Positions 1-64,000 of a DNA stretch of 64,000 nucleotides are shown piece after piece. Both the position numbers and the translations under genes were made by a program. Source of the stretch: an uncultured bacterium. Lineage in GTDB: Bacteria > Patescibacteriota > Minisyncoccia > Phycocordibacterales > CAIRYW01. Numbering within the stretch: the first letter of the stretch is position 1; every line of letters begins with the position of its first letter. Location: contig CAIRYW010000004.1 in NCBI GenBank assembly GCA_903882905.1, forward strand, positions 49,117-113,116, written 5' to 3'. The notes under the pieces were generated by a model. The model did no database searches. It worked only from the letters and a program-made list of their open reading frames with translations, and was not told where the DNA came from.

Positions 1-1020
1 ATTATTGGTGATAGACAAACCGGAAAGACAGCAATTGCAATTGACACAATCATTCACCAAGGAAAAGAAAAAAATATTCCTATTTGTATATATGTTGCAA
101 TCGGACAAAAAGAATCAAAAGTTGCGCAAATTGTAGAAAAGTTAAAAAAGATGGGAGCAATGGATTACACAATTGTAGTTTCTGCTAGTGCATCTGATCC
201 AGCCTCCCTACAATATCTTGCACCATTTACTGGTTGTGCAATCGCAGAATTTTTTATGGATCAAGGAAAAGATGCTCTTATTGTTTATGATGATTTATCA
301 AAACACGCATGGGCATACAGACAAATTTCCCTTTTGTTAAAGAGACCACCAGGACGTGAAGCTTATCCTGGAGACGTATTTTATTTGCATTCAAGACTTC
401 TTGAACGTGCAGGACGACTTTCAAAGGAATATGGTGGAGGATCAATTACAGCTCTTCCTGTTATTGAAACACAAGCTGGAGATATTTCTGCCTACATTCC
501 AACAAATGTAATCTCAATTACTGATGGACAAATTTTCTTGGAATCAGATCTTTTCAACTCAGGACTAAGACCTGCTATTAACGTTGGACTTTCTGTGTCT
601 CGTGTAGGTTCAAGTGCTCAAACAAAAGCCATGAAAAAAGTTGCTGGAAGAATGAAACTTGATCTTGCTCAATTCCGTTCACTTGCTGCTTTTGCACAAT
701 TTGGTTCAGACTTGGATCCTGCAACAAAGAAACAATTAGAACTTGGATCACGTCTTACAGAACTTTTGAAACAGCTTCAGTATGAAGACCAATCATTTAA
801 TGAAATTGCTGCAATTATTTTCGCCGCTGCAAATGGTCTCCTAAATGAAATTCCTGTTGCCGATATTAGAAAATATGAGAAGAAATTTTTAGCTTTTCTA
901 AAAGAAAGACATCCAAAAGTTCTTGAAACAATTTTTGAAACAGCAGATCTATCAGACGAGACCCAAGCAAAACTTCGAGAAATTGTTGCTGACTTTAACA
1001 CAAACTATTGGAATAAATAA
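1..1020 (+). CDS. atpA: F1 ATP synthase alpha subunit (5' partial, continues upstream of the window)
   Basis: Frame 1 reads [10 protein letters not shown]... from position 1, contiguous with ORF 151..1020. Alpha-subunit C-terminal region motifs present ([38 protein letters not shown]). Followed by gamma, beta and epsilon in canonical operon order. Confidence 0.9.
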
Positions 1021-1022
1021 TT

Positions 1023-1949
1023 ATGGCTACAGGCAGAGCAATCAAAAACCGAATACGCTCAACACAAAACATTAGGCAAATTACAAAGGCCATGGAGGCT
1101 GTTTCTGCTGTGAAAATGCGTAAAAGTGAAGCTTCGGCTATCAAAGGACGCCCTTTTGCCTTGTATGCACTTAGTATTTTGAAGCATATAGAGGAAAAAC
1201 TGGGAGAAATTCCAAGAAAATCTTCTTCGCTTTTTGACATAAGAGATGGTGGAAAAAATCTTTATGTAATTATTACATCAGATAAAGGCCTTGCTGGATC
1301 ATTTAATAGTAACGTCATTAGAAAATCTGAATCAATCTTAAAGGAACATTCTAATTCTGACATTATCGCAATTGGAAAAAGAGGCAGAGATTATTTCAAT
1401 AGAAAAGGTAGCAATGTTATTTTTAATTTTGAAGGTATTGGAGATTTTGCAGAACTTTTTGAAGTTGAGCCAATTTCCAAAAAAATCATTTCTCTTTTTG
1501 AAAATAAAACCTATGATAGAGTTTCAATTATTTATACAAATTTTCTTTCAGCCCTCAAACAAGAAGTTGTTGTCCGCCCACTACTTCCCTTACAAGCTGA
1601 TATTTTGAAAAAAGTTATTGAAAATATTATTCCAGAAACTGGTAAATTTTCTGAGCTTAGAAAAAGCACACTTGAAAATAGTCTTGACTATATATTTGAG
1701 CCAAACGCCGAAGAGCTCGTGAAAGAATTAGTTCCAACACTTGTTGAAATTGAGGTATTACATGCAGTTCTTGAAGCAAACGCTTCTGAGCATTCTTCTC
1801 GAATGATCGCTATGAAGAACGCATCAGAAAATGCTAAGGACATGATTGGTACACTGACAATTTTGTTTAACAAGACAAGACAGGCCCAAATTACCAAAGA
1901 ACTGATCGAAATTACTTCTGGTAAGGAGGCATTAGAAAATCAAAATTAA
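1023..1949 (+). CDS. atpG: F1 ATP synthase gamma subunit
   Basis: 308 aa. N-terminus MATGRAIKNRIRSTQNIRQITKAMEAVSAVKMRK is typical of gamma. Sits between alpha and beta. Confidence 0.85.
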   Translation: MATGRAIKNRIRSTQNIRQITKAMEAVSAVKMRKSEASAIKGRPFALYALSILKHIEEKLGEIPRKSSSLFDIRDGGKNLYVIITSDKGLAGSFNSNVIRKSESILKEHSNSDIIAIGKRGRDYFNRKGSNVIFNFEGIGDFAELFEVEPISKKIISLFENKTYDRVSIIYTNFLSALKQEVVVRPLLPLQADILKKVIENIIPETGKFSELRKSTLENSLDYIFEPNAEELVKELVPTLVEIEVLHAVLEANASEHSSRMIAMKNASENAKDMIGTLTILFNKTRQAQITKELIEITSGKEALENQN

Positions 1950-3340
<1,391 letters not shown>

Positions 3341-3341
<1 letters not shown>

Positions 3342-3562
3342 TGAAACTACAAATTTTTTCATTGCAAGGCACTGTATACGAAGGCGAAACAAGCCAAGTT
3401 ACTTTGCCTGCGAAAGATGGAGAAATTACAGTTCTAAAAGGACATATTCCTCTTATTACTCTTCTTAAGGAAGGTGAAATAAGAACCAAAGAAAAAAATA
3501 TTTCTATTAAAAAAGGTTTTGCTGAAATAAATGGCGAAAAAGTTGTAGTATTGGTTGATTAA
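3341..3562 (+). CDS. atpC: F1 ATP synthase epsilon subunit, short form (beta-sandwich domain only)
   Basis: 73 aa. Start overlaps the atpD stop (TAATGA). N-terminal epsilon-like beta-sandwich (KLQIFSLQGTVYEGETSQVTLPAKDGEITVLKGHIPLITLLKEGEI). No C-terminal helical hairpin. Confidence 0.65.
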
Positions 3563-3876
3563 GATTTTTTTTCTGGAGGTAACGAATCCTTGTGATAGGT
3601 TACTCCTTTTTCTTTGGCAATTTCCTGTAATCTTTGCTGTATAGCTTTATTTAACATTATTTCGTGTTCATTCCACCATTTTTTCATAAATTCTTCCTGC
3701 CACAATTCTCTTTCATTTGCTTTTTTAAACTCTCTCTTCATAACACCTAAAATAGTTTCAATTTCATGAACAGTTGCCCCGTTTCCCAACCCTTGTGCTC
3801 TTCTTTCTAATTCCTGCATTTTTACTTCAGTAGGTATTAGAAAATCATCGTGTGGTTTCTCTGGTGTAACTGACAT
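3559..3876 (-). CDS. hypothetical protein
   Basis: 105-aa ORF with a charged, helical composition. No recognisable motif. Confidence 0.4.
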   Translation of the reverse strand: MSVTPEKPHDDFLIPTEVKMQELERRAQGLGNGATVHEIETILGVMKREFKKANERELWQEEFMKKWWNEHEIMLNKAIQQRLQEIAKEKGVTYHKDSLPPEKKS

Positions 3877-3912
3877 ATTAGTTAATTAACTTTTATTCTA
3901 TTATATACACTT

Positions 3913-4140
3913 TTATTTCCCAACTATTTCCTCAGCAGTTCTTATTATATCCTCTTGCTCTAATGAGTTAAAACCAGGTCTAAATAACTTAACAATTTCA
4001 ATAATATTTTGTATTGTTTCCTGTTGTCTTGTCTGGATTTCAGCATTATTATCATGTGGCTTATCTAACTCAACCCAAGTATTTAATAATAATTGAAGAT
4101 TTTTTCTTATCTGTTCGAGAGAATTTTCTTGCTCAATCAT
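3913..4140 (-). CDS. hypothetical protein
   Basis: 75-aa ORF. No motif. Confidence 0.35.
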   Translation of the reverse strand: MIEQENSLEQIRKNLQLLLNTWVELDKPHDNNAEIQTRQQETIQNIIEIVKLFRPGFNSLEQEDIIRTAEEIVGK

Positions 4141-4186
4141 AATTTTATTTTATCTTGTAATATTATAAATGCTTCCTGCCAACATT

Positions 4187-4507
4187 TTAGTTGATTAGTT
4201 TTTTCCAATCATAAGGAGCTCCATCAGATACCCAAACAAAATCGGTAGATTTTTCATCAACTTGTCTTATTTTACCGTCTACAAATAATCTGAGTTTTTG
4301 CTCATGCAATTTGTAATCTAAAATAAGATCTTCTCTCCAATTAAGATCCTCTCCAAATCCAAAAGCTGTCTTTACATTAGCTACCATACCAGCAAATACG
4401 TGATTTCTTCCACCTGAAAAATTCATCTCAGCATATCTTAATACCTCTGTGAGATCTCCTTTGTTAGGAACTCTCATCACTACATTATTTTTAAGTTGCT
4501 CTAACAT
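4187..4507 (-). CDS. hypothetical protein
   Basis: 106-aa ORF. No motif. Confidence 0.4.
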   Translation of the reverse strand: MLEQLKNNVVMRVPNKGDLTEVLRYAEMNFSGGRNHVFAGMVANVKTAFGFGEDLNWREDLILDYKLHEQKLRLFVDGKIRQVDEKSTDFVWVSDGAPYDWKKLIN

Positions 4508-4517
4508 TTTTTTACTC

Positions 4518-5216
4518 TTAGCTAATTAACGTTCCCTCAAAATTTTTATCGTATATAAAATTATTTAGTTGATCTAAATTTTCACCGCTGATTACAGCAA
4601 CTTGAATTTTGTTTTTTTGTGCTTCACGAGATGCAATTGGATCGAACGGTGAGTTAAGCCCTGGATCCCATTTTTTAGGAATAATTTTTCTGAATTCCTT
4701 CCATGAAATATTTAACATTGGTTTTGCATCAGCAAATTTCTTTGGATCCTTGTTACAAACGTAATCAATGTTTGAAAGATTTATAACCTTAGTTGCTTTG
4801 AATTTTTTTGCTAAAAGAACAGCGTCATAGTCTGTACTCCATCCAGGTTTCCACCCAGCAGCAATCAAAATTGGTTTTTTAAAAACTATTTTATCGTTAG
4901 GGTTGTGAACAACAACCTCTTCAACTTTTGGTAAAAAAATAGTCTTAATAAGTTGAGCATTAAGACGGGTTGCATGGATTCCAAGCCAATCAATATCCAT
5001 TGCTCTAAGTCCAGTAACTTTTTGACCAGAGTGTTGGTAATTTCTTGCTGTTCTACCTCCTCCACAAATTATGATAAATCTCTTGCCTAAAGCAACTTCT
5101 CTGTCAATAATGGCCTTAAAATTCCTAATAAAATCAGTGTCTATTTGCTCAGGCACTATAAGTGATCCGCCTACAGATATTACAATTGGAGTATTTTCCT
5201 TCTTTGATTTAGCCAT
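4518..5216 (-). CDS. pyrH: amino-acid-kinase family protein, archaeal-type UMP kinase-like
   Basis: 232 aa. IVISVGGSLIVPEQIDTDFIRN ... IIICGGGRTARNY ... AAGWKPGWSTDYDAVLLA closely parallels archaeal PyrH (IGGSVLVPENPDIDFIKE / VVGGG / GGTHPGHTTDAVAALLA). Confidence 0.7.
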   Translation of the reverse strand: MAKSKKENTPIVISVGGSLIVPEQIDTDFIRNFKAIIDREVALGKRFIIICGGGRTARNYQHSGQKVTGLRAMDIDWLGIHATRLNAQLIKTIFLPKVEEVVVHNPNDKIVFKKPILIAAGWKPGWSTDYDAVLLAKKFKATKVINLSNIDYVCNKDPKKFADAKPMLNISWKEFRKIIPKKWDPGLNSPFDPIASREAQKNKIQVAVISGENLDQLNNFIYDKNFEGTLIS

Positions 5217-5389
5217 AATAAGCCTATTTTACCACAACAAGCGAGAGATGTGTAAAAGTTACACTTTTACAACATCCGAGCGCAGTTGTGATAAAAAATT
5301 AAATAATTTTAATTTTTTATCAGGATTTTTTGCTTAAGTCTATTCCGACAAATGAGAGACGACGCGAAAAGCGAGCAAAGCAAAGTTTT

Positions 5390-5989
5390 TCATGGCGTCC
5401 GAATGTAGGCGGAACAGAGTTTATTTATAATTTTATTTATTGAAACTGCTCCTTCCCTAACGATTTCAAAAGTTCTCGTATTGTTTACATATCTAACAAT
5501 TGTCGAGGAAACAGCACTTTTTCGTTTACCTGATACATAAAAGTCTAATTTACTACCAAAGTATTTTTTTGCTTCTGTAATATTTTTTGCAGGAATTTTG
5601 CCTTCAGGATTTGCACTTGGGGCTACCAATGGTCCTGTTTTTTTAAGAATATTCACAATAAATTTGTTTTTCGGCATTCTAAAACATAGACTATTTGTAC
5701 CTCTGTGAAGATATTCAAATTTTTTGTTTTTTACCTCAAAAATTATTGAAACTTTATCTGGCCAGATCTTGGTCAGTTCCTTTGTTGGAATATTCTTCAC
5801 ACCAAATTTTTTCAACTCGTTAATGTTTTGAATAAGAACAATTAGTGGTTTATTCTTATTCCTCAGTCGGACTTCATAAATCTTTTCAACAACTTTTTTT
5901 GAAAAGGCACTTCCAACAAGGCCTAAAATTGTGTCTGTAGGAATCACCCCAATTCCCTCTTTTTTAATTATTTCTGTTATCTCATTCAT
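5390..5989 (-). CDS. tsaC: L-threonylcarbamoyladenylate synthase (YrdC/TsaC family)
   Basis: 199 aa. IPTDTILGL and SANPEG motifs of the YrdC/Sua5 fold. Confidence 0.75.
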   Translation of the reverse strand: MNEITEIIKKEGIGVIPTDTILGLVGSAFSKKVVEKIYEVRLRNKNKPLIVLIQNINELKKFGVKNIPTKELTKIWPDKVSIIFEVKNKKFEYLHRGTNSLCFRMPKNKFIVNILKKTGPLVAPSANPEGKIPAKNITEAKKYFGSKLDFYVSGKRKSAVSSTIVRYVNNTRTFEIVREGAVSINKIINKLCSAYIRTP

Positions 5990-8049
5990 TAAATGAGTAT
6001 GATACTAAATAATCCAATTCCAGCAAGGATTGACCCTAAAATCATTAACGTGTTGTGGGTATTAAAACTAAATCCGGAACCTGACACTCCTGCAAGCTGG
6101 TCTGGATTCACATTTTGATTAGTCTGTGTTGTCGATGATATTGCTGGTAAATTATTTCCAATTATTCTTTTTACTTCTAAAGTTTTTGAACTTGAAACAG
6201 AGTCAGTCGTAGTTGATGTAGTAGTTGCTTGCCCTGTCAAATCTTCCGCAGGGAGATTTGTTAGGGTCGCAAAAACTAGAGTAGTACTCGCGTTAGTGGA
6301 CAGTAAACTACCTCCAGATAATTCTGCCTGTTTTGGCACATTGTGAAGAATTTCTGACCATGTTTCGAGCATAGTTGCAGGAATTGCCCATTCTGTTGCC
6401 CAGACTCTTGTATCTAAGGCATCAGTTGTTGTACCAATGCTCCCATCTACCATTTGATTTGTTGCTAAGTAGTCAAATGGATTGTTCCCGTTATTCATTA
6501 ATTGTTTTGGGTCAGAATTTCCAGCTATTAAACCTTGAATTGCCCAACTAGTTGAGTCTGGGTTGCCAAATCCTCCGTCACTACTTTGTGCTGATTTCAA
6601 AAAATTAAGTCCTCTGGTTATAGCAGAACTAGATCCTGGAACATTTGGGACAAGTGATAGTGCTTGAATTGCTGCACCTGTCAGATCAATGCTATCCCAT
6701 TCTCCGCTTGATGATTGTTTAGAAATTATAAACTGTGCTGATTTTTGAATTATATTGTCAGATGAACTATAACCAGAGCTTAATAAAGTAACAATTCCAA
6801 ATATATCATCATTAAACTGCGATTGATTTCCTATTTGGTCTCCGTCAAATGAATCTGTAATTTTTTTAATGTAATTTTCATTTCCATCTGTGTGAGGATT
6901 TAATCCAAGGGCGAGCATAGCCATTGCCCTTCTTTCATAGTCAGTGGTAGCTGTTCCGTCTAGTGAATCAGATTTGATATATTGTTTCAGTTTCTCTTTT
7001 GTATTTACATGTCCCGAAGATGCTCCATACGCTATTGCTGCCCAGTCAGTGTACAAATCACTTCCAAAGCCTCCGTCACTATTCTGGTGTGAATCCAAAA
7101 ACGAAAGCATTGATTCTAAATTTGGAGTTTGATGTGTTTGAGCGGATCCTCCACCCGAACTGCCTGTTTGATTACTTGGTGTAGAAGTTGCCGTTGTTGT
7201 TCCATCTATTATTTCAAAAGGATAGGTTGGGTAGTAATAATCTTCCTCTAAACCAAAATTATATGTACCTGTAGCAGATAAATCGAAAATAGAATTTCCT
7301 GTGCTATCTGATGTTGATGTAGCGATCACTATTGGTGACCATGGATTATTTGGATCAGGTTGCGTAGCTCCTACTACAACATTTGATAGCGGACTCCATA
7401 AATTATTTTGATAGTCGTAGCTTACCGCACTAATTGTAAAAGGAACACTAGAATTTCCTGGTTCATTAGGAGTAATTAGTTTTCGTGGTTGACCAAAATA
7501 TAGAGTTAAACTATCGCCTGTGTGTAAAATTTTTTGATCAATTGCATCCCATGGAGATTCTCCATTTACAACATAATTCCACGTACAAGAGTTTGTTGTA
7601 GTTCCAGTTGTGATATTTATACAATTAACAAAATAACCATTTGAATAGTGTTTTAGATCAGAAATATTAAAATTATCGCTTTGGGCATCAACTCCTTCCA
7701 ATACAGCAAGTGCACTTTGTGCAGAAATTTGCCCTGTAACACCCAAATCATCAGTGACTGATATTTGTGCGTTAGAATCGGTCGTAACATCTACGGGTCC
7801 ATTAAAAAGAATTTGGTCATTATATCTAATGAAAACATTTACGGTTAATGTTGAAGTTGAGGTACTGTTTGTTGGACTTGTTGTGGTTGCAGTTGAGGAG
7901 GAATTTTGATCAGGTGCAGTTGTTGTAGCTTGAGTTGAAGTTGAACTTGCATCGGTTGATGAAGCGTCATCTGCAGATACTTTTAAAATTGGTAAAAGTA
8001 AAAAAGCAAAAGCGACAACTAATAAATATTTTTTAATAATTTTTCTCAT
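5989..8049 (-). CDS. cell-surface protein with prenyltransferase/terpene-cyclase-like alpha/alpha-toroid repeats and a C-terminal TM anchor
   Basis: 686 aa. N-terminal signal peptide. Ser/Thr-rich linkers. Repeated QxxDGGFG-type motifs (NSDGGFGSDLYTDWAAIAY, SSDGGFGNPDSTSWAIQGL, SSGEWDSIDLTGAAIQAL). C-terminal hydrophobic segment LMILGSILAGIGLFSIILI. Confidence 0.6.
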   Translation of the reverse strand: MRKIIKKYLLVVAFAFLLLPILKVSADDASSTDASSTSTQATTTAPDQNSSSTATTTSPTNSTSTSTLTVNVFIRYNDQILFNGPVDVTTDSNAQISVTDDLGVTGQISAQSALAVLEGVDAQSDNFNISDLKHYSNGYFVNCINITTGTTTNSCTWNYVVNGESPWDAIDQKILHTGDSLTLYFGQPRKLITPNEPGNSSVPFTISAVSYDYQNNLWSPLSNVVVGATQPDPNNPWSPIVIATSTSDSTGNSIFDLSATGTYNFGLEEDYYYPTYPFEIIDGTTTATSTPSNQTGSSGGGSAQTHQTPNLESMLSFLDSHQNSDGGFGSDLYTDWAAIAYGASSGHVNTKEKLKQYIKSDSLDGTATTDYERRAMAMLALGLNPHTDGNENYIKKITDSFDGDQIGNQSQFNDDIFGIVTLLSSGYSSSDNIIQKSAQFIISKQSSSGEWDSIDLTGAAIQALSLVPNVPGSSSAITRGLNFLKSAQSSDGGFGNPDSTSWAIQGLIAGNSDPKQLMNNGNNPFDYLATNQMVDGSIGTTTDALDTRVWATEWAIPATMLETWSEILHNVPKQAELSGGSLLSTNASTTLVFATLTNLPAEDLTGQATTTSTTTDSVSSSKTLEVKRIIGNNLPAISSTTQTNQNVNPDQLAGVSGSGFSFNTHNTLMILGSILAGIGLFSIILI

Positions 8050-8530
8050 AAACCCAATTTATTAAATCCCCATTCTGTAATTTACATGAAGAGACACCGA
8101 CAGTTGCCTTTTTTCCATTTATATAATAAATCCACGAATATCCATTTCCTTCTTTTAATCCATTGATTTCATCCACAAAAAAACCTAGGCCAGAAAAATT
8201 TTCACCTTTAATATCCACTATTTTTTTTAGAACAGCATCTTCTATAACTTTTTCCAAAGTATCACCAGGAGCAAAATTAAGGCTAATTGTTTTTCCGCTT
8301 ACTAAAAAATTTATTGAAGTCTGGCTTGGAGTTTGTTTAGTACTTGTCGCTAGATAAATTTCATTAATACTACTCGTTCCTACTTGAGTAGTATTCTCGA
8401 TAGGTGAAGTAATTATTGGTGCTACAGTTTTTAGGCTTGTATAAAAAAAACCGAAACATAGGAAAATAATCCCTAGTACCAGACATATAAAACCCAATAT
8501 TTTCTTTTTGTTTATTTTTTTACAATTCAT
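8033..8530 (-). CDS. membrane-anchored DUF4430-like (transcobalamin-like beta-domain) protein
   Basis: ORF-track start 8548 is a GTG inside a terminator hairpin. The ATG at 8530 (MNCKKINKKKILGFICLVLG...) is the more likely start. N-terminal TM. C-terminal GYSWIYYINGKKATVGVSSCKLQNGDLINWVY resembles the DUF4430 fold. Confidence 0.5.
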   Translation of the reverse strand: MNCKKINKKKILGFICLVLGIIFLCFGFFYTSLKTVAPIITSPIENTTQVGTSSINEIYLATSTKQTPSQTSINFLVSGKTISLNFAPGDTLEKVIEDAVLKKIVDIKGENFSGLGFFVDEINGLKEGNGYSWIYYINGKKATVGVSSCKLQNGDLINWVYEKNY

Positions 8531-8721
8531 AACGAAAAAACTGCTCACCAGAGCAGTTTTTTCAAATAAAATTTAATTTGGAATTTCCTGCTCGGGTTTG
8601 ATATAAAATTTCCTAAAGATCGGACTACTTAAGAAAAACTTAAGATTACCGTTGCGGCACAGCGCTGGAATTTAACCAGACTTCCATAGAAAAAATTTCT
8701 TAATTTAAATGAACTCAAAAA

Positions 8722-9264
8722 TTATACTCTTACTTTCGCTTCTTGCAAATTTCCATCAAATTCCAAAACATTAACCTCAGACTTGGCAAGAATCTTGGTC
8801 AAAAACGGTGACACCGTTAGGGCAAAAATGGCTCCTCCCATCAGATGCAGTGCTGTAAAAGGAATTTGTCCCATGAGAGCAATATAGAATGAACCACCTC
8901 CAATCAAGGGACCTAAAACAACTCCTGTTGCCACATCATAGAAAATGATTCCAATACTTGAGCATAATACGTAGTTTGTTAATGAGAATTTTTTATTTGT
9001 GAAGTAAATACCTGACCAAATACCTAGTATTCCATAGCAAATTCCGGCTGTCAGCGTATACATTCCAATTCCGGCTGTAAAGAAGTCATATATTAGAATA
9101 CTTAGGAATGCAAAACCAAAAAGTTCTAACTTCCCTGCTTTTTTAGAAAAAGGCATCATTACCGACATTAAGGGCTCTACGTTTGGTGGGCGAAAAGGAA
9201 TAAATCTATAGAGCATAGCTCCAATAAATCCAAGCACCATTAAAATTCTTTGATTTGTCTTCAT
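8722..9264 (-). CDS. integral membrane protein, possible ECF-type S-component (substrate unknown; cobalamin suspected from context)
   Basis: 180 aa with about 5-6 predicted TM segments and glycine-rich helices. Immediately downstream of nrdJ on the same strand (24-nt gap). Confidence 0.4.
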   Translation of the reverse strand: MKTNQRILMVLGFIGAMLYRFIPFRPPNVEPLMSVMMPFSKKAGKLELFGFAFLSILIYDFFTAGIGMYTLTAGICYGILGIWSGIYFTNKKFSLTNYVLCSSIGIIFYDVATGVVLGPLIGGGSFYIALMGQIPFTALHLMGGAIFALTVSPFLTKILAKSEVNVLEFDGNLQEAKVRV

Positions 9265-9287
9265 TTTGTAGGAAGAATATTTTGCCT

Positions 9288-11639
9288 TTATTTTACAATC
9301 GAGGGAACTTCATCAATTTCACAAACTCCAGACACACATGCCAATTCTCTTTTTGCTTCAGTTTCATCCTTCTTCTCATAAATCATAATCTTTGAGTAAT
9401 CAATATGAGCTAGTTTTTTTGAAAGCTCTAAATATTTTTTCTCGTCAATTTTTTCATAGGGCGCTAATTGATAGACATGGTTTTCTCTTGGTAAGAATGA
9501 TAGACCTCCAACAATATCCCAATTTTCATAAATCCAGTTGGCTACCTCAATCCATTCATTTTCACCAATGGAAATTGTTACTGATGGATTGTGTTCTGTA
9601 TATTTTTCCTTAACTACTTTCCAATGCCTAAGTTGATCAAGAGCAGTTAGATCATCTTTAAATATTGATCCCGCTGGAGCTTTCACTGGAAATTCTAGGA
9701 CGTATGTTGTCGCATTGTCTTGAGTCTGTCCAACTTCTGGAAAATATGGAACTCCTTGATCTTTTAACATTTTGAAAAGTGAATCTGTTGCAGCAATTCT
9801 GATTCTTCGAATATAGTATTTTGAATAACGAGGATGCATTCCTGAAGAAAAATCAAAAGTTTGAGATGAGTTTCCATCTGGCTTCACGCAAGTAATTGCT
9901 GTTGATTCATTAACTCCAAATCTTTTTGCGTAAATTTTATTTATTTTGATAGTTTCTTTTTTCAAAAGTTCAAGAATTTCTGGTTTTCTAACAATATCAT
10001 TATCCCATTGTCCTGCGAGTCCTATTCCAAGCAGTCTTTCTCTTTCACAATGCTCCTTCCAACCTTTTGATAGGTATGGAAAATTTGTAAGAGTTGATTG
10101 ATATGTTCCAATAATTGTTGCAACTCTAATTTTTTTGAGTAGAGATTCTTTTGTATCATTTGCTCGTGCAACAACGTTTGTAAGATTACAAAACTGTTTT
10201 GATTGCAAAATAATTTCTCCACAAGGATTTGTTCCGATTGAACCGATAATAGTTGTGCCTGTGGCATCAAAATATCCTTCAGTTTCTCTTAGGACTCTAA
10301 CTCTTCTTTCAGGTAATGTTTTTGCAAGTGATCCTCTATTGAAGATTCCTCTTTCTCCTGTACCAGATTTCATAAGAGCAATCCATTCATCCATAAATTC
10401 AGCAGCTGTTGGCTTTTGAATATAAACTGCAGAGTTGTTTGAGAGCATTCTTTGTGGTTCTGTATTGTAAAATGCACCCTTTTTTGCGTCTCTAATGTCA
10501 TTATCGTCCAAATCTGAGAGCGAAATAAGGGCACTTCTTCTAACCCCTCCAGAAACTACACACTCGCCAATCATACAAATGATGTCATGAACATCTATAT
10601 TTCGAAGTCTTTTTCCTTGGCGAGCAATCATTTTTTCTCGAGTAAAGGCCAAAAGCTTTCTTATTGGATCAGGACCTGATGATTTTCCTCCCATAGTTTT
10701 TAGTCTTGCTCCTGCTGGGCGCAATTGTGAAAAATCGAAATCAACATCCTTACCACTTGCCCAAACATTCATTCCAAAAGTTAATGCATCTGCCCAGCCT
10801 TCTTTACTGTCAGGAATTACATGTGTTGGAATTTTAGCCCCTGTTTGTTGAAAAATTTGTGGAAATTTTTGTACGTTTTGACTCTCAACAGAAAATCCTG
10901 CACCAGTTCCACACATTAGTATGTACATAATTTCTGCTAGATCTTGAAAACATTCTGGTGCAACAAACGAACAGTTGTATGCACAGACATTTGTTTTACC
11001 TGCAGCAGTTCCAGCAAATTGCAAAAGTCTCATTGATGGAAGTGCATCTTGTTTCAAAATTGTTTCTCTAACATCTGCGTACTCACTTTCTTTTAATTTT
11101 TTTCCAAGATTTTCTTTCATGAATGCCATGTAGCGATCTACAGTTTCAATCCAAGTTTCTCTTCTCTGTTCTGCATCAATCCATTTAGAATAAGTTCGGT
11201 AGTACATAAATTCTCCAAGTTCAGTACGAAAATATTTTTTACTATTAGCAACAAGTTTTTTTACCTTGTCAGGAATTTGCATTCCTCTTTCTCGAAGCTT
11301 TGATCGCTTATCTCGATAAAGAATATATGCCTTCGATGTCTTTACATATTCACCAAGAATAAGTTCCTTCTCAACACTATCTTGGATTCCTTCAACTGTT
11401 GGGACAAAGTTTGTATATTTTTTAGAAATTCTGACAATATCTGCAAAAACCTTATTTGCCACCATTTCTGCTTCCTTAAGTGAGCCTTCACCAGATGCAA
11501 TCATTGCTTTGTACACAGCTGTAACAATTTTTTGAAAATCAAAAGGTACAGTTGAGCCATCTCTCTTTTGAACTTTTGGCGAAAAAACTTTTTCTTCGAC
11601 TTTTTTTGCGGCGATCTTTTTACTTTTTGAGGAACCCAT
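9288..11639 (-). CDS. nrdJ: class II (adenosylcobalamin-dependent) ribonucleoside-triphosphate/diphosphate reductase
   Basis: 783 aa. RNR active-site finger NPCGEIIL. CNLTNVV... C-terminal Cys pair. Monomeric class II architecture and length. Confidence 0.85.
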   Translation of the reverse strand: MGSSKSKKIAAKKVEEKVFSPKVQKRDGSTVPFDFQKIVTAVYKAMIASGEGSLKEAEMVANKVFADIVRISKKYTNFVPTVEGIQDSVEKELILGEYVKTSKAYILYRDKRSKLRERGMQIPDKVKKLVANSKKYFRTELGEFMYYRTYSKWIDAEQRRETWIETVDRYMAFMKENLGKKLKESEYADVRETILKQDALPSMRLLQFAGTAAGKTNVCAYNCSFVAPECFQDLAEIMYILMCGTGAGFSVESQNVQKFPQIFQQTGAKIPTHVIPDSKEGWADALTFGMNVWASGKDVDFDFSQLRPAGARLKTMGGKSSGPDPIRKLLAFTREKMIARQGKRLRNIDVHDIICMIGECVVSGGVRRSALISLSDLDDNDIRDAKKGAFYNTEPQRMLSNNSAVYIQKPTAAEFMDEWIALMKSGTGERGIFNRGSLAKTLPERRVRVLRETEGYFDATGTTIIGSIGTNPCGEIILQSKQFCNLTNVVARANDTKESLLKKIRVATIIGTYQSTLTNFPYLSKGWKEHCERERLLGIGLAGQWDNDIVRKPEILELLKKETIKINKIYAKRFGVNESTAITCVKPDGNSSQTFDFSSGMHPRYSKYYIRRIRIAATDSLFKMLKDQGVPYFPEVGQTQDNATTYVLEFPVKAPAGSIFKDDLTALDQLRHWKVVKEKYTEHNPSVTISIGENEWIEVANWIYENWDIVGGLSFLPRENHVYQLAPYEKIDEKKYLELSKKLAHIDYSKIMIYEKKDETEAKRELACVSGVCEIDEVPSIVK

Positions 11640-11843
11640 ATTTATAATGTGAAGGCATTAACTATTAAATTTTTATCTCAGTAATTTTAGCAAAAAATGG
11701 ACTAAAAAAAGTGTGTATAAAGCACTTCAAAATGAAAATTGGTGACTGTGAATGTCCCTCTTTTAAAGCCCTTGTGGTCAAAAGGTTTTTTAGTCCTAAT
11801 TTTGAGAAAAAAAGTTACTTAGTGTAGCTTTTGTTTCAAAAGA

Positions 11844-12071
11844 TTAGTATCCGAGCTTACTATCTAGGTCTCTTAGAATAAAATCCATATCCTTGTAGGC
11901 GTCATCAAGATAATTTCTTATTCCTCGCAAATATTCTCTTGCTTCTGCTTCGTCATTGGGGAATCTATCGTAATAATAATCTAAAACTTGTTCCCGAATT
12001 ATATAGGAATCTTTTTGAATTCTATCTAAAATATTTTTTTGCTCATCATATGCTTTATCTTTATCAAACAT
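11844..12071 (-). CDS. hypothetical protein
   Basis: 75-aa acidic ORF. No motif. Confidence 0.35.
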   Translation of the reverse strand: MFDKDKAYDEQKNILDRIQKDSYIIREQVLDYYYDRFPNDEAEAREYLRGIRNYLDDAYKDMDFILRDLDSKLGY

Positions 12072-12095
12072 ATTATTTTTTTATTAAATTGATAA

Positions 12096-13208
12096 TTATT
12101 TTAATGCAACAGGTAAATTTTCCCACATTTTTGGATCCTCCAAGCCATCAACTTTAAACAAAGCGACTCCACCTAGGCCAAGATTTTTTGCTAAAGTAAA
12201 TCTTGCTTGAATTGTACTTGCATCCTCAAAAACAACATAGTGATTTTTTCCTTTTGCTGTATAGGTAAAATATTTTTCTCCACCTATTGTATCTTTTATA
12301 GTTGCGTTATAAAGTTTAGAAACAGTTAGAGCTCTAATGTAGGATTTGGCTCCAAATCTTTCTACATTTCGCACTCCTTTTTTTGTTGTGTAGGTAAAGT
12401 CATATCCATATGAAGGGATTCCTAAAATAATTTTTTTAGGATCAATTCTAGTTACAGCGTAAGCAGAAATATTTTTTACGTAATCAAGTGATGCATTTGA
12501 TACGGAATTGTATAGAGGTGTAGTTGTTGAAAATTTATTACTTTGATAGACAGCAGAATATTCATCGTAGGCCATGATGCGAACTTGATCACAGTAATTA
12601 TTCATCACGCTCCAGTCATTAGCCCAAGGAAATTTTTTATTTAATGGGACACTTAGGAGCGCTACATCATACATTCTTGCTTCCACGGTACAAACTAGAA
12701 TTTTGTTTTTTGAACGTAATTTATTTGAAAGCTCAGTAATAAAAGTTGAAAAAATATCTTTGTCGGTATCATGTTTTCCTTCGTAATCAATTTCAACTCC
12801 ATCAAAATTATTTGCTGTGACCATCGAAACAACTTCATCCTCATGGGCTGTTCTTAGGGTTGAATCAGAAAAAACATTATGCATTTGATTTTTTGCAGTC
12901 CAAAGAATAGAAGGAACTATCTTTATGTTTTGGCTTCTCGCACTACTAAAAACAGTATTCCAGTCCCCTTTTGAAATTTTTAGCTTATCTACTAAGTGCG
13001 CATTGCTATCTACTTCATAAGCAAAAGGCGTAATTATGCTAAATTTGCTTAAATTTGCCTGTAAAGTAGGTATTCCAAGGTCTTGAGACCAATATGGAAT
13101 CCAGGAAGCTACACTAAAGGTGTTTAAAGTAGAGGCAAAGGCAAAAATTGGAAATAAAAACCCAATTAAAGTGATTTGCAGGATGTTCAAGGAAGTTTTC
13201 ATGTTCAC
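12096..13208 (-). CDS. secreted glycoside hydrolase family 18-like protein
   Basis: 370 aa. Signal peptide. FDGVEIDYEG matches the GH18 DxxDxDxE catalytic region, with the second Asp replaced by Glu and the Trp by Tyr. Confidence 0.55.
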   Translation of the reverse strand: MNMKTSLNILQITLIGFLFPIFAFASTLNTFSVASWIPYWSQDLGIPTLQANLSKFSIITPFAYEVDSNAHLVDKLKISKGDWNTVFSSARSQNIKIVPSILWTAKNQMHNVFSDSTLRTAHEDEVVSMVTANNFDGVEIDYEGKHDTDKDIFSTFITELSNKLRSKNKILVCTVEARMYDVALLSVPLNKKFPWANDWSVMNNYCDQVRIMAYDEYSAVYQSNKFSTTTPLYNSVSNASLDYVKNISAYAVTRIDPKKIILGIPSYGYDFTYTTKKGVRNVERFGAKSYIRALTVSKLYNATIKDTIGGEKYFTYTAKGKNHYVVFEDASTIQARFTLAKNLGLGGVALFKVDGLEDPKMWENLPVALK

Positions 13209-13235
13209 ATTATAACATGCTGATATTTTTAGGTT

Positions 13236-14087
13236 CTATTCAGTTAGATCTAGGTAATCATCAATCATAGCTGAGACTGTTGCTTGAGCTCCAGCTCCGG
13301 GTCCATAAGCCTTCTTTTCACCATTTATGTACATTACGTTATTAACTCCTGTCGGCAACCAATTGCTATTATTATCCTCAGTAAAGCCAGTTTGAATTTT
13401 ATCTTTTGTAATTTTAACTACACACCTTTTACCTTCCTTGAAGCCAACTTTTTCAATATCATTTTCTGTTATAGTTCTATCAAAAATATCTGTGTGATTT
13501 GAAATAATTATTGTTTTGTAAATTGCGTCTTTTATCTCAATATTAATAATTTCATCAAAAGTGTTTGCTCCAGGTTCTGAAAATTTATTCTCAAAAATTT
13601 CTTTCACAATTTGCTCTTTTGCTTTTCCAGACTTTAATTCATCTCCAATATAGTTAAGTGTGCCGTTTACTACAGCATTAATTTCTGAAATATTTTCTGA
13701 TTTGTATTTAGAAATTTCTTTTAACATCATTGTTCCTCCACCAACTGATGCAGTATATTTAAAAATATTTTTGTATTCCTTTAATTTGTCCCAATGATTT
13801 GCAATAGAGGCTTTCTCACAAGTAATGACTGGTTTTCCTTTTTCTAAAAAGGCTAACTCATACTCAAGTGCGATATTACCTTTTCCTTTTGTCGGAATAC
13901 ATATAAAAGCTAAATCAATCTCATCAATAAAATCTCTCCAATCTTTTTGCTCCGCAATTTTATTTTGTGAAATATCAAATACACCATCTGATCGAACAAT
14001 ACATTTAATGTTGGCGTTTTCTTGACCAAGTCTTTTTATTAGTGTTGAACCAATATTTCCAGCTCCGAATATAATTACATTATTCAT
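13236..14087 (-). CDS. hom: homoserine dehydrogenase (short form without ACT domain)
   Basis: 283 aa. Rossmann GAGNIGS. ITCEKAS (VTANKA-like). VGGGTMML. INAVVNGTLNYIGDEL (GIxNGTxNYIL motif). C-terminal GPGAGAQATVSAMIDD. Confidence 0.65.
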   Translation of the reverse strand: MNNVIIFGAGNIGSTLIKRLGQENANIKCIVRSDGVFDISQNKIAEQKDWRDFIDEIDLAFICIPTKGKGNIALEYELAFLEKGKPVITCEKASIANHWDKLKEYKNIFKYTASVGGGTMMLKEISKYKSENISEINAVVNGTLNYIGDELKSGKAKEQIVKEIFENKFSEPGANTFDEIINIEIKDAIYKTIIISNHTDIFDRTITENDIEKVGFKEGKRCVVKITKDKIQTGFTEDNNSNWLPTGVNNVMYINGEKKAYGPGAGAQATVSAMIDDYLDLTE

Positions 14088-14150
14088 TTTGTAATTCTAA
14101 CAAAAAACACCACGAGAGTAACCTCTCGTGGTGTTTTTGGATTATTTTAA

Positions 14151-16145
14151 TTAAATTATAAACGGAATGATTAGGAGAGCTACAATGTTTAGAATTTTAA
14201 TCATTGGGTTGATTGCAGGTCCTGCTGTGTCCTTATAAGGATCTCCAACTGTATCTCCAGTAACTGCTGCTTTGTGAGCATCACTTCCTTTTCCGCCATG
14301 GTGTCCTTCTTCAATAAGTTTCTTTGCGTTATCCCATGCTCCACCACCCGATGTCATTGAGATTGCAACGAACAATCCTGTAACAATACTTCCAACAAGA
14401 AGTCCTCCAAGTGCAACTGGTCCGAATACAAATCCAACAAAAATCGGAGCGATAACAGGAATAAGTGCAGGAATTATCATTTCTTTAATTGCAGCTGAAG
14501 TAACAATATCTACTGCGCGTGCGTAATCTGGTTTTGCGCTTCCGTCCATAATACCTTTGATTTCTCTAAATTGTCTTCGAACTTCGTCAACAACTTTTCC
14601 TGCGGCTTTTCCTACAGCTTCCATTGAAAGTGCTGCAAAATAATATGGAAGTAATCCTCCTAGGAATAATCCGATAATTACTTTTGGATCACCGAGTGAA
14701 AATTGAACTAGATGTAATCCCTTTTGTGCTTCTGTTGTGTAAGATGCAAAAAGCACAAGTGCTGCAAGTCCGGCTGAACAAATCGCATATCCTTTTGTAA
14801 CTGCTTTTGTTGTGTTTCCAACAGCATCAAGAGGATCTGTAATATCACGAACTTCTTTTGGAAGCTCTGCCATTTCCGCAATTCCTCCAGCGTTATCTGT
14901 AATTGGTCCATATGCATCGATAGCAACAATAATTCCTGCCATTGAAAGCATACTCATTGCTGCGATTGCGATTCCGTAAAGGTTAGCGAATGAATAACTT
15001 GTAAGAATTCCCAAAACAATCACAAGTAAAGGAAGTGCTGTAGATTTCATTGAGATCGCCAAGCCTTGAATAATATTTGTTCCGTGTCCAGAAAGTGAAG
15101 CGTTAGCAATTGATTTTACTGGAGCATATTTCGTTGATGTGTAATATTCAGTAATGATAACAATCAATGCTGTAACAACTAGTCCAACAATAAGTGAACC
15201 AAATAATTGTCCAAAAGAATAAATTCCATTATCACTCATTAATATTTTTGTAACAGGATAAAATGCAATTGCAGATAGAACTCCTGCTGCAATTAATCCT
15301 TTGTACAATGCACCCATGATATCTTTACTTTTTCCAAGTTTTACAAACCAAGTTCCCACAATTGAACAAATAACAGCAACTCCACCAAGAACTAATGGGT
15401 ATAGAAGTGCATTTTGTGAACCGTGGAAAATTGAAGCGCCTAAAATCATAACTGCAATTGTTGTAACAGCATAAGTTTCAAAAAGGTCAGCAGCCATTCC
15501 TGCGCAATCTCCAACGTTATCTCCAACGTTATCAGCAATTACTCCAGGATTTCTTGGGTCGTCTTCTGGGATTCCTGCCTCAACTTTTCCTACAAGATCA
15601 GTTCCAACATCAGCAGCTTTTGTAAAAATTCCACCGCCCAATCGAGCAAACACTGAAATCAAACTGGCACCAAATGCAAGACCGATAAGTGCGTTTACAT
15701 CCTGAAAAACTGCATAAAATCCTGAAACACCAAGAAGTGCCAATCCTACAACTAGAAGTCCTGTAACTGAACCTCCATCAAAAGCAATTTTAAGTGCTTG
15801 AGCTAAACCTTCTCTTGCCGCTTCAGCTGTTCTCACATTTGCTCTAACTGAAACGTTCATTCCAATGTATCCTGCAAGAGCAGAAAATAGAGCTCCGATG
15901 GCAAAACCAAGAGCTGTAACGAATCCTAAGGAAACCCATAGGATGACAAACAAAACAACAGCAATAACTCCAATTGTCTTGTACTGTCTGTTTAAATAAG
16001 CCTTAGCACCCTGTTGAATTGCCAATGCAATTTCTTGCATACGAGCATTTCCAGCTGGTTTTTTTAAAATAAGCTTGCTTATAAAAAGTCCATATGCGAT
16101 TGCTAATACAGCGGCGACAATGGAAAAAGTGATATATGCGTTCAT
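14151..16145 (-). CDS. hppA: membrane-bound proton-translocating inorganic pyrophosphatase
   Basis: 664 aa, polytopic. Signature [25 protein letters not shown] and the Dxxx[15 protein letters not shown] motifs. Confidence 0.95.
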
Positions 16146-16327
16146 AAATCTTATTAATTATTATTAATTTTACTAGCTATAATAGGCAAAAGATTAGCAT
16201 AATTGGGCTCAAAAAACAAAGCTTTTTTGCTAAAGAAGTATCCTAAGTATCCAAATTGCGGATCCAATAATTACTATTATCAAACCTGCGACTTTAAGAT
16301 TATATGTACTATTGTTGTTATCCATAA

Positions 16328-16501
16328 TTATTTATTAATTAACGACTTATCATCTATTAAAACTCCAGACATAATTGCTGTTGCGCCTTCCTTAATTTCT
16401 TTTACTATTGGGGCACCTAAAAGAATTTTGATACACCAACCGAAACTAAGTATAATTACAATAATTGCAATTAACACTATCAATTTGTCATCTCTTGACA
16501 T
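16328..16501 (-). CDS. possible small membrane protein (57 aa)
   Basis: Own translation of the minus strand gives MSRDDKLIVLIAIIVIILSFGWCIKILLGAPIVKEIKEGATAIMSGVLIDDKSLINK. It is below the 60-aa ORF-track cutoff and antisense to a junk-like 103-aa plus-strand ORF. Confidence 0.25.
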   Translation of the reverse strand: MSRDDKLIVLIAIIVIILSFGWCIKILLGAPIVKEIKEGATAIMSGVLIDDKSLINK

Positions 16502-16529
16502 TATAGCATTTTAACACATCTTTCATATT

Positions 16530-16928
16530 TCAATCTAGTCTTATTTTTTTTAATTCACTACGTCTTTGTACAAAATCTGGAATAGTTTTTGATACTAAGT
16601 TCCAAAATTTTTGTGAATGATTAAATTCCTCTAAATGACACAGTTCATGGACTATTAGATAGTCAGCCAAATGTTCTGGTAGTAAAACAATTCTGTAATT
16701 GATATTTAAATTTCCTTTACTGGAACAACTTCCCCACCTAGTAGTTTGAGATTTTATTTTTACAGTTCCATATTTAAAATTATAAAATTGGTTCCAATAT
16801 TCGAGACGCGAAAGCGTAAACGCTTTCGCGTCTTCTTTATGCAAGCTCAATGCAATTTTATTTTTGGTATTTTTTACACGAGTTCTTCTTCGTACTTTTT
16901 TACGTACAATTCTAAACCAAAGTGACAT
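16530..16928 (-). CDS. DUF45/YgjP-like zinc metallohydrolase (M48-related)
   Basis: 132 aa. HEXXH-type motif YLIVHELCHLEEFNHSQKFW is characteristic of the YgjP/DUF45 family. Confidence 0.6.
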   Translation of the reverse strand: MSLWFRIVRKKVRRRTRVKNTKNKIALSLHKEDAKAFTLSRLEYWNQFYNFKYGTVKIKSQTTRWGSCSSKGNLNINYRIVLLPEHLADYLIVHELCHLEEFNHSQKFWNLVSKTIPDFVQRRSELKKIRLD

Positions 16929-17503
16929 TAATTTTTTTCAATTAATTTTTGTCTACCAAGTCTGATCGACATTGTAATAAAAACATTTGCAACAAATGTA
17001 TACACAGGAAAAGCTAGTAACACCCAATTAAATTTATTTACAGCAAAAATGGCAAAAAAACCTCCAAGCATTGTGAGTTCCCATGAAATTACAGGTTCAG
17101 TCGTTGGATACTTGTATGACTTTACAATTGTTAAATAAGCGCCAGCTGCATCGATCAATATTGCTAATAGTAATGTAAGAGTAGCTTCTCTTGTTATAAA
17201 CCATAAAATTAAACTACCTCCAGCAATACCAAGTGCCCATTTATCCCTTTTTGAAAAACCTCCCATTCCATATTTTATTGAAAGTATAAATATTAAAAGG
17301 TCACCGATTGCTTGAACCCCAGGTAACCAAAGAGAATATGACGCACCCTTTGAAAGTTGGGTAAAGAAAGCTATCCCGCCAAGAATAGACCAAAGTAACC
17401 AAGAAGCTCTTTCTGGTCTTGTTTGACCTTTAAATATATAAATAAGATAGGGTAAAAAAGAAAGTGTAATACAAATCCCAGAAAGATAGCCCAAATATTG
17501 CAT
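16928..17503 (-). CDS. integral membrane protein, hypothetical
   Basis: 191 aa with about 6 TM segments. Start codon overlaps the stop of the next gene. Confidence 0.45.
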   Translation of the reverse strand: MQYLGYLSGICITLSFLPYLIYIFKGQTRPERASWLLWSILGGIAFFTQLSKGASYSLWLPGVQAIGDLLIFILSIKYGMGGFSKRDKWALGIAGGSLILWFITREATLTLLLAILIDAAGAYLTIVKSYKYPTTEPVISWELTMLGGFFAIFAVNKFNWVLLAFPVYTFVANVFITMSIRLGRQKLIEKN

Positions 17504-17505
17504 AG

Positions 17506-18417
17506 TTAATCAAACGTTACAGCTAAGTAATCATTAATCGTACTTTGATCAAGTTCGTAAAAATATTTACCTTCGTTATGCAGTCTAGTTGCTAGATCTA
17601 CTCCAACAAATCTCCAATGCCAAGGCTCAAACTCATAATATTTATTATCAGCTGGATATGAAAGTACAAATCCATATTTGTATGCATTATTTTGAAGCCA
17701 TGTGTACTCAGGTGTTTTATCAAAACTATTAAATGTGTCTCCAACACTTGGTGTTGTAAAATCTAGTGCTGTTCCTAATTGATGTTCAGAATACCCTTGG
17801 TCTGCTGAAAAAGAATTTGCAGTTCCAGCTCCGTAAGTAACCTTGTAGCTTGATTTAAGCAGGGCTTGAGTACCAAACGACCTATATGCAGAAATTACTT
17901 TTAAATTGAGTTCCGCAGATTTTTCTGCTACCAACAGTCTAGTTAAAAATGATGAAATCTGAGTATTAATTTGGAGAGCACTATTTTTGTTAAAAAGGTA
18001 ATTAGGATCAAGATTTGTTAAATTTGCCGGCTTATAATTCTCATTCAAAAAATAAACTTTTGAATATTTCTGCAAAAGTTGCGGATCAGTTTTACTAAGT
18101 TTATATAGCGTAGTTGCCGCGGCTGAAATTTGACCAGCTTGTGCAGAGTAAACATTATTATTGCTCTGAATGCTTTGAACTGTGTTCCCAAGGTTTGAGC
18201 TCTGACTTTGAATTTCAGCTAATGTGCTATTAAGTGCGTCAATTTTCATTTGTATCTCAGACGTGTTTGCGGTCAACTGACCTTCTATTTGAGTCGAAAG
18301 TTGACGATTCCTATATTCACCAAAACCAACAATTCCAGCAAGTACAATTAATACTCCAAGTGTTTTTAGCACATTCTTCCAGTTGACGATTTTTAGGATT
18401 GTCATTTTCATTCTCAT
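17506..18417 (-). CDS. membrane-anchored M15-family D-alanyl-D-alanine carboxypeptidase (VanY-like)
   Basis: 303 aa. N-terminal TM plus coiled coil. C-terminal SAYRSFGTQ ... YSEHQLGTALDFT matches the VanY/M15B zinc-binding motifs. Confidence 0.65.
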   Translation of the reverse strand: MRMKMTILKIVNWKNVLKTLGVLIVLAGIVGFGEYRNRQLSTQIEGQLTANTSEIQMKIDALNSTLAEIQSQSSNLGNTVQSIQSNNNVYSAQAGQISAAATTLYKLSKTDPQLLQKYSKVYFLNENYKPANLTNLDPNYLFNKNSALQINTQISSFLTRLLVAEKSAELNLKVISAYRSFGTQALLKSSYKVTYGAGTANSFSADQGYSEHQLGTALDFTTPSVGDTFNSFDKTPEYTWLQNNAYKYGFVLSYPADNKYYEFEPWHWRFVGVDLATRLHNEGKYFYELDQSTINDYLAVTFD

Positions 18418-18454
18418 TCAAATTCTATCACAGTTAATTTGATACAATGACTAA

Positions 18455-19279
18455 GTGAAAACAATCATCCATCTTTCAGATTTACATTTCGGAAAAGTAG
18501 ATACAAAAAGAGTTAATCCATTAATTAAAAAAATCCTAGAAATAAAACCTGACTTGATTATAGTTTCTGGAGATTTAACGCAACGTGCAACAGAAATTGA
18601 ATACAAAGCTGCAAAAAAATTTTTGGGCAAATTAAAATACCCTATATTTGTAATTCCTGGAAATCACGACATACCACTTTTAAATGTTTACCAAAGATTT
18701 ACTTCCCCTTTTAAAAAATATATTAAATTTATTTCTCCAGATTTAGCTCCATTTTATTGTGATGACAAAATTGCAGTTGTTGGAATAAATTCTGTTAGAA
18801 GATATACACTTACTTCAGGAAGAATTAGTAACAGACAAATTTCTACTACTGAAAAAATCTTTGACTCTCTTGATCCAAAATTAATTAAAATAGTTGTATG
18901 CCATCACCCTTTTGATTTACCTCACAGTACAGAAACGATTAAAAAACATACTCATAAAGTTGTGGCGCACTCAAAATCAGCAATGAAGCATTTTTCAAAG
19001 AAAAAAGTAGATATTTTTTTATCTGGACACCTCCACCATACCCACATTGGAGATACTACCAAACGTTACAAAATAAAAGGATATGGTGGCTTAATCGTTC
19101 AAGCAGGAACAGCAATTTCCAAAAGAACAAGAAGCGAACCTGTTTCTTTTAATGTACTAAAAATAAAAGGATCAAATATAGATATCGAAAATTATGCAGG
19201 AGATAAATTAAGCCCAGAATTTATTTTGTCTTCTACAAAAAACTTTAGAAATAGTGAAAGTGGCTGGAGAGCTATCTAG
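18455..19279 (+). CDS. calcineurin-like metallophosphoesterase
   Basis: 274 aa. IIHLSDLHFG ... IIVSGDLTQ ... IPGNHD ... GHLHH motifs. Confidence 0.75.
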   Translation: MKTIIHLSDLHFGKVDTKRVNPLIKKILEIKPDLIIVSGDLTQRATEIEYKAAKKFLGKLKYPIFVIPGNHDIPLLNVYQRFTSPFKKYIKFISPDLAPFYCDDKIAVVGINSVRRYTLTSGRISNRQISTTEKIFDSLDPKLIKIVVCHHPFDLPHSTETIKKHTHKVVAHSKSAMKHFSKKKVDIFLSGHLHHTHIGDTTKRYKIKGYGGLIVQAGTAISKRTRSEPVSFNVLKIKGSNIDIENYAGDKLSPEFILSSTKNFRNSESGWRAI

Positions 19280-19382
19280 ACCACCAACCACTTCTATAAT
19301 ATGTAATTCATTTCGTCATCAAACGGCTTATTTACTGTTAATCAGGTCTAAATTTAATAATAAATAATTTGATACAAGATTT

Positions 19383-20489
19383 ATGGCAAAAAATATATGG
19401 GCAGGAGTAGGAGTGATTGTTTTAGTTTTAGTAATTATTGGAGCAGTGATTTATTCAAATCAAAATCCTCCATTAGTAAGCCTTACTACACCAGTAGACA
19501 CTTCTACTCAAACGAGTTCAAGTCAGACGGTTACAAAAACAGTTACTAGTCCACAGCCTTCTTCACCAAATGTTGTGACATCTTCTTCGGCAATTCCAAC
19601 AGATACAACTGTTGTTGTTTCAGGAACAGTTACTCCAAATGGCGTGCCAACAAACTATTGGTTTGAGTACGGTACAAGTTCAAATTTGGGATTAAAAACT
19701 ATAACTCAGTTGATCGGTTCAGGCTATTTAGCAATTCCTTCACCTGGATATATTACTGGGCTTACAAAAGATACAACTTACTATTTTCATCTTGTAGCAC
19801 AAAATGAATTTGGAAAAGTAATCGGCTCACAATTTTCATTTCAAACAACGCATGGCGTTTCTATTCCAACTGGAAGTACTCCTACTGTGAGAACTAGCAC
19901 TGTAAGTGATATTTCAAGATATGGAGCAACACTAAATGGAAATGTAACTCCAAACAGAGCAGCAACTTCATATTGGTTTGAGTACGGCACATCTAAAAAC
20001 TTTGGGTTTATAACTTCACTACAAGATGTTGGAAACGGTACAGCAAATGTTACAGCTTCAACCCAGGTGTCAAATCTAAATCCTTTGACAACTTATTATT
20101 ACAGATTAAATGCTCAAAATCAGTTTGGAACAATAGTTGGATCAACCTTCTATTTCAAAACAATTGGCCCTGCCGCTCCAACTTCTCCTTCAGCTACAAC
20201 AGTGAGTGCTACAAACATTAAAGGTGTAACCTCAACCCTTCGAGCAACAGTCAATCCAAACGGAGCGCAGACACAATATTGGTTTGAGTTTAGTACAGAT
20301 TCACAACTTGCTACCTCACTTCAAACATCTGCTCAAACATCAGCTGGTGCTGGAATTGCAAATGTTTCAGTTTCTGCAGATGCAACTAGTCTGAGTACAA
20401 GTACAACATATTACTTTAGAGTAGTAACTCAAAATGATCTTGGTACTGTGAGAGGAAGTATTCTTTCATTTAAAACAAAAAATAATTAA
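19383..20489 (+). CDS. membrane-anchored surface protein with three tandem fibronectin-III-like repeats
   Basis: 368 aa. N-terminal TM, Ser/Thr-rich stalk, then three repeats of about 95 aa, each with YWFEYGTSxN(L/F)G ... TTYYF(H/R)xxAQNxxG(K/T)(V/I)xGSxxSFxT. Confidence 0.6.
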   Translation: MAKNIWAGVGVIVLVLVIIGAVIYSNQNPPLVSLTTPVDTSTQTSSSQTVTKTVTSPQPSSPNVVTSSSAIPTDTTVVVSGTVTPNGVPTNYWFEYGTSSNLGLKTITQLIGSGYLAIPSPGYITGLTKDTTYYFHLVAQNEFGKVIGSQFSFQTTHGVSIPTGSTPTVRTSTVSDISRYGATLNGNVTPNRAATSYWFEYGTSKNFGFITSLQDVGNGTANVTASTQVSNLNPLTTYYYRLNAQNQFGTIVGSTFYFKTIGPAAPTSPSATTVSATNIKGVTSTLRATVNPNGAQTQYWFEFSTDSQLATSLQTSAQTSAGAGIANVSVSADATSLSTSTTYYFRVVTQNDLGTVRGSILSFKTKNN

Positions 20490-20513
20490 CTATTATTAAC
20501 ACCGAACAAAAAA

Positions 20514-20540
20514 GCCGCTCCCTCCGGGAGCGGCTTTTTT
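20514..20540. terminator. bidirectional Rho-independent terminator
   Basis: aaaaaGCCGCTCCCtccGGGAGCGGCtttttt: 9-bp GC stem with 3-nt loop, A-run upstream and T-run downstream. Lies between convergent genes 19383..20489(+) and 20656..20970(-). Confidence 0.8.
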
Positions 20541-20655
20541 AATTACTTATTCTTCTTTGGCTTCTTCTTTTCTTTTTTGTGAGATTCTCCTTTGGCCATA
20601 AATTTAGAATTATTCTTTTAACAATAAAATTGTATCACGAATTTTTAACAAATTC

Positions 20656-20970
20656 TTATTTTACCTCTCTCAAGATATCATTAACCCAAACAACTCTTTC
20701 TTGGTCCGCATTTTGGCTTGCAAAATTTATTAGCTCCTCTAAGCCAGCGGTTCTTCTCAAACTATCTAAATTATTTACCCTTAAGGCCTCTGACTCAAAA
20801 GTTGTCTCGCCGCTTATAATTCCTTCAATATTTGCGGTTCTATTTTCTTTAGATTTTTTGAACCAATTAAAAGTCCAATTAGTTGGATCTCTTCTGGCCT
20901 TTTCAACATCCTCATTTACTAAACTATTTCCATCATCAAGTTTGCCACTAAATTGCAATGATTTATTCAT
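20656..20970 (-). CDS. hypothetical protein
   Basis: 104 aa with a protein-like charged composition. The overlapping plus-strand ORF 20579..20995 is L/S/F-rich antisense junk. Confidence 0.4.
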   Translation of the reverse strand: MNKSLQFSGKLDDGNSLVNEDVEKARRDPTNWTFNWFKKSKENRTANIEGIISGETTFESEALRVNNLDSLRRTAGLEELINFASQNADQERVVWVNDILREVK

Positions 20971-21241
20971 GTTTTATTATAATTATTTAATATAAAGTAT
21001 TATAACAAACCCAAATAAATATAAAAACTGTTAGCGCTTCACAAACTTTCTTCTTATTTCAATATTATTTTTACTAGTCACTAACAACTAATCACTATTT
21101 ACTATTTTCCTCTTCTTGATTGAGACACATCAGCAATAGAGAAATTTCTACTTTTTCTTAAGGAGTTTTGCTTCTTAAGATTTTTTCCTGCGTTTTTAAG
21201 ATCAAATGATTTTTGTGATTTTTTGGACATGTGTGAGAAAT

Positions 21242-22342
21242 TTATCTTTTTAAAATATCAGCTAAAGCATCAAAACGATAAATTTTATTTCTTTTCTTAT
21301 CAGGAGTAATATCGCTTATGATTCCAGATTTTAAAAATTTATTAATTAAATCAAATAACGTCTTTGAATTCTTTATGTGGGTCATTTTTCTAATTTTAGG
21401 GGAAGTAAAGAAAGGATTAATAAAAAGTGCCTCCAAAAAATCATGACTGTATATAGAATTAAAAACAATAGCTCGCTCATTTATTGAATGATATAAATCC
21501 AAAATCTTTTTTGCTGTTTCTTGTGCTTTTATTGCTTGAATATCTAAACCATTAAGAAAAAATAAAATCCAACTTTCCCAGTCGCTATTCTCACTAACTC
21601 CTCGAAGTAAATCATAGTAATCTTGCCTATGTTCTTCAAAAAATTCACTTAAATAGATAAACGGAAAAGTAAGAAGTTTTTTCTCGTATAACATAAGGGA
21701 AATAATTAGCCTTCCTATTCTTCCGTTTCCGTCCATAAATGGGTGGATAGCTTCAAATTGGTAGTGAGCAACTGCAATTTGTACAAGCTTATCTTTTTCA
21801 TCCTCAGAATTAATATATGTCTCAAAATTACTAAATAGTTCAGGTACGTACATTGGCAGAGGTGGAATATATGTGGCATTTTCTATTCCTAATCCCTGTT
21901 TTCCTATGTATACTTGTCCGCGTCTAAAATTTCCTGGATCCTTCTTGTGGCCCCTAACAGAAGAAAGTAAAATAGAGTGAAGGTTCTTTATAAAATTTTC
22001 AGTGATAGGTTTTTCTTTAAGAAAATTAATACCGTTCTCAAGTGCGTGTCTGTAATTCATAATTTCCATAAAATCTTTCTCCTTGCTTGTTTCTTCTTTC
22101 AGGATATCCTGTGCTTCATGTTCTAAAACTTCGCTAAGGGTTGCTTGTGTACCTTCGATTTGAGAGCTTAAAACAGCTTCTTTTGTGGCTAGTGTCCTAG
22201 ACAAGAGCAATGGGTTTTTAAGTTGATATAACAAGGCATCAAGACGTGCCAATGAAGCGTGGGCTTTTGTCATTGCTTTAATAAGCTTTTCGTAATCTAT
22301 TTTTGGAGGAAGCTTTGGTAGATCGAATGGTTGTTTTATCAT
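21242..22342 (-). CDS. Fic/DOC family protein (class II, with N-terminal inhibitory helix)
   Basis: 366 aa. Canonical Fic motif HPFMDGNGRIGR. N-terminal SSQIEG fits the (S/T)xxxE(G/N) alpha-inh motif of class II Fic proteins. Confidence 0.85.
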   Translation of the reverse strand: MIKQPFDLPKLPPKIDYEKLIKAMTKAHASLARLDALLYQLKNPLLLSRTLATKEAVLSSQIEGTQATLSEVLEHEAQDILKEETSKEKDFMEIMNYRHALENGINFLKEKPITENFIKNLHSILLSSVRGHKKDPGNFRRGQVYIGKQGLGIENATYIPPLPMYVPELFSNFETYINSEDEKDKLVQIAVAHYQFEAIHPFMDGNGRIGRLIISLMLYEKKLLTFPFIYLSEFFEEHRQDYYDLLRGVSENSDWESWILFFLNGLDIQAIKAQETAKKILDLYHSINERAIVFNSIYSHDFLEALFINPFFTSPKIRKMTHIKNSKTLFDLINKFLKSGIISDITPDKKRNKIYRFDALADILKR

Positions 22343-22816
22343 GATATCTATATTTTATAGGTAGATTATGACTTTTTCTTATTCTACTGATGGCTACTAA
22401 TAAATTTCCTTAATCTACATTGTACACAATTCAGTATACTATGCAAGCTATTAGTCTACCAGGTGAATGCTAATTCCTTGTAAATTTAAAAATTTGCATT
22501 GTGCATTTTTTTCACATTGCTTTTTAATTTGAACTAGTTCCATTTTGGAAACAGTTGCTTTTTGCAAATTATGTCCAACTATCCGGAAATTCCAGGTAAT
22601 TGCTCTAAGAATAGTCCTCAACAAATACAATTTTTATAAAAGTCTTCTTTTATTAGCGGCCTCGGGTTTTTTGATTTACTACTGATCCTGCCATAATTCG
22701 TAGGCCTCGTCAGCGTCTAAACTGTGTTCATCAGCAAATTCTTGGAGTTCGTTTGCTTCGTCAAAACTTAGGTCGTTGTCTTTTGCAATTATGTATACGT
22801 CTTCGGACATAATATT

Positions 22817-25129
22817 TTATTCTAATCTTGTAATTACTTCTTGAACAATACCCTGAACAACATCGCCTTCATCTGGAACTATCGGTTTGTGATTTTTATT
22901 TGTACTTTTTGGTAATAATATTCTGAGACCGTCTTTTTTATCATAATATTTAATTGTTACATTTTCACCACCAAGTAAAGCGACAACCCTGTCGCCAGTT
23001 TCTCCTTTTTCTGCATAGCGACATAAAACAAGATCCTCGTCGTTTATTCCAGCTTCGTTCATAGAATCACCACTAGCACGCAAAACAAAATATTTTGTTC
23101 CCGGCTTAATTTTACTTTTATCAACCATTATCATTTCCTCTATATTGTTTTCTCCCAATAGAGGTTCTCCGCACGGAGCAGAACCAACTAGAGGAATACT
23201 TACCATTTCCATTGCATAAGGTGATATAACTTTTTCTTTTTTAATTGTCTCAGATTTAAGAACTTTATTTGTAATCCTTTCTTTAAAATATTTCTCAGTT
23301 TCCTTATCAACAAAATATACATAGCATCCTTTCATTCCGCGTGTCATTAGTGTTCTGTATGTATTTTTTATTATCTCAGAAGCTTTTTTGTTTGCTTCCT
23401 CAGAGTTTTCTTTGAGTTCTTTTTTGTATCCTTTTAGTGAGGCGTCAGTCCTGGCTCGTTTATCAGCGCTTGTCACAATTTTTCCATTTCGCACTACAAA
23501 ATCACTTCCAACAATAACTCCAATGTAATCAACCTCAAGCCCTTGGCAAGTGTGAATGCAACCAATCTCGTTTACTGATTTTGGTGAGATAATCCAAATA
23601 TTCCCATCACTAGCAAGATTCCATTTCATGCCAAAATTATATTCTGAAATGATAACGTCATTTAAATTTTTATCTTTTCTGCTCACCCAGTTCCAACAAT
23701 AACCTGCAACAAGTCGTGCTTTATTGTTTATTTTATTTTTATTAAATATTAAATCTCTCAAGTCATTAGGAGATTCAATAATTTTGAAATCATAATCTAT
23801 GCCGTCTAAAGTTGTATTAGCTGTATCCTCAATACCTAAAACATTATCTAACCACGATAAATATCCGTCAGAACCGTTGCAACGAAACTGTGACTCTAAC
23901 TTAAGATTTTGAATTTTTGCGCCAGTTTTGTTTGCCCACTTTTCAATTTCTTCTTTTTTTCCAATATCATGCCATGTCACTTTTTGATCTTCATCAATAA
24001 AAAATATCGAGCATTTTGCTGAATCAATAATTTCTTTAATTTGATTTTCGCCCAAATTCTTAAACATTCCTGATTTCTCATTGAGTCTATGTGCTTCATC
24101 TATAATAAGAGCATCAAAAATATTTTTTTCTTCTCCAACAAAAGAACCAGAACCAGTAAAAAAGTTTGTTATTTGTGACTTTTTGAATGAACCAGTAAGT
24201 TTAGCCTCAAATACACCACGCGGTGCAGCATTTTTTGTAACGTATTGTGTGTTAAGTCCAAGTTTTGTAATAGCTACTAAAAGATTAATCGCCACCACTG
24301 ATTTACCTGTACCAGGACCACCCTCCACAATTAACACATTTTTATTAATTTTCGAAGATTTTTTTGTAAGTGAAAGTGCTGTTTCGTATGCAATTTTTTG
24401 TTCATCAATCATGACAAATTCCTCGTTACCTTTTAGCATTGAAGAAAGACTATCAGCAAGGTTTTTTGATGGACGAATTTCTCCATTATCAATCCTATAT
24501 AATGTATTTTTTTTCTCTCCATGTTTTACGAATTTTGCAATAAAGTCTTGGAGTTTTTCTTTATCGCCTTTGCAAAATGCAGGTGCCTTTGCTAAATATT
24601 CAGAATAAAAAGGACTCAGAATAATATTACTATCAACATGATTATGTAAATATGCGCATGGTTCTAATCCAATATTTTCTTCATACACAGTTGCATTGAA
24701 ACCATAGAGTAGTGTGGAGTAAGACCATGCTTGATACGAAGGATGAGGTTCTTCGCTTGGTCCACTTTTAAAACGGGTCAGAACGATCCCGTCTTTATCT
24801 GTCTTTTGTATGTCAGTCCATTGCTTTAGTTCTATAATTATAACTTTTTCCTTTCCTTCTAAGTCTTCCCCAGTAACAATAAAATCAATACGGTTCTTCG
24901 CTCTAGGAATTGAGTACTCTATAGACACACCAGAATCATCGGGAATTTTATCCGTTTGCATGACTTTATACATTGCGTCCCCAAGAGAATTTTTCCAAGA
25001 GTTGTACTCACTACTTCCGACCTGAATATCAATATTAAGTTTTTCTTTCACTTTTACTCTTACAATATCCTCAATTCCATTTGAAGCATCTTTTAAAAAT
25101 CCAGTTTTTGTAGACTGGTAAACAATCAT
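22817..25129 (-). CDS. DUF2075-like protein (N-terminal PD-(D/E)xK-type nuclease fold plus P-loop NTPase/helicase-like core) fused to a C-terminal LexA/UmuD-type S24 autopeptidase domain
   Basis: 770 aa. N-terminus RIDFIVTGEDLEG...VIIIELKQW (D...ExK). Walker A GGPGTGKS. DEAH-like IIDEAHRL. Helicase-motif-like TCQGLEVDYIGVIVG. C-terminal SIPLVGSAPCGEP...LRASGDSMNEAGINDEDLVLC...VTIKYY with Ser (GDSM) and Lys (TIKYY) in the catalytic-dyad positions of the S24 fold. Confidence 0.7.
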   Translation of the reverse strand: MIVYQSTKTGFLKDASNGIEDIVRVKVKEKLNIDIQVGSSEYNSWKNSLGDAMYKVMQTDKIPDDSGVSIEYSIPRAKNRIDFIVTGEDLEGKEKVIIIELKQWTDIQKTDKDGIVLTRFKSGPSEEPHPSYQAWSYSTLLYGFNATVYEENIGLEPCAYLHNHVDSNIILSPFYSEYLAKAPAFCKGDKEKLQDFIAKFVKHGEKKNTLYRIDNGEIRPSKNLADSLSSMLKGNEEFVMIDEQKIAYETALSLTKKSSKINKNVLIVEGGPGTGKSVVAINLLVAITKLGLNTQYVTKNAAPRGVFEAKLTGSFKKSQITNFFTGSGSFVGEEKNIFDALIIDEAHRLNEKSGMFKNLGENQIKEIIDSAKCSIFFIDEDQKVTWHDIGKKEEIEKWANKTGAKIQNLKLESQFRCNGSDGYLSWLDNVLGIEDTANTTLDGIDYDFKIIESPNDLRDLIFNKNKINNKARLVAGYCWNWVSRKDKNLNDVIISEYNFGMKWNLASDGNIWIISPKSVNEIGCIHTCQGLEVDYIGVIVGSDFVVRNGKIVTSADKRARTDASLKGYKKELKENSEEANKKASEIIKNTYRTLMTRGMKGCYVYFVDKETEKYFKERITNKVLKSETIKKEKVISPYAMEMVSIPLVGSAPCGEPLLGENNIEEMIMVDKSKIKPGTKYFVLRASGDSMNEAGINDEDLVLCRYAEKGETGDRVVALLGGENVTIKYYDKKDGLRILLPKSTNKNHKPIVPDEGDVVQGIVQEVITRLE

Positions 25130-25473
25130 AGTTCAGTATATTTTGTGTGTTTTCCCTTTGACTTTTTCACTGGGTATTTTTGCTCATTCCTTTTAATCTT
25201 TTTCTCTAACGCCTCGACTATATCAATATTCAAATCTTTACTCATTAACAAAACCCAATATAAGACATCAGCAAGTTCTTCGCCAATATCAGTCTTGTTA
25301 GTTTTAATATATTTCTCAATTTCTTTTGTATTTTTCCACTGAAAGTGCTCTAAAACTTCACTTGCTTCTAGAACAAGTGATAACGCAACGTCTTTAGGAT
25401 TATGGAATTGTTTCCAATCTCGAGCATCACGGAAAGCTAGTATTTTATCCGTAAGTTTTTTAATGTCTGACAT
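25126..25473 (-). CDS. MazG-like nucleoside triphosphate pyrophosphohydrolase
   Basis: Probable start is the MSDIKK internal Met at 25473 (ORF-track start 25578). ILAFRDARDWKQFHNPKDVALSLVLEASEVLEHFQW...EELADVLYWVLLM is the MazG/NTP-PPase EExxE/EELxDxLxY signature. Stop overlaps the start of the DUF2075-S24 gene, so the two are co-operonic. Confidence 0.7.
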   Translation of the reverse strand: MSDIKKLTDKILAFRDARDWKQFHNPKDVALSLVLEASEVLEHFQWKNTKEIEKYIKTNKTDIGEELADVLYWVLLMSKDLNIDIVEALEKKIKRNEQKYPVKKSKGKHTKYTEL

Positions 25474-25575
25474 AAGTAATATAATAAACCTAATCGAACA
25501 AAAACCAAGCGGACGTTCGAAACTTACAGTTTCAGTACACCTTTTAAAAAATATTTTGAGATAAAAAAATACCTT

Positions 25576-25612
25576 CATGAGAAAGACCCAAAGGTCGGTC
25601 TCATGAAGGTCG
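25576..25612 (-). terminator. hairpin terminator downstream of the 92-aa GC-rich ORF
   Basis: cttcatgagaAAGacc-caaa-ggtCGGtctcatgaag: imperfect 16-bp inverted repeat, followed on the minus strand by a T-run. Confidence 0.5.
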
Positions 25613-25615
25613 CTT

Positions 25616-25894
25616 TCATGCTGTTGGAGTCGAGGGCTCGAGAACTTCCGGGGTCAACTTCTCCTTAAGCCGGTTAAAGATGGCCACAGCGTCTTTTTTT
25701 ATATCGTAAACCTGGAGAGGTTCGCCTGTTTGCATCACGAAGTTCACCTGAAGTGTATCCATGATAGGCATCACACGTTCAATCCACTGCTCATCGGTTT
25801 CCTCCCTCAAACTCTTGAGGAGAAGTGGTGTATGACCCATTTTTTTGCCATCCTTTATAAACTGGTCTGCAGCCCAATCGGTAAATGTTTGCAT
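25616..25894 (-). CDS. hypothetical protein in an anomalously GC-rich segment
   Basis: 92-aa ORF. Local GC is far higher than surrounding DNA (25.58-26.03 kb). Adjacent to tRNA-Ala. Likely horizontally acquired. The opposite-strand ORF 25730..26026 is an alternative reading. Confidence 0.35.
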   Translation of the reverse strand: MQTFTDWAADQFIKDGKKMGHTPLLLKSLREETDEQWIERVMPIMDTLQVNFVMQTGEPLQVYDIKKDAVAIFNRLKEKLTPEVLEPSTPTA

Positions 25895-26147
25895 TTATTG
25901 TCACCTCCTTTCAAGGTGCTGTTAATTGTTCAAATATCCGCCGTTCGCAATAATGTCAGAGAAATACTAGTCTGTCAAATTATGTTAACTTATAGACCTA
26001 CGGCAAGGACTCACCTTGACATTTGATTACAAACTAAAGACCTTGCGATTTTAGGAAAATAAGTTAAAATATCTGAACTTAGGTAGTTTTAGTGCAAATT
26101 TTGCTTCAAATTAACCTAATTTGATTTGTCGGGTCTAAATATAATTT

Positions 26148-26220
26148 GGGCCCATAGCTCATCTGGTAGAGCGCCTCATTTGCACTGAGGAGGTGAGCGG
26201 TTCGAGTCCGCTTGGGTCCA
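26148..26220 (+). tRNA. tRNA-Ala (anticodon UGC)
   Basis: GGGCCCAtaGCTCAtcTGGtaGAGCgCCTCAtTTGCAcTGAGGaggtgaGCGGTTCGAgTCCGCtTGGGTCCa. 7-bp acceptor stem with the G3:U70 Ala identity pair. D- and T-arms present. Anticodon loop tTTGCAc. No encoded CCA. Confidence 0.9.
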
Positions 26221-27709
26221 CAATAGTAGACTGAGACGCCGAAATGGCGTCTTTTGTCTTGAAAAGACAACACATTTCAGTGGTTCCAAAAAAATTATTC
26301 TGAAAGACTAAACCTGAGGGGAATTGGAACCATTGCAACTTAACTTTTACTCCGATTTTTGCTTTTCTCCATATTTCACTTGGGTTTTTAAGATATTTTT
26401 CAAGAAAATCTATAGCCTCCTCATAATTTGTTTCTGTGTTAGGCATAGAAGCAAGTGAAGCATTTGCCTCAAATAATTCGTTCTCAATCATAGCAAGTTG
26501 TTGTTTAAGGACATTGTCTGAAATAACTCCATCTAAATTTTTCTTGATAATCCCAGACTGCTTATTCGTGAGTTCACTTATATGTTTCTTTAATCTCTCG
26601 GCGTCTTTTCTTTGTTCAAATGTTGCCTTCACGAGATTTTCCTTTACCAATTCTTTTAGTCTTTTGAGTTTTACATCATCAAAGCAAAATTTATTTACGT
26701 AAGTCATAAAAACTTTTTCAAACTCATCACGGTTATGATTTGAGTTATTGCCACCAAAACGGTAAAAGGGATATTTTTGTTTACGCCCACTAGACCAACT
26801 TCCTGTAAGTTTTTTTCCGTTATCGTTTATAACAAACCTACGAAGAGGAAAATCTGGATGGTCTGTAATATGTTGTGAATTTTTTTTGGCTTTACCCTTA
26901 AGAACACGTTGGACTTGATAAAAAATATCTTCAGGAATGATGGGTTCAAATGTTCCTTTATGTCTTTCTCCAAATTTAACAATCCATCCTGTAAAGACTT
27001 CATTTGTTAATAACTTGTAAAAATATGCTTTGCAAAGTGGTTTACCTTTTCTATTACACAAGCCCCTTTTAATCATCATCCTTCTCACTTCTTCTGTTGG
27101 ATACGTGTTAGAAGCCATAAGAGAAAAAGTTTCTTTTATTATCGGAGCCATTATTTCGTTCGGTGCAATTGTTGACCTGCCACCAACTTTTACATTGTCG
27201 TAACCAACTGGAGCCATCCAAACATAACGACCATCCCGCATTGCGTCTTTCATTCCTCCTGCACATCTCTCTGAACGAATATCATTATCAAATTGTGCAA
27301 TGTTTGACATTGTATTCTCCATAAACCTACCTACAGGCGTATTTTCAAAATGTTCAGATGTAGATTTAATTTCTACTCCGTATCTCTTTAGTAAAAGTCG
27401 GAGTTGACTATAGTCATCTGTGTTTCTTGATAGACGGTCCAATTTATAAATTATAACTGCCTTAACTGCGTTTTTTTTATCTGCACAGTAAGTCAAAAGT
27501 TTCTGAAGCTCTGTGCGGTCCGTTGTCTTCGCACTCTCACCTTGTTCAATATAAATCTGTGTAATTTCGTATTCATTCTTTAAGGCGTAATCCTTACAGA
27601 TTTTTTCTTGTGTGCTTAAACTATTTCCTTCTTCAACCTGCTCCTTGCTTGATACTCGGCAGTAAGCCACCGCCTTCTTTTTTTGACTCGTGTAATTTAT
27701 TTCGTTCAT
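26159..27709 (-). CDS. large serine recombinase (resolvase/invertase catalytic domain plus recombinase and zinc-ribbon domains)
   Basis: 516 aa. N-terminal AVAYCRVSSKEQ catalytic-Ser region. Recombinase-domain and coiled-coil C-terminal features. The 3' end of the ORF reads antisense across the 3' half of tRNA-Ala (tail ...VDPSGLEPLTSSVQMRRSTR is tRNA complement), so the true stop may be earlier and the gene abuts or overlaps the tRNA. Confidence 0.85.
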   Translation of the reverse strand: MNEINYTSQKKKAVAYCRVSSKEQVEEGNSLSTQEKICKDYALKNEYEITQIYIEQGESAKTTDRTELQKLLTYCADKKNAVKAVIIYKLDRLSRNTDDYSQLRLLLKRYGVEIKSTSEHFENTPVGRFMENTMSNIAQFDNDIRSERCAGGMKDAMRDGRYVWMAPVGYDNVKVGGRSTIAPNEIMAPIIKETFSLMASNTYPTEEVRRMMIKRGLCNRKGKPLCKAYFYKLLTNEVFTGWIVKFGERHKGTFEPIIPEDIFYQVQRVLKGKAKKNSQHITDHPDFPLRRFVINDNGKKLTGSWSSGRKQKYPFYRFGGNNSNHNRDEFEKVFMTYVNKFCFDDVKLKRLKELVKENLVKATFEQRKDAERLKKHISELTNKQSGIIKKNLDGVISDNVLKQQLAMIENELFEANASLASMPNTETNYEEAIDFLEKYLKNPSEIWRKAKIGVKVKLQWFQFPSGLVFQNNFFGTTEMCCLFKTKDAISASQSTIVDPSGLEPLTSSVQMRRSTR

Positions 27710-27908
27710 ATTCTTTTTGGTCCAAAAATGCCTCTACTAGAATACTTGCGAAGTAATCTAGAGCAACATCCTCTGGGACATTATTAGAGCTATTAAAACC
27801 AAAAGAGGGACAACGAAGGGACTCTTTGTTGCTACACATCAAGTCTCGTTGCCCCTCTTTGGGTACAAAATTATAAGCCCCTACTTTACTGATGTGTAGC
27901 CTACTCAT
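27633..27908 (-). CDS. questionable small ORF
   Basis: 91-aa ORF overlapping the 5' end of the serine recombinase by about 76 nt. No motif. Confidence 0.2.
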   Translation of the reverse strand: MSRLHISKVGAYNFVPKEGQRDLMCSNKESLRCPSFGFNSSNNVPEDVALDYFASILVEAFLDQKEYERNKLHESKKEGGGLLPSIKQGAG

Positions 27909-27912
27909 AATA

Positions 27913-29031
27913 TCATTTTCCCTTCATTTTTTGAAGGAGATTAGACAACTCTTTTTCACTAAATTGGTAGACAATTTCTCTACTTTTTCCTTCAAAATCT
28001 ATGTTTCTTATGATTTCAATTTGCCTTTCCTCCTCAATATGTCCATAGCCGTAAGAGCCAAAGGTTGTTCCAACATCTTCGTGACCTAAATTTTGGCTGA
28101 TAGCCTTTTTCTGTTCTTCCGTTAGGGGTAGTTTTGATATTGCTTTAATGAGTAAGTGCCTAAAAGTGTGTGGATGATAATATTTAACTCCAGCCTGTAC
28201 AAATCTTTTTTCAAATATTTTTCTAACTGAAGTTGGACTTTTCCAAAAAGTTGGTTCAACTTCCTGTGTGTTGTAGTAACCTAAATTTTCCTTACCACAC
28301 TCAACTTTGGTTTTAGGAAAAATAGGGTCATTCGGACCGAATTTCTTCTGTTCTAATAAATAATCAAACCACTTAATAAAATAGTCTAGCGGTTCTTTGT
28401 ATGAAAAAGGTATTAGAGTGGAGATTATTCTCTTTGAGAATTTCGTTTTTACACCTAATTTTGGGTCTTGGTCTACAGTTAGCTTTTCTCTATCAAAGCA
28501 TTTCATTGGAAGAGATGTGATTGCAGAAATTCTAGCTCCAGTTAAAAAGGTTAGAGAAATTAAAGCTTTATCCCTCATTTCAATTTCAGTATTACCACCG
28601 ATATTTTCAATTACTAGCCTTATTTCATCTAAGGTTGGCGATAATTTGCTTTTTGGTTGAGTTGCAATCTTAATTTCTTGCCTTGATAGATTTAAATAAT
28701 CAATATCTGTTTGATTGATTTTTGACTTGTATCCAGATTGTCTAGATAACCACTCAAAGAAAGTCTTTAAATGTCTTATAATGTCGTAACAATAGGATAT
28801 GCTGATATTTCCTTCAGTGTGAACTTTTTTCTTGCACTTAAGCCAATTTTTGAAATTCTCAGCTTTTATTTTAGTAAAACCCGCTAAGTCACCTTTATTA
28901 GTAAAATCCTCCCAAAGATATACTGCGTCTTCAAAGCATTCAATTGTTGTTTTAGAGAATCCTTTGGAGTTGGCTAAGTAGTCATAGAATTTTCTTTTTA
29001 CCACTTCATTTTTCTGGGTTATTGATGACAT
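27913..29031 (-). CDS. tyrosine-type site-specific recombinase/integrase
   Basis: 372 aa. N-terminal SAM-like domain. C-terminal catalytic HPHTFRHLLI ... LGHEDVGTTFGSYGY (R-H-R-Y constellation with terminal Tyr). Confidence 0.85.
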   Translation of the reverse strand: MSSITQKNEVVKRKFYDYLANSKGFSKTTIECFEDAVYLWEDFTNKGDLAGFTKIKAENFKNWLKCKKKVHTEGNISISYCYDIIRHLKTFFEWLSRQSGYKSKINQTDIDYLNLSRQEIKIATQPKSKLSPTLDEIRLVIENIGGNTEIEMRDKALISLTFLTGARISAITSLPMKCFDREKLTVDQDPKLGVKTKFSKRIISTLIPFSYKEPLDYFIKWFDYLLEQKKFGPNDPIFPKTKVECGKENLGYYNTQEVEPTFWKSPTSVRKIFEKRFVQAGVKYYHPHTFRHLLIKAISKLPLTEEQKKAISQNLGHEDVGTTFGSYGYGHIEEERQIEIIRNIDFEGKSREIVYQFSEKELSNLLQKMKGK

Positions 29032-29093
29032 ATTTTTTTAGTATTTATTATTGGTTTCTAATGGGACATTTAAGAGGTGTATCAAGTAATCAT

Positions 29094-29498
29094 TTAATCC
29101 TTTTGGCATATCTTTAAAAATCTGTTTATTTTTGTTCCACATTGCTCGCATAATCCTATTTTCTTTTGTTGCTCTATTTTATTTTTCCCTATCCTTTTTC
29201 CAGTTTTGACGATATTTTCACTACCGTTCAAGGCCTCAACAACCTTCTTGCATTTGAAGCAGTAAAATTGATTTTTAGCCAAAGGCTTTTTTTTAGCTGA
29301 CCGTTTTTGGTTGATAAATATTTTTAAATCTTCGCCCATAATCAATAGTGGACTGGAATCCTCATCAACTACTTTTAGGTTCTCCTTTTTAATCCATCTG
29401 GAACAAGTTTTTCTGTCAACGTTCAAAAGTGTTGCTATATCCTTGATTGAATAGCTACTCCTAGATTTAATTAAGTGGATGTTGTATTTATTGGCCAT
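29094..29498 (-). CDS. HTH (excisionase/MerR-like) DNA-binding protein with C-terminal CxxC...CxxC zinc ribbon
   Basis: 134 aa. YSIKDIATLLNVDRKTCSRWIKK helix-turn-helix. CFKCKK...CEQCG zinc-ribbon. Confidence 0.5.
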   Translation of the reverse strand: MANKYNIHLIKSRSSYSIKDIATLLNVDRKTCSRWIKKENLKVVDEDSSPLLIMGEDLKIFINQKRSAKKKPLAKNQFYCFKCKKVVEALNGSENIVKTGKRIGKNKIEQQKKIGLCEQCGTKINRFLKICQKD

Positions 29499-29666
29499 TA
29501 AGAAGCCTACTATTTACTTGGCAGGCTCTTGAACGCCGATATGGCACCAGCCAAGTAAGCAATAGGTTTACTCTTTGGCGTTCAAGATTTTGCCAAACAA
29601 AAAAAGGCCTACTATCAGCCTACGCTTTTATAAAAATTCAAATACCTACATTAAAAAAATAGGTAT

Positions 29667-30746
29667 TTAAATGTCCCTAATATCTTTTGGTTTATTTTTT
29701 ACACTTATTGATTTAGCAAAGCGTGTCACGGATTTCTTTATAGCGTCAGCTGTCATTTCTATTCCGTAATCTTTTTTTAAAATTTTGGAAATTATTGTCT
29801 CTTTGTATATTCCCGCTAAAGAAAGATTTTCTTCTCCTTTGTACTGTTTTAATAAATCCTTTTTCGATAGTTTACTTAATTCATAAATCATCTGGTTTTT
29901 CTCTGTATCGCTTTCCTTAATTCTATTTGGATGAACATCAAATTGCTTATAAAAAGTATTCTTCATTGTAATGTGCTCTTTAAGGTCATCCCAGTTGTCT
30001 TCAATGTATTGGATGGTTTCTTCCTTCGTTGCGTAAGGTTTGATTATTAAAAAAACGCTGTCAAAGTGCAAAGAAAGACGGCGTACGAACTCTTTATTGA
30101 AAATATAATTTTCACCTCCCATTCCTTCGTCCTGACCTTCCATATCGTGTCTATCGGGAGAGAAGTGGTCAACGCCAATATACCTGCAATGGTGGCAAGT
30201 CACTTTGCTTTTAATATATTTATTGATACCGTACTCACCTAGAAATAAATATTTTTCCACAAAATGACCGATGATTTGTCCATCCAATAAATCAAGTCCC
30301 CAAAATTTTCTGATTAGTCTAATAGTTTCTGGAAATAGTTTCTTTGTGTATTTATTTTTGGGAAGCATTATATTTTTAGACAACATATGATTATGGTCTA
30401 AAAGTTGTTGTCCTAGCCAAAATACCATCTTTAAATCTTTCTCTTTTTTACCTTCCTTTTCGTAAGCTTGCATTACTTTTTCTCTACTCTCATCAGTAAT
30501 CGGAATGTTATTATTTATGTGATAGTTATCAGCAAACGCAAAAAAAATGAGAAGATATTTTTCTTTTTTACTCATCTTACTAACAAAGAAAAGTGCTAAA
30601 TCGGTTTCATTGTTAAAGCCAACTTCAGGCATACCAAGCGTTTTTCTGGTTTCTTTTACAGTATCAAGAAAACCCTCTTTAAAAAGTAATTTTTTATAAA
30701 GAGTTCTAAATTTTTTCTCAAAATCATCTGCAGAATATTTCTTCAT
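29667..30746 (-). CDS. hypothetical protein, recombinase-associated family (paralog of 37727..38464)
   Basis: 359 aa. Shares an N-terminal region with the 37727..38464 product (RKTLGMPEVGFNNETD vs RKTFSIPEDGFENEID; RKFWGLDLL vs RSRNWGFDIS). Confidence 0.5.
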   Translation of the reverse strand: MKKYSADDFEKKFRTLYKKLLFKEGFLDTVKETRKTLGMPEVGFNNETDLALFFVSKMSKKEKYLLIFFAFADNYHINNNIPITDESREKVMQAYEKEGKKEKDLKMVFWLGQQLLDHNHMLSKNIMLPKNKYTKKLFPETIRLIRKFWGLDLLDGQIIGHFVEKYLFLGEYGINKYIKSKVTCHHCRYIGVDHFSPDRHDMEGQDEGMGGENYIFNKEFVRRLSLHFDSVFLIIKPYATKEETIQYIEDNWDDLKEHITMKNTFYKQFDVHPNRIKESDTEKNQMIYELSKLSKKDLLKQYKGEENLSLAGIYKETIISKILKKDYGIEMTADAIKKSVTRFAKSISVKNKPKDIRDI

Positions 30747-30752
30747 ATCTTG

Positions 30753-31676
30753 TTACTTAGATATTCTCGCCTGTAGAAGAGCAATCAACTGCGCCATTAA
30801 AGAAGCTAGCTGTGCTCTTAGTGAAGTAATCAGAGCCTGTTTTTGAGCGTCAGTAATAGTTGTAGAGTTGTTTGACTGCGAATAAATAGAATTAATTTTG
30901 TTTATTGTTTGAGTATCAAGATTTCCAAGATTAGCAGTCAACCCTTGAGCTTTCTGAAACTTAATCAAAGCATTTTTTGTTTTTGTTCCAAAATAATTAC
31001 TTTCGTTACCAGAAGAACCAGAACCAGATGTTGAGACAGTATATCCTTGTGAATTTAAAAATCTTTGAAGGACAATTATCTCTGAATCTGTTACACCAAA
31101 AGCTAATGGGGTAATCAAAAGTGGAGTTGATGAACTTGTAAAAATAGAAGACGTAACTGGTCCTGAAGTAGCAGTCAAGATAGGAGTAACAATTGGGACT
31201 ATGCTACCTCCACCTCCGCCACCAGATGAAGACCCTCCACCAGAAGAACCGCCGCCCCCACCTCCTCCTGTACTTGGAGGAACAGCTACAGCTACAGGAA
31301 TACTGTAAGTAAAATTTAAATTATTTAATTGAGAAACCCCCTCCTGAAATCCAGCAACTGATATAGTCGTACTACCTAAACTTTCTTGTCCAGATAATAT
31401 TGATGGTGATTGGAAAGTAAATGTAATAGGTCCAACACCTTCACCAATATGAAGTTTTTGTGCAGTTGAAGAAGCATAACCATAATTACCAGAACTATCA
31501 GTAACAGACTGTCCTGCTAAAGTAGTTCCGTAATATGCACGAATTATAGTGCCTGTAGGAGCAGTATTACCATTTATGGTTGCAACACCGTAGAAAGCCA
31601 TTGGAAAACTTGGAATAGATTGAGCAAAAGAAAATAATGGTAAAACAAATAAAGCTGTTAGTAGTATCTTTTTCAT
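30753..31676 (-). CDS. secreted protein with Gly-rich linker and C-terminal putative peptidoglycan-binding (PG_binding_1-like) domain
   Basis: 307 aa. Signal peptide MKKILLTALFVLPLFSFA. (G)n/(S)n linker. C-terminal LQRFLNSQGY...YFGTKTKNALIKFQKAQGLTANLGNLDTQT. Confidence 0.55.
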   Translation of the reverse strand: MKKILLTALFVLPLFSFAQSIPSFPMAFYGVATINGNTAPTGTIIRAYYGTTLAGQSVTDSSGNYGYASSTAQKLHIGEGVGPITFTFQSPSILSGQESLGSTTISVAGFQEGVSQLNNLNFTYSIPVAVAVPPSTGGGGGGGSSGGGSSSGGGGGGSIVPIVTPILTATSGPVTSSIFTSSSTPLLITPLAFGVTDSEIIVLQRFLNSQGYTVSTSGSGSSGNESNYFGTKTKNALIKFQKAQGLTANLGNLDTQTINKINSIYSQSNNSTTITDAQKQALITSLRAQLASLMAQLIALLQARISK

Positions 31677-31681
31677 AAGTT

Positions 31682-33316
31682 TTATTGAACGTTAGTTCTC
31701 CAGGATGAAAGGTCCTGCATAAAATTAATTAGCTGATTACCTTGAGAAGTATTTACACTTATTCCTTCAAACTGGACAGCGTATGTGTTTACTCCTGGGT
31801 TCAATACAGCAAATGTGTAAGTAACTGGGATTGTAACATTGTTGTTTCTGCCTAGAGTGAAGCTCTTACTGTCACCAGACAAGGTTGTACCTGTTGATTG
31901 ACTGTAGTTTACAGTTAACAAGTAGTTTGTTGATGTATCTTTAGCACCGTTTGCGTAAACAGTTACAAATGATGTACTTGTTGCAAATGAAGGTGTTGAA
32001 GATGAAAGTAGACCAAATGTTGCATCTGTTCCTACTGCTGATAGATTCAAATTGAATGTACCTGAGTAAGTTGTAGTTGCATTACCTGATGTATCTGAAG
32101 GACCAACTGTCTTAACCAAGTTTGCTGAATTTAGAGCAACTTGTAGACCTAATCCAACAACTTTCTGAGTATTTCCAACAGCTAAACCATTGATTGTAGT
32201 TACTGTTTTATCAGACGAATCATAAAAAACGAAATCTGAAGTTGAAGCGATTACAGTTAGATTTCCTGTAAGAACACCTGTTACATCAACCTTAACTGTG
32301 TAAGGTAGAGTTGAGTTTACAGCAACCAATGCTCCCTGAGTTCCATCTGTGATGTTACTAAATGTAGCAACACCTCCTGAAACTGCAGCTGAAGCAACCT
32401 GTGTTGAACCTTGGTACAAATAAGCAGCAGTAACTGTTCCTTGTGTTCCTGAAGTTGCAACGTTGATTGCTAGGTTATGAAGGTGAACAGCATCGTTTTG
32501 AGCGTTAACATCAAAAATCAATACTGGAAGCTTCAAATACTGACCGTTTGTTGTGTCAGTAACTGCAACTTGACTTTGTTGAGGTGAAGATGAGTCAAGT
32601 GAAATATTAACGTATGCGGTTGTTGATGATGAAGTAGTAGTTGCTGGAATATCATTATTTTGAGTACCAATATATGAGGCTCCAGGTTGAGTAATATATA
32701 TTGCATATCCTTTAGTTTCTCTAAAATCATTCAAACTATTTACATCACTAGGAATAGCTGTTTGCCATTTGTCAGAAACAGAAACACTATTTATATTTGA
32801 ACTACTAGCTGTTAAATCAACAACTGAATCATAGTCACCAGAAAGTGAATTTAAGATACTACTTGGGTTATTTGTATTAGTAGATGCGTCTGTGACTGGG
32901 TCGGCATATGTTGGGTTAGCAATACCTATTGAATACCATCCAGCTGAGGAAAAAGTTCTTGAAAAAAATCTTTGGTTTGGAGTAGTGCTTGCTCCGTAAT
33001 TAAAAATTAATGTTTGTGTAGTTGTGCTTTTGTTATTTATAAAATATCCATAAAGAGGAGTAAATTCTGTTTGCTCAAGGTCAGCCATAGTTGACCAACC
33101 ATCAGTACTTGAAGCATTGAGAACATAAATATCAAAATTGTTTGAAGTTTCAGGAAGAGAAAAGGTATGTGAATCTAATATTCTTGGAGTAGAAATTATA
33201 TTCCATCCTGGAGTGAGTGAGACAGATTGATTATACGATACCGAAGCATTTGCGAAACTAACAATAGAAACAAAAGCTAAAAACACCACCGAGAGTAAAT
33301 ATTTTTTCATATTCAT
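31682..33316 (-). CDS. large secreted Ser/Thr-rich protein, hypothetical
   Basis: 544 aa. Signal peptide. Beta-rich, low-complexity S/T/N composition. No catalytic motif. Confidence 0.5.
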   Translation of the reverse strand: MNMKKYLLSVVFLAFVSIVSFANASVSYNQSVSLTPGWNIISTPRILDSHTFSLPETSNNFDIYVLNASSTDGWSTMADLEQTEFTPLYGYFINNKSTTTQTLIFNYGASTTPNQRFFSRTFSSAGWYSIGIANPTYADPVTDASTNTNNPSSILNSLSGDYDSVVDLTASSSNINSVSVSDKWQTAIPSDVNSLNDFRETKGYAIYITQPGASYIGTQNNDIPATTTSSSTTAYVNISLDSSSPQQSQVAVTDTTNGQYLKLPVLIFDVNAQNDAVHLHNLAINVATSGTQGTVTAAYLYQGSTQVASAAVSGGVATFSNITDGTQGALVAVNSTLPYTVKVDVTGVLTGNLTVIASTSDFVFYDSSDKTVTTINGLAVGNTQKVVGLGLQVALNSANLVKTVGPSDTSGNATTTYSGTFNLNLSAVGTDATFGLLSSSTPSFATSTSFVTVYANGAKDTSTNYLLTVNYSQSTGTTLSGDSKSFTLGRNNNVTIPVTYTFAVLNPGVNTYAVQFEGISVNTSQGNQLINFMQDLSSWRTNVQ

Positions 33317-33456
33317 TTTAATTATTTTTAAGCTAAAACTTACAATAAATAATACAGTACAATTAACATTTTGTCAAAGATAATAAGTGGAAAACATACA
33401 TTTAAGTATTTATAAACTAAGTAGTATTATTACTTAGTAATTTCTCTCACCAGTTA

Positions 33457-33560
33457 TTAATTAAATAAATATTTATGTTTAACTTTTTTCACAATCTAAG
33501 TGTCGGAATAATTCCAGTCTTTATTGCTTTTACTGGTATTTTTCATTCAAATAATAACAA
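33457..33560 (+). repeat. conserved 5' module (upstream box plus leader-peptide coding region), copy 1 of 3
   Basis: agttattaattaaataaat upstream box, then atgtttaacttttttcacaatctaagtgtcggaat...gcttttactgg...tttcattc. About 85% nucleotide identity to the copy at 38678..38780. The same upstream box precedes the copy at 34275. Confidence 0.6.
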
Positions 33561-34269
33561 TTTAGCGATTACCGCTACAACCACAACAAGTGGTGCTACT
33601 TCTACAATAAACATAGAATCAACGACAACTATTCCTGTGGTTCAAACTATCAAAACTTCATCACAAACAAATACTCAAAAACAAATTGAAAATACTCCAG
33701 TTGCACACACAACAACTCAATCACCAACTATGCAGGAACAGGTTCCACAACAAGTTCAACCTACAGGTGAACTTTGTAACGGTACCTATTGGAGTAAGTG
33801 TCAATCGGGACAAAATTTTATTTGTCCACAAAGTGGTAATGCATATTGTCAAAGCTCTCAAGTACCTGTTCAACCACAGCAAACCACAAGTCAGACCCCT
33901 CAAAATCAACAAAATTCTGCTTCAATCACTGATGAACCTCCTGTAATAAATGGTATAACTCTACCCGCAAGAAATTACGCTGGAAGTGCAACTAATTTTT
34001 ATTTGACAGTATCTAACCCACAAGAAAATCCAATGAACTGTTTTGTTGACTGGGGTGATGAAAATGCACTAACTCCTATGTCAACCTCAAAGAGTACAGA
34101 CTTACGTATAGCACAAAATAATGTCCCACAAGAATTTTCACATTCCTACTCCAGTGCGGGCACTTATACAATATCTCTTATTATCACCGAACAAATATTT
34201 AATTCTTCCTCAGGTACTTATTTTGATGGTTTAAAAACACAAACAACTAAAACAATCGTTGTGCAATAA
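33475..34269 (+). CDS. secreted protein with conserved FFHNL-type N-terminal leader, Cys-rich region and C-terminal PKD-like domain
   Basis: 264 aa. Leader MFNFFHNLSVGIIPVFIAFTGIFHS. Cys-rich CNGTYWSKCQSGQNFICPQSGNAYCQ. VDWGDENALT...SHSYSSAGTYTISLIITE resembles the PKD WDFGDG...H.Y...G.Y.V motif. Confidence 0.55.
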   Translation: MFNFFHNLSVGIIPVFIAFTGIFHSNNNNLAITATTTTSGATSTINIESTTTIPVVQTIKTSSQTNTQKQIENTPVAHTTTQSPTMQEQVPQQVQPTGELCNGTYWSKCQSGQNFICPQSGNAYCQSSQVPVQPQQTTSQTPQNQQNSASITDEPPVINGITLPARNYAGSATNFYLTVSNPQENPMNCFVDWGDENALTPMSTSKSTDLRIAQNNVPQEFSHSYSSAGTYTISLIITEQIFNSSSGTYFDGLKTQTTKTIVVQ

Positions 34270-34274
34270 AAGTA

Positions 34275-34380
34275 TTAGTTATTAATTAAATAAATCATAT
34301 GTTCAGTTTTTTTCACAATTTAGGAATAGCATTTGTGTCGGCTTTCGTTGCTTTTACAGGGGCTTTGCATTCCCAACCTT
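34275..34380 (+). repeat. conserved 5' module, copy 2 of 3
   Basis: agttattaattaaataaat box immediately upstream of atgttcagtttttttcacaattta...gcttttacagggg...ttgcattc. Confidence 0.55.
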
Positions 34381-35339
34381 TAGTTCAGACATCTGTAAAT
34401 CAAATTACTGCGACAACTACAGTACAAGCTACAAGTTCTGGGGATATAAAATCAAAGAGTAATTCTGTTCAAAATTCAAAAACAGAAACACAAAATACTG
34501 CGGATAGTGTTCCTCAACCAACAGTTCAAAATATAAATATCCCTACATCAATTACTCCACCTGTTACTACAACTGGTTATGCTTCATACTCAATCCTACC
34601 GTCAAACTTTTCAAATAATCCTCCGTATTATGTTGGAACCAAAATAAAAATCAGTGGAAATATTAAAGATTTTCTAGCTAATGGTGATAGAGCAGTAACT
34701 TCAAATTATATTGAGATAAAACCAGCCAATTCTCAGAACGGCGAACTTCCTTATATGATGCTCCAAATCAACTCTAGTACTAACTACCAACAAGCTGTAT
34801 CAACTTTGACTAAGGGAGATTCTATAACTGCGTACGGAACAATAACAGCAAGTCAAAATTTTACTGACCCTTTAGGAATCGTCAGCATAATTCCAGTTCT
34901 TAATATAGTTAGAATAGATAAGTGCAATACATCGTTATCCTGTAGTGTAAATGTTGGACTACAAACTGTTTTTCCTTATACACCAAGTCAAAGTATTAGT
35001 AACAATGCTAATAATAATTTCGTTTCGATTAGTGCTATACAACAAAATCCTAATTTATATTTAAATCACGTAATATCCACAACTGGTAAAATATATGAAA
35101 TCCTTGACGCTAAAGATGGGGGGAGTTCTTTACTAATGACGCAAGACCCAAAGAGTAGTAGCGACCTAGTTTCAATTGCAGTAGATTCAGTTTTTTTCTC
35201 AAAAAATAATATACAAGTTGGAGATATTATTCAGATGACAGGTACGTTAACATCTAATTCAAACTCTTATCAAAGTGAATATGGTATTGCTGTTCCTTCC
35301 TATTTCATCGAGAGCGGAACCATCACATTAAGTAATTAA
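34299..35339 (+). CDS. secreted protein with conserved FFHNL-type N-terminal leader, hypothetical
   Basis: 346 aa. Leader MFSFFHNLGIAFVSAFVAFTGALHSQPLVQTSVNQITATTT shared with the 38693 product over about 45 aa. Divergent C-terminal region. Confidence 0.5.
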   Translation: MFSFFHNLGIAFVSAFVAFTGALHSQPLVQTSVNQITATTTVQATSSGDIKSKSNSVQNSKTETQNTADSVPQPTVQNINIPTSITPPVTTTGYASYSILPSNFSNNPPYYVGTKIKISGNIKDFLANGDRAVTSNYIEIKPANSQNGELPYMMLQINSSTNYQQAVSTLTKGDSITAYGTITASQNFTDPLGIVSIIPVLNIVRIDKCNTSLSCSVNVGLQTVFPYTPSQSISNNANNNFVSISAIQQNPNLYLNHVISTTGKIYEILDAKDGGSSLLMTQDPKSSSDLVSIAVDSVFFSKNNIQVGDIIQMTGTLTSNSNSYQSEYGIAVPSYFIESGTITLSN

Positions 35340-35514
35340 TAAAATATTTAAAATAAAAAACCCACTAGAAATCGGAAGCTAGTGGGTTTTTATATTGTAT
35401 TATGAAAATTTCAATTTGTTTACCAAGTATTAACAACACTGAATTTATTGATGGAATTAGATATAAGCAACGTTCTAACTTCGTCTAGTACTCCCAGCAG
35501 TAGGCCAAATACAC

Positions 35515-37266
35515 CTAGTTAATTTGTTTATCAGCCTCATATTCCCTCAAAATAAAGGTTAAATACTCACATTCTCTAGCAAATTTGTTCCAAAAATCAA
35601 ACCCCAAGTCCACAAATCGAGATTTATTGGTGTCGAATTCGTTAGATAGCTTGTAGGGTAAGGATAATTTTGGTGTTCCATTAACTATTTCTTCATAAGT
35701 AGGTAGTTTGTCGAATACCAACCCATAAAGGGACCTCAATTTAGTAAAATCCTTTTGTTTTATAAGGTATTCTTCTGGGTGTTCCATTATTTTTTTTACG
35801 TAGCCTACAAAAGCGTGAATATCGTTCTCCTTAATTTCTAATTTATTTCTTTCACCTTCAGTACTCAATATCTGCTTTTGTATTTCCTCAATCTTTTCTT
35901 CAAGGTCTTCTCGGATGATTGTATTAGTAGTCCCTGTAAAGGCATCAATCAATCTTTTCTTTTCTGTTTTAAGTTCAATAACAGTAGTTCCTGTTTGACT
36001 AGCAAATTCTCCAAGCTCTTTTTCTTTTTCCCTATATTTGTTTTTAATAGTTGCCTCGAGGCTTCTAAAGTAATTTTCGTCACTATAAGTTATCTTTTTT
36101 ACAAACTCACTTAAATTCTTTTCGAAAGTATCTTTACTTACCCCGTAATATTTGTGATTTCTACAGCAATGGTAAGTTGGATATTTTTTTATCTTACCTT
36201 TAGGGCTACTGCCCAAAAATGGCTTATCGCAATGAGGACACAAAATTACATCTTTAAAATGAAAAAGTGGGTTATTTCTTGTTCGCTTTAATTGGAGAGG
36301 ATTGAAATCCTTTAAAATTTTAATCGAGCCATTTTTTTGTTCATCGATATAAATCTGACCCCTATTGGCATCATTAAACTTTTTAATGCTTACTAAGCCT
36401 TTATATTGAGTTCTGGTGGGCTCAAGAACCCACTTCTCTATGTTTATTCCACAGTAGATAGGTCTTTTTATGATGCTCTGTAATTTTTTAACAGTAAGCT
36501 TTAATCTACCCCTTGAGCCAATTACTTTACTTTTATCTTTTGACCAGTGTTTTCTATCTCTTGAGCGGTAGCCCATTGCATTGAGTTTTCCGACAATTTG
36601 AATATCAGAAAAAGCACCAGAAGCCCTAAGTTCAAACATTTTTGCAAAGTAATGTGCTCTTTCTGGGTCTGGAACCTGAATAACTCTTTTTTTATTTTCT
36701 ACAAATACTTTTTGATTAATATATCCATCATCAGCTTGTCTAACTTTATAACCTTCTCTTACCAAGTTTATTTCAGAACCAATCATTCTAGTTAGAATCA
36801 CATTCACTTCATTTTTCCCTTGCTGAGCCATAACGAGCTCTGATATTTCGCTTGGATAGATTCTGCTCCAATCATATTCCATACCTAAATGTTCGAGGGT
36901 ATTTTTAGAAGGTTGTATTACTCCATTCGCATCAATTAACTCAACTCCATATTTTGCAAGCAACTGTTTTAACGTTTCGTATCCAAGAGTTCCATTTCTT
37001 GTAAAACGGTCAATGGCACGAAAAATCAAGTAATCAATTTTTTTATTTGATTTTTTTATAAATGTGATGATGTCTTCAATTACTGGTCTTTCATTTTTTC
37101 TACCTGAATATTGTTCCTTGAACACATTAAGCACTTTTAAATTTTTTCTCTCGGCAACGCCTAAACAAATTTTTGCTTGGTCTTCAATGCTTTCGCCTTG
37201 CTGAGCCTGTTTTGTTGTACTTACTCGACAGTATACTAGGCAGTTTTTATGAGGTAAGTTTTCCAT
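35515..37266 (-). CDS. large serine recombinase
   Basis: ORF-track start 37320 is a TTG. The ATG at 37266 (MENLPHKNCLVYCRVSTTKQ) is the likely start. Resolvase catalytic domain (YCRVST...DRFTRN), recombinase domain, zinc ribbon (CPHCDKPF...YHCCRNH), C-terminal coiled coil. Confidence 0.85.
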   Translation of the reverse strand: MENLPHKNCLVYCRVSTTKQAQQGESIEDQAKICLGVAERKNLKVLNVFKEQYSGRKNERPVIEDIITFIKKSNKKIDYLIFRAIDRFTRNGTLGYETLKQLLAKYGVELIDANGVIQPSKNTLEHLGMEYDWSRIYPSEISELVMAQQGKNEVNVILTRMIGSEINLVREGYKVRQADDGYINQKVFVENKKRVIQVPDPERAHYFAKMFELRASGAFSDIQIVGKLNAMGYRSRDRKHWSKDKSKVIGSRGRLKLTVKKLQSIIKRPIYCGINIEKWVLEPTRTQYKGLVSIKKFNDANRGQIYIDEQKNGSIKILKDFNPLQLKRTRNNPLFHFKDVILCPHCDKPFLGSSPKGKIKKYPTYHCCRNHKYYGVSKDTFEKNLSEFVKKITYSDENYFRSLEATIKNKYREKEKELGEFASQTGTTVIELKTEKKRLIDAFTGTTNTIIREDLEEKIEEIQKQILSTEGERNKLEIKENDIHAFVGYVKKIMEHPEEYLIKQKDFTKLRSLYGLVFDKLPTYEEIVNGTPKLSLPYKLSNEFDTNKSRFVDLGFDFWNKFARECEYLTFILREYEADKQIN

Positions 37267-37428
37267 ACGTATATTATATCTCGTTTTTGCTTGTACTGAT
37301 TTCTTCTTTCCACATAGCAAAAAATATCTCAGCTAATTGGTCTTGCTTCTCTCTGAGTTCAAGAATTTGTTCTTCGCTTAATCGTTCAGCCGATGAACCG
37401 AGAGCCGTCTTGTAGTCTTCAAGGCTCA

Positions 37429-37677
37429 TCATAGGCTATTTTGGCTCTGTTTTCGGTTGTCCTCAGAGCAGGAAAGAGCAACAAGGTGTTTGAGAATTAC
37501 TCGTTTATCCTGAGGTCTATAATCAGACTTCTCAACCAACTTATTAAACCAGCGGTTTACTGCATCCTTACTAAAATTTTGTCCCTTTATTGCACGGGAA
37601 AAGTTTATGAAGCTACTTATATTGTTATTTTTTTGTTCTAAGCTGTTGAATCTTCGTTGGATACTTCTCATACCCAA
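37429..37677 (-). CDS. questionable small ORF
   Basis: 82 aa with no motif. Sits between the serine recombinase and the paralogous hypothetical gene. Confidence 0.25.
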   Translation of the reverse strand: MGMRSIQRRFNSLEQKNNNISSFINFSRAIKGQNFSKDAVNRWFNKLVEKSDYRPQDKRVILKHLVALSCSEDNRKQSQNSL

Positions 37678-37726
37678 AAGTCTATTACGTGAGGACTTGC
37701 AAGTAGACTACATTTAAAAAGAACTT

Positions 37727-38464
37727 TTATTTGTCACGGATAGATTTATTTTGCCTATGTATTATTTGTCTAACATTTTCTGGCTCAATATTAAAACCAC
37801 GTTTTCTCATTATTGTTGAAATATTTAAGTCTTTGTATGTTGAAGTTGAGCCACTAATCTTGTTGAGTTCTTTGATTTTCATTTGACCGTAGAGGTATAC
37901 AAGACTGTCTCTTTCTATGTTCGTTGATTGCTTATATTTTGTCTTTACAACTTTATTCTTATGCATCTCTGTAAAAACTTTTTGAAATGATTCGATTAAT
38001 CCTTTTTCTTGCTTTAGGAATAAATTAATATCTGTGGGTCTTGAACTTTCTCCGATTTTTAAATAAATACCATCTTTTAACTCATTTTTAATCCACGCTC
38101 TGTTACGGGGTGTAATTAAATACATATCACATCCAGTAGTACTTGCAGAATCCAACCTAAAATTTTTAACTTTTCCATAATGTATAAAATCATAAATAAC
38201 ATAATCTAGGCTTGATATATCAAAGCCCCAATTACGACTTCTAATTTTTGCCATTAATTCTAAAGATTTAAGGTTGAGTTTTTTATTTTTTATCAGGTCT
38301 GCAAGCCACTTTTTATAATCAATTTCATTTTCAAATCCATCTTCAGGAATAGAAAAAGTTTTTCTATAGTCGTTAACCATAGTGTTAAAGGATTTCTTCG
38401 CAGAAAGTTTTTGCCAAATAGACCTAGCTTTATTATTTTTTAGCATAATACACATAGTATACAA
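37727..38464 (-). CDS. hypothetical protein, recombinase-associated family (paralog of 29667..30746)
   Basis: 245 aa. See the paralog evidence above. Located immediately downstream of a recombinase, as is its paralog. Confidence 0.5.
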   Translation of the reverse strand: MYTMCIMLKNNKARSIWQKLSAKKSFNTMVNDYRKTFSIPEDGFENEIDYKKWLADLIKNKKLNLKSLELMAKIRSRNWGFDISSLDYVIYDFIHYGKVKNFRLDSASTTGCDMYLITPRNRAWIKNELKDGIYLKIGESSRPTDINLFLKQEKGLIESFQKVFTEMHKNKVVKTKYKQSTNIERDSLVYLYGQMKIKELNKISGSTSTYKDLNISTIMRKRGFNIEPENVRQIIHRQNKSIRDK

Positions 38465-38677
38465 CGCATATTCTAGGTGTTATAGTTTAAGTACAACTGA
38501 ATAAAGAAAGTAGCCTAAACTTTGAGATTTTTGTTTCAAGGCACGGTGAAAAGAATCCTGACACGGATAAAAAACCCATCATATGGGGTTACCGTGTCAG
38601 GTCACACTGGGAAACTGGTGTGGATAGCGAAAGCTGTCACCTATGTGGTGGGCTTTTTGCTATTCAATTATTAGGTA

Positions 38678-38780
38678 GCTAATAATAAAAATATGTTCAA
38701 TTTTTTTCACAATCTAAGTATCGGAATTTTCTCTGCGTTTCTAGCTTTTACTGGGGCTTTTCATTCTCAAACACAACCAG
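38678..38780 (+). repeat. conserved 5' module, copy 3 of 3
   Basis: atgttcaatttttttcacaatctaagtatcggaat...agcttttactggggcttttcattc. 32/35 identity with copy 1 across the first 35 coding nucleotides. Confidence 0.6.
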
Positions 38781-39520
38781 TAGTCCAAACGCCCGTAACT
38801 CAAATAGTAGCAACAACTACGGAGCAAACTTCAGTATCTGCTCCAGTACTTAAAACTCCCCAAACTCAAAATTCCACAAAAGAGACACCGACAACTGCCC
38901 CAGCTTCCACTTCAGTACCACCAACAGTGATTTCCAAAAATATCTCAATAAATTATTTGCCTGCTTATCTAGCTTTTCTAAATTCACAAAAAGATTTTTT
39001 TATCAAACAAAGAAGTATCTTAGACCCCCTAATTGCTGATGCACAAAGCAAATCAGATTCATATGATGAGCAGGCAAGCTATTTTAGTGGACTCATAGGT
39101 CAAGGACTTGCTGGACAGATATATCAAGGCGTCGCCAATCAAAGTAAAAGTGCATCTCAAGTATATGTTGCCTTAATTTCATCATTAAAAACGGTTCAGT
39201 CTTTTGATGATGATGCGATAAATATCATCAATGCAGAAGAGAACAAAGACGTTGGATTATTCTTATCATCTGATGAATACACAGCCAAATATAATTCAAT
39301 GGAAACATCTCTCAGTTATCGGTATAACCTAATTGTGAGTGATATAAGTAAGGAGGGAAATGCATATTTTGCTCAAGACAAAAAAATGAGAGATGACGAG
39401 GCACAGTTACTTGGTCAATTACAATCTCTAGCCACAGCTCCTAATCCAGTTAATTTACAACCGCCAACTCCACGAATAACCATTTGTAATTTTTCAGGAA
39501 GTACTATTATCTGTAATTAA
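38693..39520 (+). CDS. secreted protein with conserved FFHNL-type N-terminal leader, hypothetical
   Basis: 275 aa. Leader MFNFFHNLSIGIFSAFLAFTGAFHSQTQPVVQTPVTQIVATTT. C-terminal Cys pair (ICNFSGSTIICN). Confidence 0.5.
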   Translation: MFNFFHNLSIGIFSAFLAFTGAFHSQTQPVVQTPVTQIVATTTEQTSVSAPVLKTPQTQNSTKETPTTAPASTSVPPTVISKNISINYLPAYLAFLNSQKDFFIKQRSILDPLIADAQSKSDSYDEQASYFSGLIGQGLAGQIYQGVANQSKSASQVYVALISSLKTVQSFDDDAINIINAEENKDVGLFLSSDEYTAKYNSMETSLSYRYNLIVSDISKEGNAYFAQDKKMRDDEAQLLGQLQSLATAPNPVNLQPPTPRITICNFSGSTIICN

Positions 39521-39591
39521 ATTCTATGGGACAAGAAACGCTTTTAGCTAATTAGGGATGCTTTATTGCAACCAGTAAGATAGAAAGAAAT

Positions 39592-39921
39592 CTATTTTTT
39601 TATAGTTGTTCCATTGTTTTGTAATTGTTGCGAAAGATTGTCAATTTTAGTATTTATAGATTCGTAAGAAGATGTTTTGGTATTGTTTGATTCTACAACA
39701 AGTGCTTGCATTGCAGTTAATGTAGACACAAATCCTAAAAATAAAACAATAATTACTCCAATTACTATACTCCACATTAAAGTATTAAAAGATTTTATTG
39801 TAGATTTTAAGTCCGAAATTCTTGTATCAAGAGCACTTTCTGTGAGCGGATTAGATACATCAATTTTAGCTTTGCCTGTAGATGTATTATCAGTAATTTT
39901 TTGTTCTATTTCGTTTTTCAT
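39592..39921 (-). CDS. small single-TM membrane protein, hypothetical
   Basis: 109 aa. Central TM WSIVIGVIIVLFLGFVSTLTAM flanked by polar Ser/Thr/Asn-rich regions. Confidence 0.4.
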   Translation of the reverse strand: MKNEIEQKITDNTSTGKAKIDVSNPLTESALDTRISDLKSTIKSFNTLMWSIVIGVIIVLFLGFVSTLTAMQALVVESNNTKTSSYESINTKIDNLSQQLQNNGTTIKK

Positions 39922-40206
39922 TTATAGATTATTTCTCTCTGGAACATCAGTGGCTTTTGCTAAAAATAACCTAATTTCTCCCGTATCAGCATTTAAAAAT
40001 GCTTTTATTACAAGCCCAGACGTCTGAGAAGCTGAAATCATTTGAGCACCAGCTATAGTGACAACAGGGAGCATATTTAGGTGTTGTATTTCAGTCCAAG
40101 TACCTCCTGAAGCATTTAATATTCCTCGTATTTCTTCTAATGAAATTATTCGTGGGGGCATAAATTTATTGTGAAAGTAATTATATATCTTTTTTATCAT
40201 TTTCAA
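39922..40206 (-). CDS. hypothetical protein
   Basis: 94 aa. Start/stop abut the neighbouring genes, giving a three-gene minus-strand operon 40543..39592. Confidence 0.35.
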   Translation of the reverse strand: MKMIKKIYNYFHNKFMPPRIISLEEIRGILNASGGTWTEIQHLNMLPVVTIAGAQMISASQTSGLVIKAFLNADTGEIRLFLAKATDVPERNNL

Positions 40207-40216
40207 AGTACTTATT

Positions 40217-40543
40217 TTATGAAATTATTTCTGATAAAGAAGATGTGTTAGTAGAATCTGGGTCTTTATACTGGGTCAAAATAACTTGAAAAGGCTCAAA
40301 ATCTGTTTCTACATCCATACTTTGTGAGAGTTTTCCGTACGCTCGGTCGGCAAGCCATTCACGAGCTCTCTGGTTGCCTGAGGTAGCTTGCTCTATTGCC
40401 TTATCAACAATTGGCTCGAAAGAAATAATAAGTTTCCGTACAATAAGTTCTCTAGCTTTTTCAGCCTCAATACCAGCAAATCCTTTTTTTCTTCCTGCAT
40501 TTTGTCTGTAACCGCCTCTCATAATTTGATAAGAATCAAACAA
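40217..40543 (-). CDS. hypothetical protein with basic N-terminal HTH-like segment (phage/mobile-element-like)
   Basis: 108 aa. GGYRQNAGRKKGFAGIEAEKARELI resembles the GRPxxG DNA-binding N-termini of terminase-small-subunit/transposase HTH proteins. Weak. Confidence 0.35.
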   Translation of the reverse strand: MFDSYQIMRGGYRQNAGRKKGFAGIEAEKARELIVRKLIISFEPIVDKAIEQATSGNQRAREWLADRAYGKLSQSMDVETDFEPFQVILTQYKDPDSTNTSSLSEIIS

Positions 40544-40796
40544 TCATACATAACTGTTATCTAACTGATGAGCAGTATACTTTCTCCCTGTTCTTTGCCT
40601 GTTTATCAAGGGAATAAGTTGTAGTTCTATAATGTAATGGGTAAGTTGAAACATAACAAAAGATAAACATTTCGTTGCTAAATATATGTGCTTTTTCATA
40701 CTATTACTACCGATTCAAAGCCGTTAAAAACGGCATTCCATTTAATAACCATATTTTCTATAGTGTTCCATTCCAGACCCTCTGAGCCCACAAATA

Positions 40797-40825
40797 CTAA
40801 AAAACACCACATTTGTGGTGTTTTT
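40797..40825. terminator. perfect hairpin with flanking A- and T-runs
   Basis: aaaaaACACCACAttTGTGGTGTttttt. The NYN ORF-track start codon (atgtggtgt) lies inside this hairpin. Confidence 0.6.
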
Positions 40826-41526
40826 TAGTATTTGTGGACGACACAGGTTTTGAAATTAGTATTTGTATTGATACAATTAACGTAAATATATTAGAAGCTA
40901 AGATCGGAAATTTAGTGAACAAGAGTGAGATTAAAGAATTTATCGACTCCTTTGTTGGAGCTCAATCAAGAACAATTATTATTGTTGATTTTGGTAATGT
41001 TGATAAATGGAAAGAAAGTTTAGGATGGAAAATAGGTATTCAGGAACTGGCAAGATTAATTAAAAATTTTTCTATAGGTAATCGAGAACTAAGAAGATTT
41101 TATTACGGTGTAGATTATGGTCCATATGAAAAAAATAAAACTCCAACTATTTGGTCTGCACAAATGATTCATCGTGCAGAAGAAAATGGATTAAAATCAG
41201 TCACTAAAAGAGTTAAATATATTCATAATTCAAACAATTCAATGGGCTATGATAAAAAATGTGATCTTGATGTTGATATGGCTATTGACTTGGTAAAAAT
41301 GAAGGACAGTTATGATAATGTGATTTTATTTTCTGGTGATGGTGATCTTATCTGCGCAACAAATTATCTTAAACAAGAATTCAGTAAAAAGATTTACGTA
41401 TTTAGTGCAAGAGGTCATATTGGGCGTGAAGTAATAGATGCTTCAAAAGAAAAACTTGTGGACTTGATTTTGTACATTGAGGATTTTGAGTACAGGCTCA
41501 ATATGGACAGATTTAGATATAAATAA
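40813..41526 (+). CDS. NYN-domain (LabA/PIN-like) putative ribonuclease
   Basis: RTIIIVDFGNV ... CDLDVDMAIDLVKM ... DNVILFSGDGDLICATNYLKQE are NYN/LabA-like signatures. The 5' end is uncertain because the listed ATG lies within a terminator hairpin. A downstream GTG/TTG start shortly before RTIIIVDFGNV is plausible. Confidence 0.65.
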   Translation: MWCFLVFVDDTGFEISICIDTINVNILEAKIGNLVNKSEIKEFIDSFVGAQSRTIIIVDFGNVDKWKESLGWKIGIQELARLIKNFSIGNRELRRFYYGVDYGPYEKNKTPTIWSAQMIHRAEENGLKSVTKRVKYIHNSNNSMGYDKKCDLDVDMAIDLVKMKDSYDNVILFSGDGDLICATNYLKQEFSKKIYVFSARGHIGREVIDASKEKLVDLILYIEDFEYRLNMDRFRYK

Positions 41527-41533
41527 TTCAAAA

Positions 41534-41556
41534 GCCCCGCTTTTGGCGGGGCTTTG
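41534..41556. terminator. Rho-independent terminator between convergent NYN and ddl genes
   Basis: aaaaGCCCCGCttttgGCGGGGCttt. Confidence 0.7.
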
Positions 41557-41645
41557 ATTAAAATCCGGTGCAAGTTTTACCTTACATAAATACATTACAC
41601 CACATTATGATGTAAGTCAAAAGACTTGTGTGGATAAATTTAATG

Positions 41646-42617
41646 CTATTTTCCAGACAAAGCCAATTCAATAAGGTGTTCTAGAAGTTCAGCATATGAT
41701 GATCCAACTGCCTTAATTTCCTTCGGTAAAAGTGAAGCCTCTGTTAGTCCTGGCAATGTATTTATTTCAAGGATAAAAATTCCTCTTCGTGGAGTGACAA
41801 TAAAATCAGACCTTGAATAATGTCTTGCGCCAACGGCTTGATGTGCAATTGCAGCCATTTTTTGGATTTGTTCACTTTCTTCTCTAGAAAAATTTCCAGG
41901 GCAAATTTCATCAGCTCCTTCGTCACTGCTATATTTTGATTCATAGTCAAAAAAAGCTTGGTGTTTTTTTGGAACTATTTCTACTGGCAAAAGTGAATAA
42001 ATATCTTTACCGCGAAAACTATCCAAAACACCGCAAGTTCCCTCTTTACCTTTTATGAATTCCTCGATAATAACTTCGTCATCACTTTCAAAACCTTTTT
42101 TTAATCCAGCGTCAATTTCTGCAATTGAATAAACTTTTGAAGTTCCAACAGATGAACCACCTTTAACTGGTTTTATAACTGACGGCTGAGGAAATGTTCT
42201 AAAAATTTCTCCGGCCAGTCCTGGGTGGTAATCACTTTTTTTGTAAATTTTGTGGTGAGCAATTTTTAATCCATTTTGCTTGAAAAAATCTTTTGAGAGG
42301 GCCTTGTTCATTCCAATAGCTGACGCTAAAGATTTTGAACCAGTAAACGGAATTCCAATTTGCTCCAAAAGTTTTTGAACTGTTCCATCCTCGCCGTATT
42401 GTCCGTGCATTGCATTAAAAACAACATCAGCGATTTTGTGTATGTCTTGTGGCTTAATTGGCGCACCTTTAATATGCCAAACACCATCATGATCAATGTA
42501 AACATCAATCACTTCATATTTTGATGGTAAATTTTTTATGACACTAGCACCAGTTTTTAAAGAAACTTCGTGCTCAGTGGAGGGACCTCCTCTTAGAACT
42601 GCAACTCTTTTTTTCAT
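41646..42617 (-). CDS. ddl: D-alanine--D-alanine ligase
   Basis: 323 aa. ATP-grasp. N-terminal VAVLRGGPSTEHEVSLKTG. C-terminal EINTLPGLTEASLLPK. Confidence 0.9.
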   Translation of the reverse strand: MKKRVAVLRGGPSTEHEVSLKTGASVIKNLPSKYEVIDVYIDHDGVWHIKGAPIKPQDIHKIADVVFNAMHGQYGEDGTVQKLLEQIGIPFTGSKSLASAIGMNKALSKDFFKQNGLKIAHHKIYKKSDYHPGLAGEIFRTFPQPSVIKPVKGGSSVGTSKVYSIAEIDAGLKKGFESDDEVIIEEFIKGKEGTCGVLDSFRGKDIYSLLPVEIVPKKHQAFFDYESKYSSDEGADEICPGNFSREESEQIQKMAAIAHQAVGARHYSRSDFIVTPRRGIFILEINTLPGLTEASLLPKEIKAVGSSYAELLEHLIELALSGK

Positions 42618-42682
42618 ATTGTTATTTTATACCTTTTATTCTAAAAAAACTATTGCAAAAAACTTACTTAGAGGCCGGGTCT

Positions 42683-43936
42683 CTAAGTAAGGAACTGTTT
42701 TCTTCTTTTTTTTCTATGTGCAGTAATTGCAAAACGATGAGCCTCTGCATTGCTAGCTAAAATTTCCTTTTTGTATTTTGAGGCAATAATTTTATCTCCC
42801 AAAATTTCTCTGGCCTTGTGATTCTCGTCTTTTACAACAGATACAACAGGAATAGTAAGATTGGCCTCATTTAGGATTTTCCTAGCTAAATTGAGCTGAT
42901 TTTGACCTCCGTCGATGACAAAAAGGCTTGGGTAAGGCCATTCTTTATGGTTTAGACGTCTAGTTAGGACTTCCTTTAGCGCTCCGACGTCGTCACTTTT
43001 AACGGCTGTTTTGATATTAAATTTCCTATATAAATCCTTGTTAATTATTCCATTTTCCAAAACCACCATCACACCGATAGTTGAATCACCAGCAAGGTGT
43101 GCGATGTCGTAAGATTCGATTTTAAATTCACTATTCGCAAGGACCGTCCTTGAATCTTCAAAAAGGTCGGTCCTTGGATCCATTTTAATTAATGATATGT
43201 CGTGAATATGATTTAAGGCGTAAATAGTATTTCGCAACTTCCCTGCTTTTTCAAAATTTTTGATTTTTGCTTCAGCTAACATTTCTTTCTTAAGTAAACT
43301 TGAAAGAACTTTTATTTTCCCAGATAATAAAAGTTCCAGTTTTTTAATTTCTTTAACGTAATCTTTTTTTGAAATCGCTCCAATACATGTTCCGGGGCAC
43401 AATCCAATTTGGTAATTAAAACAAGGTTTTGCTCCAATTTTACATTTGCTATCTCTATAAGGAATAATTTTTCGAATAATTTTTAGAGCCTCTTTAAGCT
43501 GTGCTCCGTTTGTGTAAGGACCGAAAATAGCTTTTAGCTTGTAGCTATTAGCTTCTAGCTTTTGAAAATTGATTTCTTTTTTCCGAATAATCAAAACTCT
43601 AGGAAAATCTTCTTTTGTAATTACAATGCAATTAAAACTTTTATCGTCTTTTTCTTTCGTGTTATAAATCGGGTGAAATTTTTTTATTAAATCAGCCTCA
43701 AGCAAAAGCGCCTCAAGTACCGAGTCTGTTTTTGTAAAATCCAAATACTTTGCTTCACTAATCATTTTTACCAAGAGAGGTCCTCTTGTTCCAATTAGAT
43801 CTTTTGAAAAATAACTCTTTGTTCTATCACGCAAAGATGTTGCCTTTCCAATATAAATAGGCTTTTTATTCTTGTCTAAAAAGAAATAAACTCCTGGTGA
43901 ATCTGGTAATTTTTTAGTCTTTAAATTAATTAGCAT
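42683..43936 (-). CDS. uvrC: excinuclease ABC subunit C, short form (GIY-YIG plus RNase-H-like endonuclease domain, no C-terminal HhH)
   Basis: 417 aa. N-terminal GIY-YIG (PGVYFFLDKNKKPIYIGKATSLRDR). C-terminal ESYDIAHLAGDSTIGVMVV corresponds to the UvrC 3'-incision domain (DISHxxG). Length is about 200 aa shorter than canonical UvrC. Confidence 0.8.
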   Translation of the reverse strand: MLINLKTKKLPDSPGVYFFLDKNKKPIYIGKATSLRDRTKSYFSKDLIGTRGPLLVKMISEAKYLDFTKTDSVLEALLLEADLIKKFHPIYNTKEKDDKSFNCIVITKEDFPRVLIIRKKEINFQKLEANSYKLKAIFGPYTNGAQLKEALKIIRKIIPYRDSKCKIGAKPCFNYQIGLCPGTCIGAISKKDYVKEIKKLELLLSGKIKVLSSLLKKEMLAEAKIKNFEKAGKLRNTIYALNHIHDISLIKMDPRTDLFEDSRTVLANSEFKIESYDIAHLAGDSTIGVMVVLENGIINKDLYRKFNIKTAVKSDDVGALKEVLTRRLNHKEWPYPSLFVIDGGQNQLNLARKILNEANLTIPVVSVVKDENHKAREILGDKIIASKYKKEILASNAEAHRFAITAHRKKRRKQFLT

Positions 43937-43989
43937 GTTTTATTATACTAAGCTTTTATTGTAATTTTATCTACCCAGGTATATTATTT

Positions 43990-44230
43990 GTGATGAATTA
44001 TGAATACGAAAACCAACGCTGATCGGACGTTGTCCTGTCTGCTCCTTCCTGGACCACAGAGTGGTCAGAATAGCGATTCGGCAGATCCGAAGCCAGAAAC
44101 AACCAAACGAGTGCCTCCGGCCGAAAGTCTCTGGAGCCGCTACGGAGAACCAGCAAAAGAAAGCCTTCTCAGGCTTCTCAATTGTCCGCTTTCTGGATGA
44201 CAACAACCCCTCCCCGCCTTCGGGGATTTT
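43990..44230 (+). ncRNA. candidate structured RNA (unclassified; riboswitch-like leader or small RNA) ending in an intrinsic terminator
   Basis: About 240-nt block of about 55% GC within about 33% GC DNA. Local hairpins (GGACCACagaGTGGTC; AGCCTtctcAGGCT). Ends with TCCCCgccttcGGGGA plus tttttt-a-ttttt (44201..44230). Only junk P/G/R-rich ORFs on either strand. A 98-aa membrane-protein gene starts about 100 nt downstream on the same strand. Confidence 0.35.
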
Positions 44231-44332
44231 TTATTTTTATACCTGTGCATAAACTACCCAAGGACCGACCTATGGTACTTTATCCACAGGTATACGACTA
44301 AGGGTAATTCTAATTTATTGACATACTGACAA

Positions 44333-44629
44333 ATGAAAGGTACTGTAATTCAGGCCAATCTATATATGATAAAAAAAATCCTCATCTGGGCAGTAAAATT
44401 TATTGCCGTCGCGTTCTTTCTTTTCTTGTTCCTACTCGGACTGTCCGCTGGTATCTCTGAGGTATCGCACCTACTTGGGTTGCCGGTCGAAATACGATAC
44501 ACGATGACAGTTCTAACCTTTGGCTTTGCCATCGTTTTCCTTTTGTACGTCTTCCTCTGGTGTATTACAAGGGGCAACAAAGGAGTGACGTGGACAAGTA
44601 AAAGTTCTGGAAACGGAAGTAGAACGTAG
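44333..44629 (+). CDS. small integral membrane protein, hypothetical
   Basis: 98 aa with 2-3 TM segments. Followed by a terminator at 44639..44665 (ATGCCCgcctttgGGGCAT plus T9) that also faces the end of uvrA. Confidence 0.45.
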   Translation: MKGTVIQANLYMIKKILIWAVKFIAVAFFLFLFLLGLSAGISEVSHLLGLPVEIRYTMTVLTFGFAIVFLLYVFLWCITRGNKGVTWTSKSSGNGSRT

Positions 44630-44672
44630 CTTCACACCATGCCCGCCTTTGGGGCATTTTTTTTTGCAAATC

Positions 44673-47303
44673 TTATAATATTTTTTTCAAATACTGTCCG
44701 GTGTAGGATTTTGAATTGTTTGCAACTTGCTCAGGAGTTCCCTTTGCCACAATTTCACCACCACCAACACCTCCATCTGGTCCAATATCTATAATAAAAT
44801 CTGACGACTTAATGACATCCATATTATGTTCAATTACAAGAACAGTATTTCCGTGCGATACAAGTCTTTCTAGAATTTCAATTAATTTTTTTACATCTTC
44901 GTAATGAAGTCCAATAGTTGGTTCATCTAGTAGATAAATTGTTTTTTCCTTGTGAGCCCTATAAAGTTCTGATGAAATTTTTACTCTTTGCGCTTCACCA
45001 CCAGAAAGAGTCGTTGCTGATTGACCAAGCTGTAAATACGAAAGACCTACTTCATCCAAAACCTTCAACCTATCATAAAGTGCAGGAATATCTTCAAAGA
45101 AATTTAATGCCTCTTCAATTGTCATTTTCAAAATATCGTAAATACTTTTCTTTTTGTATTTGATTTCTAGTGTCTCTTTCATAAATCTTTTGCCGTTGCA
45201 AATATCACATGTTACATAAACAGTCGGCAAAAAATGCATTTCAACTTCAATCATCCCATTTCCTTGGCAGGTCTCGCATCTTCCACCTTTTACGTTGAAT
45301 GAAAAACGTGATGCACTCCATCCACGCATTTTTGCTTCAGGACTGGCTGCAAATAAATCACGTACGAATGTCCAAGCTCCTGTGTAAGTTGCTGGATTTG
45401 AGCGAGGTGTTCTGCCTATTGGAGATTGATCAATTAAAATTGTTCTAGATACGTATTCAGAACCAGAAAATGAAGTTGCATTGTAGGTTTCTGCTGTTCT
45501 ATGCCTTCTCTCCAATCTTGCTAAAAGATTTTTGTATAGGATTTCATAAACAAAAGATGATTTTCCAGAACCCGAAACTCCGGTAACAGAAATTAATCTT
45601 CCAAGTGGAATTTCAATATTTAAATTTTTTATATTGTAAATTTTTCCACCAGCAATTTTTATTGAGCCTTTATTTTCTGTTCGTCTTTTTTCTGGAACCT
45701 CGATGCTTTTTTCCTCTCGTAAATATGCAAGAGTTGAAGAGTCAGAATCATTTTTCTTAGCAGTTAGAAGATTATCTAAATATCCAGAGACAACCACATT
45801 TCCTCCATGTACACCTGCCCCAGGACCAATATCAACAATGAAATCAGAAGAAAACATTGTCTCTTCATCATGCTCGACTACAAGAATAGTATTTCCCAAA
45901 TCACGTAGATTTAACAAGGTTTTTATTAGCTTTTCATTGTCCTTTTGATGAAGTCCAATAGTTGGTTCATCTAAAACATATAATGCGCCTACAAGTGAAC
46001 TTCCAAGCTGTGTGGCCAATCGAATTCTTTGTGCTTCGCCACCAGAAAGAGTTCCAGCTCGTCTATCTAGTGAAAGATATTCAATCCCGACGTTTATCAT
46101 AAAATCTAAGCGAGCTAGAATTTCTTTTATTATTACTTTTGAAATTTCTTTTTCTTTTGGTGTGAGAGAAATTTTTGTAAAAAAATCTTTTGCTTCTTTA
46201 ATTGAGAGATTTGTCAGTTCAACAATATTCTTCTTTACATCGCCACTTTTTGAATTTACTTTGTCATAAAGAAAAACATTCAAAGCTTCATCGCGCAAAC
46301 GTGCTCCATGACATTTTTCACACGCTTCCTTAACAAAAAAATCTCTTGTTCCAAGACCGTTACATTCTGTACACGCTCCGTATGGCGAGTTAAAAGAAAA
46401 AAGTCTAGGTTCAATTTCTGGATATGAAAAACCATCGTAAGGGCACATAAATTTTGATGAAATAAGCTTAGATTCATTTGGCATGACAATTCTTAACAGC
46501 CCGTTTGATTCAGTCAAACCTCTTTCGATTGATTCACTAAGGCGCTCCAAAAAACCTTTAGATCTCTCTTTTAGCTCAGATAAATAAAATTCATCAACAA
46601 GAACATCAATATCGTGTTTTTTGTTTTTTGAGAGTTCCACTCGCTCTCTTAGACTTACTTCCTTTCCGTCAATTAATGCTTTTTCAAAACCTTTGCCCAG
46701 CATATCGTAAAGCATTTGATAGTATTCACCTTTTCTTCCAACAACTATCGGAGAAAATATTTTAAACTTGGCAGAACTGACTGATACACCCATGACTTTT
46801 TTTGCAGTTTTCTCATCGCCAACAGATTCAACTGTCTCAATAATAGTTTCCAAAATTTCTTCTTTAGAAAGTTTTTTTATTTCTCTACCGCAAACTAGAC
46901 AATGTGGTTTTCCAATGCGCGCGAAAAGAATTCTCAAGTAGTCATAAATTTCAGTAATAGTTGCAACGGTTGAGCGTGGATTATTTGAACGTGATTTTTG
47001 ATCAATAGAAATAGCAGGCGAAAGACCTGTTATCTCATCAACATCAGGCTTATCCATTTGTTTCAAAAATTGTCTGGCGTAAGCAGAAAGTGACTCAATA
47101 TAACGCCTTTGCCCTTCAGCAAAAATTGTATCAAAGGCAAAAGAAGATTTTCCAGAACCGGAAAGACCAGTAACAGCAATCAGCTTATTTCGAGGCATTT
47201 CTACGTTAATATTTTTCAAATTATGGGTACGCGCCCCTTTTACAACGATTTTCTCTATATCGTCTGGAAGTTTTGCTATATATTTATTTTTTTCTTTTTC
47301 CAT
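44673..47303 (-). CDS. uvrA: excinuclease ABC subunit A
   Basis: 876 aa. Two ABC ATPase modules (GLSGSGKSS..., GVSGSGKSS...). Zinc-finger Cys clusters. LSGGEAQR signature motifs. Confidence 0.95.
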
Positions 47304-47339
47304 TTTTTGTTTTTGAACAGCAAAATAAGACCCCGATCG

Positions 47340-47668
47340 GGCCGTAGGGTAACAGTATAGCAGAATTATCCCCTAGACAAAAGGATTTTTATATGCAAAA
47401 TGTAGATGTTCTTTAACTTATGAAAAAAAACCTGATACAGGTCCATTCACGACCCACGATGAGGCAAAGAGAAATGGGTGGTTTTCTCGGCGCCACGAGA
47501 CCAATACACAGCACAATAAGGTGCGCGAATCACGCCGACAAAAAAAAGCTCGGCAAGGAAAATTGGACAATGAATCCGCAACCTCGTCCCGGCATTTTCG
47601 TGCAGGGGGCAGCTGGTGGGATTAACCCACTTTGAAAAAGATGGGGTGTAGCATCGTAAGATGCTATT
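47340..47668 (+). ncRNA. candidate structured RNA (unclassified) between uvrB and uvrA
   Basis: About 320-nt GC-rich island. Hairpins (CCCGATCGGG palindrome at the 5' edge; GTGGGattaaCCCAC). 3' end is a perfect TAGCATCgtaaGATGCTA plus T9 terminator on the plus strand (47649..47675) that overlaps the uvrB stop codon. The strand assignment is tentative: a weaker hairpin plus T-run on the minus strand exists at 47325..47345. Confidence 0.3.
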
Positions 47669-49700
47669 TTTTTTTGCCTTTAATAATCAGTTCAGGAAAT
47701 TTTTTATAAATTTCTTTTATTTCATCACGAAGAATTGCTGCAGTTTCGAAATCTAGTTCTTTGACGGCTTTTTCCATTTCTTTTTCAATTGATTTGATAA
47801 ATTCTCTTGGATTTTTCTCGATCATTTTTTTACCAATCAAGATTTCTGCACCAACGGTTTTGTCATGCTCAGATTGCATCATATCTGTAATGTCCTGAAT
47901 TTTTTTAATAATCGTCATCGGCGTAATTTTGTTTTTTGTATTGTGAGCAGTTTGAATAGCTCTTCTTCTCTCAGTTTCTGAGATAGCTTTTTTCATCGCG
48001 TCAGTCTCTTTATCTGCATAAAGAATCACCCTACCTTCTGTATTTCGAGCAGCTCTACCAATAATCTGAATAAGAGAAGTTTCTGATCTCAAAAATCCTT
48101 GTTTATCAGCATCAAATATTCCGATAAGTGATACTTCAGGTAAATCCAAGCCTTCTCGAAGAAGATTCACTCCAATAAGCACATCAAACTTCCCTTTTCT
48201 AAAGTCAGTCAAAATCGTTATACGATCGATAGTTAGGATTTCACTGTGTAGATATTCAGCCTTAATATTTTGCTCTTTTAAATATTCAGATAAATCTTCG
48301 GCCATTTTTTTGGTCAAAGTTGTACCAATTGCTCTAAAACCTTTTTTAATTTCTTTTTTTGCTTCTTCTATAAAATCTTTTATTTGCCCACTGTAATTTT
48401 TTCCACTAGTAATTTTTTTAATTTCAACTTTTGGATCAATTAATCCAGTTGGTCGAATAACTTGCTCAACTGTTTGAGAGCTATTTTCTTTTTCAAACAC
48501 AGCCGGAGTAGCAGATGTAAAAATAACTTGTCCAACTCTTTCTTCAAACTCATTAAATTTGAGTGGTCTGTTGTCCTTTGCAGATGGAAGTCTGAAACCG
48601 TAATCAACTAAAGTATTTTTTCTTGAGGCATCCCCAGCATACATTCCACCAATCTGTGGCACCGTTACGTGTGATTCATCAATTATAGTTAGAAAATCTG
48701 GCTTTCCATCCTTGGTTTTAGGAAAATATGAAAGCAGTGTATCTGGAGCTTCACCTGGCAATTTACCAGAAAAATGTCTTGAGTAATTTTCTATTCCATT
48801 GCAATATCCAACTTCGCGAATTAGAGCTAGGTCATAATTTGTGCGTCTTTTGATTCTTTCAGCTTCAAGTGGCTTTTTTTCTTTTTCAAAAACTTTTAGC
48901 TGATCTGCCAACTCACTTTTGATTGTTTTGACAGCCCTGTCCCTTTCTTCTTTTCCAGTAACAAAGTGCTTCGCCGGAAAAAGGAAAAAAGTTTTTACAT
49001 CTTCAAGGATATTTCTTGTAATTGCATCAACTTTCGAAATTTTAGAAATTTTTTCCTCTTGAAAATCAATTTTAAAAATAATTTTTTCATTTACAGGCAT
49101 TATTTCAACAGTGTTTCCTAATGCTCTGAAAAGACCAGGAGTAAGATCTGCGTTTGTTCTATCAAAATAAATTGCTATAAGTTTACGTGCTAAATCGTTT
49201 CTTGAAATTTTATCTTCAACAGAAATTTTTAAATTTACTTTTTCGTATTCCTCAGGCGAACCCAAACCATAAATACAAGAAACTGAAGCAACAATAATGA
49301 CGTCTTTTCTTGTTAAAAGGGCCTGCGTTGTGGCGTGACGAAGTCTCTCTATCTCAGTATTAATCTGAGCCTCTTTCTCAATATAAGTATCGCTAACCGG
49401 CATATATGCTTCGGGCTGATAGTAATCATAATAAGATACAAAATAATGCACTGCATTTTCCGGGAAAAATTCTCTATACTCTTGAGCAAGTTGAGCTGCA
49501 AGAGTTTTGTTGTGAGCAATTACGAGAGTTGGCTTGCCAATCTGCTGTATGACATTTGCAGCGGTAAAAGTCTTACCAGAGCCTGTAACACCCAAAAGAG
49601 TTTGAAATCTTTGTCCCTTTTTTACACCCTTAACAAGAGCCTCAATTGCTTTTGGTTGGTCTCCTGCCGGAGAGTATTTTGATGTTAATTTGAAAGCCAC
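47664..49700 (-). CDS. uvrB: excinuclease ABC subunit B
   Basis: ORF-track start 49874 adds a GC-rich, Pro/Gly-rich N-terminal extension that is unlike protein. A GTG at 49700, preceded by GGTGGGG, gives MAFKLTSKYSPAGDQPKAIEAL, the canonical UvrB N-terminus. Helicase motifs GVTGSGKT and DESH. Beta-hairpin and UvrC-binding C-terminus. Confidence 0.9.
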   Translation of the reverse strand: MAFKLTSKYSPAGDQPKAIEALVKGVKKGQRFQTLLGVTGSGKTFTAANVIQQIGKPTLVIAHNKTLAAQLAQEYREFFPENAVHYFVSYYDYYQPEAYMPVSDTYIEKEAQINTEIERLRHATTQALLTRKDVIIVASVSCIYGLGSPEEYEKVNLKISVEDKISRNDLARKLIAIYFDRTNADLTPGLFRALGNTVEIMPVNEKIIFKIDFQEEKISKISKVDAITRNILEDVKTFFLFPAKHFVTGKEERDRAVKTIKSELADQLKVFEKEKKPLEAERIKRRTNYDLALIREVGYCNGIENYSRHFSGKLPGEAPDTLLSYFPKTKDGKPDFLTIIDESHVTVPQIGGMYAGDASRKNTLVDYGFRLPSAKDNRPLKFNEFEERVGQVIFTSATPAVFEKENSSQTVEQVIRPTGLIDPKVEIKKITSGKNYSGQIKDFIEEAKKEIKKGFRAIGTTLTKKMAEDLSEYLKEQNIKAEYLHSEILTIDRITILTDFRKGKFDVLIGVNLLREGLDLPEVSLIGIFDADKQGFLRSETSLIQIIGRAARNTEGRVILYADKETDAMKKAISETERRRAIQTAHNTKNKITPMTIIKKIQDITDMMQSEHDKTVGAEILIGKKMIEKNPREFIKSIEKEMEKAVKELDFETAAILRDEIKEIYKKFPELIIKGKKK

Positions 49701-49940
49701 CCCACCACTATACAAAAAAAATACGCCCTTCGCTATCGAAGCTAGGCGTACGCCTTTAAATAATCGCCGGCACTGTGCAGAGGATTGTGCCCCAAGGCCG
49801 AGAATCAAACCGCCTTCCGTAGGTGAGTTCAGGTACCTCGACAATTTTGGGCCTTTTTGTTGGGTCAAGACCACCAGAATCGATATCTGGACGAGTAAAG
49901 AACTGGTGAACCGACGCTCCTGGATCTGGATTGTGTTTCA
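49701..49940 (-). promoter_or_regulatory. GC-rich structured leader upstream of uvrB, ending in a terminator/attenuator-like hairpin plus U-run immediately before the uvrB RBS
   Basis: Minus-strand reading: ...GGCACaatcctctgcacaGTGCC...aaaGGCGTACGCCtagCTTCGatagCGAAGGGCGTAtttttttt GTATAGTGGTGGGGTGgctttc(uvrB). Nested GC hairpins followed by T8, then SD-like GGTGGGG and the GTG start. Overlapping ORFs on both strands are P/G/R-rich and not protein-like. Confidence 0.3.
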
Positions 49941-50006
49941 TGTGGTTATTGGTTTAATAAAATTATACTCCAAATTATTTTTATGCAAATAGGTAGACAA
50001 ACTGAA

Positions 50007-51733
<1,727 letters not shown>

Positions 51734-51793
51734 ATTTTTTTATTTGTTTTCTAATATTACTGTTCAATTATATCACATGACAATTTTTAATTT

Positions 51794-52339
51794 CTAGACT
51801 CGTTTGGAGTCCAAATATTGCTTTAACAGATGAAAAGCTTTACCTCTATGACTTAAAGAGTTTTTTTCATCTGTAGTCATTTCGGCAAATGTTTTATCAA
51901 AACCGTCTGGCATGAAAATAGGATCAAAACCAAAACCTTTTTCGCCTTTTGGAGCAACAATTTTTCCGTGTACTGCACCTTGAAAATAAATAATATTGTC
52001 TGGATTTTCTGCATACCCTATCTGAGCATAAAAAACTGCTCCGTTATTTTCTTCGGATTTTTTAACCAGATTATATACTCCGTTCAAACCTAAACTTTTT
52101 AAAAACCACTTTGCTAAAGGGCCTGGAAAACCGTTTAGAGCCATAATTTCAATTCCAACATCATCAATGACAAATGGTCCGCTATGGGATTTTAGTGCCT
52201 CTTTAATTTTGTGCTCGATAATTTTCTTTGGATCCAGTTCTTGGATTTCATCAAGATCTAATTCTAAAATATCTAATTCTGGAATAATTTTTTTTGCTTC
52301 TTCAAATTTATTTCTGTTTCCTGTTATAAAGTGGATCAT
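51794..52339 (-). CDS. rdgB: non-canonical purine NTP pyrophosphatase (dITP/XTP pyrophosphatase, Ham1/RdgB family)
   Basis: 181 aa. FITGNRNKFEEA. FGFDPIF. SHRGKA motifs. Confidence 0.85.
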   Translation of the reverse strand: MIHFITGNRNKFEEAKKIIPELDILELDLDEIQELDPKKIIEHKIKEALKSHSGPFVIDDVGIEIMALNGFPGPLAKWFLKSLGLNGVYNLVKKSEENNGAVFYAQIGYAENPDNIIYFQGAVHGKIVAPKGEKGFGFDPIFMPDGFDKTFAEMTTDEKNSLSHRGKAFHLLKQYLDSKRV

Positions 52340-52342
52340 ATT

Positions 52343-52888
52343 TTATAAAATAGCTTTTAAACACCTTGGAAGTTTATGCCAACCGCTCGAACCATTAAGG
52401 TGACCACCTTTCTTTACTATTGTTAATTCAGCACTTAACAATTTTGATAGCTCTATAGCCTCACTGAGGGGTACCAAAGGGTCATTATCACCATGAATTA
52501 TAAAAAAACTCTTCGCTTTTGACTTAATTTTTTTGAAATCAAAAGGCTTATTCAAAAATTTATTTACAAATTTATTATCTGTTTTTTTTATCGGTCCCGA
52601 GACTAGTACTACTCGTGATATTTTTTTGGTTCCTTTATAAATTTCTAAAAATCTTAAAATCGCTGGTACACCTAAGCTATGTCCAACGAGACAAATTTCA
52701 TCTTTTTGATTTTTATTGACGTGTCTAGAAATCTCATCTACCCATTCACTGCAAATAGGTTTTTTTGGTGCCGGCATAGAAAGCGCACAGCAATAGACAT
52801 CTTTTTTGTCGAGTTCACTCATTAACCAAGGTCGCCAACCTCCATTAGGAGATCCATCGAAACCATGAATTATAAAAACTTTTTTCAT
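52343..52888 (-). CDS. alpha/beta-fold serine hydrolase (YdeN/RBBP9-like)
   Basis: Likely start is the MKKVFIIHGFDGS Met at 52888 (ORF-track start 52909 would overlap the upstream GT2 gene). Nucleophile elbow GHSLG. HGDNDPLVP near the C-terminus. Confidence 0.6.
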   Translation of the reverse strand: MKKVFIIHGFDGSPNGGWRPWLMSELDKKDVYCCALSMPAPKKPICSEWVDEISRHVNKNQKDEICLVGHSLGVPAILRFLEIYKGTKKISRVVLVSGPIKKTDNKFVNKFLNKPFDFKKIKSKAKSFFIIHGDNDPLVPLSEAIELSKLLSAELTIVKKGGHLNGSSGWHKLPRCLKAIL

Positions 52889-52890
52889 TA

Positions 52891-53613
52891 TTATCTTATT
52901 ACCTTCCATTCCTTACTCATTGAACGATGTAAAAATCGTGCATACATTGCGTTACCAAACCAAGTAGCCAAAAGCATCAGCCAACCTGTTGAATGCGCTC
53001 TTCTTGAGGTATGAAGTACGTAAAGTCCAGAGTCGATTCGTGTCCTACCAATTTTTCCTAATCTTGAAAACAATTCATTATCTTCTCCTGCTGCTAGCCT
53101 TATATCAAATCCTCCAACCTTTCTAAACGCATCAGCTTTAACCATTTGAAAATCTCCTCCCGCCGCTCCAATTCCTAAAACATTATTCATCACGAAGTAG
53201 ACTGCATTGATGGTATTAAAAAATAATTTATCTCCAAGAGTTGCTTGATCTTTAAAAACTTTAAAATAAACTGACATAGCAACCATTTTTTTGCTTTTTT
53301 GAAAGTCATCTATAATTTTTAAAAAAAAGATATTTATATTGGGAATTTCAACGTCAGCATCCATGAAAACTAAATATTCTCCTTTTGCAACTTCAGCACC
53401 CATATTTCTTCCTTCACCAATAGTTTGTCTTTTGCCTGAAGTATTTTCTACAACTTTATCTGCATATTGTTTAGCAATTGAAATAGTTTTATCGGTACTT
53501 TTTCCGTCAGTAACAATTATTTCATAATCAGTTACTGTAATTTTTTTGAGTTCAGAGAGAGTCTTAGCTAAAATCTTCTCTTCGTTTAAGGTTGGAACAA
53601 TAATAGAGATCAT
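52891..53613 (-). CDS. family 2 glycosyltransferase (dolichyl-phosphate-sugar transferase-like)
   Basis: 240 aa. ISIIVPTLNEE ... EIIVTDGKSTDKT ... FMDADV (DxD) motifs. Confidence 0.8.
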   Translation of the reverse strand: MISIIVPTLNEEKILAKTLSELKKITVTDYEIIVTDGKSTDKTISIAKQYADKVVENTSGKRQTIGEGRNMGAEVAKGEYLVFMDADVEIPNINIFFLKIIDDFQKSKKMVAMSVYFKVFKDQATLGDKLFFNTINAVYFVMNNVLGIGAAGGDFQMVKADAFRKVGGFDIRLAAGEDNELFSRLGKIGRTRIDSGLYVLHTSRRAHSTGWLMLLATWFGNAMYARFLHRSMSKEWKVIR

Positions 53614-54197
53614 ATCTTAGCGTTTACCAAAAATCTGTTAACAATCTTTAGTGCAAAATAAATAAGAATAGCCAGACCAACAACGAATAGCCACTTAAAT
53701 TCATTTGCGACTAATCCATAAACATTACCAAAGAAGAATCCAACAAAAACTAAAACAAATACCCAAATAATTCCACCAACTATATTAATGAATGCGTATT
53801 TTTTAAAATTAACTTTTAGCATTCCTGCTGTTAATAAAGTAGCTAATGAAAAGCCAAATCCCATTGTTAGTTTTGAAATCCAAAGAATTAAGTCCTGATA
53901 GGCTTTAAATCTAGCTTCCACTTTTGTAATAATTTCTGGAGTTATATTAAAAAATTTTCCGTAGTTATTTATAAGTGATCTTGCTCCGAATCTTCCAACA
54001 ACGTACCACACTACATCAGCAGTGAAATCTCCAGCAACCAAGCATAGGTACATCTGAAAAAAATTAAATTGCCCTTGTTGATACAAAAAACCAGCCCCAA
54101 TCATTACGGCTGGACCTTCAAAAAAAGCACCTAGAAACAAAAGTATATATTTTGATGCCTCAAACCAGGCAACTATATTTTCGATTATTAAATGCAT
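53610..54197 (-). CDS. DedA/VTT-family membrane protein
   Basis: 195 aa. LGAFFEGPAVMIGAGFL ... AGDFTADVVWYVVGRFG matches the DedA core motif. Confidence 0.7.
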   Translation of the reverse strand: MHLIIENIVAWFEASKYILLFLGAFFEGPAVMIGAGFLYQQGQFNFFQMYLCLVAGDFTADVVWYVVGRFGARSLINNYGKFFNITPEIITKVEARFKAYQDLILWISKLTMGFGFSLATLLTAGMLKVNFKKYAFINIVGGIIWVFVLVFVGFFFGNVYGLVANEFKWLFVVGLAILIYFALKIVNRFLVNAKI

Positions 54198-54246
54198 TAA
54201 TGAGAATTATACCATGTTGAGAATTCAAGCCAAAGGTAAATGCATG

Positions 54247-54284
54247 AAAGCCCGTCCGCCTCATGGGCGGACGGGCTTTTCTCG
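54247..54284. terminator. GC-rich hairpin terminator
   Basis: AAAGCCCGTCCGCCtcatgGGCGGACGGGCTTTtctc: 14-bp stem. Downstream of the minus-strand gene ending at 54286. Confidence 0.75.
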
Positions 54285-54285
54285 T

Positions 54286-55113
54286 CTATTGAGCCGTAGA
54301 TGAAGCCGTGTTATTTTCCTTAACAGACTTGATTACTTTGACAATTGAATCAACGTCTTGTCGAGCCGTTTTAAGATCACTATTTGCTATCTTGAGTTTT
54401 GCTCTTGCATCTTTTAATGCGGCCGTGTTTGAAGCTTCCTTTGTTTTATCCCCACCATCTGGAGTTAAAGTAAGTACGTCTTGATTAATGATTTTCGCTT
54501 GGCTACTAGCATCAGCAATTTTTGCGTTTAAATCATTTAAACTATTACTTGCAGCAGTTACATTAACTCCCTTACCCTGTGCATCAGAAATTCTTGTTTG
54601 TAATTTTGCACTTAAAGTCTGCATCTCACTTGCTATTATATCAATTCTATCTGAGGCTGATAATAATGATATTTGAGGTAGGACTAGAGCATATACTCTG
54701 TAATCAGCAGTAATGGATTTGACTTCTGTTTTTAATGTAGTTGTTGAGGTATCAGAATCAATTTTTGTTTTTAATGTTGTTAGGTCAGTTAATACAGTTT
54801 GAATATTTGATATTAGGCCAGATTTTTCAGAATCAGATAATTTCTTCATTTCTTGGATTCTCGCAATAAGTTTATTCAAAGAATCAATTCTGTTTGTTAT
54901 CTCTAAATCGCCTTTGCTTTGAGTATTTTTTACTTTATTGGCTAAATTATTTACTCTGTTCTGTTCTCTGAGTTGTCTAGTTGTAGTTGTCGCTGTTCCT
55001 GCATTTACATTTACACTTGTGTTTGTCTGACCAAATGATGGAGAAACCAAAGAAAGTGAAATCACCGCTCCTCCAGCAAACGCGACAATTTTTTTATTCA
55101 TTTTATTTTTCAT
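54286..55113 (-). CDS. secreted coiled-coil protein, hypothetical
   Basis: 275 aa. Signal peptide. Long Ser/Thr/Asn/Lys-rich helical repeats. Confidence 0.5.
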   Translation of the reverse strand: MKNKMNKKIVAFAGGAVISLSLVSPSFGQTNTSVNVNAGTATTTTRQLREQNRVNNLANKVKNTQSKGDLEITNRIDSLNKLIARIQEMKKLSDSEKSGLISNIQTVLTDLTTLKTKIDSDTSTTTLKTEVKSITADYRVYALVLPQISLLSASDRIDIIASEMQTLSAKLQTRISDAQGKGVNVTAASNSLNDLNAKIADASSQAKIINQDVLTLTPDGGDKTKEASNTAALKDARAKLKIANSDLKTARQDVDSIVKVIKSVKENNTASSTAQ

Positions 55114-55168
55114 ATATTTGTTTAGTTATTTTTGTAAATTACTATAAAGCCGGAGTAGCGCTAACATT

Positions 55169-55423
55169 TTAATTTGCGTTAGCACTGTCAGTTCCTAAAT
55201 TTTGAAGCTGCGAGTCTACTGCATTAACGTCTTGGTCAATCCCAGCATTTGACGTATCAGTTGATGAACTTGAGCTTGTTTGCTGGTTCGTTTGGTCTGT
55301 TGCTTGTGTCGATGGGGTTGTGTTAGTTGAGGTTTGCAGAGTACTACTAGAGGAGCTCATAAAATACCAAATACCAAGAATAACGACTAAAATAATTACT
55401 GTAATCGCGATTGTTTTTTTCAT
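55169..55423 (-). CDS. small membrane-anchored Ser/Thr-rich protein, hypothetical
   Basis: 84 aa. N-terminal TM IAITVIILVVILGIWYF followed by an S/T/Q-rich tail. Confidence 0.35.
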   Translation of the reverse strand: MKKTIAITVIILVVILGIWYFMSSSSSTLQTSTNTTPSTQATDQTNQQTSSSSSTDTSNAGIDQDVNAVDSQLQNLGTDSANAN

Positions 55424-55515
55424 AAGTTATATATTTTATTTATAAGCAAAAAACTACCTACCTATATGTATAAATACGTTTTTATAATATTAAAGTTGCA
55501 AATTAAAACATGAAA

Positions 55516-56775
55516 TTACATCAAATCAAGTCCTAAATTTGCTTCAATCTCCATTAGACGGTTATATTTTGCCACCCTTTCACCACGAGTAAGTGATCCA
55601 GCTTTGATCATTTCGCATGAAAGCCCCACCGAAAGATCAGCTATAAAAGTATCTGTAGTTTCTCCAGACCTATGGGAAACAAAAGCAGCCCAACCTTGTT
55701 TTTTTGTTAACTCGATAGCTTCTATAGTCTCTGTTAGTGTTCCAATTTGATTCAGTTTAATTAAAACTGAGTTTACTGCTTTTGTCTCAATTGCTTTTTT
55801 TATTCTTTCTACGTTTGTAGTCAAAAGATCATCGCCGATTATTTTTATTTTTTCTCCCATTTTTTTTGTCATTTCTGCAAAACCAACAAAATCATCTTCT
55901 GATAAGCCATCTTCGATAGAAATAATTGGATAAATATTTACTAATTCCTCATACCAATTGATTAACTCGTCTGCAGTAAATTTCTTTTGCTCTCCTTTAA
56001 TTTTTAAATTGTAAAAATTATCTTTGAAAAAACTTGTTGCAGCAATGTCTAAACCGATTTTTACATCATCAGTCGAATACCCAGCTTCTTTTATTGCTAC
56101 TATCATCAATTCGATTGCTTCCTCATTACTTTGAAGAGTTGGAGCAAAACCTCCTTCATCACCAACACTAATTACACAACCTTTTTTTATTAAAATATTT
56201 TTTAAAGCTGCAATTATTTCCTCAGCAACTTCAACCTTAAGCTTAAAACTTTCAAAATTAATTGGGATTAACATGTATTCCTGTATATCGAGTCCGCTAT
56301 CTGAATGCTTACCCCCATTTATTATATTAAAACAAGGCTGCGGCAATTTTAAATTTTTATTTTCTACCAAATTTGCAAGATGCTCGTAAGTTTCAATTCC
56401 CTGTTCTTTTGCAACAGCTTTTGCAAATGATACTGAAACACCTAAAATTGCATTTGCTCCCAACCTCGATTTATTTTTTGTTCCATCAAGAGTAATTAAA
56501 AATTCATCAAGTGATTTCTGATTAAATTCTTTTCCTTGTACTTCATTACAAATCTCGACATTAACATTCTCTACAGCCTTCATAACTCCCTGACCATTAA
56601 ATCTATTAGGGTCATTGTCTCTGAGCTCATACGCCTCATGAATTCCAGTACTCTTTCCTGATGGAACTCCAAATTTTCCAACAGCATCGCTTAAAAGAAT
56701 GCATTCAACTTCAATAGTAGGAAGTCCTCGAGAATCAATAATTTCACTCGCTTTAAATAATTTAATTTTTGCCAT
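55516..56775 (-). CDS. eno: enolase (phosphopyruvate hydratase)
   Basis: 419 aa. MAKIKLFKASEIIDSRGLPTIEVE. SHRSGETTD. IKLNQIGTLTE enolase signatures. Confidence 0.95.
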   Translation of the reverse strand: MAKIKLFKASEIIDSRGLPTIEVECILLSDAVGKFGVPSGKSTGIHEAYELRDNDPNRFNGQGVMKAVENVNVEICNEVQGKEFNQKSLDEFLITLDGTKNKSRLGANAILGVSVSFAKAVAKEQGIETYEHLANLVENKNLKLPQPCFNIINGGKHSDSGLDIQEYMLIPINFESFKLKVEVAEEIIAALKNILIKKGCVISVGDEGGFAPTLQSNEEAIELMIVAIKEAGYSTDDVKIGLDIAATSFFKDNFYNLKIKGEQKKFTADELINWYEELVNIYPIISIEDGLSEDDFVGFAEMTKKMGEKIKIIGDDLLTTNVERIKKAIETKAVNSVLIKLNQIGTLTETIEAIELTKKQGWAAFVSHRSGETTDTFIADLSVGLSCEMIKAGSLTRGERVAKYNRLMEIEANLGLDLM

Positions 56776-56776
56776 T

Positions 56777-57580
56777 TTACAGAGTATTTATACTAAGAAT
56801 TCTGCCCATATGTTCTTCGGCCTCAAGTACAATACGTTCCATCATTTCAATGGTCTCTACCGGGTATTTACCAACAGCAGATTCCTCTGAAAGCATTACA
56901 GCGTCAGCTCCTTGGAGAATCGCATTTGATACGTCTGAAACATCAGCTCTGGTTGGCACTTTATTTTCTATCATTGAAGTTAGCATTTGGGTTGCAACGA
57001 TAACTGGTTTTCCTGCTGCTTTGCATTTTTTTACAATCATTGCTTGAATGAATGGAATTTTTTCAAGTGGAATCTCATTTCCTAAATCACCTCTTGCAAC
57101 CATTACAGCATCAGATACTTTAATAATTTCATCTATTAAATCAACAGCAATTTTTCTTTCAATTTTTGCAATAATTTTGGATTTTCCACCATATTTTTCA
57201 ATGATTTCTCTGCAGAGCATAATATCTTTTGCACTACCCACATAGGACACAGCAATGTATTCAACTCCTTGAGCAACACCAAACTGAACCAACTCAAAAT
57301 CTCTAGGAGTTAGAGCTGAAGTTGCAGTTATATTATATGAGTGGCTTGCTTCTCCTTGAATACGAGGTCCTGGTAAATCTTGGATTATTGGAATAGCTCT
57401 ACCTATTTTTTTTGCCACCTCTCTTATAACTCGAATTTGTTTTTGATGATATTCTAGTGTGTCCCAAGAAAAATTTAGTCTGGCAACGTCCATTTGATGA
57501 TTAGTCATATCAAAAAGGGTCGCAAACTTATGTGATGATGGACCAATTGTTGCAATAATTTGAGCTTTTGATTTTTTCAT
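56777..57580 (-). CDS. pyk: minimal pyruvate kinase (A-domain TIM barrel only; no B-domain lid or C-terminal domain)
   Basis: 267 aa. KAQIIATIGPSS ... MDVARLNFSW ... DLPGPRIQ is followed after only about 25 aa (instead of about 100) by GVEYIAVSYV ... AKIERK ... MVARGDLGNEIP ... SEESAVGKYP. The protein ends at the end of the barrel. Confidence 0.7.
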   Translation of the reverse strand: MKKSKAQIIATIGPSSHKFATLFDMTNHQMDVARLNFSWDTLEYHQKQIRVIREVAKKIGRAIPIIQDLPGPRIQGEASHSYNITATSALTPRDFELVQFGVAQGVEYIAVSYVGSAKDIMLCREIIEKYGGKSKIIAKIERKIAVDLIDEIIKVSDAVMVARGDLGNEIPLEKIPFIQAMIVKKCKAAGKPVIVATQMLTSMIENKVPTRADVSDVSNAILQGADAVMLSEESAVGKYPVETIEMMERIVLEAEEHMGRILSINTL

Positions 57581-58230
57581 GCATTTACTGATGATTCAAC
57601 TTTTTTAATTTCTTTTGAAATCATCTTTCCTTTATCATCAATATCATACAACAAAATACAACCGAAAATCATTTCAACATTTCTAATATCCTCATCAGAT
57701 ACATTTTCAATATATTTCATTAAAGCTCTAATCGCATTACCATGCGACACAACTAATACATTTTTCCCTTCAAGAACCAATGGAACAATTTTATTTATGT
57801 AGTAAGGGACAGCCCTTTCATAAACCATTTTAAGAGTTTCTCCGTTTGGCACAGGACAATTCCAATCTCGTCTGATACATTCAAATTGTTCATCACCAAC
57901 TTGTTTTTTCATTTCCCATTTGTTTTTTCCAGTAAAGTCGCCGTAATCTCTTTCGTTTAATGCAGAAGAAAACTCTACAGGAACATCTAAGTCATGTGCT
58001 TTATCCTCCATACCCAAAAGCGTCTCATACGAGCGAATTTGAGTTGATGCAAAAGCCTGATCAATACGAATACCTTTAATCAAATTCCCCATTTCTTCAG
58101 ATTTTCTGAAACCATATTCGGTCAAATGAACATCTCTGCTTCCAGTCCAAATACCAAGTTTGTTCCAATCAGATTCATGATGTCTGGCGATAATCAACTT
58201 TCCTTTTTTTGATGTCTCTGCTTCGTCCAT
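57577..58230 (-). CDS. gpmA: histidine-phosphatase-superfamily phosphoglycerate mutase-like protein
   Basis: 217 aa. LIIARHHESDWNKLGIWTGSRDVHLTEYG parallels the dPGM RHGESxWN motif. Start overlaps the pyk stop. Glycolytic gene neighbourhood. Confidence 0.7.
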   Translation of the reverse strand: MDEAETSKKGKLIIARHHESDWNKLGIWTGSRDVHLTEYGFRKSEEMGNLIKGIRIDQAFASTQIRSYETLLGMEDKAHDLDVPVEFSSALNERDYGDFTGKNKWEMKKQVGDEQFECIRRDWNCPVPNGETLKMVYERAVPYYINKIVPLVLEGKNVLVVSHGNAIRALMKYIENVSDEDIRNVEMIFGCILLYDIDDKGKMISKEIKKVESSVNA

Positions 58231-59201
58231 TAATTTACTTGATTCTTCGGCTTACCATTTTCAAAAAAATCAATAACATTTTGAGCTGCAACTTCTGCCA
58301 TCTGGTTCCTTGCTTCAACACTTGCTGAAGCAATGTGTGGCGTCAAAATAATATTTTGAAGTTTCAAAAGGCCTTTTGTAATTTTTGGTTCAAATTCAAA
58401 AACATCTAAACCTGCGCCACTAATTACTTTTATCCTAAGCGCCTTCTCTAGTGCAATTTCATCAACAATTGGTCCTCGGGAAGTATTAATAAGAAAACTT
58501 GTAGGCTTCATCATTTTCAATCTCTCTTCATTGATTAAATGTCTTGTTGAATCAAGTAAAGGAACATGGAGGCTAATTACATCTGATTGTTTTAAGATTT
58601 CATCAACTGTATTGCAATAAATTGCTCCGTACTCTTTCTCAATTTTTTCATTTCTGTTTACATCATAATAAACAATTTTGAGTCCCAAACCTTTAGAATA
58701 AAAAGCTACACGCTCACCAATACGTCCAGCACCAATGAGTCCAAGAGTTTTTCCAAGAATATCCTCGCCGATAAAATTCATAGGTTCCCAGCCCTTGTAT
58801 TTCTTTTGGCGAACAAATTCGTCTGCCTCAACAATTCTTGCGGCTAAAGCAAACATGAGCGCAATTGTATGCTCTGCAACGGCCTCTGACGTCAAGTCTC
58901 CTGGTGCATTCGTAATAATAATTCCTCTTTTTTTTGCTTCGTTTAAATCAAGATTGTCAAAACCAGTTGCATAATTTGCATATAATTTGACAGAAGGTGC
59001 TGAATCATAAACTTTTGAATCAATTTTATCTGTCAAAAGCGAAAGAACAGCATCGTAATTTTTCTTTTTTAGATATTTAATAATTTGCTTTTGGCTTAAG
59101 ACTTCATCTTTCGGATTTATATCAACACTGTATCCTTTATTTATAAGCATCTTTATTCCTATATCAGGAATTTTTCTTGTGATAAAAATATTTTTACTCA
59201 T
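58230..59201 (-). CDS. D-isomer-specific 2-hydroxyacid dehydrogenase (glycerate/phosphoglycerate dehydrogenase-like)
   Basis: 323 aa. NAD-binding GLIGAGRIGERVA. Catalytic R/E/H region (LINTSRGPIVDE...TPHIASAS). Confidence 0.8.
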   Translation of the reverse strand: MSKNIFITRKIPDIGIKMLINKGYSVDINPKDEVLSQKQIIKYLKKKNYDAVLSLLTDKIDSKVYDSAPSVKLYANYATGFDNLDLNEAKKRGIIITNAPGDLTSEAVAEHTIALMFALAARIVEADEFVRQKKYKGWEPMNFIGEDILGKTLGLIGAGRIGERVAFYSKGLGLKIVYYDVNRNEKIEKEYGAIYCNTVDEILKQSDVISLHVPLLDSTRHLINEERLKMMKPTSFLINTSRGPIVDEIALEKALRIKVISGAGLDVFEFEPKITKGLLKLQNIILTPHIASASVEARNQMAEVAAQNVIDFFENGKPKNQVN

Positions 59202-59205
59202 TTGT

Positions 59206-59595
59206 TTAATTTGTTGCAGGTGGTAATTGACACTGCGTAACTCCCGCTAATGTTTCGAGACTTTGTTCTCCTTCGTATTTTGTGCCATCGGTTGTAATCC
59301 ATGTAGGATAGCCTGTAATACCCTTATCTTCACAAAGCTTTGTATTATCAGGACATTCTACGTATGGAACATATTTAAAAGAAGCTCCAAATTCAGCTTT
59401 TTGTTTTTGGCAATGTGGACACCATACTGCTCCATACATAGTAATATTTTTTGAGGCAAGACATTGTGCAAATAAATCAAGACCAGGTCTTGTTTGGGTT
59501 CTTGAAGAAATAGCTAAATAAAAGCTGTATAAAACCGCTAGGACAACTAAAGCTAAAATTGTGTACCCAATAATGTTTTTGTTTTTTATTTTCAT
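59206..59595 (-). CDS. membrane-anchored thioredoxin-like protein (VKOR-associated Trx-domain type)
   Basis: 129 aa. N-terminal TM. MYGAVWCPHCQKQKAEFG...VPYVECP...CEDKGITGYPTW closely resembles the Trx-like domain fused to bacterial VKOR homologues (YGAYWCPHCQDQKELFG...). Confidence 0.6.
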   Translation of the reverse strand: MKIKNKNIIGYTILALVVLAVLYSFYLAISSRTQTRPGLDLFAQCLASKNITMYGAVWCPHCQKQKAEFGASFKYVPYVECPDNTKLCEDKGITGYPTWITTDGTKYEGEQSLETLAGVTQCQLPPATN

Positions 59596-59604
59596 TTTCT
59601 TTTT

Positions 59605-60108
59605 TTATTCTTTACAACAATCTACTAATTTTCCCATAATATCATCAAATGACATAGGCTTTGCATTTTCCATTTGGACTGATACTTCTGGAGCTTTGAT
59701 AATTTTAAGTCTTAAGGCAAAGAAAAGATTATAGGCTTTATAAGCAAAACCAAAAATTTCCTTTGCTTCTTCTTTTTTGTTGTCAGAATAAAGTTTTGTT
59801 CCTACTTCCATAAGACGCATGGTAGTTGCAAGAAGATGTTTTGAGATACACCAACTTTCACCTTCTGTCTTCTCAATCATTCTGCCGAGAAGAATCTTTC
59901 TCATTTCGCGTACCTCGTAGAGCATATCGTAATATTCATCCTTACCAGTTTTGTTGCCTGTAAAGAAAAAATGTTCTTCGAGACTGATTAAATTCATTAC
60001 AGCAATACTTAAATCTTCTTCAGTTGAAAGATCAACGCCTTTTTTTTCTTTTAATTCATCAATTCTCTTTTTGAGTTCTTCAAAACTCATAGGTTCTTCG
60101 TTTGCCAT
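59605..60108 (-). CDS. hypothetical cytoplasmic protein
   Basis: 167 aa, helical and charged. No motif. Confidence 0.45.
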   Translation of the reverse strand: MANEEPMSFEELKKRIDELKEKKGVDLSTEEDLSIAVMNLISLEEHFFFTGNKTGKDEYYDMLYEVREMRKILLGRMIEKTEGESWCISKHLLATTMRLMEVGTKLYSDNKKEEAKEIFGFAYKAYNLFFALRLKIIKAPEVSVQMENAKPMSFDDIMGKLVDCCKE

Positions 60109-60136
60109 ATTTTATATGAATTTAATTAAATAATAA

Positions 60137-60835
60137 TTATAAAAAGTAAATCGCAATACCAATTAATAATAAAACTGCCAGTAAAATCGTTCTAGATTTT
60201 TTTGTTTCTAGTTTTCGTATTTTTTCCATTTTCTCGAGGACTACTTGATTGATTGCAAGAATAAGCATAACTACAAGTGGCATTACAAAAATCACGTTAT
60301 AAATCACTAGATAGCCAAATCCTCGCCAAAATTGAGCTTTATCATGTAGCAAGCTTAAAACAAAAAGATATGGACCGCCTGTGCAAGGAAATTCAAAAAG
60401 CCCAACAAGAATTCCTAAGAGAAAAGAACCTGGAATAGATGCTTGATTTATAACTTTCGCCAATGTTCTATGTGCACTTGCCGGGATTTTAAGTTTAATT
60501 GGGAATGTCGGAATAAATTCATTTATTATGCCGATCACTGCATAAAGAATAAGGATACCAGCACCAATTTTGGCCATAACATTTGGGACATCAAAAATTG
60601 TAAGGACTTTCAAAAATCCAATACCAATAAAGGTGTAAACAAACGCAATACCTAAAATATAAACGCCACCTGCCGCCAAAATGAATTTTCTGTTTTTTCC
60701 AAGACTAAATAGAAAAGTTATAGTTAAAAATAATATAGAAAAAGCGCAAGGATTAAGACTATCTATAAAAGCAGCAACCGCAATAACCGGCAAAAACCAA
60801 CCCCCCGCATGCATTGTTACAAAATTTAGTATCAC
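60137..60835 (-). CDS. ccdA: CcdA/DsbD-family transmembrane thiol-disulfide electron transporter
   Basis: 232 aa, polytopic. DSLNPCAFSILFL and ...FPCTGGP... motifs (the two TM cysteines of the CcdA family). Confidence 0.75.
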   Translation of the reverse strand: MILNFVTMHAGGWFLPVIAVAAFIDSLNPCAFSILFLTITFLFSLGKNRKFILAAGGVYILGIAFVYTFIGIGFLKVLTIFDVPNVMAKIGAGILILYAVIGIINEFIPTFPIKLKIPASAHRTLAKVINQASIPGSFLLGILVGLFEFPCTGGPYLFVLSLLHDKAQFWRGFGYLVIYNVIFVMPLVVMLILAINQVVLEKMEKIRKLETKKSRTILLAVLLLIGIAIYFL

Positions 60836-60959
60836 TCTGTAATTTTAGCATAATTTAGCTTGGAGTAACTAGTCAGGTTCCAGAATCCTCTGTTAAAAGG
60901 AGCCTTAAATTTGACAGATCTATTTTTATATACTTTAATTGCTAAGAACACTTCTATTT

Positions 60960-61175
60960 ATGGTATCCGTAGCACATCTCAAGAAATACATCAAAACTTT
61001 AGGGCCTAAGGCGAAACCCAAGGAACTCATGAGGCTGGTTGAAGAACTCGGAGACGATAACGAGATTGTCATGTCAGGTATTGCTGACGAAATCCTCGGA
61101 ATCCACGCTGACGATTTTTTTCGGCGGCTCACCAAAGACCCTGAATATATCTCGATAAGTCGCGCTCTAGTTTAA
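60960..61175 (+). CDS. hypothetical small protein
   Basis: ORF-track start 60939 is a TTG. The ATG at 60960 gives MVSVAHLKKYIKTLGPKAKPKELMRLVEELGDDNEIVMSGIADEILGIHADDFFRRL.... Followed by the hairpin CGCTCT...AGAGCG plus T-run (about 61155..61190). The overlapping minus-strand ORF is S/R-rich junk. Confidence 0.4.
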   Translation: MVSVAHLKKYIKTLGPKAKPKELMRLVEELGDDNEIVMSGIADEILGIHADDFFRRLTKDPEYISISRALV

Positions 61176-61268
61176 TGACCAGAGCGATTTTTTTATTTAA
61201 AGCAGTCCCTAACTTCCATTACTAAGTGAAGGTAACTAATCATAGTCACATTCAGCTTAATTCTCGAA

Positions 61269-62627
61269 TTAAAGTTTACTTGCTAAACCAATATAGTTTT
61301 GAGGTGTAATTTTTTTGAGTTCTGTTTTTATCTTTGGAGCTACATCAAGTCCATCAATAAATTTGTGAAAATCTGCTAGTACAACTTTTTTTCCTCGAGT
61401 AAGTTCTTTTAATTTTTCATATGGAAGCGCGACTCCTTCTCGCCTTAGGACTGTTTGAATAGCCTCAGCAATAATTTCAGTATGATCATCCAAATCATGA
61501 ATGATTTTCTGTTCATTCATAGTAACTTTTGCCAAACCTTTGAGAATTGACTTATACGCAACCAAACTATGTGCAAATGCAACACCAAAATTTCTTTCAA
61601 CTGTTGAATCAGATAAATCTCTTTGCAAACGAGAAATTGGAAGTTTTGTACTAAAGTAATTAAACAATGCATTTGCTAAACCAAGATTTCCTTCACTATT
61701 TTCAAAATCAATTGGATTAATTTTATGAGGCATAGTTGATGAACCTGTTTCTCCTTCTTTTGGCTTTTGTGTGATCCAATTGTCACTTATATATCTCCAC
61801 ATATCTTGATTAAAACCGATAAGTATCACATTGATTCTTCTCATTGAATCAAAAATTTCAGCGTACGTATCATGCGATTCAATTTGAGTTGTAATTAAAT
61901 TTGGTTCCAAATTAATTCCTCTTTCTTTATTTAATTTTTCAATAAAATTAATTGTAAACTGTTTCCAATTAATTTCAGGATAGGCAACTAAATGTGCATT
62001 GTAATTCCCTGTTGCTCCATTAAGTTTTGCTAAGATTTTATTTCTTTTTAATTGATCTATCTGCCTTTTAAGTCTTGCAGAAAAAACCTTAAATTCTTTT
62101 CCGAGAGTTGTAGGCGAAGCACTTTGTCCATGAGTACGAGCAAGCATTGGAGTTTTTTTAAACCTAATTGCGAGTTGCTCTATTTCTCCAGAAACAGAAT
62201 CAAGAGCAGGAATTATTACTTTTTTCTTTGCTTCGGAAAGCATAAGCGCGTAACTTATGTTATTTGTATCCTCTGAGGTAAGCGCGAAATGAATCCACTC
62301 AATAGTATCTTTTAAGGAAGTTTTGCTGAGATGCTCCTTTATAAAATACTCAACAGCTTTTACGTCGTGATTAGTTTTTGCTTCATGAATTTTTATTTCA
62401 AAAGCATCTTTTGTTTCAATATTATAAAGATTGCGGATTATTTTCTTTTCAGCATCACTAAATTTTCTTAGTCCAACTTTTTTTTCTTCAGAAAGTGCAA
62501 TCAAATATTCTCCTTCAACAATTATTCTATAGCGTATAAGAGATTCTTCACTGAAGTAATTTGATAATTCCTCAACAGCTTTTCTGTATCTCCCGTCGAT
62601 TGGGCTAATTGATTTAAGTGATTGCAT
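61269..62627 (-). CDS. purB: adenylosuccinate lyase
   Basis: 452 aa. SPIDGRYRKAVEEL N-terminus. Fumarate-lyase signature region (GSSTMPHKINP). Confidence 0.9.
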   Translation of the reverse strand: MQSLKSISPIDGRYRKAVEELSNYFSEESLIRYRIIVEGEYLIALSEEKKVGLRKFSDAEKKIIRNLYNIETKDAFEIKIHEAKTNHDVKAVEYFIKEHLSKTSLKDTIEWIHFALTSEDTNNISYALMLSEAKKKVIIPALDSVSGEIEQLAIRFKKTPMLARTHGQSASPTTLGKEFKVFSARLKRQIDQLKRNKILAKLNGATGNYNAHLVAYPEINWKQFTINFIEKLNKERGINLEPNLITTQIESHDTYAEIFDSMRRINVILIGFNQDMWRYISDNWITQKPKEGETGSSTMPHKINPIDFENSEGNLGLANALFNYFSTKLPISRLQRDLSDSTVERNFGVAFAHSLVAYKSILKGLAKVTMNEQKIIHDLDDHTEIIAEAIQTVLRREGVALPYEKLKELTRGKKVVLADFHKFIDGLDVAPKIKTELKKITPQNYIGLASKL

Positions 62628-62628
62628 A

Positions 62629-63567
62629 TTATTTTATGATGTAAGTTCTCAGGTTATTTGTAATTCTTTCTAGGATGTCAATATTATCACTTTTTATGAA
62701 CTTCTGCTTTGTAATCTGCTCAAATATCTGAATATAACGTCTAGAAAGCTCCTGCACCATCTCTTCTGGGGCTTCTGGTAAAACCTTGTCCTCATATGGC
62801 TTACAGTTGTCCTTAAACCACAATCGGAGAAACTCTTTATCAAAATATTCAGGATCAAGACCTTGATCAATTCTGGCTTGATAAGTTCCTGCCTGCCAAT
62901 ATCTCGATGAATCTGGAGTATGAATTTCATCAATCAAAGTTACTTTCCCATTTTCATCAATTCCAAATTCATATTTTGTATCAACAAGAATCAGTCCTGC
63001 CTCGAGTGCAATTTCTTGACCTCGTTTAAAAACTTTAATTGCTTTATCTGCCACTTCATCCCAAATTTCTTTTGATACCAGCGCTTCTCTAACAATTTCT
63101 TTTGGAGTAACAGGTCTATCGTGTTCATCTGATTTTGTTGTTGGAGTAAGAACTGGTTCATCTAATTTCTGATTCTTTTTCATTCCATCAGGAAGAATAA
63201 AGCCACCAAAATCTCTCTCACCGTTTTGGTAAAGTGTCCAAAGTGATGTGTTTGTTGTACCAGTAATATATCCGCGAACAATTACTTCAATTGGAAGTGG
63301 TTTACACTTTTTGGCAACGAGTACATTTGGATCCGGAACTTCAATGACATGGTTCTGCACAATGTCCTTAGTTTTTTCAAACCAAAAAGCACTAATCTGA
63401 TTCAAAACTTGTCCCTTATAAGGAATGTGAGCAATGATTCTATCGAAAGACGAATGCCTATCTGTTGAAATTAAAATAATTTTGTCACCCTGGATGTATA
63501 TATCACGAACTTTTCCAACTTTTCTTTTGCCGATGTTTGTAAAATTTGTTTCTTTTAGTATGTTCAT
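62629..63567 (-). CDS. purC: phosphoribosylaminoimidazole-succinocarboxamide (SAICAR) synthase
   Basis: 312 aa, long-form PurC. GKVRDIY ... LISTDRHSSFD ... GLILVDTKYEFG. Confidence 0.9.
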   Translation of the reverse strand: MNILKETNFTNIGKRKVGKVRDIYIQGDKIILISTDRHSSFDRIIAHIPYKGQVLNQISAFWFEKTKDIVQNHVIEVPDPNVLVAKKCKPLPIEVIVRGYITGTTNTSLWTLYQNGERDFGGFILPDGMKKNQKLDEPVLTPTTKSDEHDRPVTPKEIVREALVSKEIWDEVADKAIKVFKRGQEIALEAGLILVDTKYEFGIDENGKVTLIDEIHTPDSSRYWQAGTYQARIDQGLDPEYFDKEFLRLWFKDNCKPYEDKVLPEAPEEMVQELSRRYIQIFEQITKQKFIKSDNIDILERITNNLRTYIIK

Positions 63568-63571
63568 AAAT

Positions 63572-64000
63572 TTATTTCAAAATTACTACTCCTGCTCCTT
63601 TTTCTATTTGCCCAATTTGGTACAAACTGAAATTAGAATATGCTTTTAAAATTTCTTTTACTTTTTCTACCTCACTTTGTGACACAATAAAAACTAGTCC
63701 GATTCCCATATTAAAAACTTGATACATTTCTTGTTCTGGTACATTACCTATTTTTTGCATTACCTCAAAAATAGGTAAAACTGGCCAGGTGCCTTTTGTA
63801 ATTATAGCGTTTAAATTTTCTGGTAGCACTCTTGGGATATTGTCTAAAAATCCACCGCCAGTTATATGTGCAATACCTCTTACTTCAATTCCACCATCTA
63901 AAAGTGCGAAAATTGGATTAGTATAATTTATATGTGGCTTAAGAAGAGCTTCTCCAATCGTTTCAGTAAGTTCTGGAATTTTTGAATCAACTTTGAGTCC
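63572..64000 (-). CDS. purM: phosphoribosylformylglycinamidine cyclo-ligase (AIR synthase), 3' part; gene continues beyond the window end
   Basis: In-frame minus-strand translation to the window edge gives ...GIAHITGGGFLDNIPRVLPENLNAIITKGTWPVLPIF...VFNMGIGLVFIV, the PurM C-terminal domain. Confidence 0.85.
   Translation of the reverse strand, partial: GLKVDSKIPELTETIGEALLKPHINYTNPIFALLDGGIEVRGIAHITGGGFLDNIPRVLPENLNAIITKGTWPVLPIFEVMQKIGNVPEQEMYQVFNMGIGLVFIVSQSEVEKVKEILKAYSNFSLYQIGQIEKGAGVVILK

Follow-up and report, generated by a model that had tools for sequence, protein, structure and literature searches.

A 64-kb stretch of Patescibacteria DNA, referred to here as the window, probably carries a two-unit locus for the salvage of cobamides (vitamin B12), which would combine riboswitch-controlled surface capture, import through a CbrT-like membrane protein and use of the vitamin by the ribonucleotide reductase NrdJ. 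Patescibacteria (CPR) have very small genomes from which most cofactor biosynthesis is missing, and the ways in which they acquire cofactors are poorly understood. On the minus strand, the locus reads as follows: nrdJ, a CbrT-like S-component gene, a promoter-like site, a riboswitch, a terminator, a gene for a solo DUF4430/SLBB protein and the gene for a 686-aa surface protein. All the genes that an earlier note on this DNA had listed were recovered, with the same strand and boundaries, and the riboswitch was absent from its description. Profiles of NrdJ, DUF4430, the toroid and the S-component gave no further match within the window.

Gene content of the locus

The nrdJ gene (9288..11639, minus strand) encodes a class II, adenosylcobalamin-dependent ribonucleotide reductase (RNR) of the monomeric RTPR type with an N-terminal ATP-cone. 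Pfam matches comprised the ATP-cone, RNR_Alpha, the insertion domain of B12-dependent RNRs (RNR-II_ins_dom, PF21995; 28.2 bits vs 27) and the barrel, Ribonuc_red_lgC. The score against TIGR02505 (RTPR) was 272 bits, which is under the model cutoff of 340. An alignment with NrdJ of L. helveticus (26% identity, E 9e-54) brought both the GTNPCGEI segment and the C-terminal CVSGVC, a CxxxxC redox pair, into register. With the B12-dependent insertion domain, the active-site cysteine and the C-terminal cysteine pair all present, the class II assignment made earlier holds.

Next in order is a 180-aa membrane protein (8722..9264, minus strand), a CbrT-like ECF-type S-component that we predict to be a cobamide-specific membrane subunit. 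Taken alone, this protein had no Pfam or NCBIfam match. Its AF2 model (pLDDT 90.5) displayed the six-helix S-component fold, and the top 17 Foldseek matches in the PDB were all S-components (FolT, RibU, PanT, BioY, ThiT; TMq 0.51-0.68), with BtuM at rank 36 (TM 0.62). The family profile had a single match in the PDB, the 182-aa 'Membrane protein' chain of 6FNP (ECF-CbrT; E 0.011), and hhalign aligned this family with that of CbrT at 98% probability (E 3e-13, 156 columns, 18% identity), with the motifs R..PNV(E/Q)P and F.xxH..GN common to both. Fold and profile homology agree with the earlier suggestion of a possible ECF S-component. Judging from its sequence profile, the protein is a distant homologue of CbrT, and cobamide transport is its predicted role. 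CbrT itself has been shown experimentally to transport B12 (PMC5997447). A motif screen of the window revealed no EcfA, EcfA' or EcfT and located the ABC signature motif in a UvrA-like ORF only; PduO was likewise not found in the window.

The solo SLBB/DUF4430 protein (8033..8530, minus strand) is CbrS-like, as indicated by Pfam, BLASTP and synteny. It matched PF14478 with an E-value of 8.8e-14 (52.2 bits vs a gathering score of 23.8) and the DUF4430 protein at the CbrS position of L. helveticus with an E-value of 3e-7 (BLASTP). Together with a hydrophobic N-terminal anchor, recognized by sequence inspection only, the Pfam match confirms a membrane-anchored DUF4430 protein at this position. 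Translation likely starts at the ATG at 8530 and not at the GTG at 8548: the latter falls within the terminator, and the homologue in a related locus (L001) begins with MNYKKINKKK at the equivalent ATG.

The 686-aa protein (5989..8049, minus strand) displayed a composite architecture. From the N-terminus it consists of a signal peptide, an S/T-rich linker, an SLBB/DUF4430 domain (aa 67-187; 7489..7851), an Ig-like beta-sandwich (aa 189-282; 7204..7485), a second linker, an (alpha/alpha)6 toroid of QxxDGGFG-type repeats (aa 311-567; 6349..7119), an S/T-rich stalk and a C-terminal hydrophobic anchor (aa 662-686; 5992..6066, ...HNTLMILGSILAGIGLFSIILI), all on the minus strand; the signal peptide and the C-terminal transmembrane helix were read from the sequence only. 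The SLBB domain corresponds to the beta-rich N-domain of the AF2 model and matched PF14478 over aa 125-186 (E 2.7e-5, 25.0 bits vs a gathering score of 23.8), and a match to SQHop_cyclase_C had an E-value of 4e-8. The Ig-like domain is an all-beta segment (model residues 130-222) that all 81 loci conserve ('mid' HMM). Residues 60-575 were modelled by AF2 with a pLDDT of 93.4 and a pTM of 0.58; at this pTM the interdomain geometry is unreliable, and therefore a B12 sandwich is not visible in the model. Against PF01122 (Cobalamin_bind) the window protein remained below match level; among 70 members of the toroid family, 35 matched Cobalamin_bind and 45 matched DUF4430.

HMM searches thus placed DUF4430 in both surface proteins and SQHop_cyclase_C in the larger one. 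The latter match bears out the toroid surface protein of the earlier note, which had overlooked the DUF4430 domain of the same protein. That note had also proposed a split transcobalamin module. Both folds appear to be present, but the module is not strictly split because the 686-aa protein carries the SLBB domain as well as the toroid, and the small protein is a second SLBB beside it.

Two other identities were considered for the toroid and rejected. Class II terpene cyclases carry a DxDD motif that is missing here: the segment aligned to DVDDTA of squalene-hopene cyclase (1GSZ) reads SIDLTG, and the family consensus at this segment is S-V-D-x-T-A. The thioester (TED) domain of alpha-2-macroglobulin and complement was discarded as there is no CGEQ and the toroid has no cysteine at all; the only two cysteines of the 686-aa protein are both in its SLBB domain.

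A cobalamin riboswitch and two probable transcription units

The two surface protein genes are preceded by a cobalamin riboswitch aptamer of the AdoCbl type (8582..8718, minus strand). Its match to RF01482, at 8712-8582, was marginal (51.7 bits vs a gathering score of 50; E 1.4e-6 over the whole window), and a custom model derived from related loci (R1) gave 110.6 bits (E 3e-25). Among the relatives, 10 of the 14 loci scanned reached the gathering score on RF01482, RF01689 or RF00174, and the relatives were divided between the AdoCbl, AdoCbl-II and Cobalamin models. The alignment of these elements (A3) has the invariant core GGAA..GGU..A.UCC..GUGCCGC.ACGGU..AGUCCG. Across 67 sequences, 96.3% of the cells in the aptamer helices are paired, compared to about 40% in slid controls, a difference favoured by the model-fitted alignment; compensatory double changes occur in 15 of the 21 aptamer pairs. 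The conserved 3′ element of the aptamer, CCCGAGCAGGAA, spans positions 8596-8585.

A candidate sigma-70-like promoter, TTGCAA-16-TATAAT (8721..8749, minus strand; score 10/12), overlaps the S-component gene at its 3′ end, including the stop codon, and is placed for transcription to start at the riboswitch. This is the top-scoring site of the region; the number of sigma-70-like sites overall shows no excess over chance. Many related loci have TTGACA/TTTGCA-N17-TATAxT at the equivalent position ahead of the riboswitch.

The expression platform is an intrinsic terminator (8534..8563, minus strand) with a U-tract and a 13-bp stem (-17.7 kcal/mol, z -6.4), to which an antiterminator fold (-10.4 kcal/mol, z -3.2) is the alternative. 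The 5′ arm of the terminator, CUGCUC (8556-8551), is complementary to GAGCAG (8593-8588) within the 3′ element of the aptamer. Nearly all related loci share this complementarity, as well as a terminator and U-tract that follow a conserved CCCGAGCAGGA element. The hairpin had been described as bidirectional, and its stem is real. Nevertheless, it is the terminator of the riboswitch, and its symmetry in the two directions serves no evident purpose, since there is no free plus-strand ORF nearby: between 3,562 and 16,203, every plus-strand ORF of at least 60 aa overlaps a longer minus-strand gene.

The single RNR operon previously proposed is probably not correct, because the sigma-70-like promoter, the riboswitch and the terminator appear to start a second, B12-repressible unit. 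Both nrdJ and the S-component gene lie upstream of the riboswitch, and hence outside the unit that it controls. These features support direct cobalamin riboswitch control of the DUF4430 and toroid genes, with ligand binding predicted from the conserved RNA.

We postulate that the two units work together as follows. In the first, which has no riboswitch, NrdJ would consume B12, and the CbrT-like S-component would take the vitamin across the membrane. The second would start at the promoter-like site over the end of the S-component gene and open with the riboswitch. When cobalamin is high inside the cell, the aptamer would sequester its 3′ element, so that the terminator (8563-8534) folds and ends transcription. 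Under cobalamin shortage, GAGCAG would pair with the 5′ arm of the terminator, and transcription would read into the two surface protein genes. The solo SLBB protein and the SLBB-Ig-toroid protein would then contribute both of the folds between which transcobalamin and intrinsic factor hold B12; they would be high-affinity extracellular binders of cobamides and would deliver these to the S-component. Four elements of this scheme are inferred: that the surface proteins bind cobamides, that they pass them to the S-component, that the switch is of the OFF type, and how transport is energised.

Conservation of the locus and alternative readings

A protein search returned more than 300 homologues of the 686-aa protein, and species-representative genomes, when scanned, yielded 317 confirmed loci. 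The source names of the homologues are Patescibacteria-group lineages, unclassified 'bacterium' and one Candidatus Kapabacteria. Synteny was assessed in the best 80 related loci, nearly all of which are from Patescibacteria-group genomes. In 73 of the 77 informative loci a solo DUF4430 gene is found immediately ahead of the toroid gene, and one riboswitch with a terminator lies before the pair in 66 of 77. Each of these 66 loci has a single riboswitch, whose next gene downstream is either the small DUF4430 gene or the toroid gene; it was undetected in 11 loci, and in none of the 80 was one found before nrdJ or the S-component gene. Both nrdJ and the S-component gene occur upstream in 30 of 62 informative loci, and in all 30 loci with the S-component it is accompanied by nrdJ. 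Furthermore, 16 loci encode a PduO adenosyltransferase (E 3e-44) at a position between nrdJ and the riboswitch, and nine loci have a DUF6580 S-component-like gene within the riboswitch unit. The pair therefore recurs near B12-dependent genes in related genomes. The earlier idea of a B12-capture device linked to the S-component and the RNR gains from the riboswitch, the CbrT homology, the Cobalamin_bind matches in half of the toroid family (35/70) and this synteny; its split and one-operon parts need revision.

This pattern also bears on what the surface proteins bind. Instead of complete cobamides, their ligand might be another tetrapyrrole or cofactor, such as heme or incomplete corrinoids: heme has been modelled into a pair of alpha and beta transcobalamin-like proteins of L. 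sakei (bioRxiv 10.1101/864751), and cobinamide is also carried by CbrT (PMC5997447). We consider this improbable, as a cobalamin-clan riboswitch controls the unit in 66 loci, the pair is linked to nrdJ, PduO and CbrT-like genes, and no heme-related genes are among the annotated recurrent neighbour families.

Salvage of cobamides also accounts better for the conserved parts of the proteins than would an episymbiont's B12-regulated adhesin or host-contact structure, or a competitive B12 sequesterer that does not feed the transporter. The membrane tethering of both proteins and a surface-protein-like architecture, with the Ig-like domain and the adhesin-type domains Big_2, HYR and Flg_new_2 in homologues, would suit such a role. 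However, the conserved core is the SLBB domain plus the toroid, whereas the adhesin-like inserts vary, and the S-component-like DUF6580 gene inside the riboswitch unit of nine loci points to transport, which makes these roles highly improbable. It is equally hard to believe that the 686-aa protein is a toroid enzyme acting on the envelope (a terpene cyclase, prenyltransferase or glycoside hydrolase) whose link to B12 is regulatory only, given that DxDD is replaced, that a toroid without cysteine can hold neither the zinc ligand of prenyltransferases nor a thioester, that the protein is secreted and tethered by a stalk, and that its toroid is fused to and paired with SLBB domains, the only characterised homologues of which bind B12 (PMC1796856).

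Returning to cobamide salvage, a more elaborate version of it can be formulated, which we regard as unlikely. The solo SLBB would cap the toroid to form a heterodimeric, tethered 'bacterial transcobalamin', the distal SLBB of the 686-aa protein would make the first capture, and the S-component would work without an ECF module. If this heterodimer and relay existed, the system might be the main route by which many ultra-small, presumably B12-auxotrophic bacteria obtain cobamides from hosts or neighbours, and a living representative of the prokaryotic stock behind the animal B12 carriers. A relay through the distal SLBB would resemble the succession of haptocorrin, intrinsic factor and transcobalamin.

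These findings have implications for the understanding of cofactor acquisition in Patescibacteria. They suggest a lineage-wide solution for B12, in which a riboswitch-repressed surface pair, whose two proteins correspond by homology to the halves of the human B12 carriers, would be combined with a CbrT-like importer and a B12-dependent enzyme of DNA precursor synthesis. The link to a riboswitch makes the B12 hypothesis for the SLBB plus toroid class specific and directly testable. In addition, the compact soluble ectodomains, with their confident models, lend themselves to binding and structural studies of the bacterial origin that has been proposed for the animal carriers.

Comparison with known systems

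In transcobalamin, a toroid and a beta-grasp domain sandwich B12 (PMC1796856), and TCN proteins have DUF4430 as their C-terminal domain (PMC4350170). The order of toroid first and beta domain last, which is that of animal transcobalamin, intrinsic factor and haptocorrin, is reversed in the 686-aa protein, where the SLBB domain comes first and the toroid last. Unlike in the animal carriers, the two folds of this protein are set apart by an Ig-like domain and a flexible linker, another SLBB protein is encoded separately, and both proteins are membrane tethered. A reversed domain order was already noted for bacterial versions (PMC1796856). Burroughs, Balaji, Iyer and Aravind (2007; PMC1796856) predicted secreted bacterial proteins with SLBB and toroid domains to be extracellular B12 binders. 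In that class the SLBB domain is fused N- or C-terminally to the toroid, sometimes with Ig-fold domains, and the window protein fits it exactly. There, the clade was regarded as an innovation of Gram-positive bacteria, with sporadic transfers to archaea, whereas in the present survey, which covered relatives of the 686-aa protein only, the best 80 loci are nearly all from the Patescibacteria group; riboswitches are not mentioned in the text of that paper. No bacterial transcobalamin-like protein with experimental characterisation came up in searches of the open literature, and the only functional claim that they returned for such proteins names heme as the ligand (bioRxiv 10.1101/864751). That claim concerns the ECF-like operon lsa1836-1840 of L. 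sakei, which has separate alpha (Lsa1840) and beta (Lsa1839) transcobalamin-like subunits. As in the window, toroid-type and beta-type genes are separate and stand beside an ECF-type transporter. The L. sakei operon, for which its authors argue heme as substrate, includes its own ATPase and T components; in the window, the toroid protein has an SLBB domain as well and the genes are under a cobalamin riboswitch.

Surface capture of B12 is reportedly performed in Bacteroides by the lipoproteins BtuG and BtuH (work of Wexler and colleagues, eLife 2018). These are also surface-exposed, high-affinity binders encoded in riboswitch-controlled uptake loci that hand B12 over to a membrane transporter; they differ in their unrelated, beta-propeller folds, diderm envelope and TonB-dependent partner BtuB.

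The closest parallel is the nrdJ-cbrS-cbrT-pduO cluster of Lactobacillus (Rodionov et al. 2009, as cited in Santos et al. 2018, PMC5997447). At locus L082 of L. helveticus the order is nrdJ, a DUF4430 gene, cbrT and pduO, the product of cbrS being the DUF4430 protein; its gene table has no toroid gene, and the words 'riboswitch' and 'toroid' are both absent from the text of PMC5997447. Common to both clusters are an RTPR-type nrdJ, a small DUF4430 protein and a CbrT-family S-component, as is PduO in 16 of the Patescibacteria loci. In contrast to the Lactobacillus cluster, no ECF module or PduO was seen in the window, its NrdJ has an extra ATP-cone, and its S-component is distant. The concept of B12 capture is therefore not new, as it was preceded by the prediction of Burroughs and colleagues, the nrdJ-cbrS-cbrT-pduO cluster and the L. 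sakei pair. The locus is a previously undescribed variant of the B12-salvage cluster of lactobacilli, to which a large SLBB-Ig-toroid surface protein has been added and in which a riboswitch lies between the capture genes on one side and nrdJ and the S-component gene on the other.

Gene content of the locus

Five close-packed ORFs run along the minus strand of the window from position 11639 down to 5390. The first is nrdJ (11639-9288, minus strand), which encodes a protein of 783 aa with an ATP-cone, an RNR alpha domain, a B12-dependent-RNR insertion domain, and part of the RNR barrel. Its best NCBIfam model was RTPR, the adenosylcobalamin-dependent triphosphate reductase (272 bits, under the cutoff of 340). 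The catalytic body shares 26% identity with NrdJ of Lactobacillus helveticus (E 9e-54), and the active-site TNPCGEI and C-terminal CxxxxC pair of the two proteins line up. nrdJ is followed by the genes of a polytopic membrane protein of 180 aa (9264-8722, minus strand), whose own sequence had no Pfam or NCBIfam match, of a small DUF4430 protein with a hydrophobic anchor at its N-terminus (8548/8530-8033, minus strand; PF14478, E 8.8e-14), and of a 686-aa protein (8049-5989, minus strand) with a signal peptide, a DUF4430 domain, SQHop_cyclase_C-type repeats, and a terminal hydrophobic helix. The ORF table and Pfam searches confirm the gene inventory of the earlier note, all of whose genes are present.

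The last ORF (5989-5390, minus strand) is the housekeeping gene tsaC/sua5, assigned by Pfam. Its start codon shares one base with the stop codon of the 686-aa gene, and this essential tRNA modification gene therefore looks co-transcribed with the B12-repressed unit. Among related loci, tsaC/sua5 lies directly behind the toroid gene only in L001, the closest relative. Upstream of nrdJ (12096-16145, minus strand) are genes for a secreted GH18-family protein, a homoserine-dehydrogenase-like protein, and an H+-pyrophosphatase, none of them B12-related. Neither PduO nor DUF6580 was found anywhere in the window, and a motif screen of the 64 kb detected no genes for an ECF ATPase or T component.

The identity of the membrane protein emerged from its family. 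As a single sequence it gave no credible match in the PDB. We gathered 57 homologues, a few of which match Pfam ECF-ribofla_trS or DUF6580, and an AlphaFold2 model based on a 52-sequence alignment reached a pLDDT of 90.5. In a Foldseek search of the PDB with this model, the top 17 hits were all ECF S-components (FolT, RibU, PanT, BioY, and ThiT), with BtuM at rank 36. The family profile matched a single PDB sequence, the 182-aa "Membrane protein" chain of 6FNP (E 0.011), almost end to end; 6FNP is the ECF-CbrT vitamin B12 transporter. Homology to CbrT was also found in a profile-profile comparison with a CbrT family gathered from lactobacilli (98% probability, E 3e-13, 156 columns). Both families have R..PNV(E/Q)P after helix 1 and F.xxH..GN in helix 6, and the residues aligned to the AxxxA-type stretch of CbrT helix 1 are V...I in the window protein. 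Profiles and model together identify the membrane protein as a predicted CbrT-like S-component.

Elsewhere in the window, a full-length match to the LOOT RNA model (RF03000) was found at 38512-38638 on the plus strand, with a score of 85.7 bits (gathering score 46.4). The region 26148-40000 is a probable integrated mobile element. It includes a tRNA (26148-26220), two ORFs with serine-recombinase-like N-termini recognized by eye from YCRVS..Q motifs (26159-27709 and 35515-37320), and three paralogous ORFs beginning MF(N/S)FFHNL (33475-34269, 34299-35339, and 38693-39520).

Domains and folds of the surface proteins

The earlier note described a transcobalamin-like module split over two surface proteins. 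A small separate DUF4430 protein does exist, but the 686-aa protein itself combines a DUF4430 domain, unmentioned in that note (aa 125-186, E 2.7e-5), with the toroid, so the module is not simply split. HMM searches returned both expected domain types, PF14478 and SQHop_cyclase_C (E 4e-8 for the repeats of the 686-aa protein). The ectodomain (aa 60-575), modelled on 70 sequences with a pLDDT of 93.4, consists of a beta-rich DUF4430/SLBB domain, an all-beta Ig-like domain, a disordered linker of ~25 residues, and an alpha/alpha toroid; the relative placement of these domains is unreliable because the pTM is 0.58.

Across the 70 members of the toroid family, Pfam matches were obtained to SQHop_cyclase_C in 65, DUF4430 in 45, Cobalamin_bind (PF01122, the alpha domain of eukaryotic carriers) in 35 with a best E of 3e-8, and TED_complement in 21. 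The family profile found squalene-hopene cyclase in the PDB and not transcobalamin, and the 686-aa protein alone gave weak matches to squalene-hopene cyclase repeats only. Since fold searches do not separate B12 carriers from terpene cyclases, we did not use the toroid fold alone as evidence of B12 binding. Enzymatic readings were rejected: the segment opposite the catalytic DVDDTA of squalene-hopene cyclase is SIDLTG, and a thioester or a prenyltransferase-type zinc site is excluded in a toroid that has no cysteine.

Matches of the small DUF4430 protein to polyubiquitin chains in the PDB were discarded as an artefact, their E-values being inflated by a 19-residue match summed over ubiquitin repeats. 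The underlying similarity, detected by phmmer, is between aa 77-95 of the small protein (gene at 8033-8530, minus strand), VSGKTISLNFAPGDTLEKV, and ubiquitin LTGKTITLEVEPSDTIENV; this agrees with SLBB domains having a beta-grasp fold.

The cobalamin riboswitch and its expression platform

An Rfam scan of the whole window returned three RNAs, one of which is an AdoCbl riboswitch aptamer (8712-8582, minus strand) with 51.7 bits (gathering score 50) and an E of 1.4e-6. The aptamer sits exactly in the 173-nt gap that separates the membrane-protein gene from the DUF4430 gene. Twenty nucleotides downstream of the aptamer is a hairpin with a 13-bp stem followed by UUUUUU (8563-8534; -17.7 kcal/mol, z -6.4). 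The earlier note took this for a bidirectional hairpin; it is the riboswitch terminator. CUGCUC in the 5' arm of the terminator (8556-8551) is complementary to GAGCAG (8593-8588), part of the aptamer 3' element CCCGAGCAGGAA, and this alternative pairing is worth -10.4 kcal/mol when the terminator 3' arm is omitted from the fold. As predicted from sequence, the complementarity and the terminator make up a textbook pair of mutually exclusive antiterminator and terminator.

Translation of the DUF4430 gene probably begins at the ATG at 8530, which lies five bases past the U-tract. The GTG at 8548 falls within the terminator stem, and the DUF4430 gene of the closest relative begins at the equivalent ATG (MNYKKINKKK). 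The top-scoring promoter-like site of the region, TTGCAA-16-TATAAT (8749-8721), overlaps the stop codon of the membrane-protein gene; transcription from this candidate promoter would start on the first bases of the riboswitch. The region holds no more promoter-like sites than expected by chance. Many related loci have comparable -35/-10 pairs at the same position before the riboswitch, in upstream sequence that is otherwise unrelated. With a promoter-like site and a riboswitch in mid-cluster, the locus is probably not the single operon previously assumed.

Related loci were collected by using the family alignment to scan a single genome from each species, which confirmed 317 loci. The best 80 were analysed, with genes called by HMMs from our own alignments; nearly all have record titles of the Patescibacteria group. 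In 10 of the 14 loci scanned with Rfam, a cobalamin-clan riboswitch that reached its gathering score immediately preceded the small gene, and the relatives' riboswitches were divided among three Rfam models. A covariance model built from ten of the Rfam-positive loci matched 66 of the 80 loci, or 66 of those 77 that have upstream sequence, a single time each. All matches were on the coding strand and immediately preceded either the small DUF4430 gene or the toroid gene; none stood in front of nrdJ or the S-component gene. Among 67 sequences, 96.3% of the predicted base pairs are formed, and compensatory changes are seen in 15 of the 21 pairs, figures favoured by the fitting of the alignment to the model; slid controls were ~40% paired. 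The element CCCGAGCAGGA comes next in nearly all loci, and a spacer separates it from a hairpin and its U-tract.

Eleven loci had no detectable riboswitch before the DUF4430/toroid pair (L017, L018, L027, L041, L043, L046, L050, L057, L065, L069, and L076), and a permissive search (E<=10) gave nothing convincing in them. In L057 the small gene begins 4 nt past nrdJ, which suggests loss of the switch and fusion of the two units.

Gene neighbourhoods and relation to known salvage systems

In 73 of the 77 loci with room for it, the small DUF4430 gene immediately precedes the SLBB-Ig-toroid gene. Of the 62 loci whose sequence extends at least 4.5 kb upstream, 30 have nrdJ and the S-component gene there in the same orientation, and neither was seen without the other. 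The pairing of surface genes with nrdJ described in the earlier note recurs in these loci. Thirteen loci, including the window, have the order nrdJ, S-component, riboswitch, DUF4430, toroid. Another 13 have S-component, nrdJ, PduO adenosyltransferase (PF01923, E 3e-44), riboswitch, DUF4430, toroid, and 7 more share this layout without PduO or the riboswitch. In nine loci the order is riboswitch, DUF4430, toroid, DUF6580 membrane protein (E 3e-42), and in the remaining loci the riboswitch unit adjoins unrelated genes.

The DUF6580 gene follows the toroid gene within the riboswitch-controlled unit (L039:11977-12534, and L002, L003, L004, L007, L023, L033, L054, and L060), and these nine loci have no upstream nrdJ/S-component pair. 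Some relatives of the window S-component and of CbrT also score against DUF6580. Two loci, L074 and L078, lie on contigs titled Gammaproteobacteria (353 kb and 310 kb) yet carry the riboswitch-DUF4430-toroid unit as in Patescibacteria loci; the label may be a taxonomic error.

Other recurrent flanking genes encode, by Pfam, a family-5 solute-binding protein, RNase J, an MFS transporter, a PilB-type ATPase, an ABC exporter-type protein, and thioredoxin-like and DsbB-like proteins. On these identities they were rejected as parts of a B12 system, save for a possible link to disulfide formation. The thioredoxin-like gene (26 loci) and the DsbB-like gene (23 loci) adjoin the toroid gene (examples are L046:12080-12472 and L037:13641-14192), and two cysteines in the SLBB domain of the large protein are almost invariant, which hints at extracellular disulfide formation.

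Based on these findings, we postulate that nrdJ and the S-component would be expressed whatever the B12 status of the cell. A drop in intracellular cobalamin would let the riboswitch permit transcription into the two surface-protein genes, whose SLBB and toroid domains would capture cobamides extracellularly and pass them to the S-component. The vitamin would then be adenosylated for use by NrdJ, possibly by the PduO that many relatives encode, though the window has none, and a rise in cobalamin would turn the capture genes off again. The B12-scavenging interpretation of the earlier note was right in substance, given the riboswitch, the CbrT homology, and the synteny, and wrong in its details of a simply split module and the hairpin, and probably in that of a single operon.

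The concept is not new. SLBB domains were defined as a superfamily by Burroughs et al. 2007 (PMC1796856), who proposed that the bacterial proteins bind B12 and that animal carriers were acquired from Gram-positive bacteria; in transcobalamin, B12 is sandwiched between a toroid at the N-terminus and a beta-grasp domain at the C-terminus (PMC1796856), and DUF4430 is the C-terminal domain of TCN proteins (PMC4350170). A preprint on L. sakei (bioRxiv 10.1101/864751) reports an ECF-like operon in which distinct genes encode alpha- and beta-type transcobalamin-like proteins, and argues for heme. In the literature we found no description of a Patescibacteria (CPR) version of the system. Nor did we find a riboswitch associated with SLBB/toroid genes, or an experiment testing whether a bacterial DUF4430 protein binds B12. 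The extended cluster is widespread in Patescibacteria-group genomes. To a B12 specialist the locus may be unsurprising, yet it is a well-supported and testable case for bacterial transcobalamin homologues, and it also bears on cofactor acquisition in ultra-small bacteria.

The clearest precedent comes from lactobacilli. Transport of cobalamin and cobinamide has been demonstrated for ECF-CbrT of L. delbrueckii (Santos et al. 2018, PMC5997447), and cbrT belongs to an nrdJ-cbrS-cbrT-pduO cluster whose prediction PMC5997447 credits to Rodionov et al. 2009. The equivalent locus of L. helveticus encodes NrdJ (744 aa), a DUF4430 protein (136 aa), CbrT (174 aa), and Cob_adeno_trans in that order; the 136-aa protein occupies the position of cbrS, so cbrS is a DUF4430 protein. 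Its similarity to the small protein of the window is weak (E 3e-7). The window locus and the Lactobacillus nrdJ/cbrS/cbrT cluster are alike in being salvage clusters of the same type, whereas the window adds a transcobalamin-like toroid protein and a riboswitch in mid-cluster.

What the first reader, a model, noticed from the sequence alone, without database searches (positions are those of the whole stretch)
25576..29031. tRNA-Ala(UGC) as integration hot-spot: GC-rich foreign segment on one side, serine recombinase overlapping the tRNA 3' half plus a tyrosine integrase on the other
The tRNA (26148-26220, G3:U70) is flanked on the left by a stretch (25.58-26.03 kb) whose GC content is much higher than the genome. 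That stretch contains a 92-aa ORF and a terminator hairpin. On the right, a 516-aa large serine recombinase has its C-terminal reading frame running antisense through the tRNA 3' half, followed by a tyrosine integrase and an HTH/Zn-ribbon (excisionase-like) gene. The arrangement suggests two independent integration events at the same tRNA, or a composite element. I found no obvious tRNA-3'-end direct repeat downstream, so the far boundary is undefined.
Basis: seen in the sequence. Interest (0 to 1): 0.5.

Follow-up and report, generated by a model that had tools for sequence, protein, structure and literature searches.

The report
Serine-integrase elements stacked at tRNA-Ala
Two small mobile elements sit one after the other at the very end of a tRNA-Ala gene in a Patescibacteria genome; each was inserted by a large serine integrase whose attachment site lies inside its own gene, so insertion replaces the enzyme's tail with a peptide read off the opposite strand of the tRNA gene.

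Summary
In detail: tRNA-Ala(UGC) at 26148-26220, a 516-aa large serine recombinase (LSR1) whose last 20 codons are antisense tRNA, a tyrosine recombinase, an HTH/Zn-ribbon gene, a GC-richer 92-aa ORFan on the left, and no tRNA direct repeat.

The interpretation needs correcting. The boundaries are set by serine recombinases, not the tyrosine integrase. In about 40 Patescibacteria loci, LSR1 relatives overlap a convergent tRNA (11 anticodon types). In 14 of them the displaced native tail (VDLxxxFWNxFAxECxYLxxILK) lies 3.8-10.3 kb upstream on the same strand, next to a terminator-like hairpin on the host side. Both junctions share a GTGGAC core, which is the last five tRNA bases plus one.

So attP lies inside the LSR 3' coding end, and integration swaps the tail. 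The element also brings a hairpin, encoded within the LSR ORF, that folds like a terminator for the tRNA.

The window holds a tandem array: E1 (26216-35613, 9.4 kb, carrying the tyrosine recombinase as cargo) and E2 (35608-40791, 5.2 kb, with a second LSR and a LOOT RNA). LSR2 now carries E1's tail; its own tail remnant lies at 40696-40791.

The closest precedent is phage Mx8 IntP/IntX, a tyrosine integrase. Mobility is inferred, not observed.

The parts
26148..26220 (+). tRNA-Ala(UGC), intact; the target gene (B arm of attB)
   Evidence: ARAGORN; Rfam tRNA 64.3 bits
26216..26221 (.). attL core GTCCAC (tRNA G69-A73 plus 1 nt), which is GTGGAC in the recombinase sense; junction between the tRNA and E1
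   Evidence: The same core is present at attL and attR in 13 of the 14 delimited elements; the 14th, at tRNA-Lys (L018), shares only GTCC
26233..26253 (+). Terminator-like hairpin directly after the tRNA, supplied by the element and encoded inside the LSR1 ORF (codons KDAISAS)
   Evidence: Terminator scan. The equivalent hairpin folds with z < -1.5 in 31 of 41 occupied loci, median z -4.1
26159..27709 (-). LSR1, large serine recombinase of element E1. Residues 1-498 are native; residues 499-516 are antisense tRNA
   Evidence: Pfam; more than 2400 homologues; tail alignment. An intact homologue folds as a full-length LSR matching the SPbeta, Bxb1, LI and PhiC31 integrases
27633..27908 (-). 91-aa ORF overlapping the LSR1 start; conserved partner of the recombinase (candidate accessory or directionality factor, inferred)
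   Evidence: tblastn hits directly upstream of the LSR in 48 of 80 loci and in 12 of 16 delimited elements. No Pfam or PHROG match
27913..29031 (-). Tyrosine recombinase, cargo of E1
   Evidence: Phage_integrase 41.7 bits. Co-occurs with the LSR module only in L006 (73% identity) and L032 (60%)
29094..29498 (-). HTH plus Zn-ribbon (DUF5679) protein, cargo of E1
   Evidence: Pfam; found in the same order in L006 and L032
29667..35339 (.). E1 cargo: 359-aa, 307-aa (PG_binding_1), 544-aa, 264-aa and 346-aa ORFs. The last two share a conserved N-terminus with the 275-aa ORF of E2
   Evidence: Pfam and PHROGs; repeat family D1
35515..35613 (-). Displaced native tail of E1 (VDLGFDFWNKFARECEYLTFILREYEADKQIN*), now read in frame as the C-terminus of LSR2. 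The core GTCCAC at 35608-35613 is the E1/E2 junction
   Evidence: tblastn with native tails; junction sequence. The LSR2 family's own tail is a different sequence
35515..37266 (-). LSR2, large serine recombinase of element E2 (583 aa from the ATG; 20% identical to LSR1 but colinear with it up to the VD junction); a chimeric protein
   Evidence: Pfam; BLASTP; P0121 and 398 homologues
37429..37677 (-). 82-aa ORF of E2; this family recurs in other elements
   Evidence: tblastn in 7 loci; cluster present in 4 elements
38512..38638 (+). LOOT RNA (RF03000) inside E2, 54 nt upstream of the 275-aa ORF at 38693-39520
   Evidence: 85.7 bits against a gathering score of 46.4. LOOT lies inside 12 of 14 delimited elements elsewhere
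38693..40543 (.). E2 cargo: a 275-aa secreted-type ORF and three small ORFs (109, 94 and 108 aa), with only weak or no family matches (one weak holin-like PHROG hit)
40696..40791 (-). Displaced native tail of LSR2 (VGSEGLEWNTIENMVIKWNAVFNGFESVVIV*). The core GCCCAC at 40786-40791 is attR, the right end of the array
   Evidence: tblastn with native LSR2-family tails, E down to 8e-11; sequence
40788..40837 (.). Host-side perfect 24-nt-arm palindrome (-35.9 kcal/mol), interpreted as the original terminator of the tRNA. Its right arm is followed by AC, so it reads GTGGAC, the complement of the original core
   Evidence: the repeat finder I6; sequence and fold
25616..25894 (-). 92-aa GC-richer ORFan on the 5' side of the tRNA; not part of the elements
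   Evidence: GC 0.466; only one homologue among 5.8 billion proteins

Best explanation
The 14.6 kb between the 3' end of tRNA-Ala (26221) and the host-side hairpin at 40788 is a tandem array of two small integrative elements, E1 (9.4 kb) and E2 (5.2 kb).

Shown by sequence comparison:
1. Each element was inserted by its own large serine recombinase.
2. In both recombinase families attP lies inside the recombinase gene, in the codons for a linker (...S-x-x-V-D...) between the last folded domain and a C-terminal helix.
3. attB is the extreme 3' end of a tRNA gene. The shared core is GTCCAC, i.e. tRNA G69-A73 plus one base.
4. Two variant cores (L018 and the right end of E2) are consistent with exchange inside the four bases CCAC.

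Consequences of recombination:
1. The tRNA stays intact.
2. The hairpin that originally followed the tRNA is moved to the far end of the element, together with the codons for the recombinase's native tail.
3. The recombinase ORF is fused to the antisense strand of the tRNA and acquires a new tail of about 18 aa (PxGLEPxTxSxQMRxSTR) that ends at a stop codon in the D-arm.
4. The element brings a replacement hairpin followed by a T-run for the tRNA, written into the last codons of the recombinase body. That it acts as a terminator is inferred from sequence and folding.

The window records two such events at one tRNA. As a result LSR2 now reads into E1's tail, and LSR2's own tail remnant lies at the right end of the array.

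Inferred, not shown:
- E2 inserted first and E1 then used the tRNA half-site again. The reverse order gives the same product.
- The elements still excise. This is suggested because the displaced tails remain open and conserved.
- The tail swap changes recombinase activity or directionality, by analogy with Mx8.
- The conserved 91-aa ORF is an accessory or directionality factor.
For: Recombinase families and tails:
- More than 2400 LSR1 homologues exist. At least 75 of the best 120 end in an antisense-tRNA tail; a minority end in a different tail with an FWN motif and an L..IL-type helix.
- In 80 genome loci, every Patescibacteria copy whose 3' end could be read and that carries such a tail (about 40 loci) overlaps a convergent tRNA: Ala-TGC mostly, but also Leu, Arg, Lys, Tyr, Val, Glu and Ala-GGC. 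One Patescibacteria-labelled locus, L063, instead has a native tail at a contig end. Bacteroidota copies keep the native tail and have no adjacent tRNA.
- In the tail sequences shown for each tRNA type, the junction sits in the same register, V followed three residues later by G-[LIVF]-E-P.

Delimited elements:
- In 14 loci the displaced native tail was found on the same strand 3.8-10.3 kb upstream. Each is preceded by the core, and in most by a host-side terminator-like hairpin. All 14 remnants are still open for 25-47 aa.
- The prediction was made before L029 was inspected, and it was met there.

The window:
- The only FWN tail is fused to LSR2.
- The LSR2 family has 398 homologues. At least 83 of the best 120 have antisense-tRNA tails, and the family's native tail is LEWNTIE..V.KWN.VF.
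- That native tail was then found on the predicted strand at 40797-40699, next to a perfect palindrome.

Other support:
- The hairpin after the tRNA is conserved inside the LSR ORF.
- 47 metagenome loci share the same tRNA 3' half, and none has a full-length LSR1-family gene joined to the tRNA; most show no recombinase at all. This includes L123, the closest relative among these loci by ddl (77%) and uvrC (70%), although only 384 nt downstream of its tRNA are available.
- An intact homologue folds as a complete LSR, and the att core codes for a low-confidence linker before a confident terminal helix.
- Independent assemblies reproduce the tRNA/LSR1 junction at 100% identity, and the chimeric LSR2 protein is recorded on 3 contigs.
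Against: - No excised circle, no attP-form protein and no orthologous empty site of this same strain was found. All five contigs from other samples that extend past the tRNA are occupied.
- Nothing here shows recombinase activity; the crossover dinucleotide is inferred from only two variant cores.
- About 26 tRNA-overlapping loci showed no tail remnant within the 10 kb or less of upstream DNA that was available.
- Bacteroidota relatives (44-69% identity) keep native tails in chromosomes, so an intragenic attP is not universal in the family, and their att sites are unknown.
- The half of attB beyond the tRNA is not conserved in sequence, which is unusual for characterised serine integrases.
Confidence: 0.8

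Rival explanations
1. A tyrosine-integrase genomic island of the classical tRNA type: the 372-aa tyrosine recombinase with its excisionase-like partner inserted the island, and the serine recombinase is a separate or passenger gene.
For: A tyrosine recombinase (41.7 bits) and an HTH_17-like gene lie 1.7-3.3 kb from the tRNA. Tyrosine integrases are the usual users of tRNA sites (PMC7192596, read).
Against: - There is no direct repeat of any part of the tRNA 3' end in the window.
- The tyrosine recombinase is not the gene adjacent to the tRNA.
- It accompanies the LSR in only 2 of 80 loci, whereas the tRNA overlap and the tail remnants follow the LSR everywhere.
- Both element ends are explained exactly by LSR tails.
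Confidence: 0.04
2. A single composite element with two serine recombinases that arrived and moves as one 14.6-kb unit, rather than two successive insertions.
For: The two parts are contiguous and share paralogous cargo: N-termini of the ORFs at 33475, 34299 and 38693. No copy with E2 alone or E1 alone was found.
Against: - LSR2's tail belongs to the LSR1 family and not to its own family. That is the signature of a recombination junction between two elements.
- Each part has its own recombinase and its own displaced tail.
- Each part has a size (9.4 and 5.2 kb) within the 3.8-10.3 kb range of single elements.
- No other tandem array was seen among the 80 loci.
Confidence: 0.12
3. A fixed, non-mobile gene arrangement: a domesticated recombinase that has overlapped tRNA-Ala since a common ancestor, with no integration involved.
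For: The overlap with tRNA-Ala(TGC) is very widespread in Patescibacteria, and no excision product was detected.
Against: - Eleven different tRNA types are used.
- The DNA next to the recombinase differs in nearly every locus.
- Many tRNA-Ala genes with the identical 3' half have no LSR1-family recombinase joined to them.
- Displaced tails sit next to host-side hairpins.
- There is a chimeric junction in the window.
Confidence: 0.02
4. Assembly artefact: the tandem arrangement or the ORF-tRNA fusion is a chimeric join in a metagenome-assembled genome.
For: The source is a metagenome assembly, and contigs from other samples break near the tRNA.
Against: - Nine independent contigs are 99.9-100% identical to the window over the stretches that align, and five of them run across the tRNA/LSR1 junction.
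- The exact chimeric LSR2 protein is recorded on 3 contigs.
- The junctions share only 6-11 bp, too little to mislead an assembler.
- The same architecture recurs in about 40 unrelated assemblies.
Confidence: 0.02

Closest known systems
Myxococcus phage Mx8 IntP/IntX
   Same: attP lies inside the integrase coding sequence. Integration creates a recombinant gene with a new 3' end of int, and the altered integrase remains active with changed properties (review PMC6070905, read). From my own knowledge of Tojo et al. 1996 and Magrini et al. 1999, which I could not read here, the Mx8 target overlaps the 3' end of tRNA-Asp genes.
   Different: Mx8 Int is a tyrosine recombinase of a 49-kb phage. Here the enzymes are large serine recombinases of 4-10 kb elements without phage genes. 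The arrangement is shared by two recombinase clades that are only 20% identical, each with hundreds to thousands of homologues, and the new tail is antisense tRNA.
Characterised large serine integrases (PhiC31, Bxb1, A118/LI, SPbeta SprA)
   Same: Same domain set and fold: Resolvase plus Recombinase domains, and full-length structural matches to SPbeta, Bxb1, LI and PhiC31 integrases. Short att sites share only a few bases of identity, and no long direct repeats flank the element.
   Different: Those enzymes have attP outside the int ORF and typically target protein-coding genes. Mageeney et al. 2020 state that use of a t(m)RNA gene by a serine integrase had not been reported, and found only 14 of 297 candidates (PMC7192596). 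LSR1 also lacks the cysteine ligands that LSR2 retains in the zinc-ribbon region (read from the sequences).
Classical tRNA-gene genomic islands (Islander type, tyrosine integrases)
   Same: Integration at the 3' side of a tRNA gene with the tRNA kept intact. The integrase gene sits next to the tRNA. Tandem accretion at one tRNA occurs.
   Different: Those islands carry a 3' tRNA fragment of tens of bases and leave it as a direct repeat. Here only 4-6 bases are shared, and the far end is marked by a displaced piece of the recombinase gene instead.
SSV1-type archaeal integrases
   Same: attP lies inside the int gene, so integration alters the gene; tRNA genes are the targets (own knowledge; the topic is reviewed in PMC8371274, which I listed but did not read).
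   Different: SSV-type integrases are tyrosine recombinases, and the gene is split into two distant, inactive parts. Here only the last roughly 30 codons are exchanged and the ORF stays open.
Integration-dependent immunity of mycobacteriophages
   Same: Integration at an intragenic attP changes the C-terminus of a phage protein and thereby its behaviour (own knowledge of Broussard et al. 2013; not read here).
   Different: There the gene remodelled is the repressor and the integrase is a tyrosine recombinase. No regulatory effect has been shown for the present elements.

Membership tests
Large serine recombinase (serine integrase) | N-terminal resolvase-type catalytic domain with the serine nucleophile motif | tested here: met
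   Pfam Resolvase scores 111 bits for LSR1 and 64.5 bits for LSR2. The motif Y-x-R-V-S-x-x-x-Q has S20 invariant across 28 homologues.
Large serine recombinase (serine integrase) | Recombinase domain followed by a zinc-ribbon-type domain with an inserted coiled coil | tested here: met
   Pfam Recombinase scores 34.8 and 23.1 bits. The AF2 model of intact homologue P0044 has long helices at residues 327-403, and it gives full-length Foldseek matches to SPbeta (9dxd, E 2e-16), Bxb1 (9iu2) and LI (4kis) integrases. LSR1 lacks the Cys ligands; LSR2 has C-x2-C...H-C-C (sequence).
Large serine recombinase (serine integrase) | Recombines short attP and attB sites at a 2-bp crossover, giving attL and attR without long repeats | tested here: inconclusive
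   Junction pairs in 14 loci and in the window share only a 4-6 bp core, which is compatible. No enzymology was done, and the central dinucleotide is not mapped.
Large serine recombinase (serine integrase) | Excision depends on a separate recombination directionality factor | not testable with these tools
   A conserved 91-aa ORF next to the LSR is a candidate only.
Mx8-type intragenic attP (integration remodels the integrase C-terminus) | attP inside the integrase coding sequence; the integrated form encodes a different C-terminus | tested here: met
   Native and antisense-tRNA tails diverge at the same V-D codons. Displaced tails lie at the far ends of the elements.
Mx8-type intragenic attP (integration remodels the integrase C-terminus) | The integrase is a tyrosine recombinase | tested here: not met
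   Both enzymes are serine recombinases. This works like Mx8 but is not a member of that family.
Mx8-type intragenic attP (integration remodels the integrase C-terminus) | The remodelled integrase has altered activity | not testable with these tools
   Indirect evidence only: the native tail is a confidently predicted helix, and the displaced remnants stay open and conserved.
Tyrosine-integrase tRNA island (Islander type) | Displaced 3' tRNA fragment as a direct repeat at the distal end | tested here: not met
   The last 29 tRNA bases occur only once in the window at up to 3 mismatches. No relevant repeat was found in 18-45 kb.
Tyrosine-integrase tRNA island (Islander type) | Tyrosine integrase gene at the tRNA-proximal end, conserved with the site | tested here: not met
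   The gene next to the tRNA is the LSR. The tyrosine recombinase is present in only 2 of 80 related loci.
Prophage | Capsid, tail, terminase or portal genes | tested here: not met
   No PHROG structural or packaging family was matched, apart from weak endolysin-like hits to a PG-binding domain. There is no match in 50,697 phage records, and the best IMG/VR relative is 33% identical.
Integrative conjugative or mobilizable element | Relaxase, coupling protein or type IV secretion genes | tested here: not met
   None appeared among the Pfam results for the E1 and E2 ORFs that were scanned; the small 82-aa and 94-aa ORFs of E2 were scanned only against PHROGs. No such family is shared among the 16 elements. 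Proteins with no Pfam match remain uncharacterised.
LOOT RNA (Rfam RF03000) | Score at or above the family's gathering threshold over the full model | tested here: met
   85.7 bits against 46.4, covering model positions 1-121.

The most novel reading that the evidence does not exclude
Patescibacteria harbour a large, undescribed class of minimal integrative elements. Each consists of a serine integrase, a small partner ORF, usually a LOOT RNA leader, and variable membrane or secreted cargo. They target the last bases of tRNA genes and use an intragenic attP as a built-in switch. Under this reading the free form makes an integrase with an amphipathic C-terminal helix that is competent for integration. 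The integrated form makes an integrase with an antisense-tRNA tail and different activity or directionality, and the switch reverses on excision. The tRNA T-arm/acceptor half-site would be sufficient for targeting. That would explain both the jumps between tRNA species and the stacking of elements at one tRNA.
Probability: 0.3. Interest if true: 0.8.

Novelty: new variant of a known kind. Interest (0 to 1): 0.62.

Why it matters
- Serine integrases are major genome-engineering tools, yet they have not been known to use tRNA genes. The papers I could search and read contain no described case; Mageeney et al. 2020 call it unreported.
- These families would add a natural set of enzymes aimed at a near-universal, conserved target. 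Their site requirement on the non-tRNA side appears relaxed.
- They would also extend the 'integration rewrites the integrase' principle, known from phage Mx8, to the other recombinase superfamily.
- For Patescibacteria, which have almost no genetic tools and few described mobile elements, they define a common and easily recognised element type with exact boundaries. Composition-based methods miss it, because its GC equals that of the host.
- The work places the orphan LOOT RNA in a defined genetic context: inside these elements, as a leader of membrane-protein genes. That makes its function testable.

Tried and rejected
- GC or skew delimitation: uninformative, because E1 and E2 have host-like GC.
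- Phage origin: no megablast match to 50,697 phage records, no close relative in IMG/VR, and no PHROG hallmark genes.
- Exact look-up of the reconstructed attP-form LSR1, attP-form LSR2 and tRNA-fused LSR2 proteins among 15 billion sequences: none present.
- Population variants via the 92-aa ORF's 11 contigs: every one that reaches the tRNA is occupied and 100% identical. Variation exists only further left, at 25517 and 25544.
- Inversion of the tRNA-plus-element block as the explanation for why ddl and uvrC lie on the opposite side compared with 12 relatives. L029 shows the same arrangement with a clean attR next to ddl, so a native convergent tRNA/ddl order is sufficient. A residual rearrangement relative to L123 is unresolved.
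- The 52-nt conserved stretch at 25497-25548 as a tRNA-derived att remnant: its similarity to the tRNA is not above background.
- TTGTGGACTTG on the + strand inside the 3' end of the NYN ORF as an inverted att site: a single 11-mer with no supporting tail homology; left unexplained.
- LOOT in E1: absent even at E <= 1.
- Literature: no paper describing serine integrases at tRNA genes in Patescibacteria, or an intragenic attP for a serine integrase, turned up in six searches. The original Mx8 papers are not held.

Full report
**The observation**

The window is a low-GC (0.343) bacterial chromosome with Patescibacteria-type content: H+-pyrophosphatase, Ddl, a short UvrC and VanY. Its close protein relatives are annotated as Nomurabacteria, Paceibacterota or Parcubacteria.

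- tRNA. There is one tRNA, tRNA-Ala(TGC), at 26148-26220 on the + strand.
- Serine recombinase. The ORF at 26159-27709 (-) is a 516-aa large serine recombinase, LSR1 (Resolvase 111 bits, Recombinase 34.8 bits). Its last 20 codons and stop are the exact reverse complement of the tRNA from position 12 to one base past the 3' end.
- Terminator-like hairpin. GAGACGCCGAAATGGCGTCTT followed by TTGTCTTG lies directly after the tRNA, and therefore inside the LSR1 ORF.
- Upstream genes. These are a 91-aa ORF, a tyrosine recombinase (41.7 bits) and an HTH/Zn-ribbon protein.
- Left of the tRNA. A 92-aa ORF has GC 0.466, and the stretch 25576-26030 has GC 0.442. That is about 2.9 SD above same-size windows, though three other places in the window are as high.
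- No second copy of the tRNA 3' end exists.

**The lead**

A protein search with LSR1 returned more than 2400 homologues at 55-77% identity over the full length. Most ended in VDPxGLEPxTxSxQMRxSTR, which is antisense tRNA. A minority diverged right after an invariant valine into a different tail with the pattern FWN...L..IL.

This suggested that the attachment site lies inside the 3' end of the gene, so that integration exchanges the tail. The model makes a strict prediction: the native tail must lie at the far end of each integrated element, on the recombinase's strand, next to host DNA.

**Test in other genomes**

A genome scan gave 80 loci.

- Every Patescibacteria locus whose LSR 3' end could be read and that carries an antisense-tRNA tail (about 40 loci) has the LSR 3' end overlapping a convergent tRNA. 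One Patescibacteria-labelled locus, L063, instead has a native tail at the end of its contig.
- The tRNA is mostly Ala-TGC, but Leu-TAG, Leu-GAG, Arg-GCG, Arg-CCT, Lys-TTT, Tyr-GTA, Val-GAC, Glu-TTC, Glu-CTC and Ala-GGC also occur.
- In the tail sequences shown for each tRNA type, the junction sits in the same register relative to the T-arm: V-x-x-x-G-[LIVF]-E-P.
- Roughly 35 Bacteroidota loci (44-69% identity) keep long native tails and have no adjacent tRNA.

In L029 the predicted remnant, MVDSSVAFWNHFALECNQLADILK, was found just after ddl and a small gene, 8.2 kb upstream of the junction.

A systematic search then found such remnants in 14 loci.

- All 14 lie on the recombinase strand, 3.8-10.3 kb from the tRNA junction.
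- All 14 are still open for 25-47 aa.
- Each is preceded by the core, and in most by a host-side hairpin that looks like a terminator.
- attL and attR share GTGGAC in the recombinase sense, which is tRNA G69-A73 plus one base. The tRNA-Lys case (L018) shares only GTCC.

**The window itself**

The only FWN-type tail in the window is the C-terminus of a second serine recombinase, LSR2 (35515-37266, -). The junction there reads TTT|GTGGAC|TTGGGGTTTGATTTTTGGAAC.

- LSR2 is only 20% identical to LSR1, but the two proteins are colinear up to the same V-D.
- The LSR2 family has 398 homologues, also from Patescibacteria. It likewise ends mostly in antisense tRNA (at least 83 of the best 120).
- The native tail of that family is different...LEWNTIENMVIKWNSVF....
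- LSR2 in the window is therefore a chimera, with its own body and an LSR1-family tail. That is what a junction between two stacked elements should look like.

The model then predicted that LSR2's own tail lies further right, on the - strand. It is there, at 40797-40699: VFVGSEGLEWNTIENMVIKWNAVFNGFESVVIV (E down to 8e-11).

That remnant abuts a perfect palindrome with 24-nt arms (40788-40837, -35.9 kcal/mol). I read the palindrome as the tRNA's original terminator.

The core at this end is GCCCAC, not GTCCAC, while the right arm of the palindrome still reads GTGGAC. Together with L018, this is consistent with strand exchange inside the four bases CCAC, i.e. C71, C72, A73 and the next base.

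Resulting map:

| Feature | Coordinates |
|---|---|
| tRNA-Ala | 26148-26220 |
| E1 (core to core, 9392 bp) | 26216-35613 |
| E2 (core to core, 5178 bp) | 35608-40791 |
| Host-side hairpin, then NYN gene, ddl, uvrC | from 40788 |

Either order of insertion gives this product. I favour E2 first and then E1 re-using the tRNA half-site. The reason is that the tRNA side is the only conserved half of attB across loci; the other half is merely A-rich. This ordering is inference.

**What the elements are**

- Among 16 delimited elements, the shared genes are the recombinase and the 91-aa ORF (12 of 16). An 82-aa ORF family is present in four. The rest is variable cargo, often small membrane or secreted proteins.
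- No phage, conjugation or replication family was recognised. There is no match in phage records and no close IMG/VR relative.
- The tyrosine recombinase, the HTH/Zn-ribbon gene and the 359-aa ORF form a block that also sits next to the LSR module in L006. The first two are also there in L032. It is long-standing cargo of one sub-lineage, not the agent of integration.
- The hairpin after the tRNA is conserved within the LSR ORF: z < -1.5 in 31 of 41 occupied loci, median z -4.1. It has a T-run only in the tRNA sense, so it most plausibly terminates the tRNA transcript. This is inference.
- An AlphaFold model of an intact homologue (mean pLDDT 81) is a complete serine integrase by Foldseek, matching SPbeta, Bxb1, LI and PhiC31. 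The att core codes for a low-confidence linker (residues 473-482) in front of a confident terminal helix (483-507).

**Evidence on mobility**

- 47 metagenome loci carry the identical 23-nt tRNA 3' end. None has a full-length LSR1-family gene joined to the tRNA, and most show no recombinase at all.
- One of these is L123, the closest relative among these loci by ddl (77%) and uvrC (70%). Its tRNA is followed by its own hairpin and no recombinase within the 384 nt available.
- L121 keeps only a 33-aa LSR 3' remnant, which looks like a scar.
- For this particular strain I found no empty site, no circle junction and no attP-form protein.

Current mobility is therefore inferred. The grounds are the diversity of tRNA targets, the variable cargo and the intact displaced tails.

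**Comparison with what is known**

- Closest precedent: phage Mx8. Its attP lies within int, and integration creates a new 3' end of int with altered integrase properties (PMC6070905). That enzyme is a tyrosine recombinase.
- Mageeney et al. 2020 state that use of a t(m)RNA gene by a serine integrase had not been reported. They saw only 14 of 297 candidates and called for experimental proof (PMC7192596).
- Six literature searches found nothing on serine integrases at tRNA genes in Patescibacteria, or on an intragenic attP in a serine integrase.

I therefore rate this as a new variant of a known kind: known enzyme class and known principle, but a new combination, a new target class and a very large unexplored family.

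**Limits**

- Everything rests on comparative sequence analysis.
- The functional meaning of the tail swap, the role of the 91-aa ORF and the exact crossover are untested.
- The att sites of the Bacteroidota relatives are unknown.
- The rearrangement of the tRNA block relative to L123 is unresolved.

Noticed in passing
window 38512-38638 (+); L004 6792-6910, L005 7519-7640, L007 5988-6109, L008 8009-8134, L011 8373-8492, L013 8626-8748, L017 7084-7205, L029 7073-7185, L031 7224-7352, L032 6819-6940, L037 9516-9630, L067 9391-9514: The orphan LOOT RNA (RF03000) lies inside 12 of 14 delimited serine-integrase elements and inside E2 of the window. It never occurs in the flanking host DNA, and it is absent from 7 loci whose recombinase keeps the native tail. 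In the seven copies examined (the window and six loci), an ORF follows on the same strand 6-183 nt downstream (40-67 nt in five of them), in most cases for a small membrane or secreted protein. LOOT therefore looks like a 5' leader rather than a free-standing sRNA.
   Followed up: partly
window 20996-25578: The 5' side of the tRNA carries a small defence-type cluster: a full-length SoFic match (374 bits, 21242-22342), a Schlafen-type helicase fused to an S24 peptidase with partial AbiO/Nhi similarity (22817-25129), and a MazG-like pyrophosphatase (25126-25473). None of these occurs near the tRNA in the related loci.
   Followed up: partly
window 25497-25548 (-); L142, L138; L123 3913-3965: A 52-nt non-coding stretch is about 96% identical to sequence lying downstream of the unoccupied tRNA-Ala in relative L123. 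In the window it lies on the other side of the tRNA and on the other strand. Two contigs from other samples (L142, L138) diverge from the window exactly here, at 25517 and 25544; L142 leads into a gene with no match in the window. This is a polymorphic breakpoint of unknown mechanism.
   Followed up: partly
L123 3794-3880: At this unoccupied site the tRNA 3' end and its hairpin form a long palindrome. They are followed by an inverted partial copy of the tRNA 3' end (GTGGACCCAAAGCG...GCGGACTCGAAGACC) interrupted by a 25-nt hairpin. It may be a scar of an earlier recombinase event.
   Followed up: no
window 41452-41462 (+): TTGTGGACTTG is identical to 11 bases of the E1/E2 junction but in the opposite orientation. 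It lies inside the 3' end of the NYN-domain ORF (40813-41526).
   Followed up: no
window 33473-33552, 34297-34376, 38691-38770: Three cargo ORFs (264, 346 and 275 aa), two in E1 and one in E2, share a conserved 80-nt start region that encodes a hydrophobic N-terminus (MFNFFHNL...). They form a paralogous secreted or membrane protein family spread over both elements.
   Followed up: no
L013 9288-9394 (-): A SAM riboswitch (61.4 bits) lies inside a 4.6-kb serine-integrase element, between its LOOT RNA and the recombinase module.
   Followed up: no
L010, L024, L027, L028, L073 and about 30 further loci: Recombinases 44-69% identical to LSR1 occur in Bacteroidota chromosomes, including complete genomes and isolates such as Niastella vici and Lacibacter luteus. 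The 91-aa partner ORF is detected in about half of these loci. They have native tails and no adjacent tRNA. The family is shared across two phyla, with different integration behaviour.
   Followed up: partly
L014 3504-5056 and 10001-11331: In one complete 682-kb Patescibacteria chromosome, two different recombinases of this kind each overlap their own tRNA (Ala-GGC and Ala-TGC), 6 kb apart.
   Followed up: no
L121 (tRNA at 377-451 on the - strand; remnant in the adjacent ~100 nt): Downstream of a tRNA-Ala, only the last 33 codons of an LSR1-type gene survive, including the hairpin. This looks like a deletion scar of an element.
   Followed up: no
window 8582-8712 (-): An AdoCbl riboswitch match just above the gathering score (51.7 against 50 bits), far from the finding.
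   Followed up: no

Follow-up and report, generated by a model that had tools for sequence, protein, structure and literature searches.

Introduction

Elements and prophages of the large serine recombinase (LSR) type, among them phiC31, Bxb1, SPbeta, TP901-1 and the Tn4451-type elements, insert site-specifically by means of an integrase composed of Resolvase, Recombinase and Zn-ribbon domains, and the repeats that flank them are very short or absent. Their excision requires an unrelated and hard-to-recognise second protein. The actinomycete AICEs of the pSAM2 type and the integrative mobilizable elements use tyrosine integrases, carry transfer genes (FtsK-like or relaxase), and combine a compact int-xis-rep style with integration at tRNA 3' ends, with cargo that varies and with elements that accumulate in tandem at a single tRNA. 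The CPR/Patescibacteria are ultra-small bacteria that account for a large part of bacterial diversity; to our knowledge hardly anything has been described of their mobile elements, and few genetic tools exist for them. CPR serine-integrase elements were not found described in our literature searches. Here, we characterize two such modules in a 64,000-nucleotide stretch of DNA from an uncultured member of the Patescibacteriota (the window), together with the protein family, named F, that heads both of them.

Two Forms of One Protein Family

Both F genes of the window are on the minus strand, where an ORF check places the 359-aa frame at 30746..29667 and the 245-aa frame at 38464..37727.

29667..30746, minus strand: F359, long-form member of F, with 161 homologues at E<=0.001
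37727..38464, minus strand: F245, short-form member of F, probable start at 38446

The F245 protein probably starts at the ATG at 38446, because its homologues start with MKNKKA. The original prediction held that the two proteins have an N-terminal motif in common, and the similarity proved real and statistically significant in proper alignments. BLASTP aligns 38 aa at 45% identity (E=4e-7), with a weaker C-terminal match (E=0.016). An HMM made from long forms only, with both window proteins left out, finds F245 at E=1.9e-7, or at 1.2e-4 if the search space is set to a nominal 1e6 sequences, and a short-form-only HMM finds F359 at E=1.6e-33. A second shared motif (RKFWGLD / SRNWGFD) is aligned by MAFFT. 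By sequence comparison, F359 and F245 are the long and the short form of one family.

At 50% identity, family F falls into about 240 clusters, the majority of the short form, and it was seen in CPR/Patescibacteria only. The long form is about 360 aa and the short form 220-265 aa. The best 120 of the 161 homologues of F359 are 50-71% identical and nearly all about 360 aa, with a few truncated fragments; across CPR phyla the long form is 50-75% identical at uniform length. At its C-terminus the long form carries the conserved sequence PKDIRDI. F245 has very few close relatives, and a protein search seeded with the short-form alignment returned four proteins. The AF2 models of the two proteins are well folded and confident (pLDDT 83 and 93).

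F is a previously unclassified protein family. In Pfam, NCBIfam, PHROGs and PADLOC no profile reached or approached its curated threshold with F, the family profile had no match among PDB sequences, Foldseek found none among the BFVD viral structures, and no relative was present on IMG/VR viral contigs. The family was not found described in literature searches. One further candidate, a 257-aa ORF upstream in locus L026, was considered as a second F gene and rejected by HMM comparison.

A Genomic Island at tRNA-Ala

Both F genes lie within a strain-specific island whose left junction is the 3' end of a tRNA gene.

26148..26221, plus strand: tRNA-Ala(UGC), attachment point of the island (ARAGORN; Rfam tRNA, 64 bits)
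26224..41646, no strand: strain-specific island of about 15.4 kb, from tRNA-Ala to the ddl stop codon (comparison with L029)

The tRNA-Ala gene is 100% identical in the related genome L029, and identity stops about 3 nt past its 3' end. The two genomes are syntenic over uvrA-uvrC-ddl, with Ddl proteins 91% identical in amino acids. Between ddl and tRNA-Ala, L029 has only 1.4 kb of unrelated DNA versus 15.4 kb in the window, and 26224-41646 is therefore an island that holds both F-LSR modules, in tandem, together with genes for secreted proteins. In the window, no distal att site and no second stretch of tRNA-Ala sequence that would mark one was detected, and no tRNA or tRNA remnant beside SR601 was matched at 35300-35750.

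Gene Content of the Two Modules

Module A is transcribed from F359 towards the tRNA and ends in a recombinase of 516 aa.

30753..33316, minus strand: two secreted proteins, a PG_binding_1 protein of 307 aa and one of 544 aa (signal peptides in the translations)
29094..29498, minus strand: HTH134, 134 aa, HTH plus DUF5679 zinc-ribbon (Pfam DUF5679 5e-6, HTH_28, HTH_17)
27913..29031, minus strand: tyrosine recombinase Y372 (Pfam Phage_integrase 1.4e-10; PHROG integrase 6.9e-21)
26159..27709, minus strand: large serine recombinase SR516, 516 aa, last gene of module A (Pfam Resolvase 6e-32, Recombinase 2e-8; PHROG integrase 1.4e-76)

The last 21 or so codons of SR516 are antisense to tRNA-Ala. HTH134 matches the NCBIfam 'excise' domain weakly and is a candidate excisionase-like protein. 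Orthologues of Y372 occupy the same position in loci L013 and L017. The genes for the 307-aa protein (PG_binding_1 3e-11) and the 544-aa protein, which are probable cargo, immediately precede F359 and share its strand, and F359 may be co-transcribed with them in the window.

Module B has the smallest gene set of the window's modules: F245, an 82-aa protein and SR601.

37429..37677, minus strand: 82-aa protein between F245 and SR601 (weak HTH_36 match)
35515..37320, minus strand: large serine recombinase SR601, last gene of module B (Pfam Resolvase 1.5e-17, Recombinase 9e-5)
33475..35339, plus strand: two paralogous secreted/membrane proteins, 264 and 346 aa (direct-repeat family D1, translations)
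38505..38645, plus strand: LOOT RNA (RF03000), divergent from F245 (Rfam, 85.7 bits)
38693..39520, plus strand: 275-aa secreted/membrane protein downstream of LOOT (ORF translation)

SR601 further matches Zn_ribbon_recom (0.012) and PHROG integrase (2e-36), and both SR516 and SR601 have the domain makeup of a large serine recombinase, a catalytic Resolvase domain and a Recombinase domain. The 82-aa protein is 52% identical to a 96-aa ORF of locus L007 and is kept in the L007/L008 module. The 264-aa, 346-aa and 275-aa proteins begin alike with MFNFFHNL.

The original prediction had described each F protein as lying directly after a recombinase and before genes for surface proteins. The neighbours indeed have signal or transmembrane segments at their N-termini, and a PG_binding_1 domain is present in one of them. 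The order is correct in plus-strand coordinates only; by transcription, F lies upstream of the recombinases. Module A had been recognised by its tyrosine integrase and HTH protein, both of which are present, with the 516-aa serine recombinase (27709..26159) overlooked.

Recurrence of F-LSR Elements across CPR Bacteria

In each of the 15 distinct loci that extend far enough downstream (nine long-form, six short-form), F is followed by an LSR on its own strand, so the neighbourhood check on homologues bore out the predicted linkage. One locus of each form comes from the window; the others are L001, L004, L011, L013, L015, L016, L017, L020, L008, L022, L025, L026 and L027. The order is co-directional and regular: F comes first, one to six small or variable genes intervene, and the LSR is last, with a tRNA beyond it. 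Wherever the sequence extends that far the LSR abuts a tRNA gene, and the 3' end of the LSR gene runs into a tRNA (Ala, Asn or Met) on the opposite strand or into an intron-bearing gene. The limits of the islands were set by tRNA-derived direct repeats (25 nt in L025, 13 nt in L004 and L003) or by comparison with a related genome.

Two genes alone are constant across the modules, F and the LSR. The constant recombinase partner is thus the serine recombinase, as the original prediction had it for one of its two modules, and the tyrosine recombinase is confined to the tRNA-Ala subtype. The small Xis-like proteins to be expected, with HTH_17 or with HTH and DUF5679, are encoded by other genes of the elements. 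A protein of about 375 aa in tRNA-Asn-type elements was considered as a divergent form of the window's tyrosine recombinase and rejected (E=0.18).

The elements measure 3-10 kb and have neither structural genes nor an IMG/VR match. No phage genes occur in the approximately 20 loci examined, and with no viral matches either, a phage origin of F was rejected. The proposal that F marks a mobile-element family, as its cargo, holds for the recurrent hallmark and fails for the cargo: judged by gene order and sequence comparison, F is a core hallmark gene of CPR-specific small LSR elements at tRNA 3' ends.

Conserved Sites around F

The end of the long-form gene coincides with a conserved cis-element.

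29640..29685, minus strand: imperfect palindrome of about 46 bp over the F359 stop codon, AGATATTAGGGACATT-TAA-N13-TAATGTAGGTATTT
29605..29621, minus strand: terminator-like hairpin and T-run, 46 nt past the F359 stop
29513..29601, no strand: 25-nt inverted repeat in the spacer between F359 and HTH134 (repeat search)

The palindrome spans the stop codon in 12 of 12 long-form loci, and the window copy contains the box AATGTAGGTAT at 29652..29642. A box AATGTAAGTAT stands exactly 15 nt past the F stop in 12 of 12 long-form loci, whichever gene comes next, and the third positions of the last six F codons are conserved in 11-12 of these 12 loci. Related boxes occur upstream of F in eight of the 12; at F359 in the window no upstream box is present. 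L017 has kept the 25-nt inverted repeat, with a C>T / G>A pair of changes that compensate each other. Alternatively, the palindrome could form a 3' hairpin in the RNA, serve as promoter for the gene that follows or be bound by a different protein.

At the short form, the neighbouring feature is an RNA. LOOT (RF03000) is a strongly covarying orphan RNA motif without an assigned function, and the window copy is a full-length member (85.7 bits versus a gathering score of 46.4, model positions 1-121) that scores 128 bits by a covariance model built in this analysis. It is followed by a hairpin and T-run and then by the gene of the 275-aa secreted protein. The divergent F/LOOT layout is found in five of eight short-form loci and, by analogy, would be a classic regulator-target arrangement. 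The papers searched gave no function for LOOT, and its back-to-back placement with short-form F in LSR elements was not found in them. LOOT was also considered as an att site and rejected, as it sits mid-element in the repeat-delimited L025.

Proposed Function of F

Beyond the observed homology, family extent, linkage to LSR and tRNA genes, island status and conserved cis-element, we infer DNA binding, a binding site and a regulatory role for F. Our preferred reading, tentative at a probability of about 0.45, is that F is the core sequence-specific DNA-binding control protein of a CPR-specific LSR element family. F would bind DNA through a helix-turn-helix-like domain at conserved sites flanking its own gene. 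In favour of this reading are the confident AF2 models, the conserved boxes and codon positions, the terminator past F, the divergent F/LOOT layout and the supply of Xis-like proteins by other genes; against it, neither the long nor the short form matches a curated HTH family, and F359 lacks an upstream box. Putative sites are, for the long form, the 46-bp palindrome that spans the stop codon, together with the related promoter boxes, and for the short form the short spacer between F and the divergent LOOT RNA/secreted-protein unit. F would set the expression of the downstream recombination module and the adjacent cargo, and would thereby decide whether the element stays integrated or excises.

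It is possible, if unlikely, that F is instead a recombination directionality factor (RDF) or other LSR partner that switches the integrase from integration to excision. Known RDFs are conserved neither in sequence nor in fold, may measure about 250 aa and escape recognition by homology; they bind their cognate integrase at its DBD2/coiled-coil junction (PMC12286644). The constancy of F and the LSR alone, and a minimal module with just the 82-aa protein besides, fit such a partner, and the PKDIRDI tail of the long form could be a docking peptide. However, this tail falls on nucleotide-level constraint and so may not be a peptide motif. RDFs are also cognate-specific, yet F diverges in only loose coupling with the LSR: the window and L017 are 70% identical in the LSR and 54% in F, the window and L001 22% and 58%, and the Spearman correlation of the two divergences is 0.49 among long forms and -0.14 among short forms. 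This tends to speak against F as a cognate-specific partner, and the smaller Xis-like proteins (HTH_17, HTH plus DUF5679) are more conventional candidates.

An improbable alternative is that F initiates replication of the excised circle or ensures its partition or maintenance, with the palindrome or boxes as an origin or centromere-like site. Searches of F for motifs or domains of the nucleotide-binding, primase, helicase, HUH or Rep_3 type were negative, many elements encode proteins that suit a Rep role better (a conserved 375-aa protein, HTH_36 proteins, a 482-aa protein), and no iteron arrays were seen.

Somewhat more doubtful still is an action of F on RNA or the transcription machinery, as a Q-like antiterminator that reads past its own terminator or as a partner of the LOOT RNA. 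A wider scheme that joins F, LOOT RNA and the serine integrase in one system, with F as a new kind of universal control or directionality protein of CPR serine-integrase elements and its short form working with or controlled by LOOT in an RNA-linked integration/excision switch, is very improbable; if true, it would be without described precedent among serine recombinases.

That similarity and linkage have no functional meaning, F being decaying cargo or a chance neighbour of recombinases, is scarcely tenable: the few close relatives of F245 and the undetectable distal att site would fit it, but it is already contradicted by recurrence (the gene order in 15 of 15 distinct informative loci) and conservation (highly significant homology, 50-75% identity of the long form across CPR phyla at uniform length), as well as by two well-folded models.

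Significance

As a family-specific marker for compact tRNA-targeting serine-integrase elements, F offers a route to cataloguing the mobile DNA of CPR bacteria. The elements supply candidate integrase/att-site pairs, and possibly a directionality or control factor, for engineering these bacteria. The orphan LOOT RNA gains its first reproducible genomic context, by which its function becomes testable. Since the cargo of secreted and peptidoglycan-binding proteins varies, these elements are suggested to diversify the cell surface of episymbiotic bacteria.

Comparison with Known Systems

The preferred reading of F as a DNA-binding control protein can be set against several described systems. In the phage small terminase G20C TerS (PDB 4xvn), only the N-terminal HTH superposes on F. 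The HTH domains of TerS, Myb, sigma-4 and transposases cover about one fifth of F, without sequence similarity, and unlike a small terminase F has no oligomerisation core, terminase neighbour or phage context. The lambda Q locus (Q gene, qut/PR', tR') is similar in layout, with a regulator followed by a conserved site and a terminator before the controlled genes; this is an analogy of layout only, as no resemblance of F to any Q family, in structure or in sequence, was detected.

The CPR elements share with AICEs and integrative mobilizable elements the compact organization, the integration at tRNA 3' ends, the variable cargo and the tandem accretion at one tRNA, whereas the tyrosine integrases of those elements are accompanied by transfer genes, which are absent here, and they have no counterpart of F. 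With known LSR elements and prophages they share the three-domain integrase and the site-specific insertion with very short or absent flanking repeats. They differ from these in being small (3-10 kb), non-viral and restricted to CPR, in targeting tRNA 3' ends with an integrase ORF that runs into the tRNA, and in always carrying F as the first gene.

The F protein family

Both open reading frames are present exactly where the original prediction placed them:

30746..29667, minus strand: F359 (359 aa)
38464..37727, minus strand: F245 (245 aa)

The N-terminal similarity that had been proposed for these two uncharacterised proteins proved significant. Residues 12-49 align at 45% identity (BLASTP, E=4e-7), the C-terminal match is weaker (BLASTP, E=0.016), and the second motif quoted at the time is also aligned between them (MAFFT). 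An HMM of long-form relatives only, from which the window sequences and the short-form members were left out to avoid circularity, matches F245 at E=1.9e-7 (1.2e-4 at a nominal search space of 1e6), and an HMM of 76 short-form proteins matches F359 at E=1.6e-33. The ATG at 38446 is the likely start codon of F245, since its homologues begin with MKNKKA.

At E<=0.001, F359 has 161 relatives; the 120 listed share 50-71% identity with it, carry source names from Parcubacteria and Magasanikbacteria, contain no Pfam domain and are nearly all about 360 aa long, with a few truncated fragments. An exhaustive search of 1.8 billion representatives with the family profile returned 239 proteins, among which the long form comprises only about six full-length 50%-identity clusters. 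Most of the other proteins are of the short form (220-265 aa) and match the profile in two stretches, N-terminal 10-70 and C-terminal 230-348. F245, whose sole close relative is P0122 (46%), is among them; F359 and F245 thus represent two architectures, long and short, of a single family, F. Two insertions mark the long form, one of which holds a near-invariant CxxC...H. Searches of Pfam, NCBIfam, PHROGs, PADLOC and PDB sequences gave no match for any member. When one genome per species was scanned, the long form occurred in 12 loci, 11 of them labelled CPR (Paceibacterota, Magasanikiibacteriota, Saccharibacteria, Patescibacteria) and the other a MAG labelled Bdellovibrionales; no F was found in IMG/VR viral contigs.

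AlphaFold2 models computed with family alignments are confident (F359, pLDDT 83, pTM 0.77; F245, pLDDT 93, pTM 0.71). Helices predominate in both, alongside a small beta element, and the conserved C-terminal four-helix region is predicted to be an HTH-like module.

Gene order of the modules

Three recombinase genes accompany the F genes:

26159..27709, minus strand: SR516, a large serine recombinase (LSR)
27913-29031, minus strand: Y372, a tyrosine recombinase with R, H-x-x-R and Y motifs visible
35515..37320, minus strand: SR601, an LSR

The F genes do not follow recombinases, as had been supposed when SR516 was overlooked, but lie transcriptionally upstream of them. Module A is transcribed in the order S544, PG307 (both secreted proteins), F359, a 134-aa HTH/DUF5679 protein, Y372 and SR516, and module B in the order F245, an 82-aa protein and SR601. 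The anticipated linkage to serine recombinases is recurrent: in every related locus with at least about 5 kb downstream of F, the scope of this count, a co-directional LSR is the last gene (long form, L001, L004, L011, L013, L015, L016, L017 and L020; short form, L008, L022, L025, L026 and L027). The L028 contig ends inside its last ORF.

Only F and the LSR are constant, and the middle genes vary. They encode HTH/DUF5679 and a tyrosine recombinase in the tRNA-Ala subtype; a 50-aa ORF, a conserved 375-aa protein, HTH_17 and restriction-modification or Bro-N cargo in L001 and L004; and DUF5659, SpoVG-like, HTH_36 or a 482-aa protein elsewhere. Otherwise similar modules carry either long or short F (L015 versus L008).

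The ~375-aa protein (L001 1598-2728, L004 11338-12462; 52% identity between the two elements) begins with MIDTI..., contains a RFE[IV]RL motif and has no match in Pfam, NCBIfam or PADLOC; it may serve these tRNA-Asn-type elements as a replication initiator. The tRNA-Ala-type elements (window, L013, L017) possess a tyrosine recombinase in addition to the serine integrase, possibly for dimer resolution or as a second integration system. Directly upstream of its F244 module, L026 has a second serine recombinase and, after it, a secreted protein with PG_binding_1 (2512-5295), a layout that mirrors the tandem recombinase, secreted-protein and F arrangement of the window.

tRNA target sites and the genomic island

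The 3' end of the LSR gene overlaps or abuts an antisense tRNA, which is tRNA-Ala in the window, L013 and L017, tRNA-Asn in L001, L004, L008, L015, L020, L025 and L026, and tRNA-Met in L022. A group I intron directly follows the serine integrase in the target-tRNA position in L011 (7139-7428) and L016 (6464-6734), where the target is probably an intron-bearing tRNA gene not called by ARAGORN. The SR516 ORF overlaps tRNA-Ala (26148-26221, plus strand) by 62 nt in antisense. Its last ~21 codons (26159-26225, minus strand, ...VDPSGLEPLTSSVQMRRSTR) are antisense of this host gene, so that excision would alter the C-terminus of the integrase. L017 likewise has an LSR C-terminus antisense to tRNA-Ala, and L001, L004 and L008 each have one antisense to another tRNA; no tRNA or tRNA remnant was found beside SR601.

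Direct repeats derived from tRNA genes delimit some relatives. In L025 the 3' end of tRNA-Asn recurs as an exact 25-nt copy 9.8 kb off; L004 has a 13-nt repeat core 9.5 kb off that encloses an ABC transporter as cargo, and L003 a 13-nt T-loop core ~320 nt upstream of F, giving a 6.4-kb element. No such repeat delimiting the island was found in the window. A related genome lacking the island, L029, shares uvrA-uvrC-ddl (Ddl 91% aa identical) and an identical tRNA-Ala with the window, and identity stops ~3 nt past the tRNA-Ala 3' end. Because ddl and tRNA-Ala are 1.4 kb apart in L029 versus 15.4 kb in the window, the entire 26224-41646 region is an island specific to this strain, located at tRNA-Ala. 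Inside it lie the two F-LSR modules, arranged in tandem with a shared orientation, together with five secreted/membrane-protein genes and the orphan RNA LOOT; module B may be an older element displaced by module A. The proposal that F is the hallmark of a mobile-element family is thus borne out by the recurrent LSR module and by integration evident from tRNA repeats or the L029 comparison.

Three secreted-protein genes share an 80-nt 5' end (33473-33552, 34297-34376, 38691-38770) encoding MFNFFHNL...AFTG..HS and diverge beyond it, and two of the three have an exact 19-nt repeat, AGTTATTAATTAAATAAAT, in front of them; the three look like a small variable surface-protein family on the island. 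On the other side of tRNA-Ala, 22817-25578 (minus strand) encodes a 770-aa DUF2075-like ATPase with a LexA/S24 peptidase-like C-terminal end and a MazG-like protein. The window and L029 differ on this flank as well, and both sides of tRNA-Ala are therefore variable. Elsewhere in the window, an AdoCbl riboswitch (8582-8712, minus strand) scores 51.7 bits against an Rfam gathering score of 50.

Cis-elements and LOOT RNA at F genes

All 12 long-form genes end in ...AAA GAT ATT AGG GAC ATT TAR, and the third positions of the last six codons are kept in 11-12 of the 12 loci, versus 5-9 for most earlier codons. Exactly 15 nt past the stop, whatever the next gene, each of these loci has the box AATGTAAGTAT (at most one mismatch). 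The frozen codons and the box form an imperfect ~46-bp palindrome over the F stop (29685..29640, minus strand, in the window; equivalent position in the 11 other loci), with a hairpin and T-run downstream. Conservation of the C-terminal peptide KDIRDI may partly be a DNA or RNA constraint. Related boxes lie just upstream of F in 8/12 long-form loci, and a perfect 12-bp palindrome spans the F stop codon of short-form locus L027. A 25-nt inverted repeat in the F359-HTH134 gene spacer (29513-29601) is also conserved in L017, which shows a compensatory change; it may represent either a binding site for a protein or a structured 5' leader.

Short-form F genes inside serine-integrase elements are associated with LOOT (RF03000):

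Window 38505-38645, plus strand
L007 9766-9906
L022 7802-7937
L024 61-194 (locus left out of building the search model)
L025 6383-6523
L027 6387-6528

In five of eight short-form loci (window, L007, L022, L024, L027), LOOT is encoded on the strand opposite F, 50-100 nt upstream of it, and in L025 it lies 1.5 kb upstream on the same strand; none was found in L026, L028 or any long-form locus. The next gene on the strand of LOOT always encodes a protein with a signal peptide or transmembrane segment. LOOT of the window is set apart from the 275-aa gene by a hairpin and T-run (~38640-38660), as an attenuator or an independent sRNA would be.

Possible role of F

F is tentatively regarded as a DNA-binding control protein of the element (probability roughly 0.45), because it stands first in the module and is terminated separately, contains a predicted HTH-like domain, is flanked by conserved, gene-independent boxes and is often divergent from the neighbouring transcription unit. 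Its constant pairing with the LSR would also suit a recombination directionality factor, a class with no conserved fold that homology cannot recognise (PMC12286644). This main rival is less likely; against it, the elements also hold conventional small Xis-like proteins, and F identity is coupled only loosely to LSR identity (window versus L017, LSR 70% and F 54%; versus L001, LSR 22% and F 58%; Spearman correlation 0.49 among long forms and -0.14 among short forms). Less likely still is a function in replication or partition, followed closely by one as antiterminator or LOOT partner. A meaningless F-recombinase association is ruled out by recurrence and conservation.

Relation to known elements

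Serine-integrase elements at tRNA genes are of a known kind. In the literature, within incomplete coverage, no description was found of this element family, of F, of the palindrome or of the LOOT association. What is new is a CPR-restricted element family (11/12 long-form loci labelled CPR) whose module is always headed by an unclassified hallmark protein, together with the frozen stop-codon palindrome of F and its association with LOOT.
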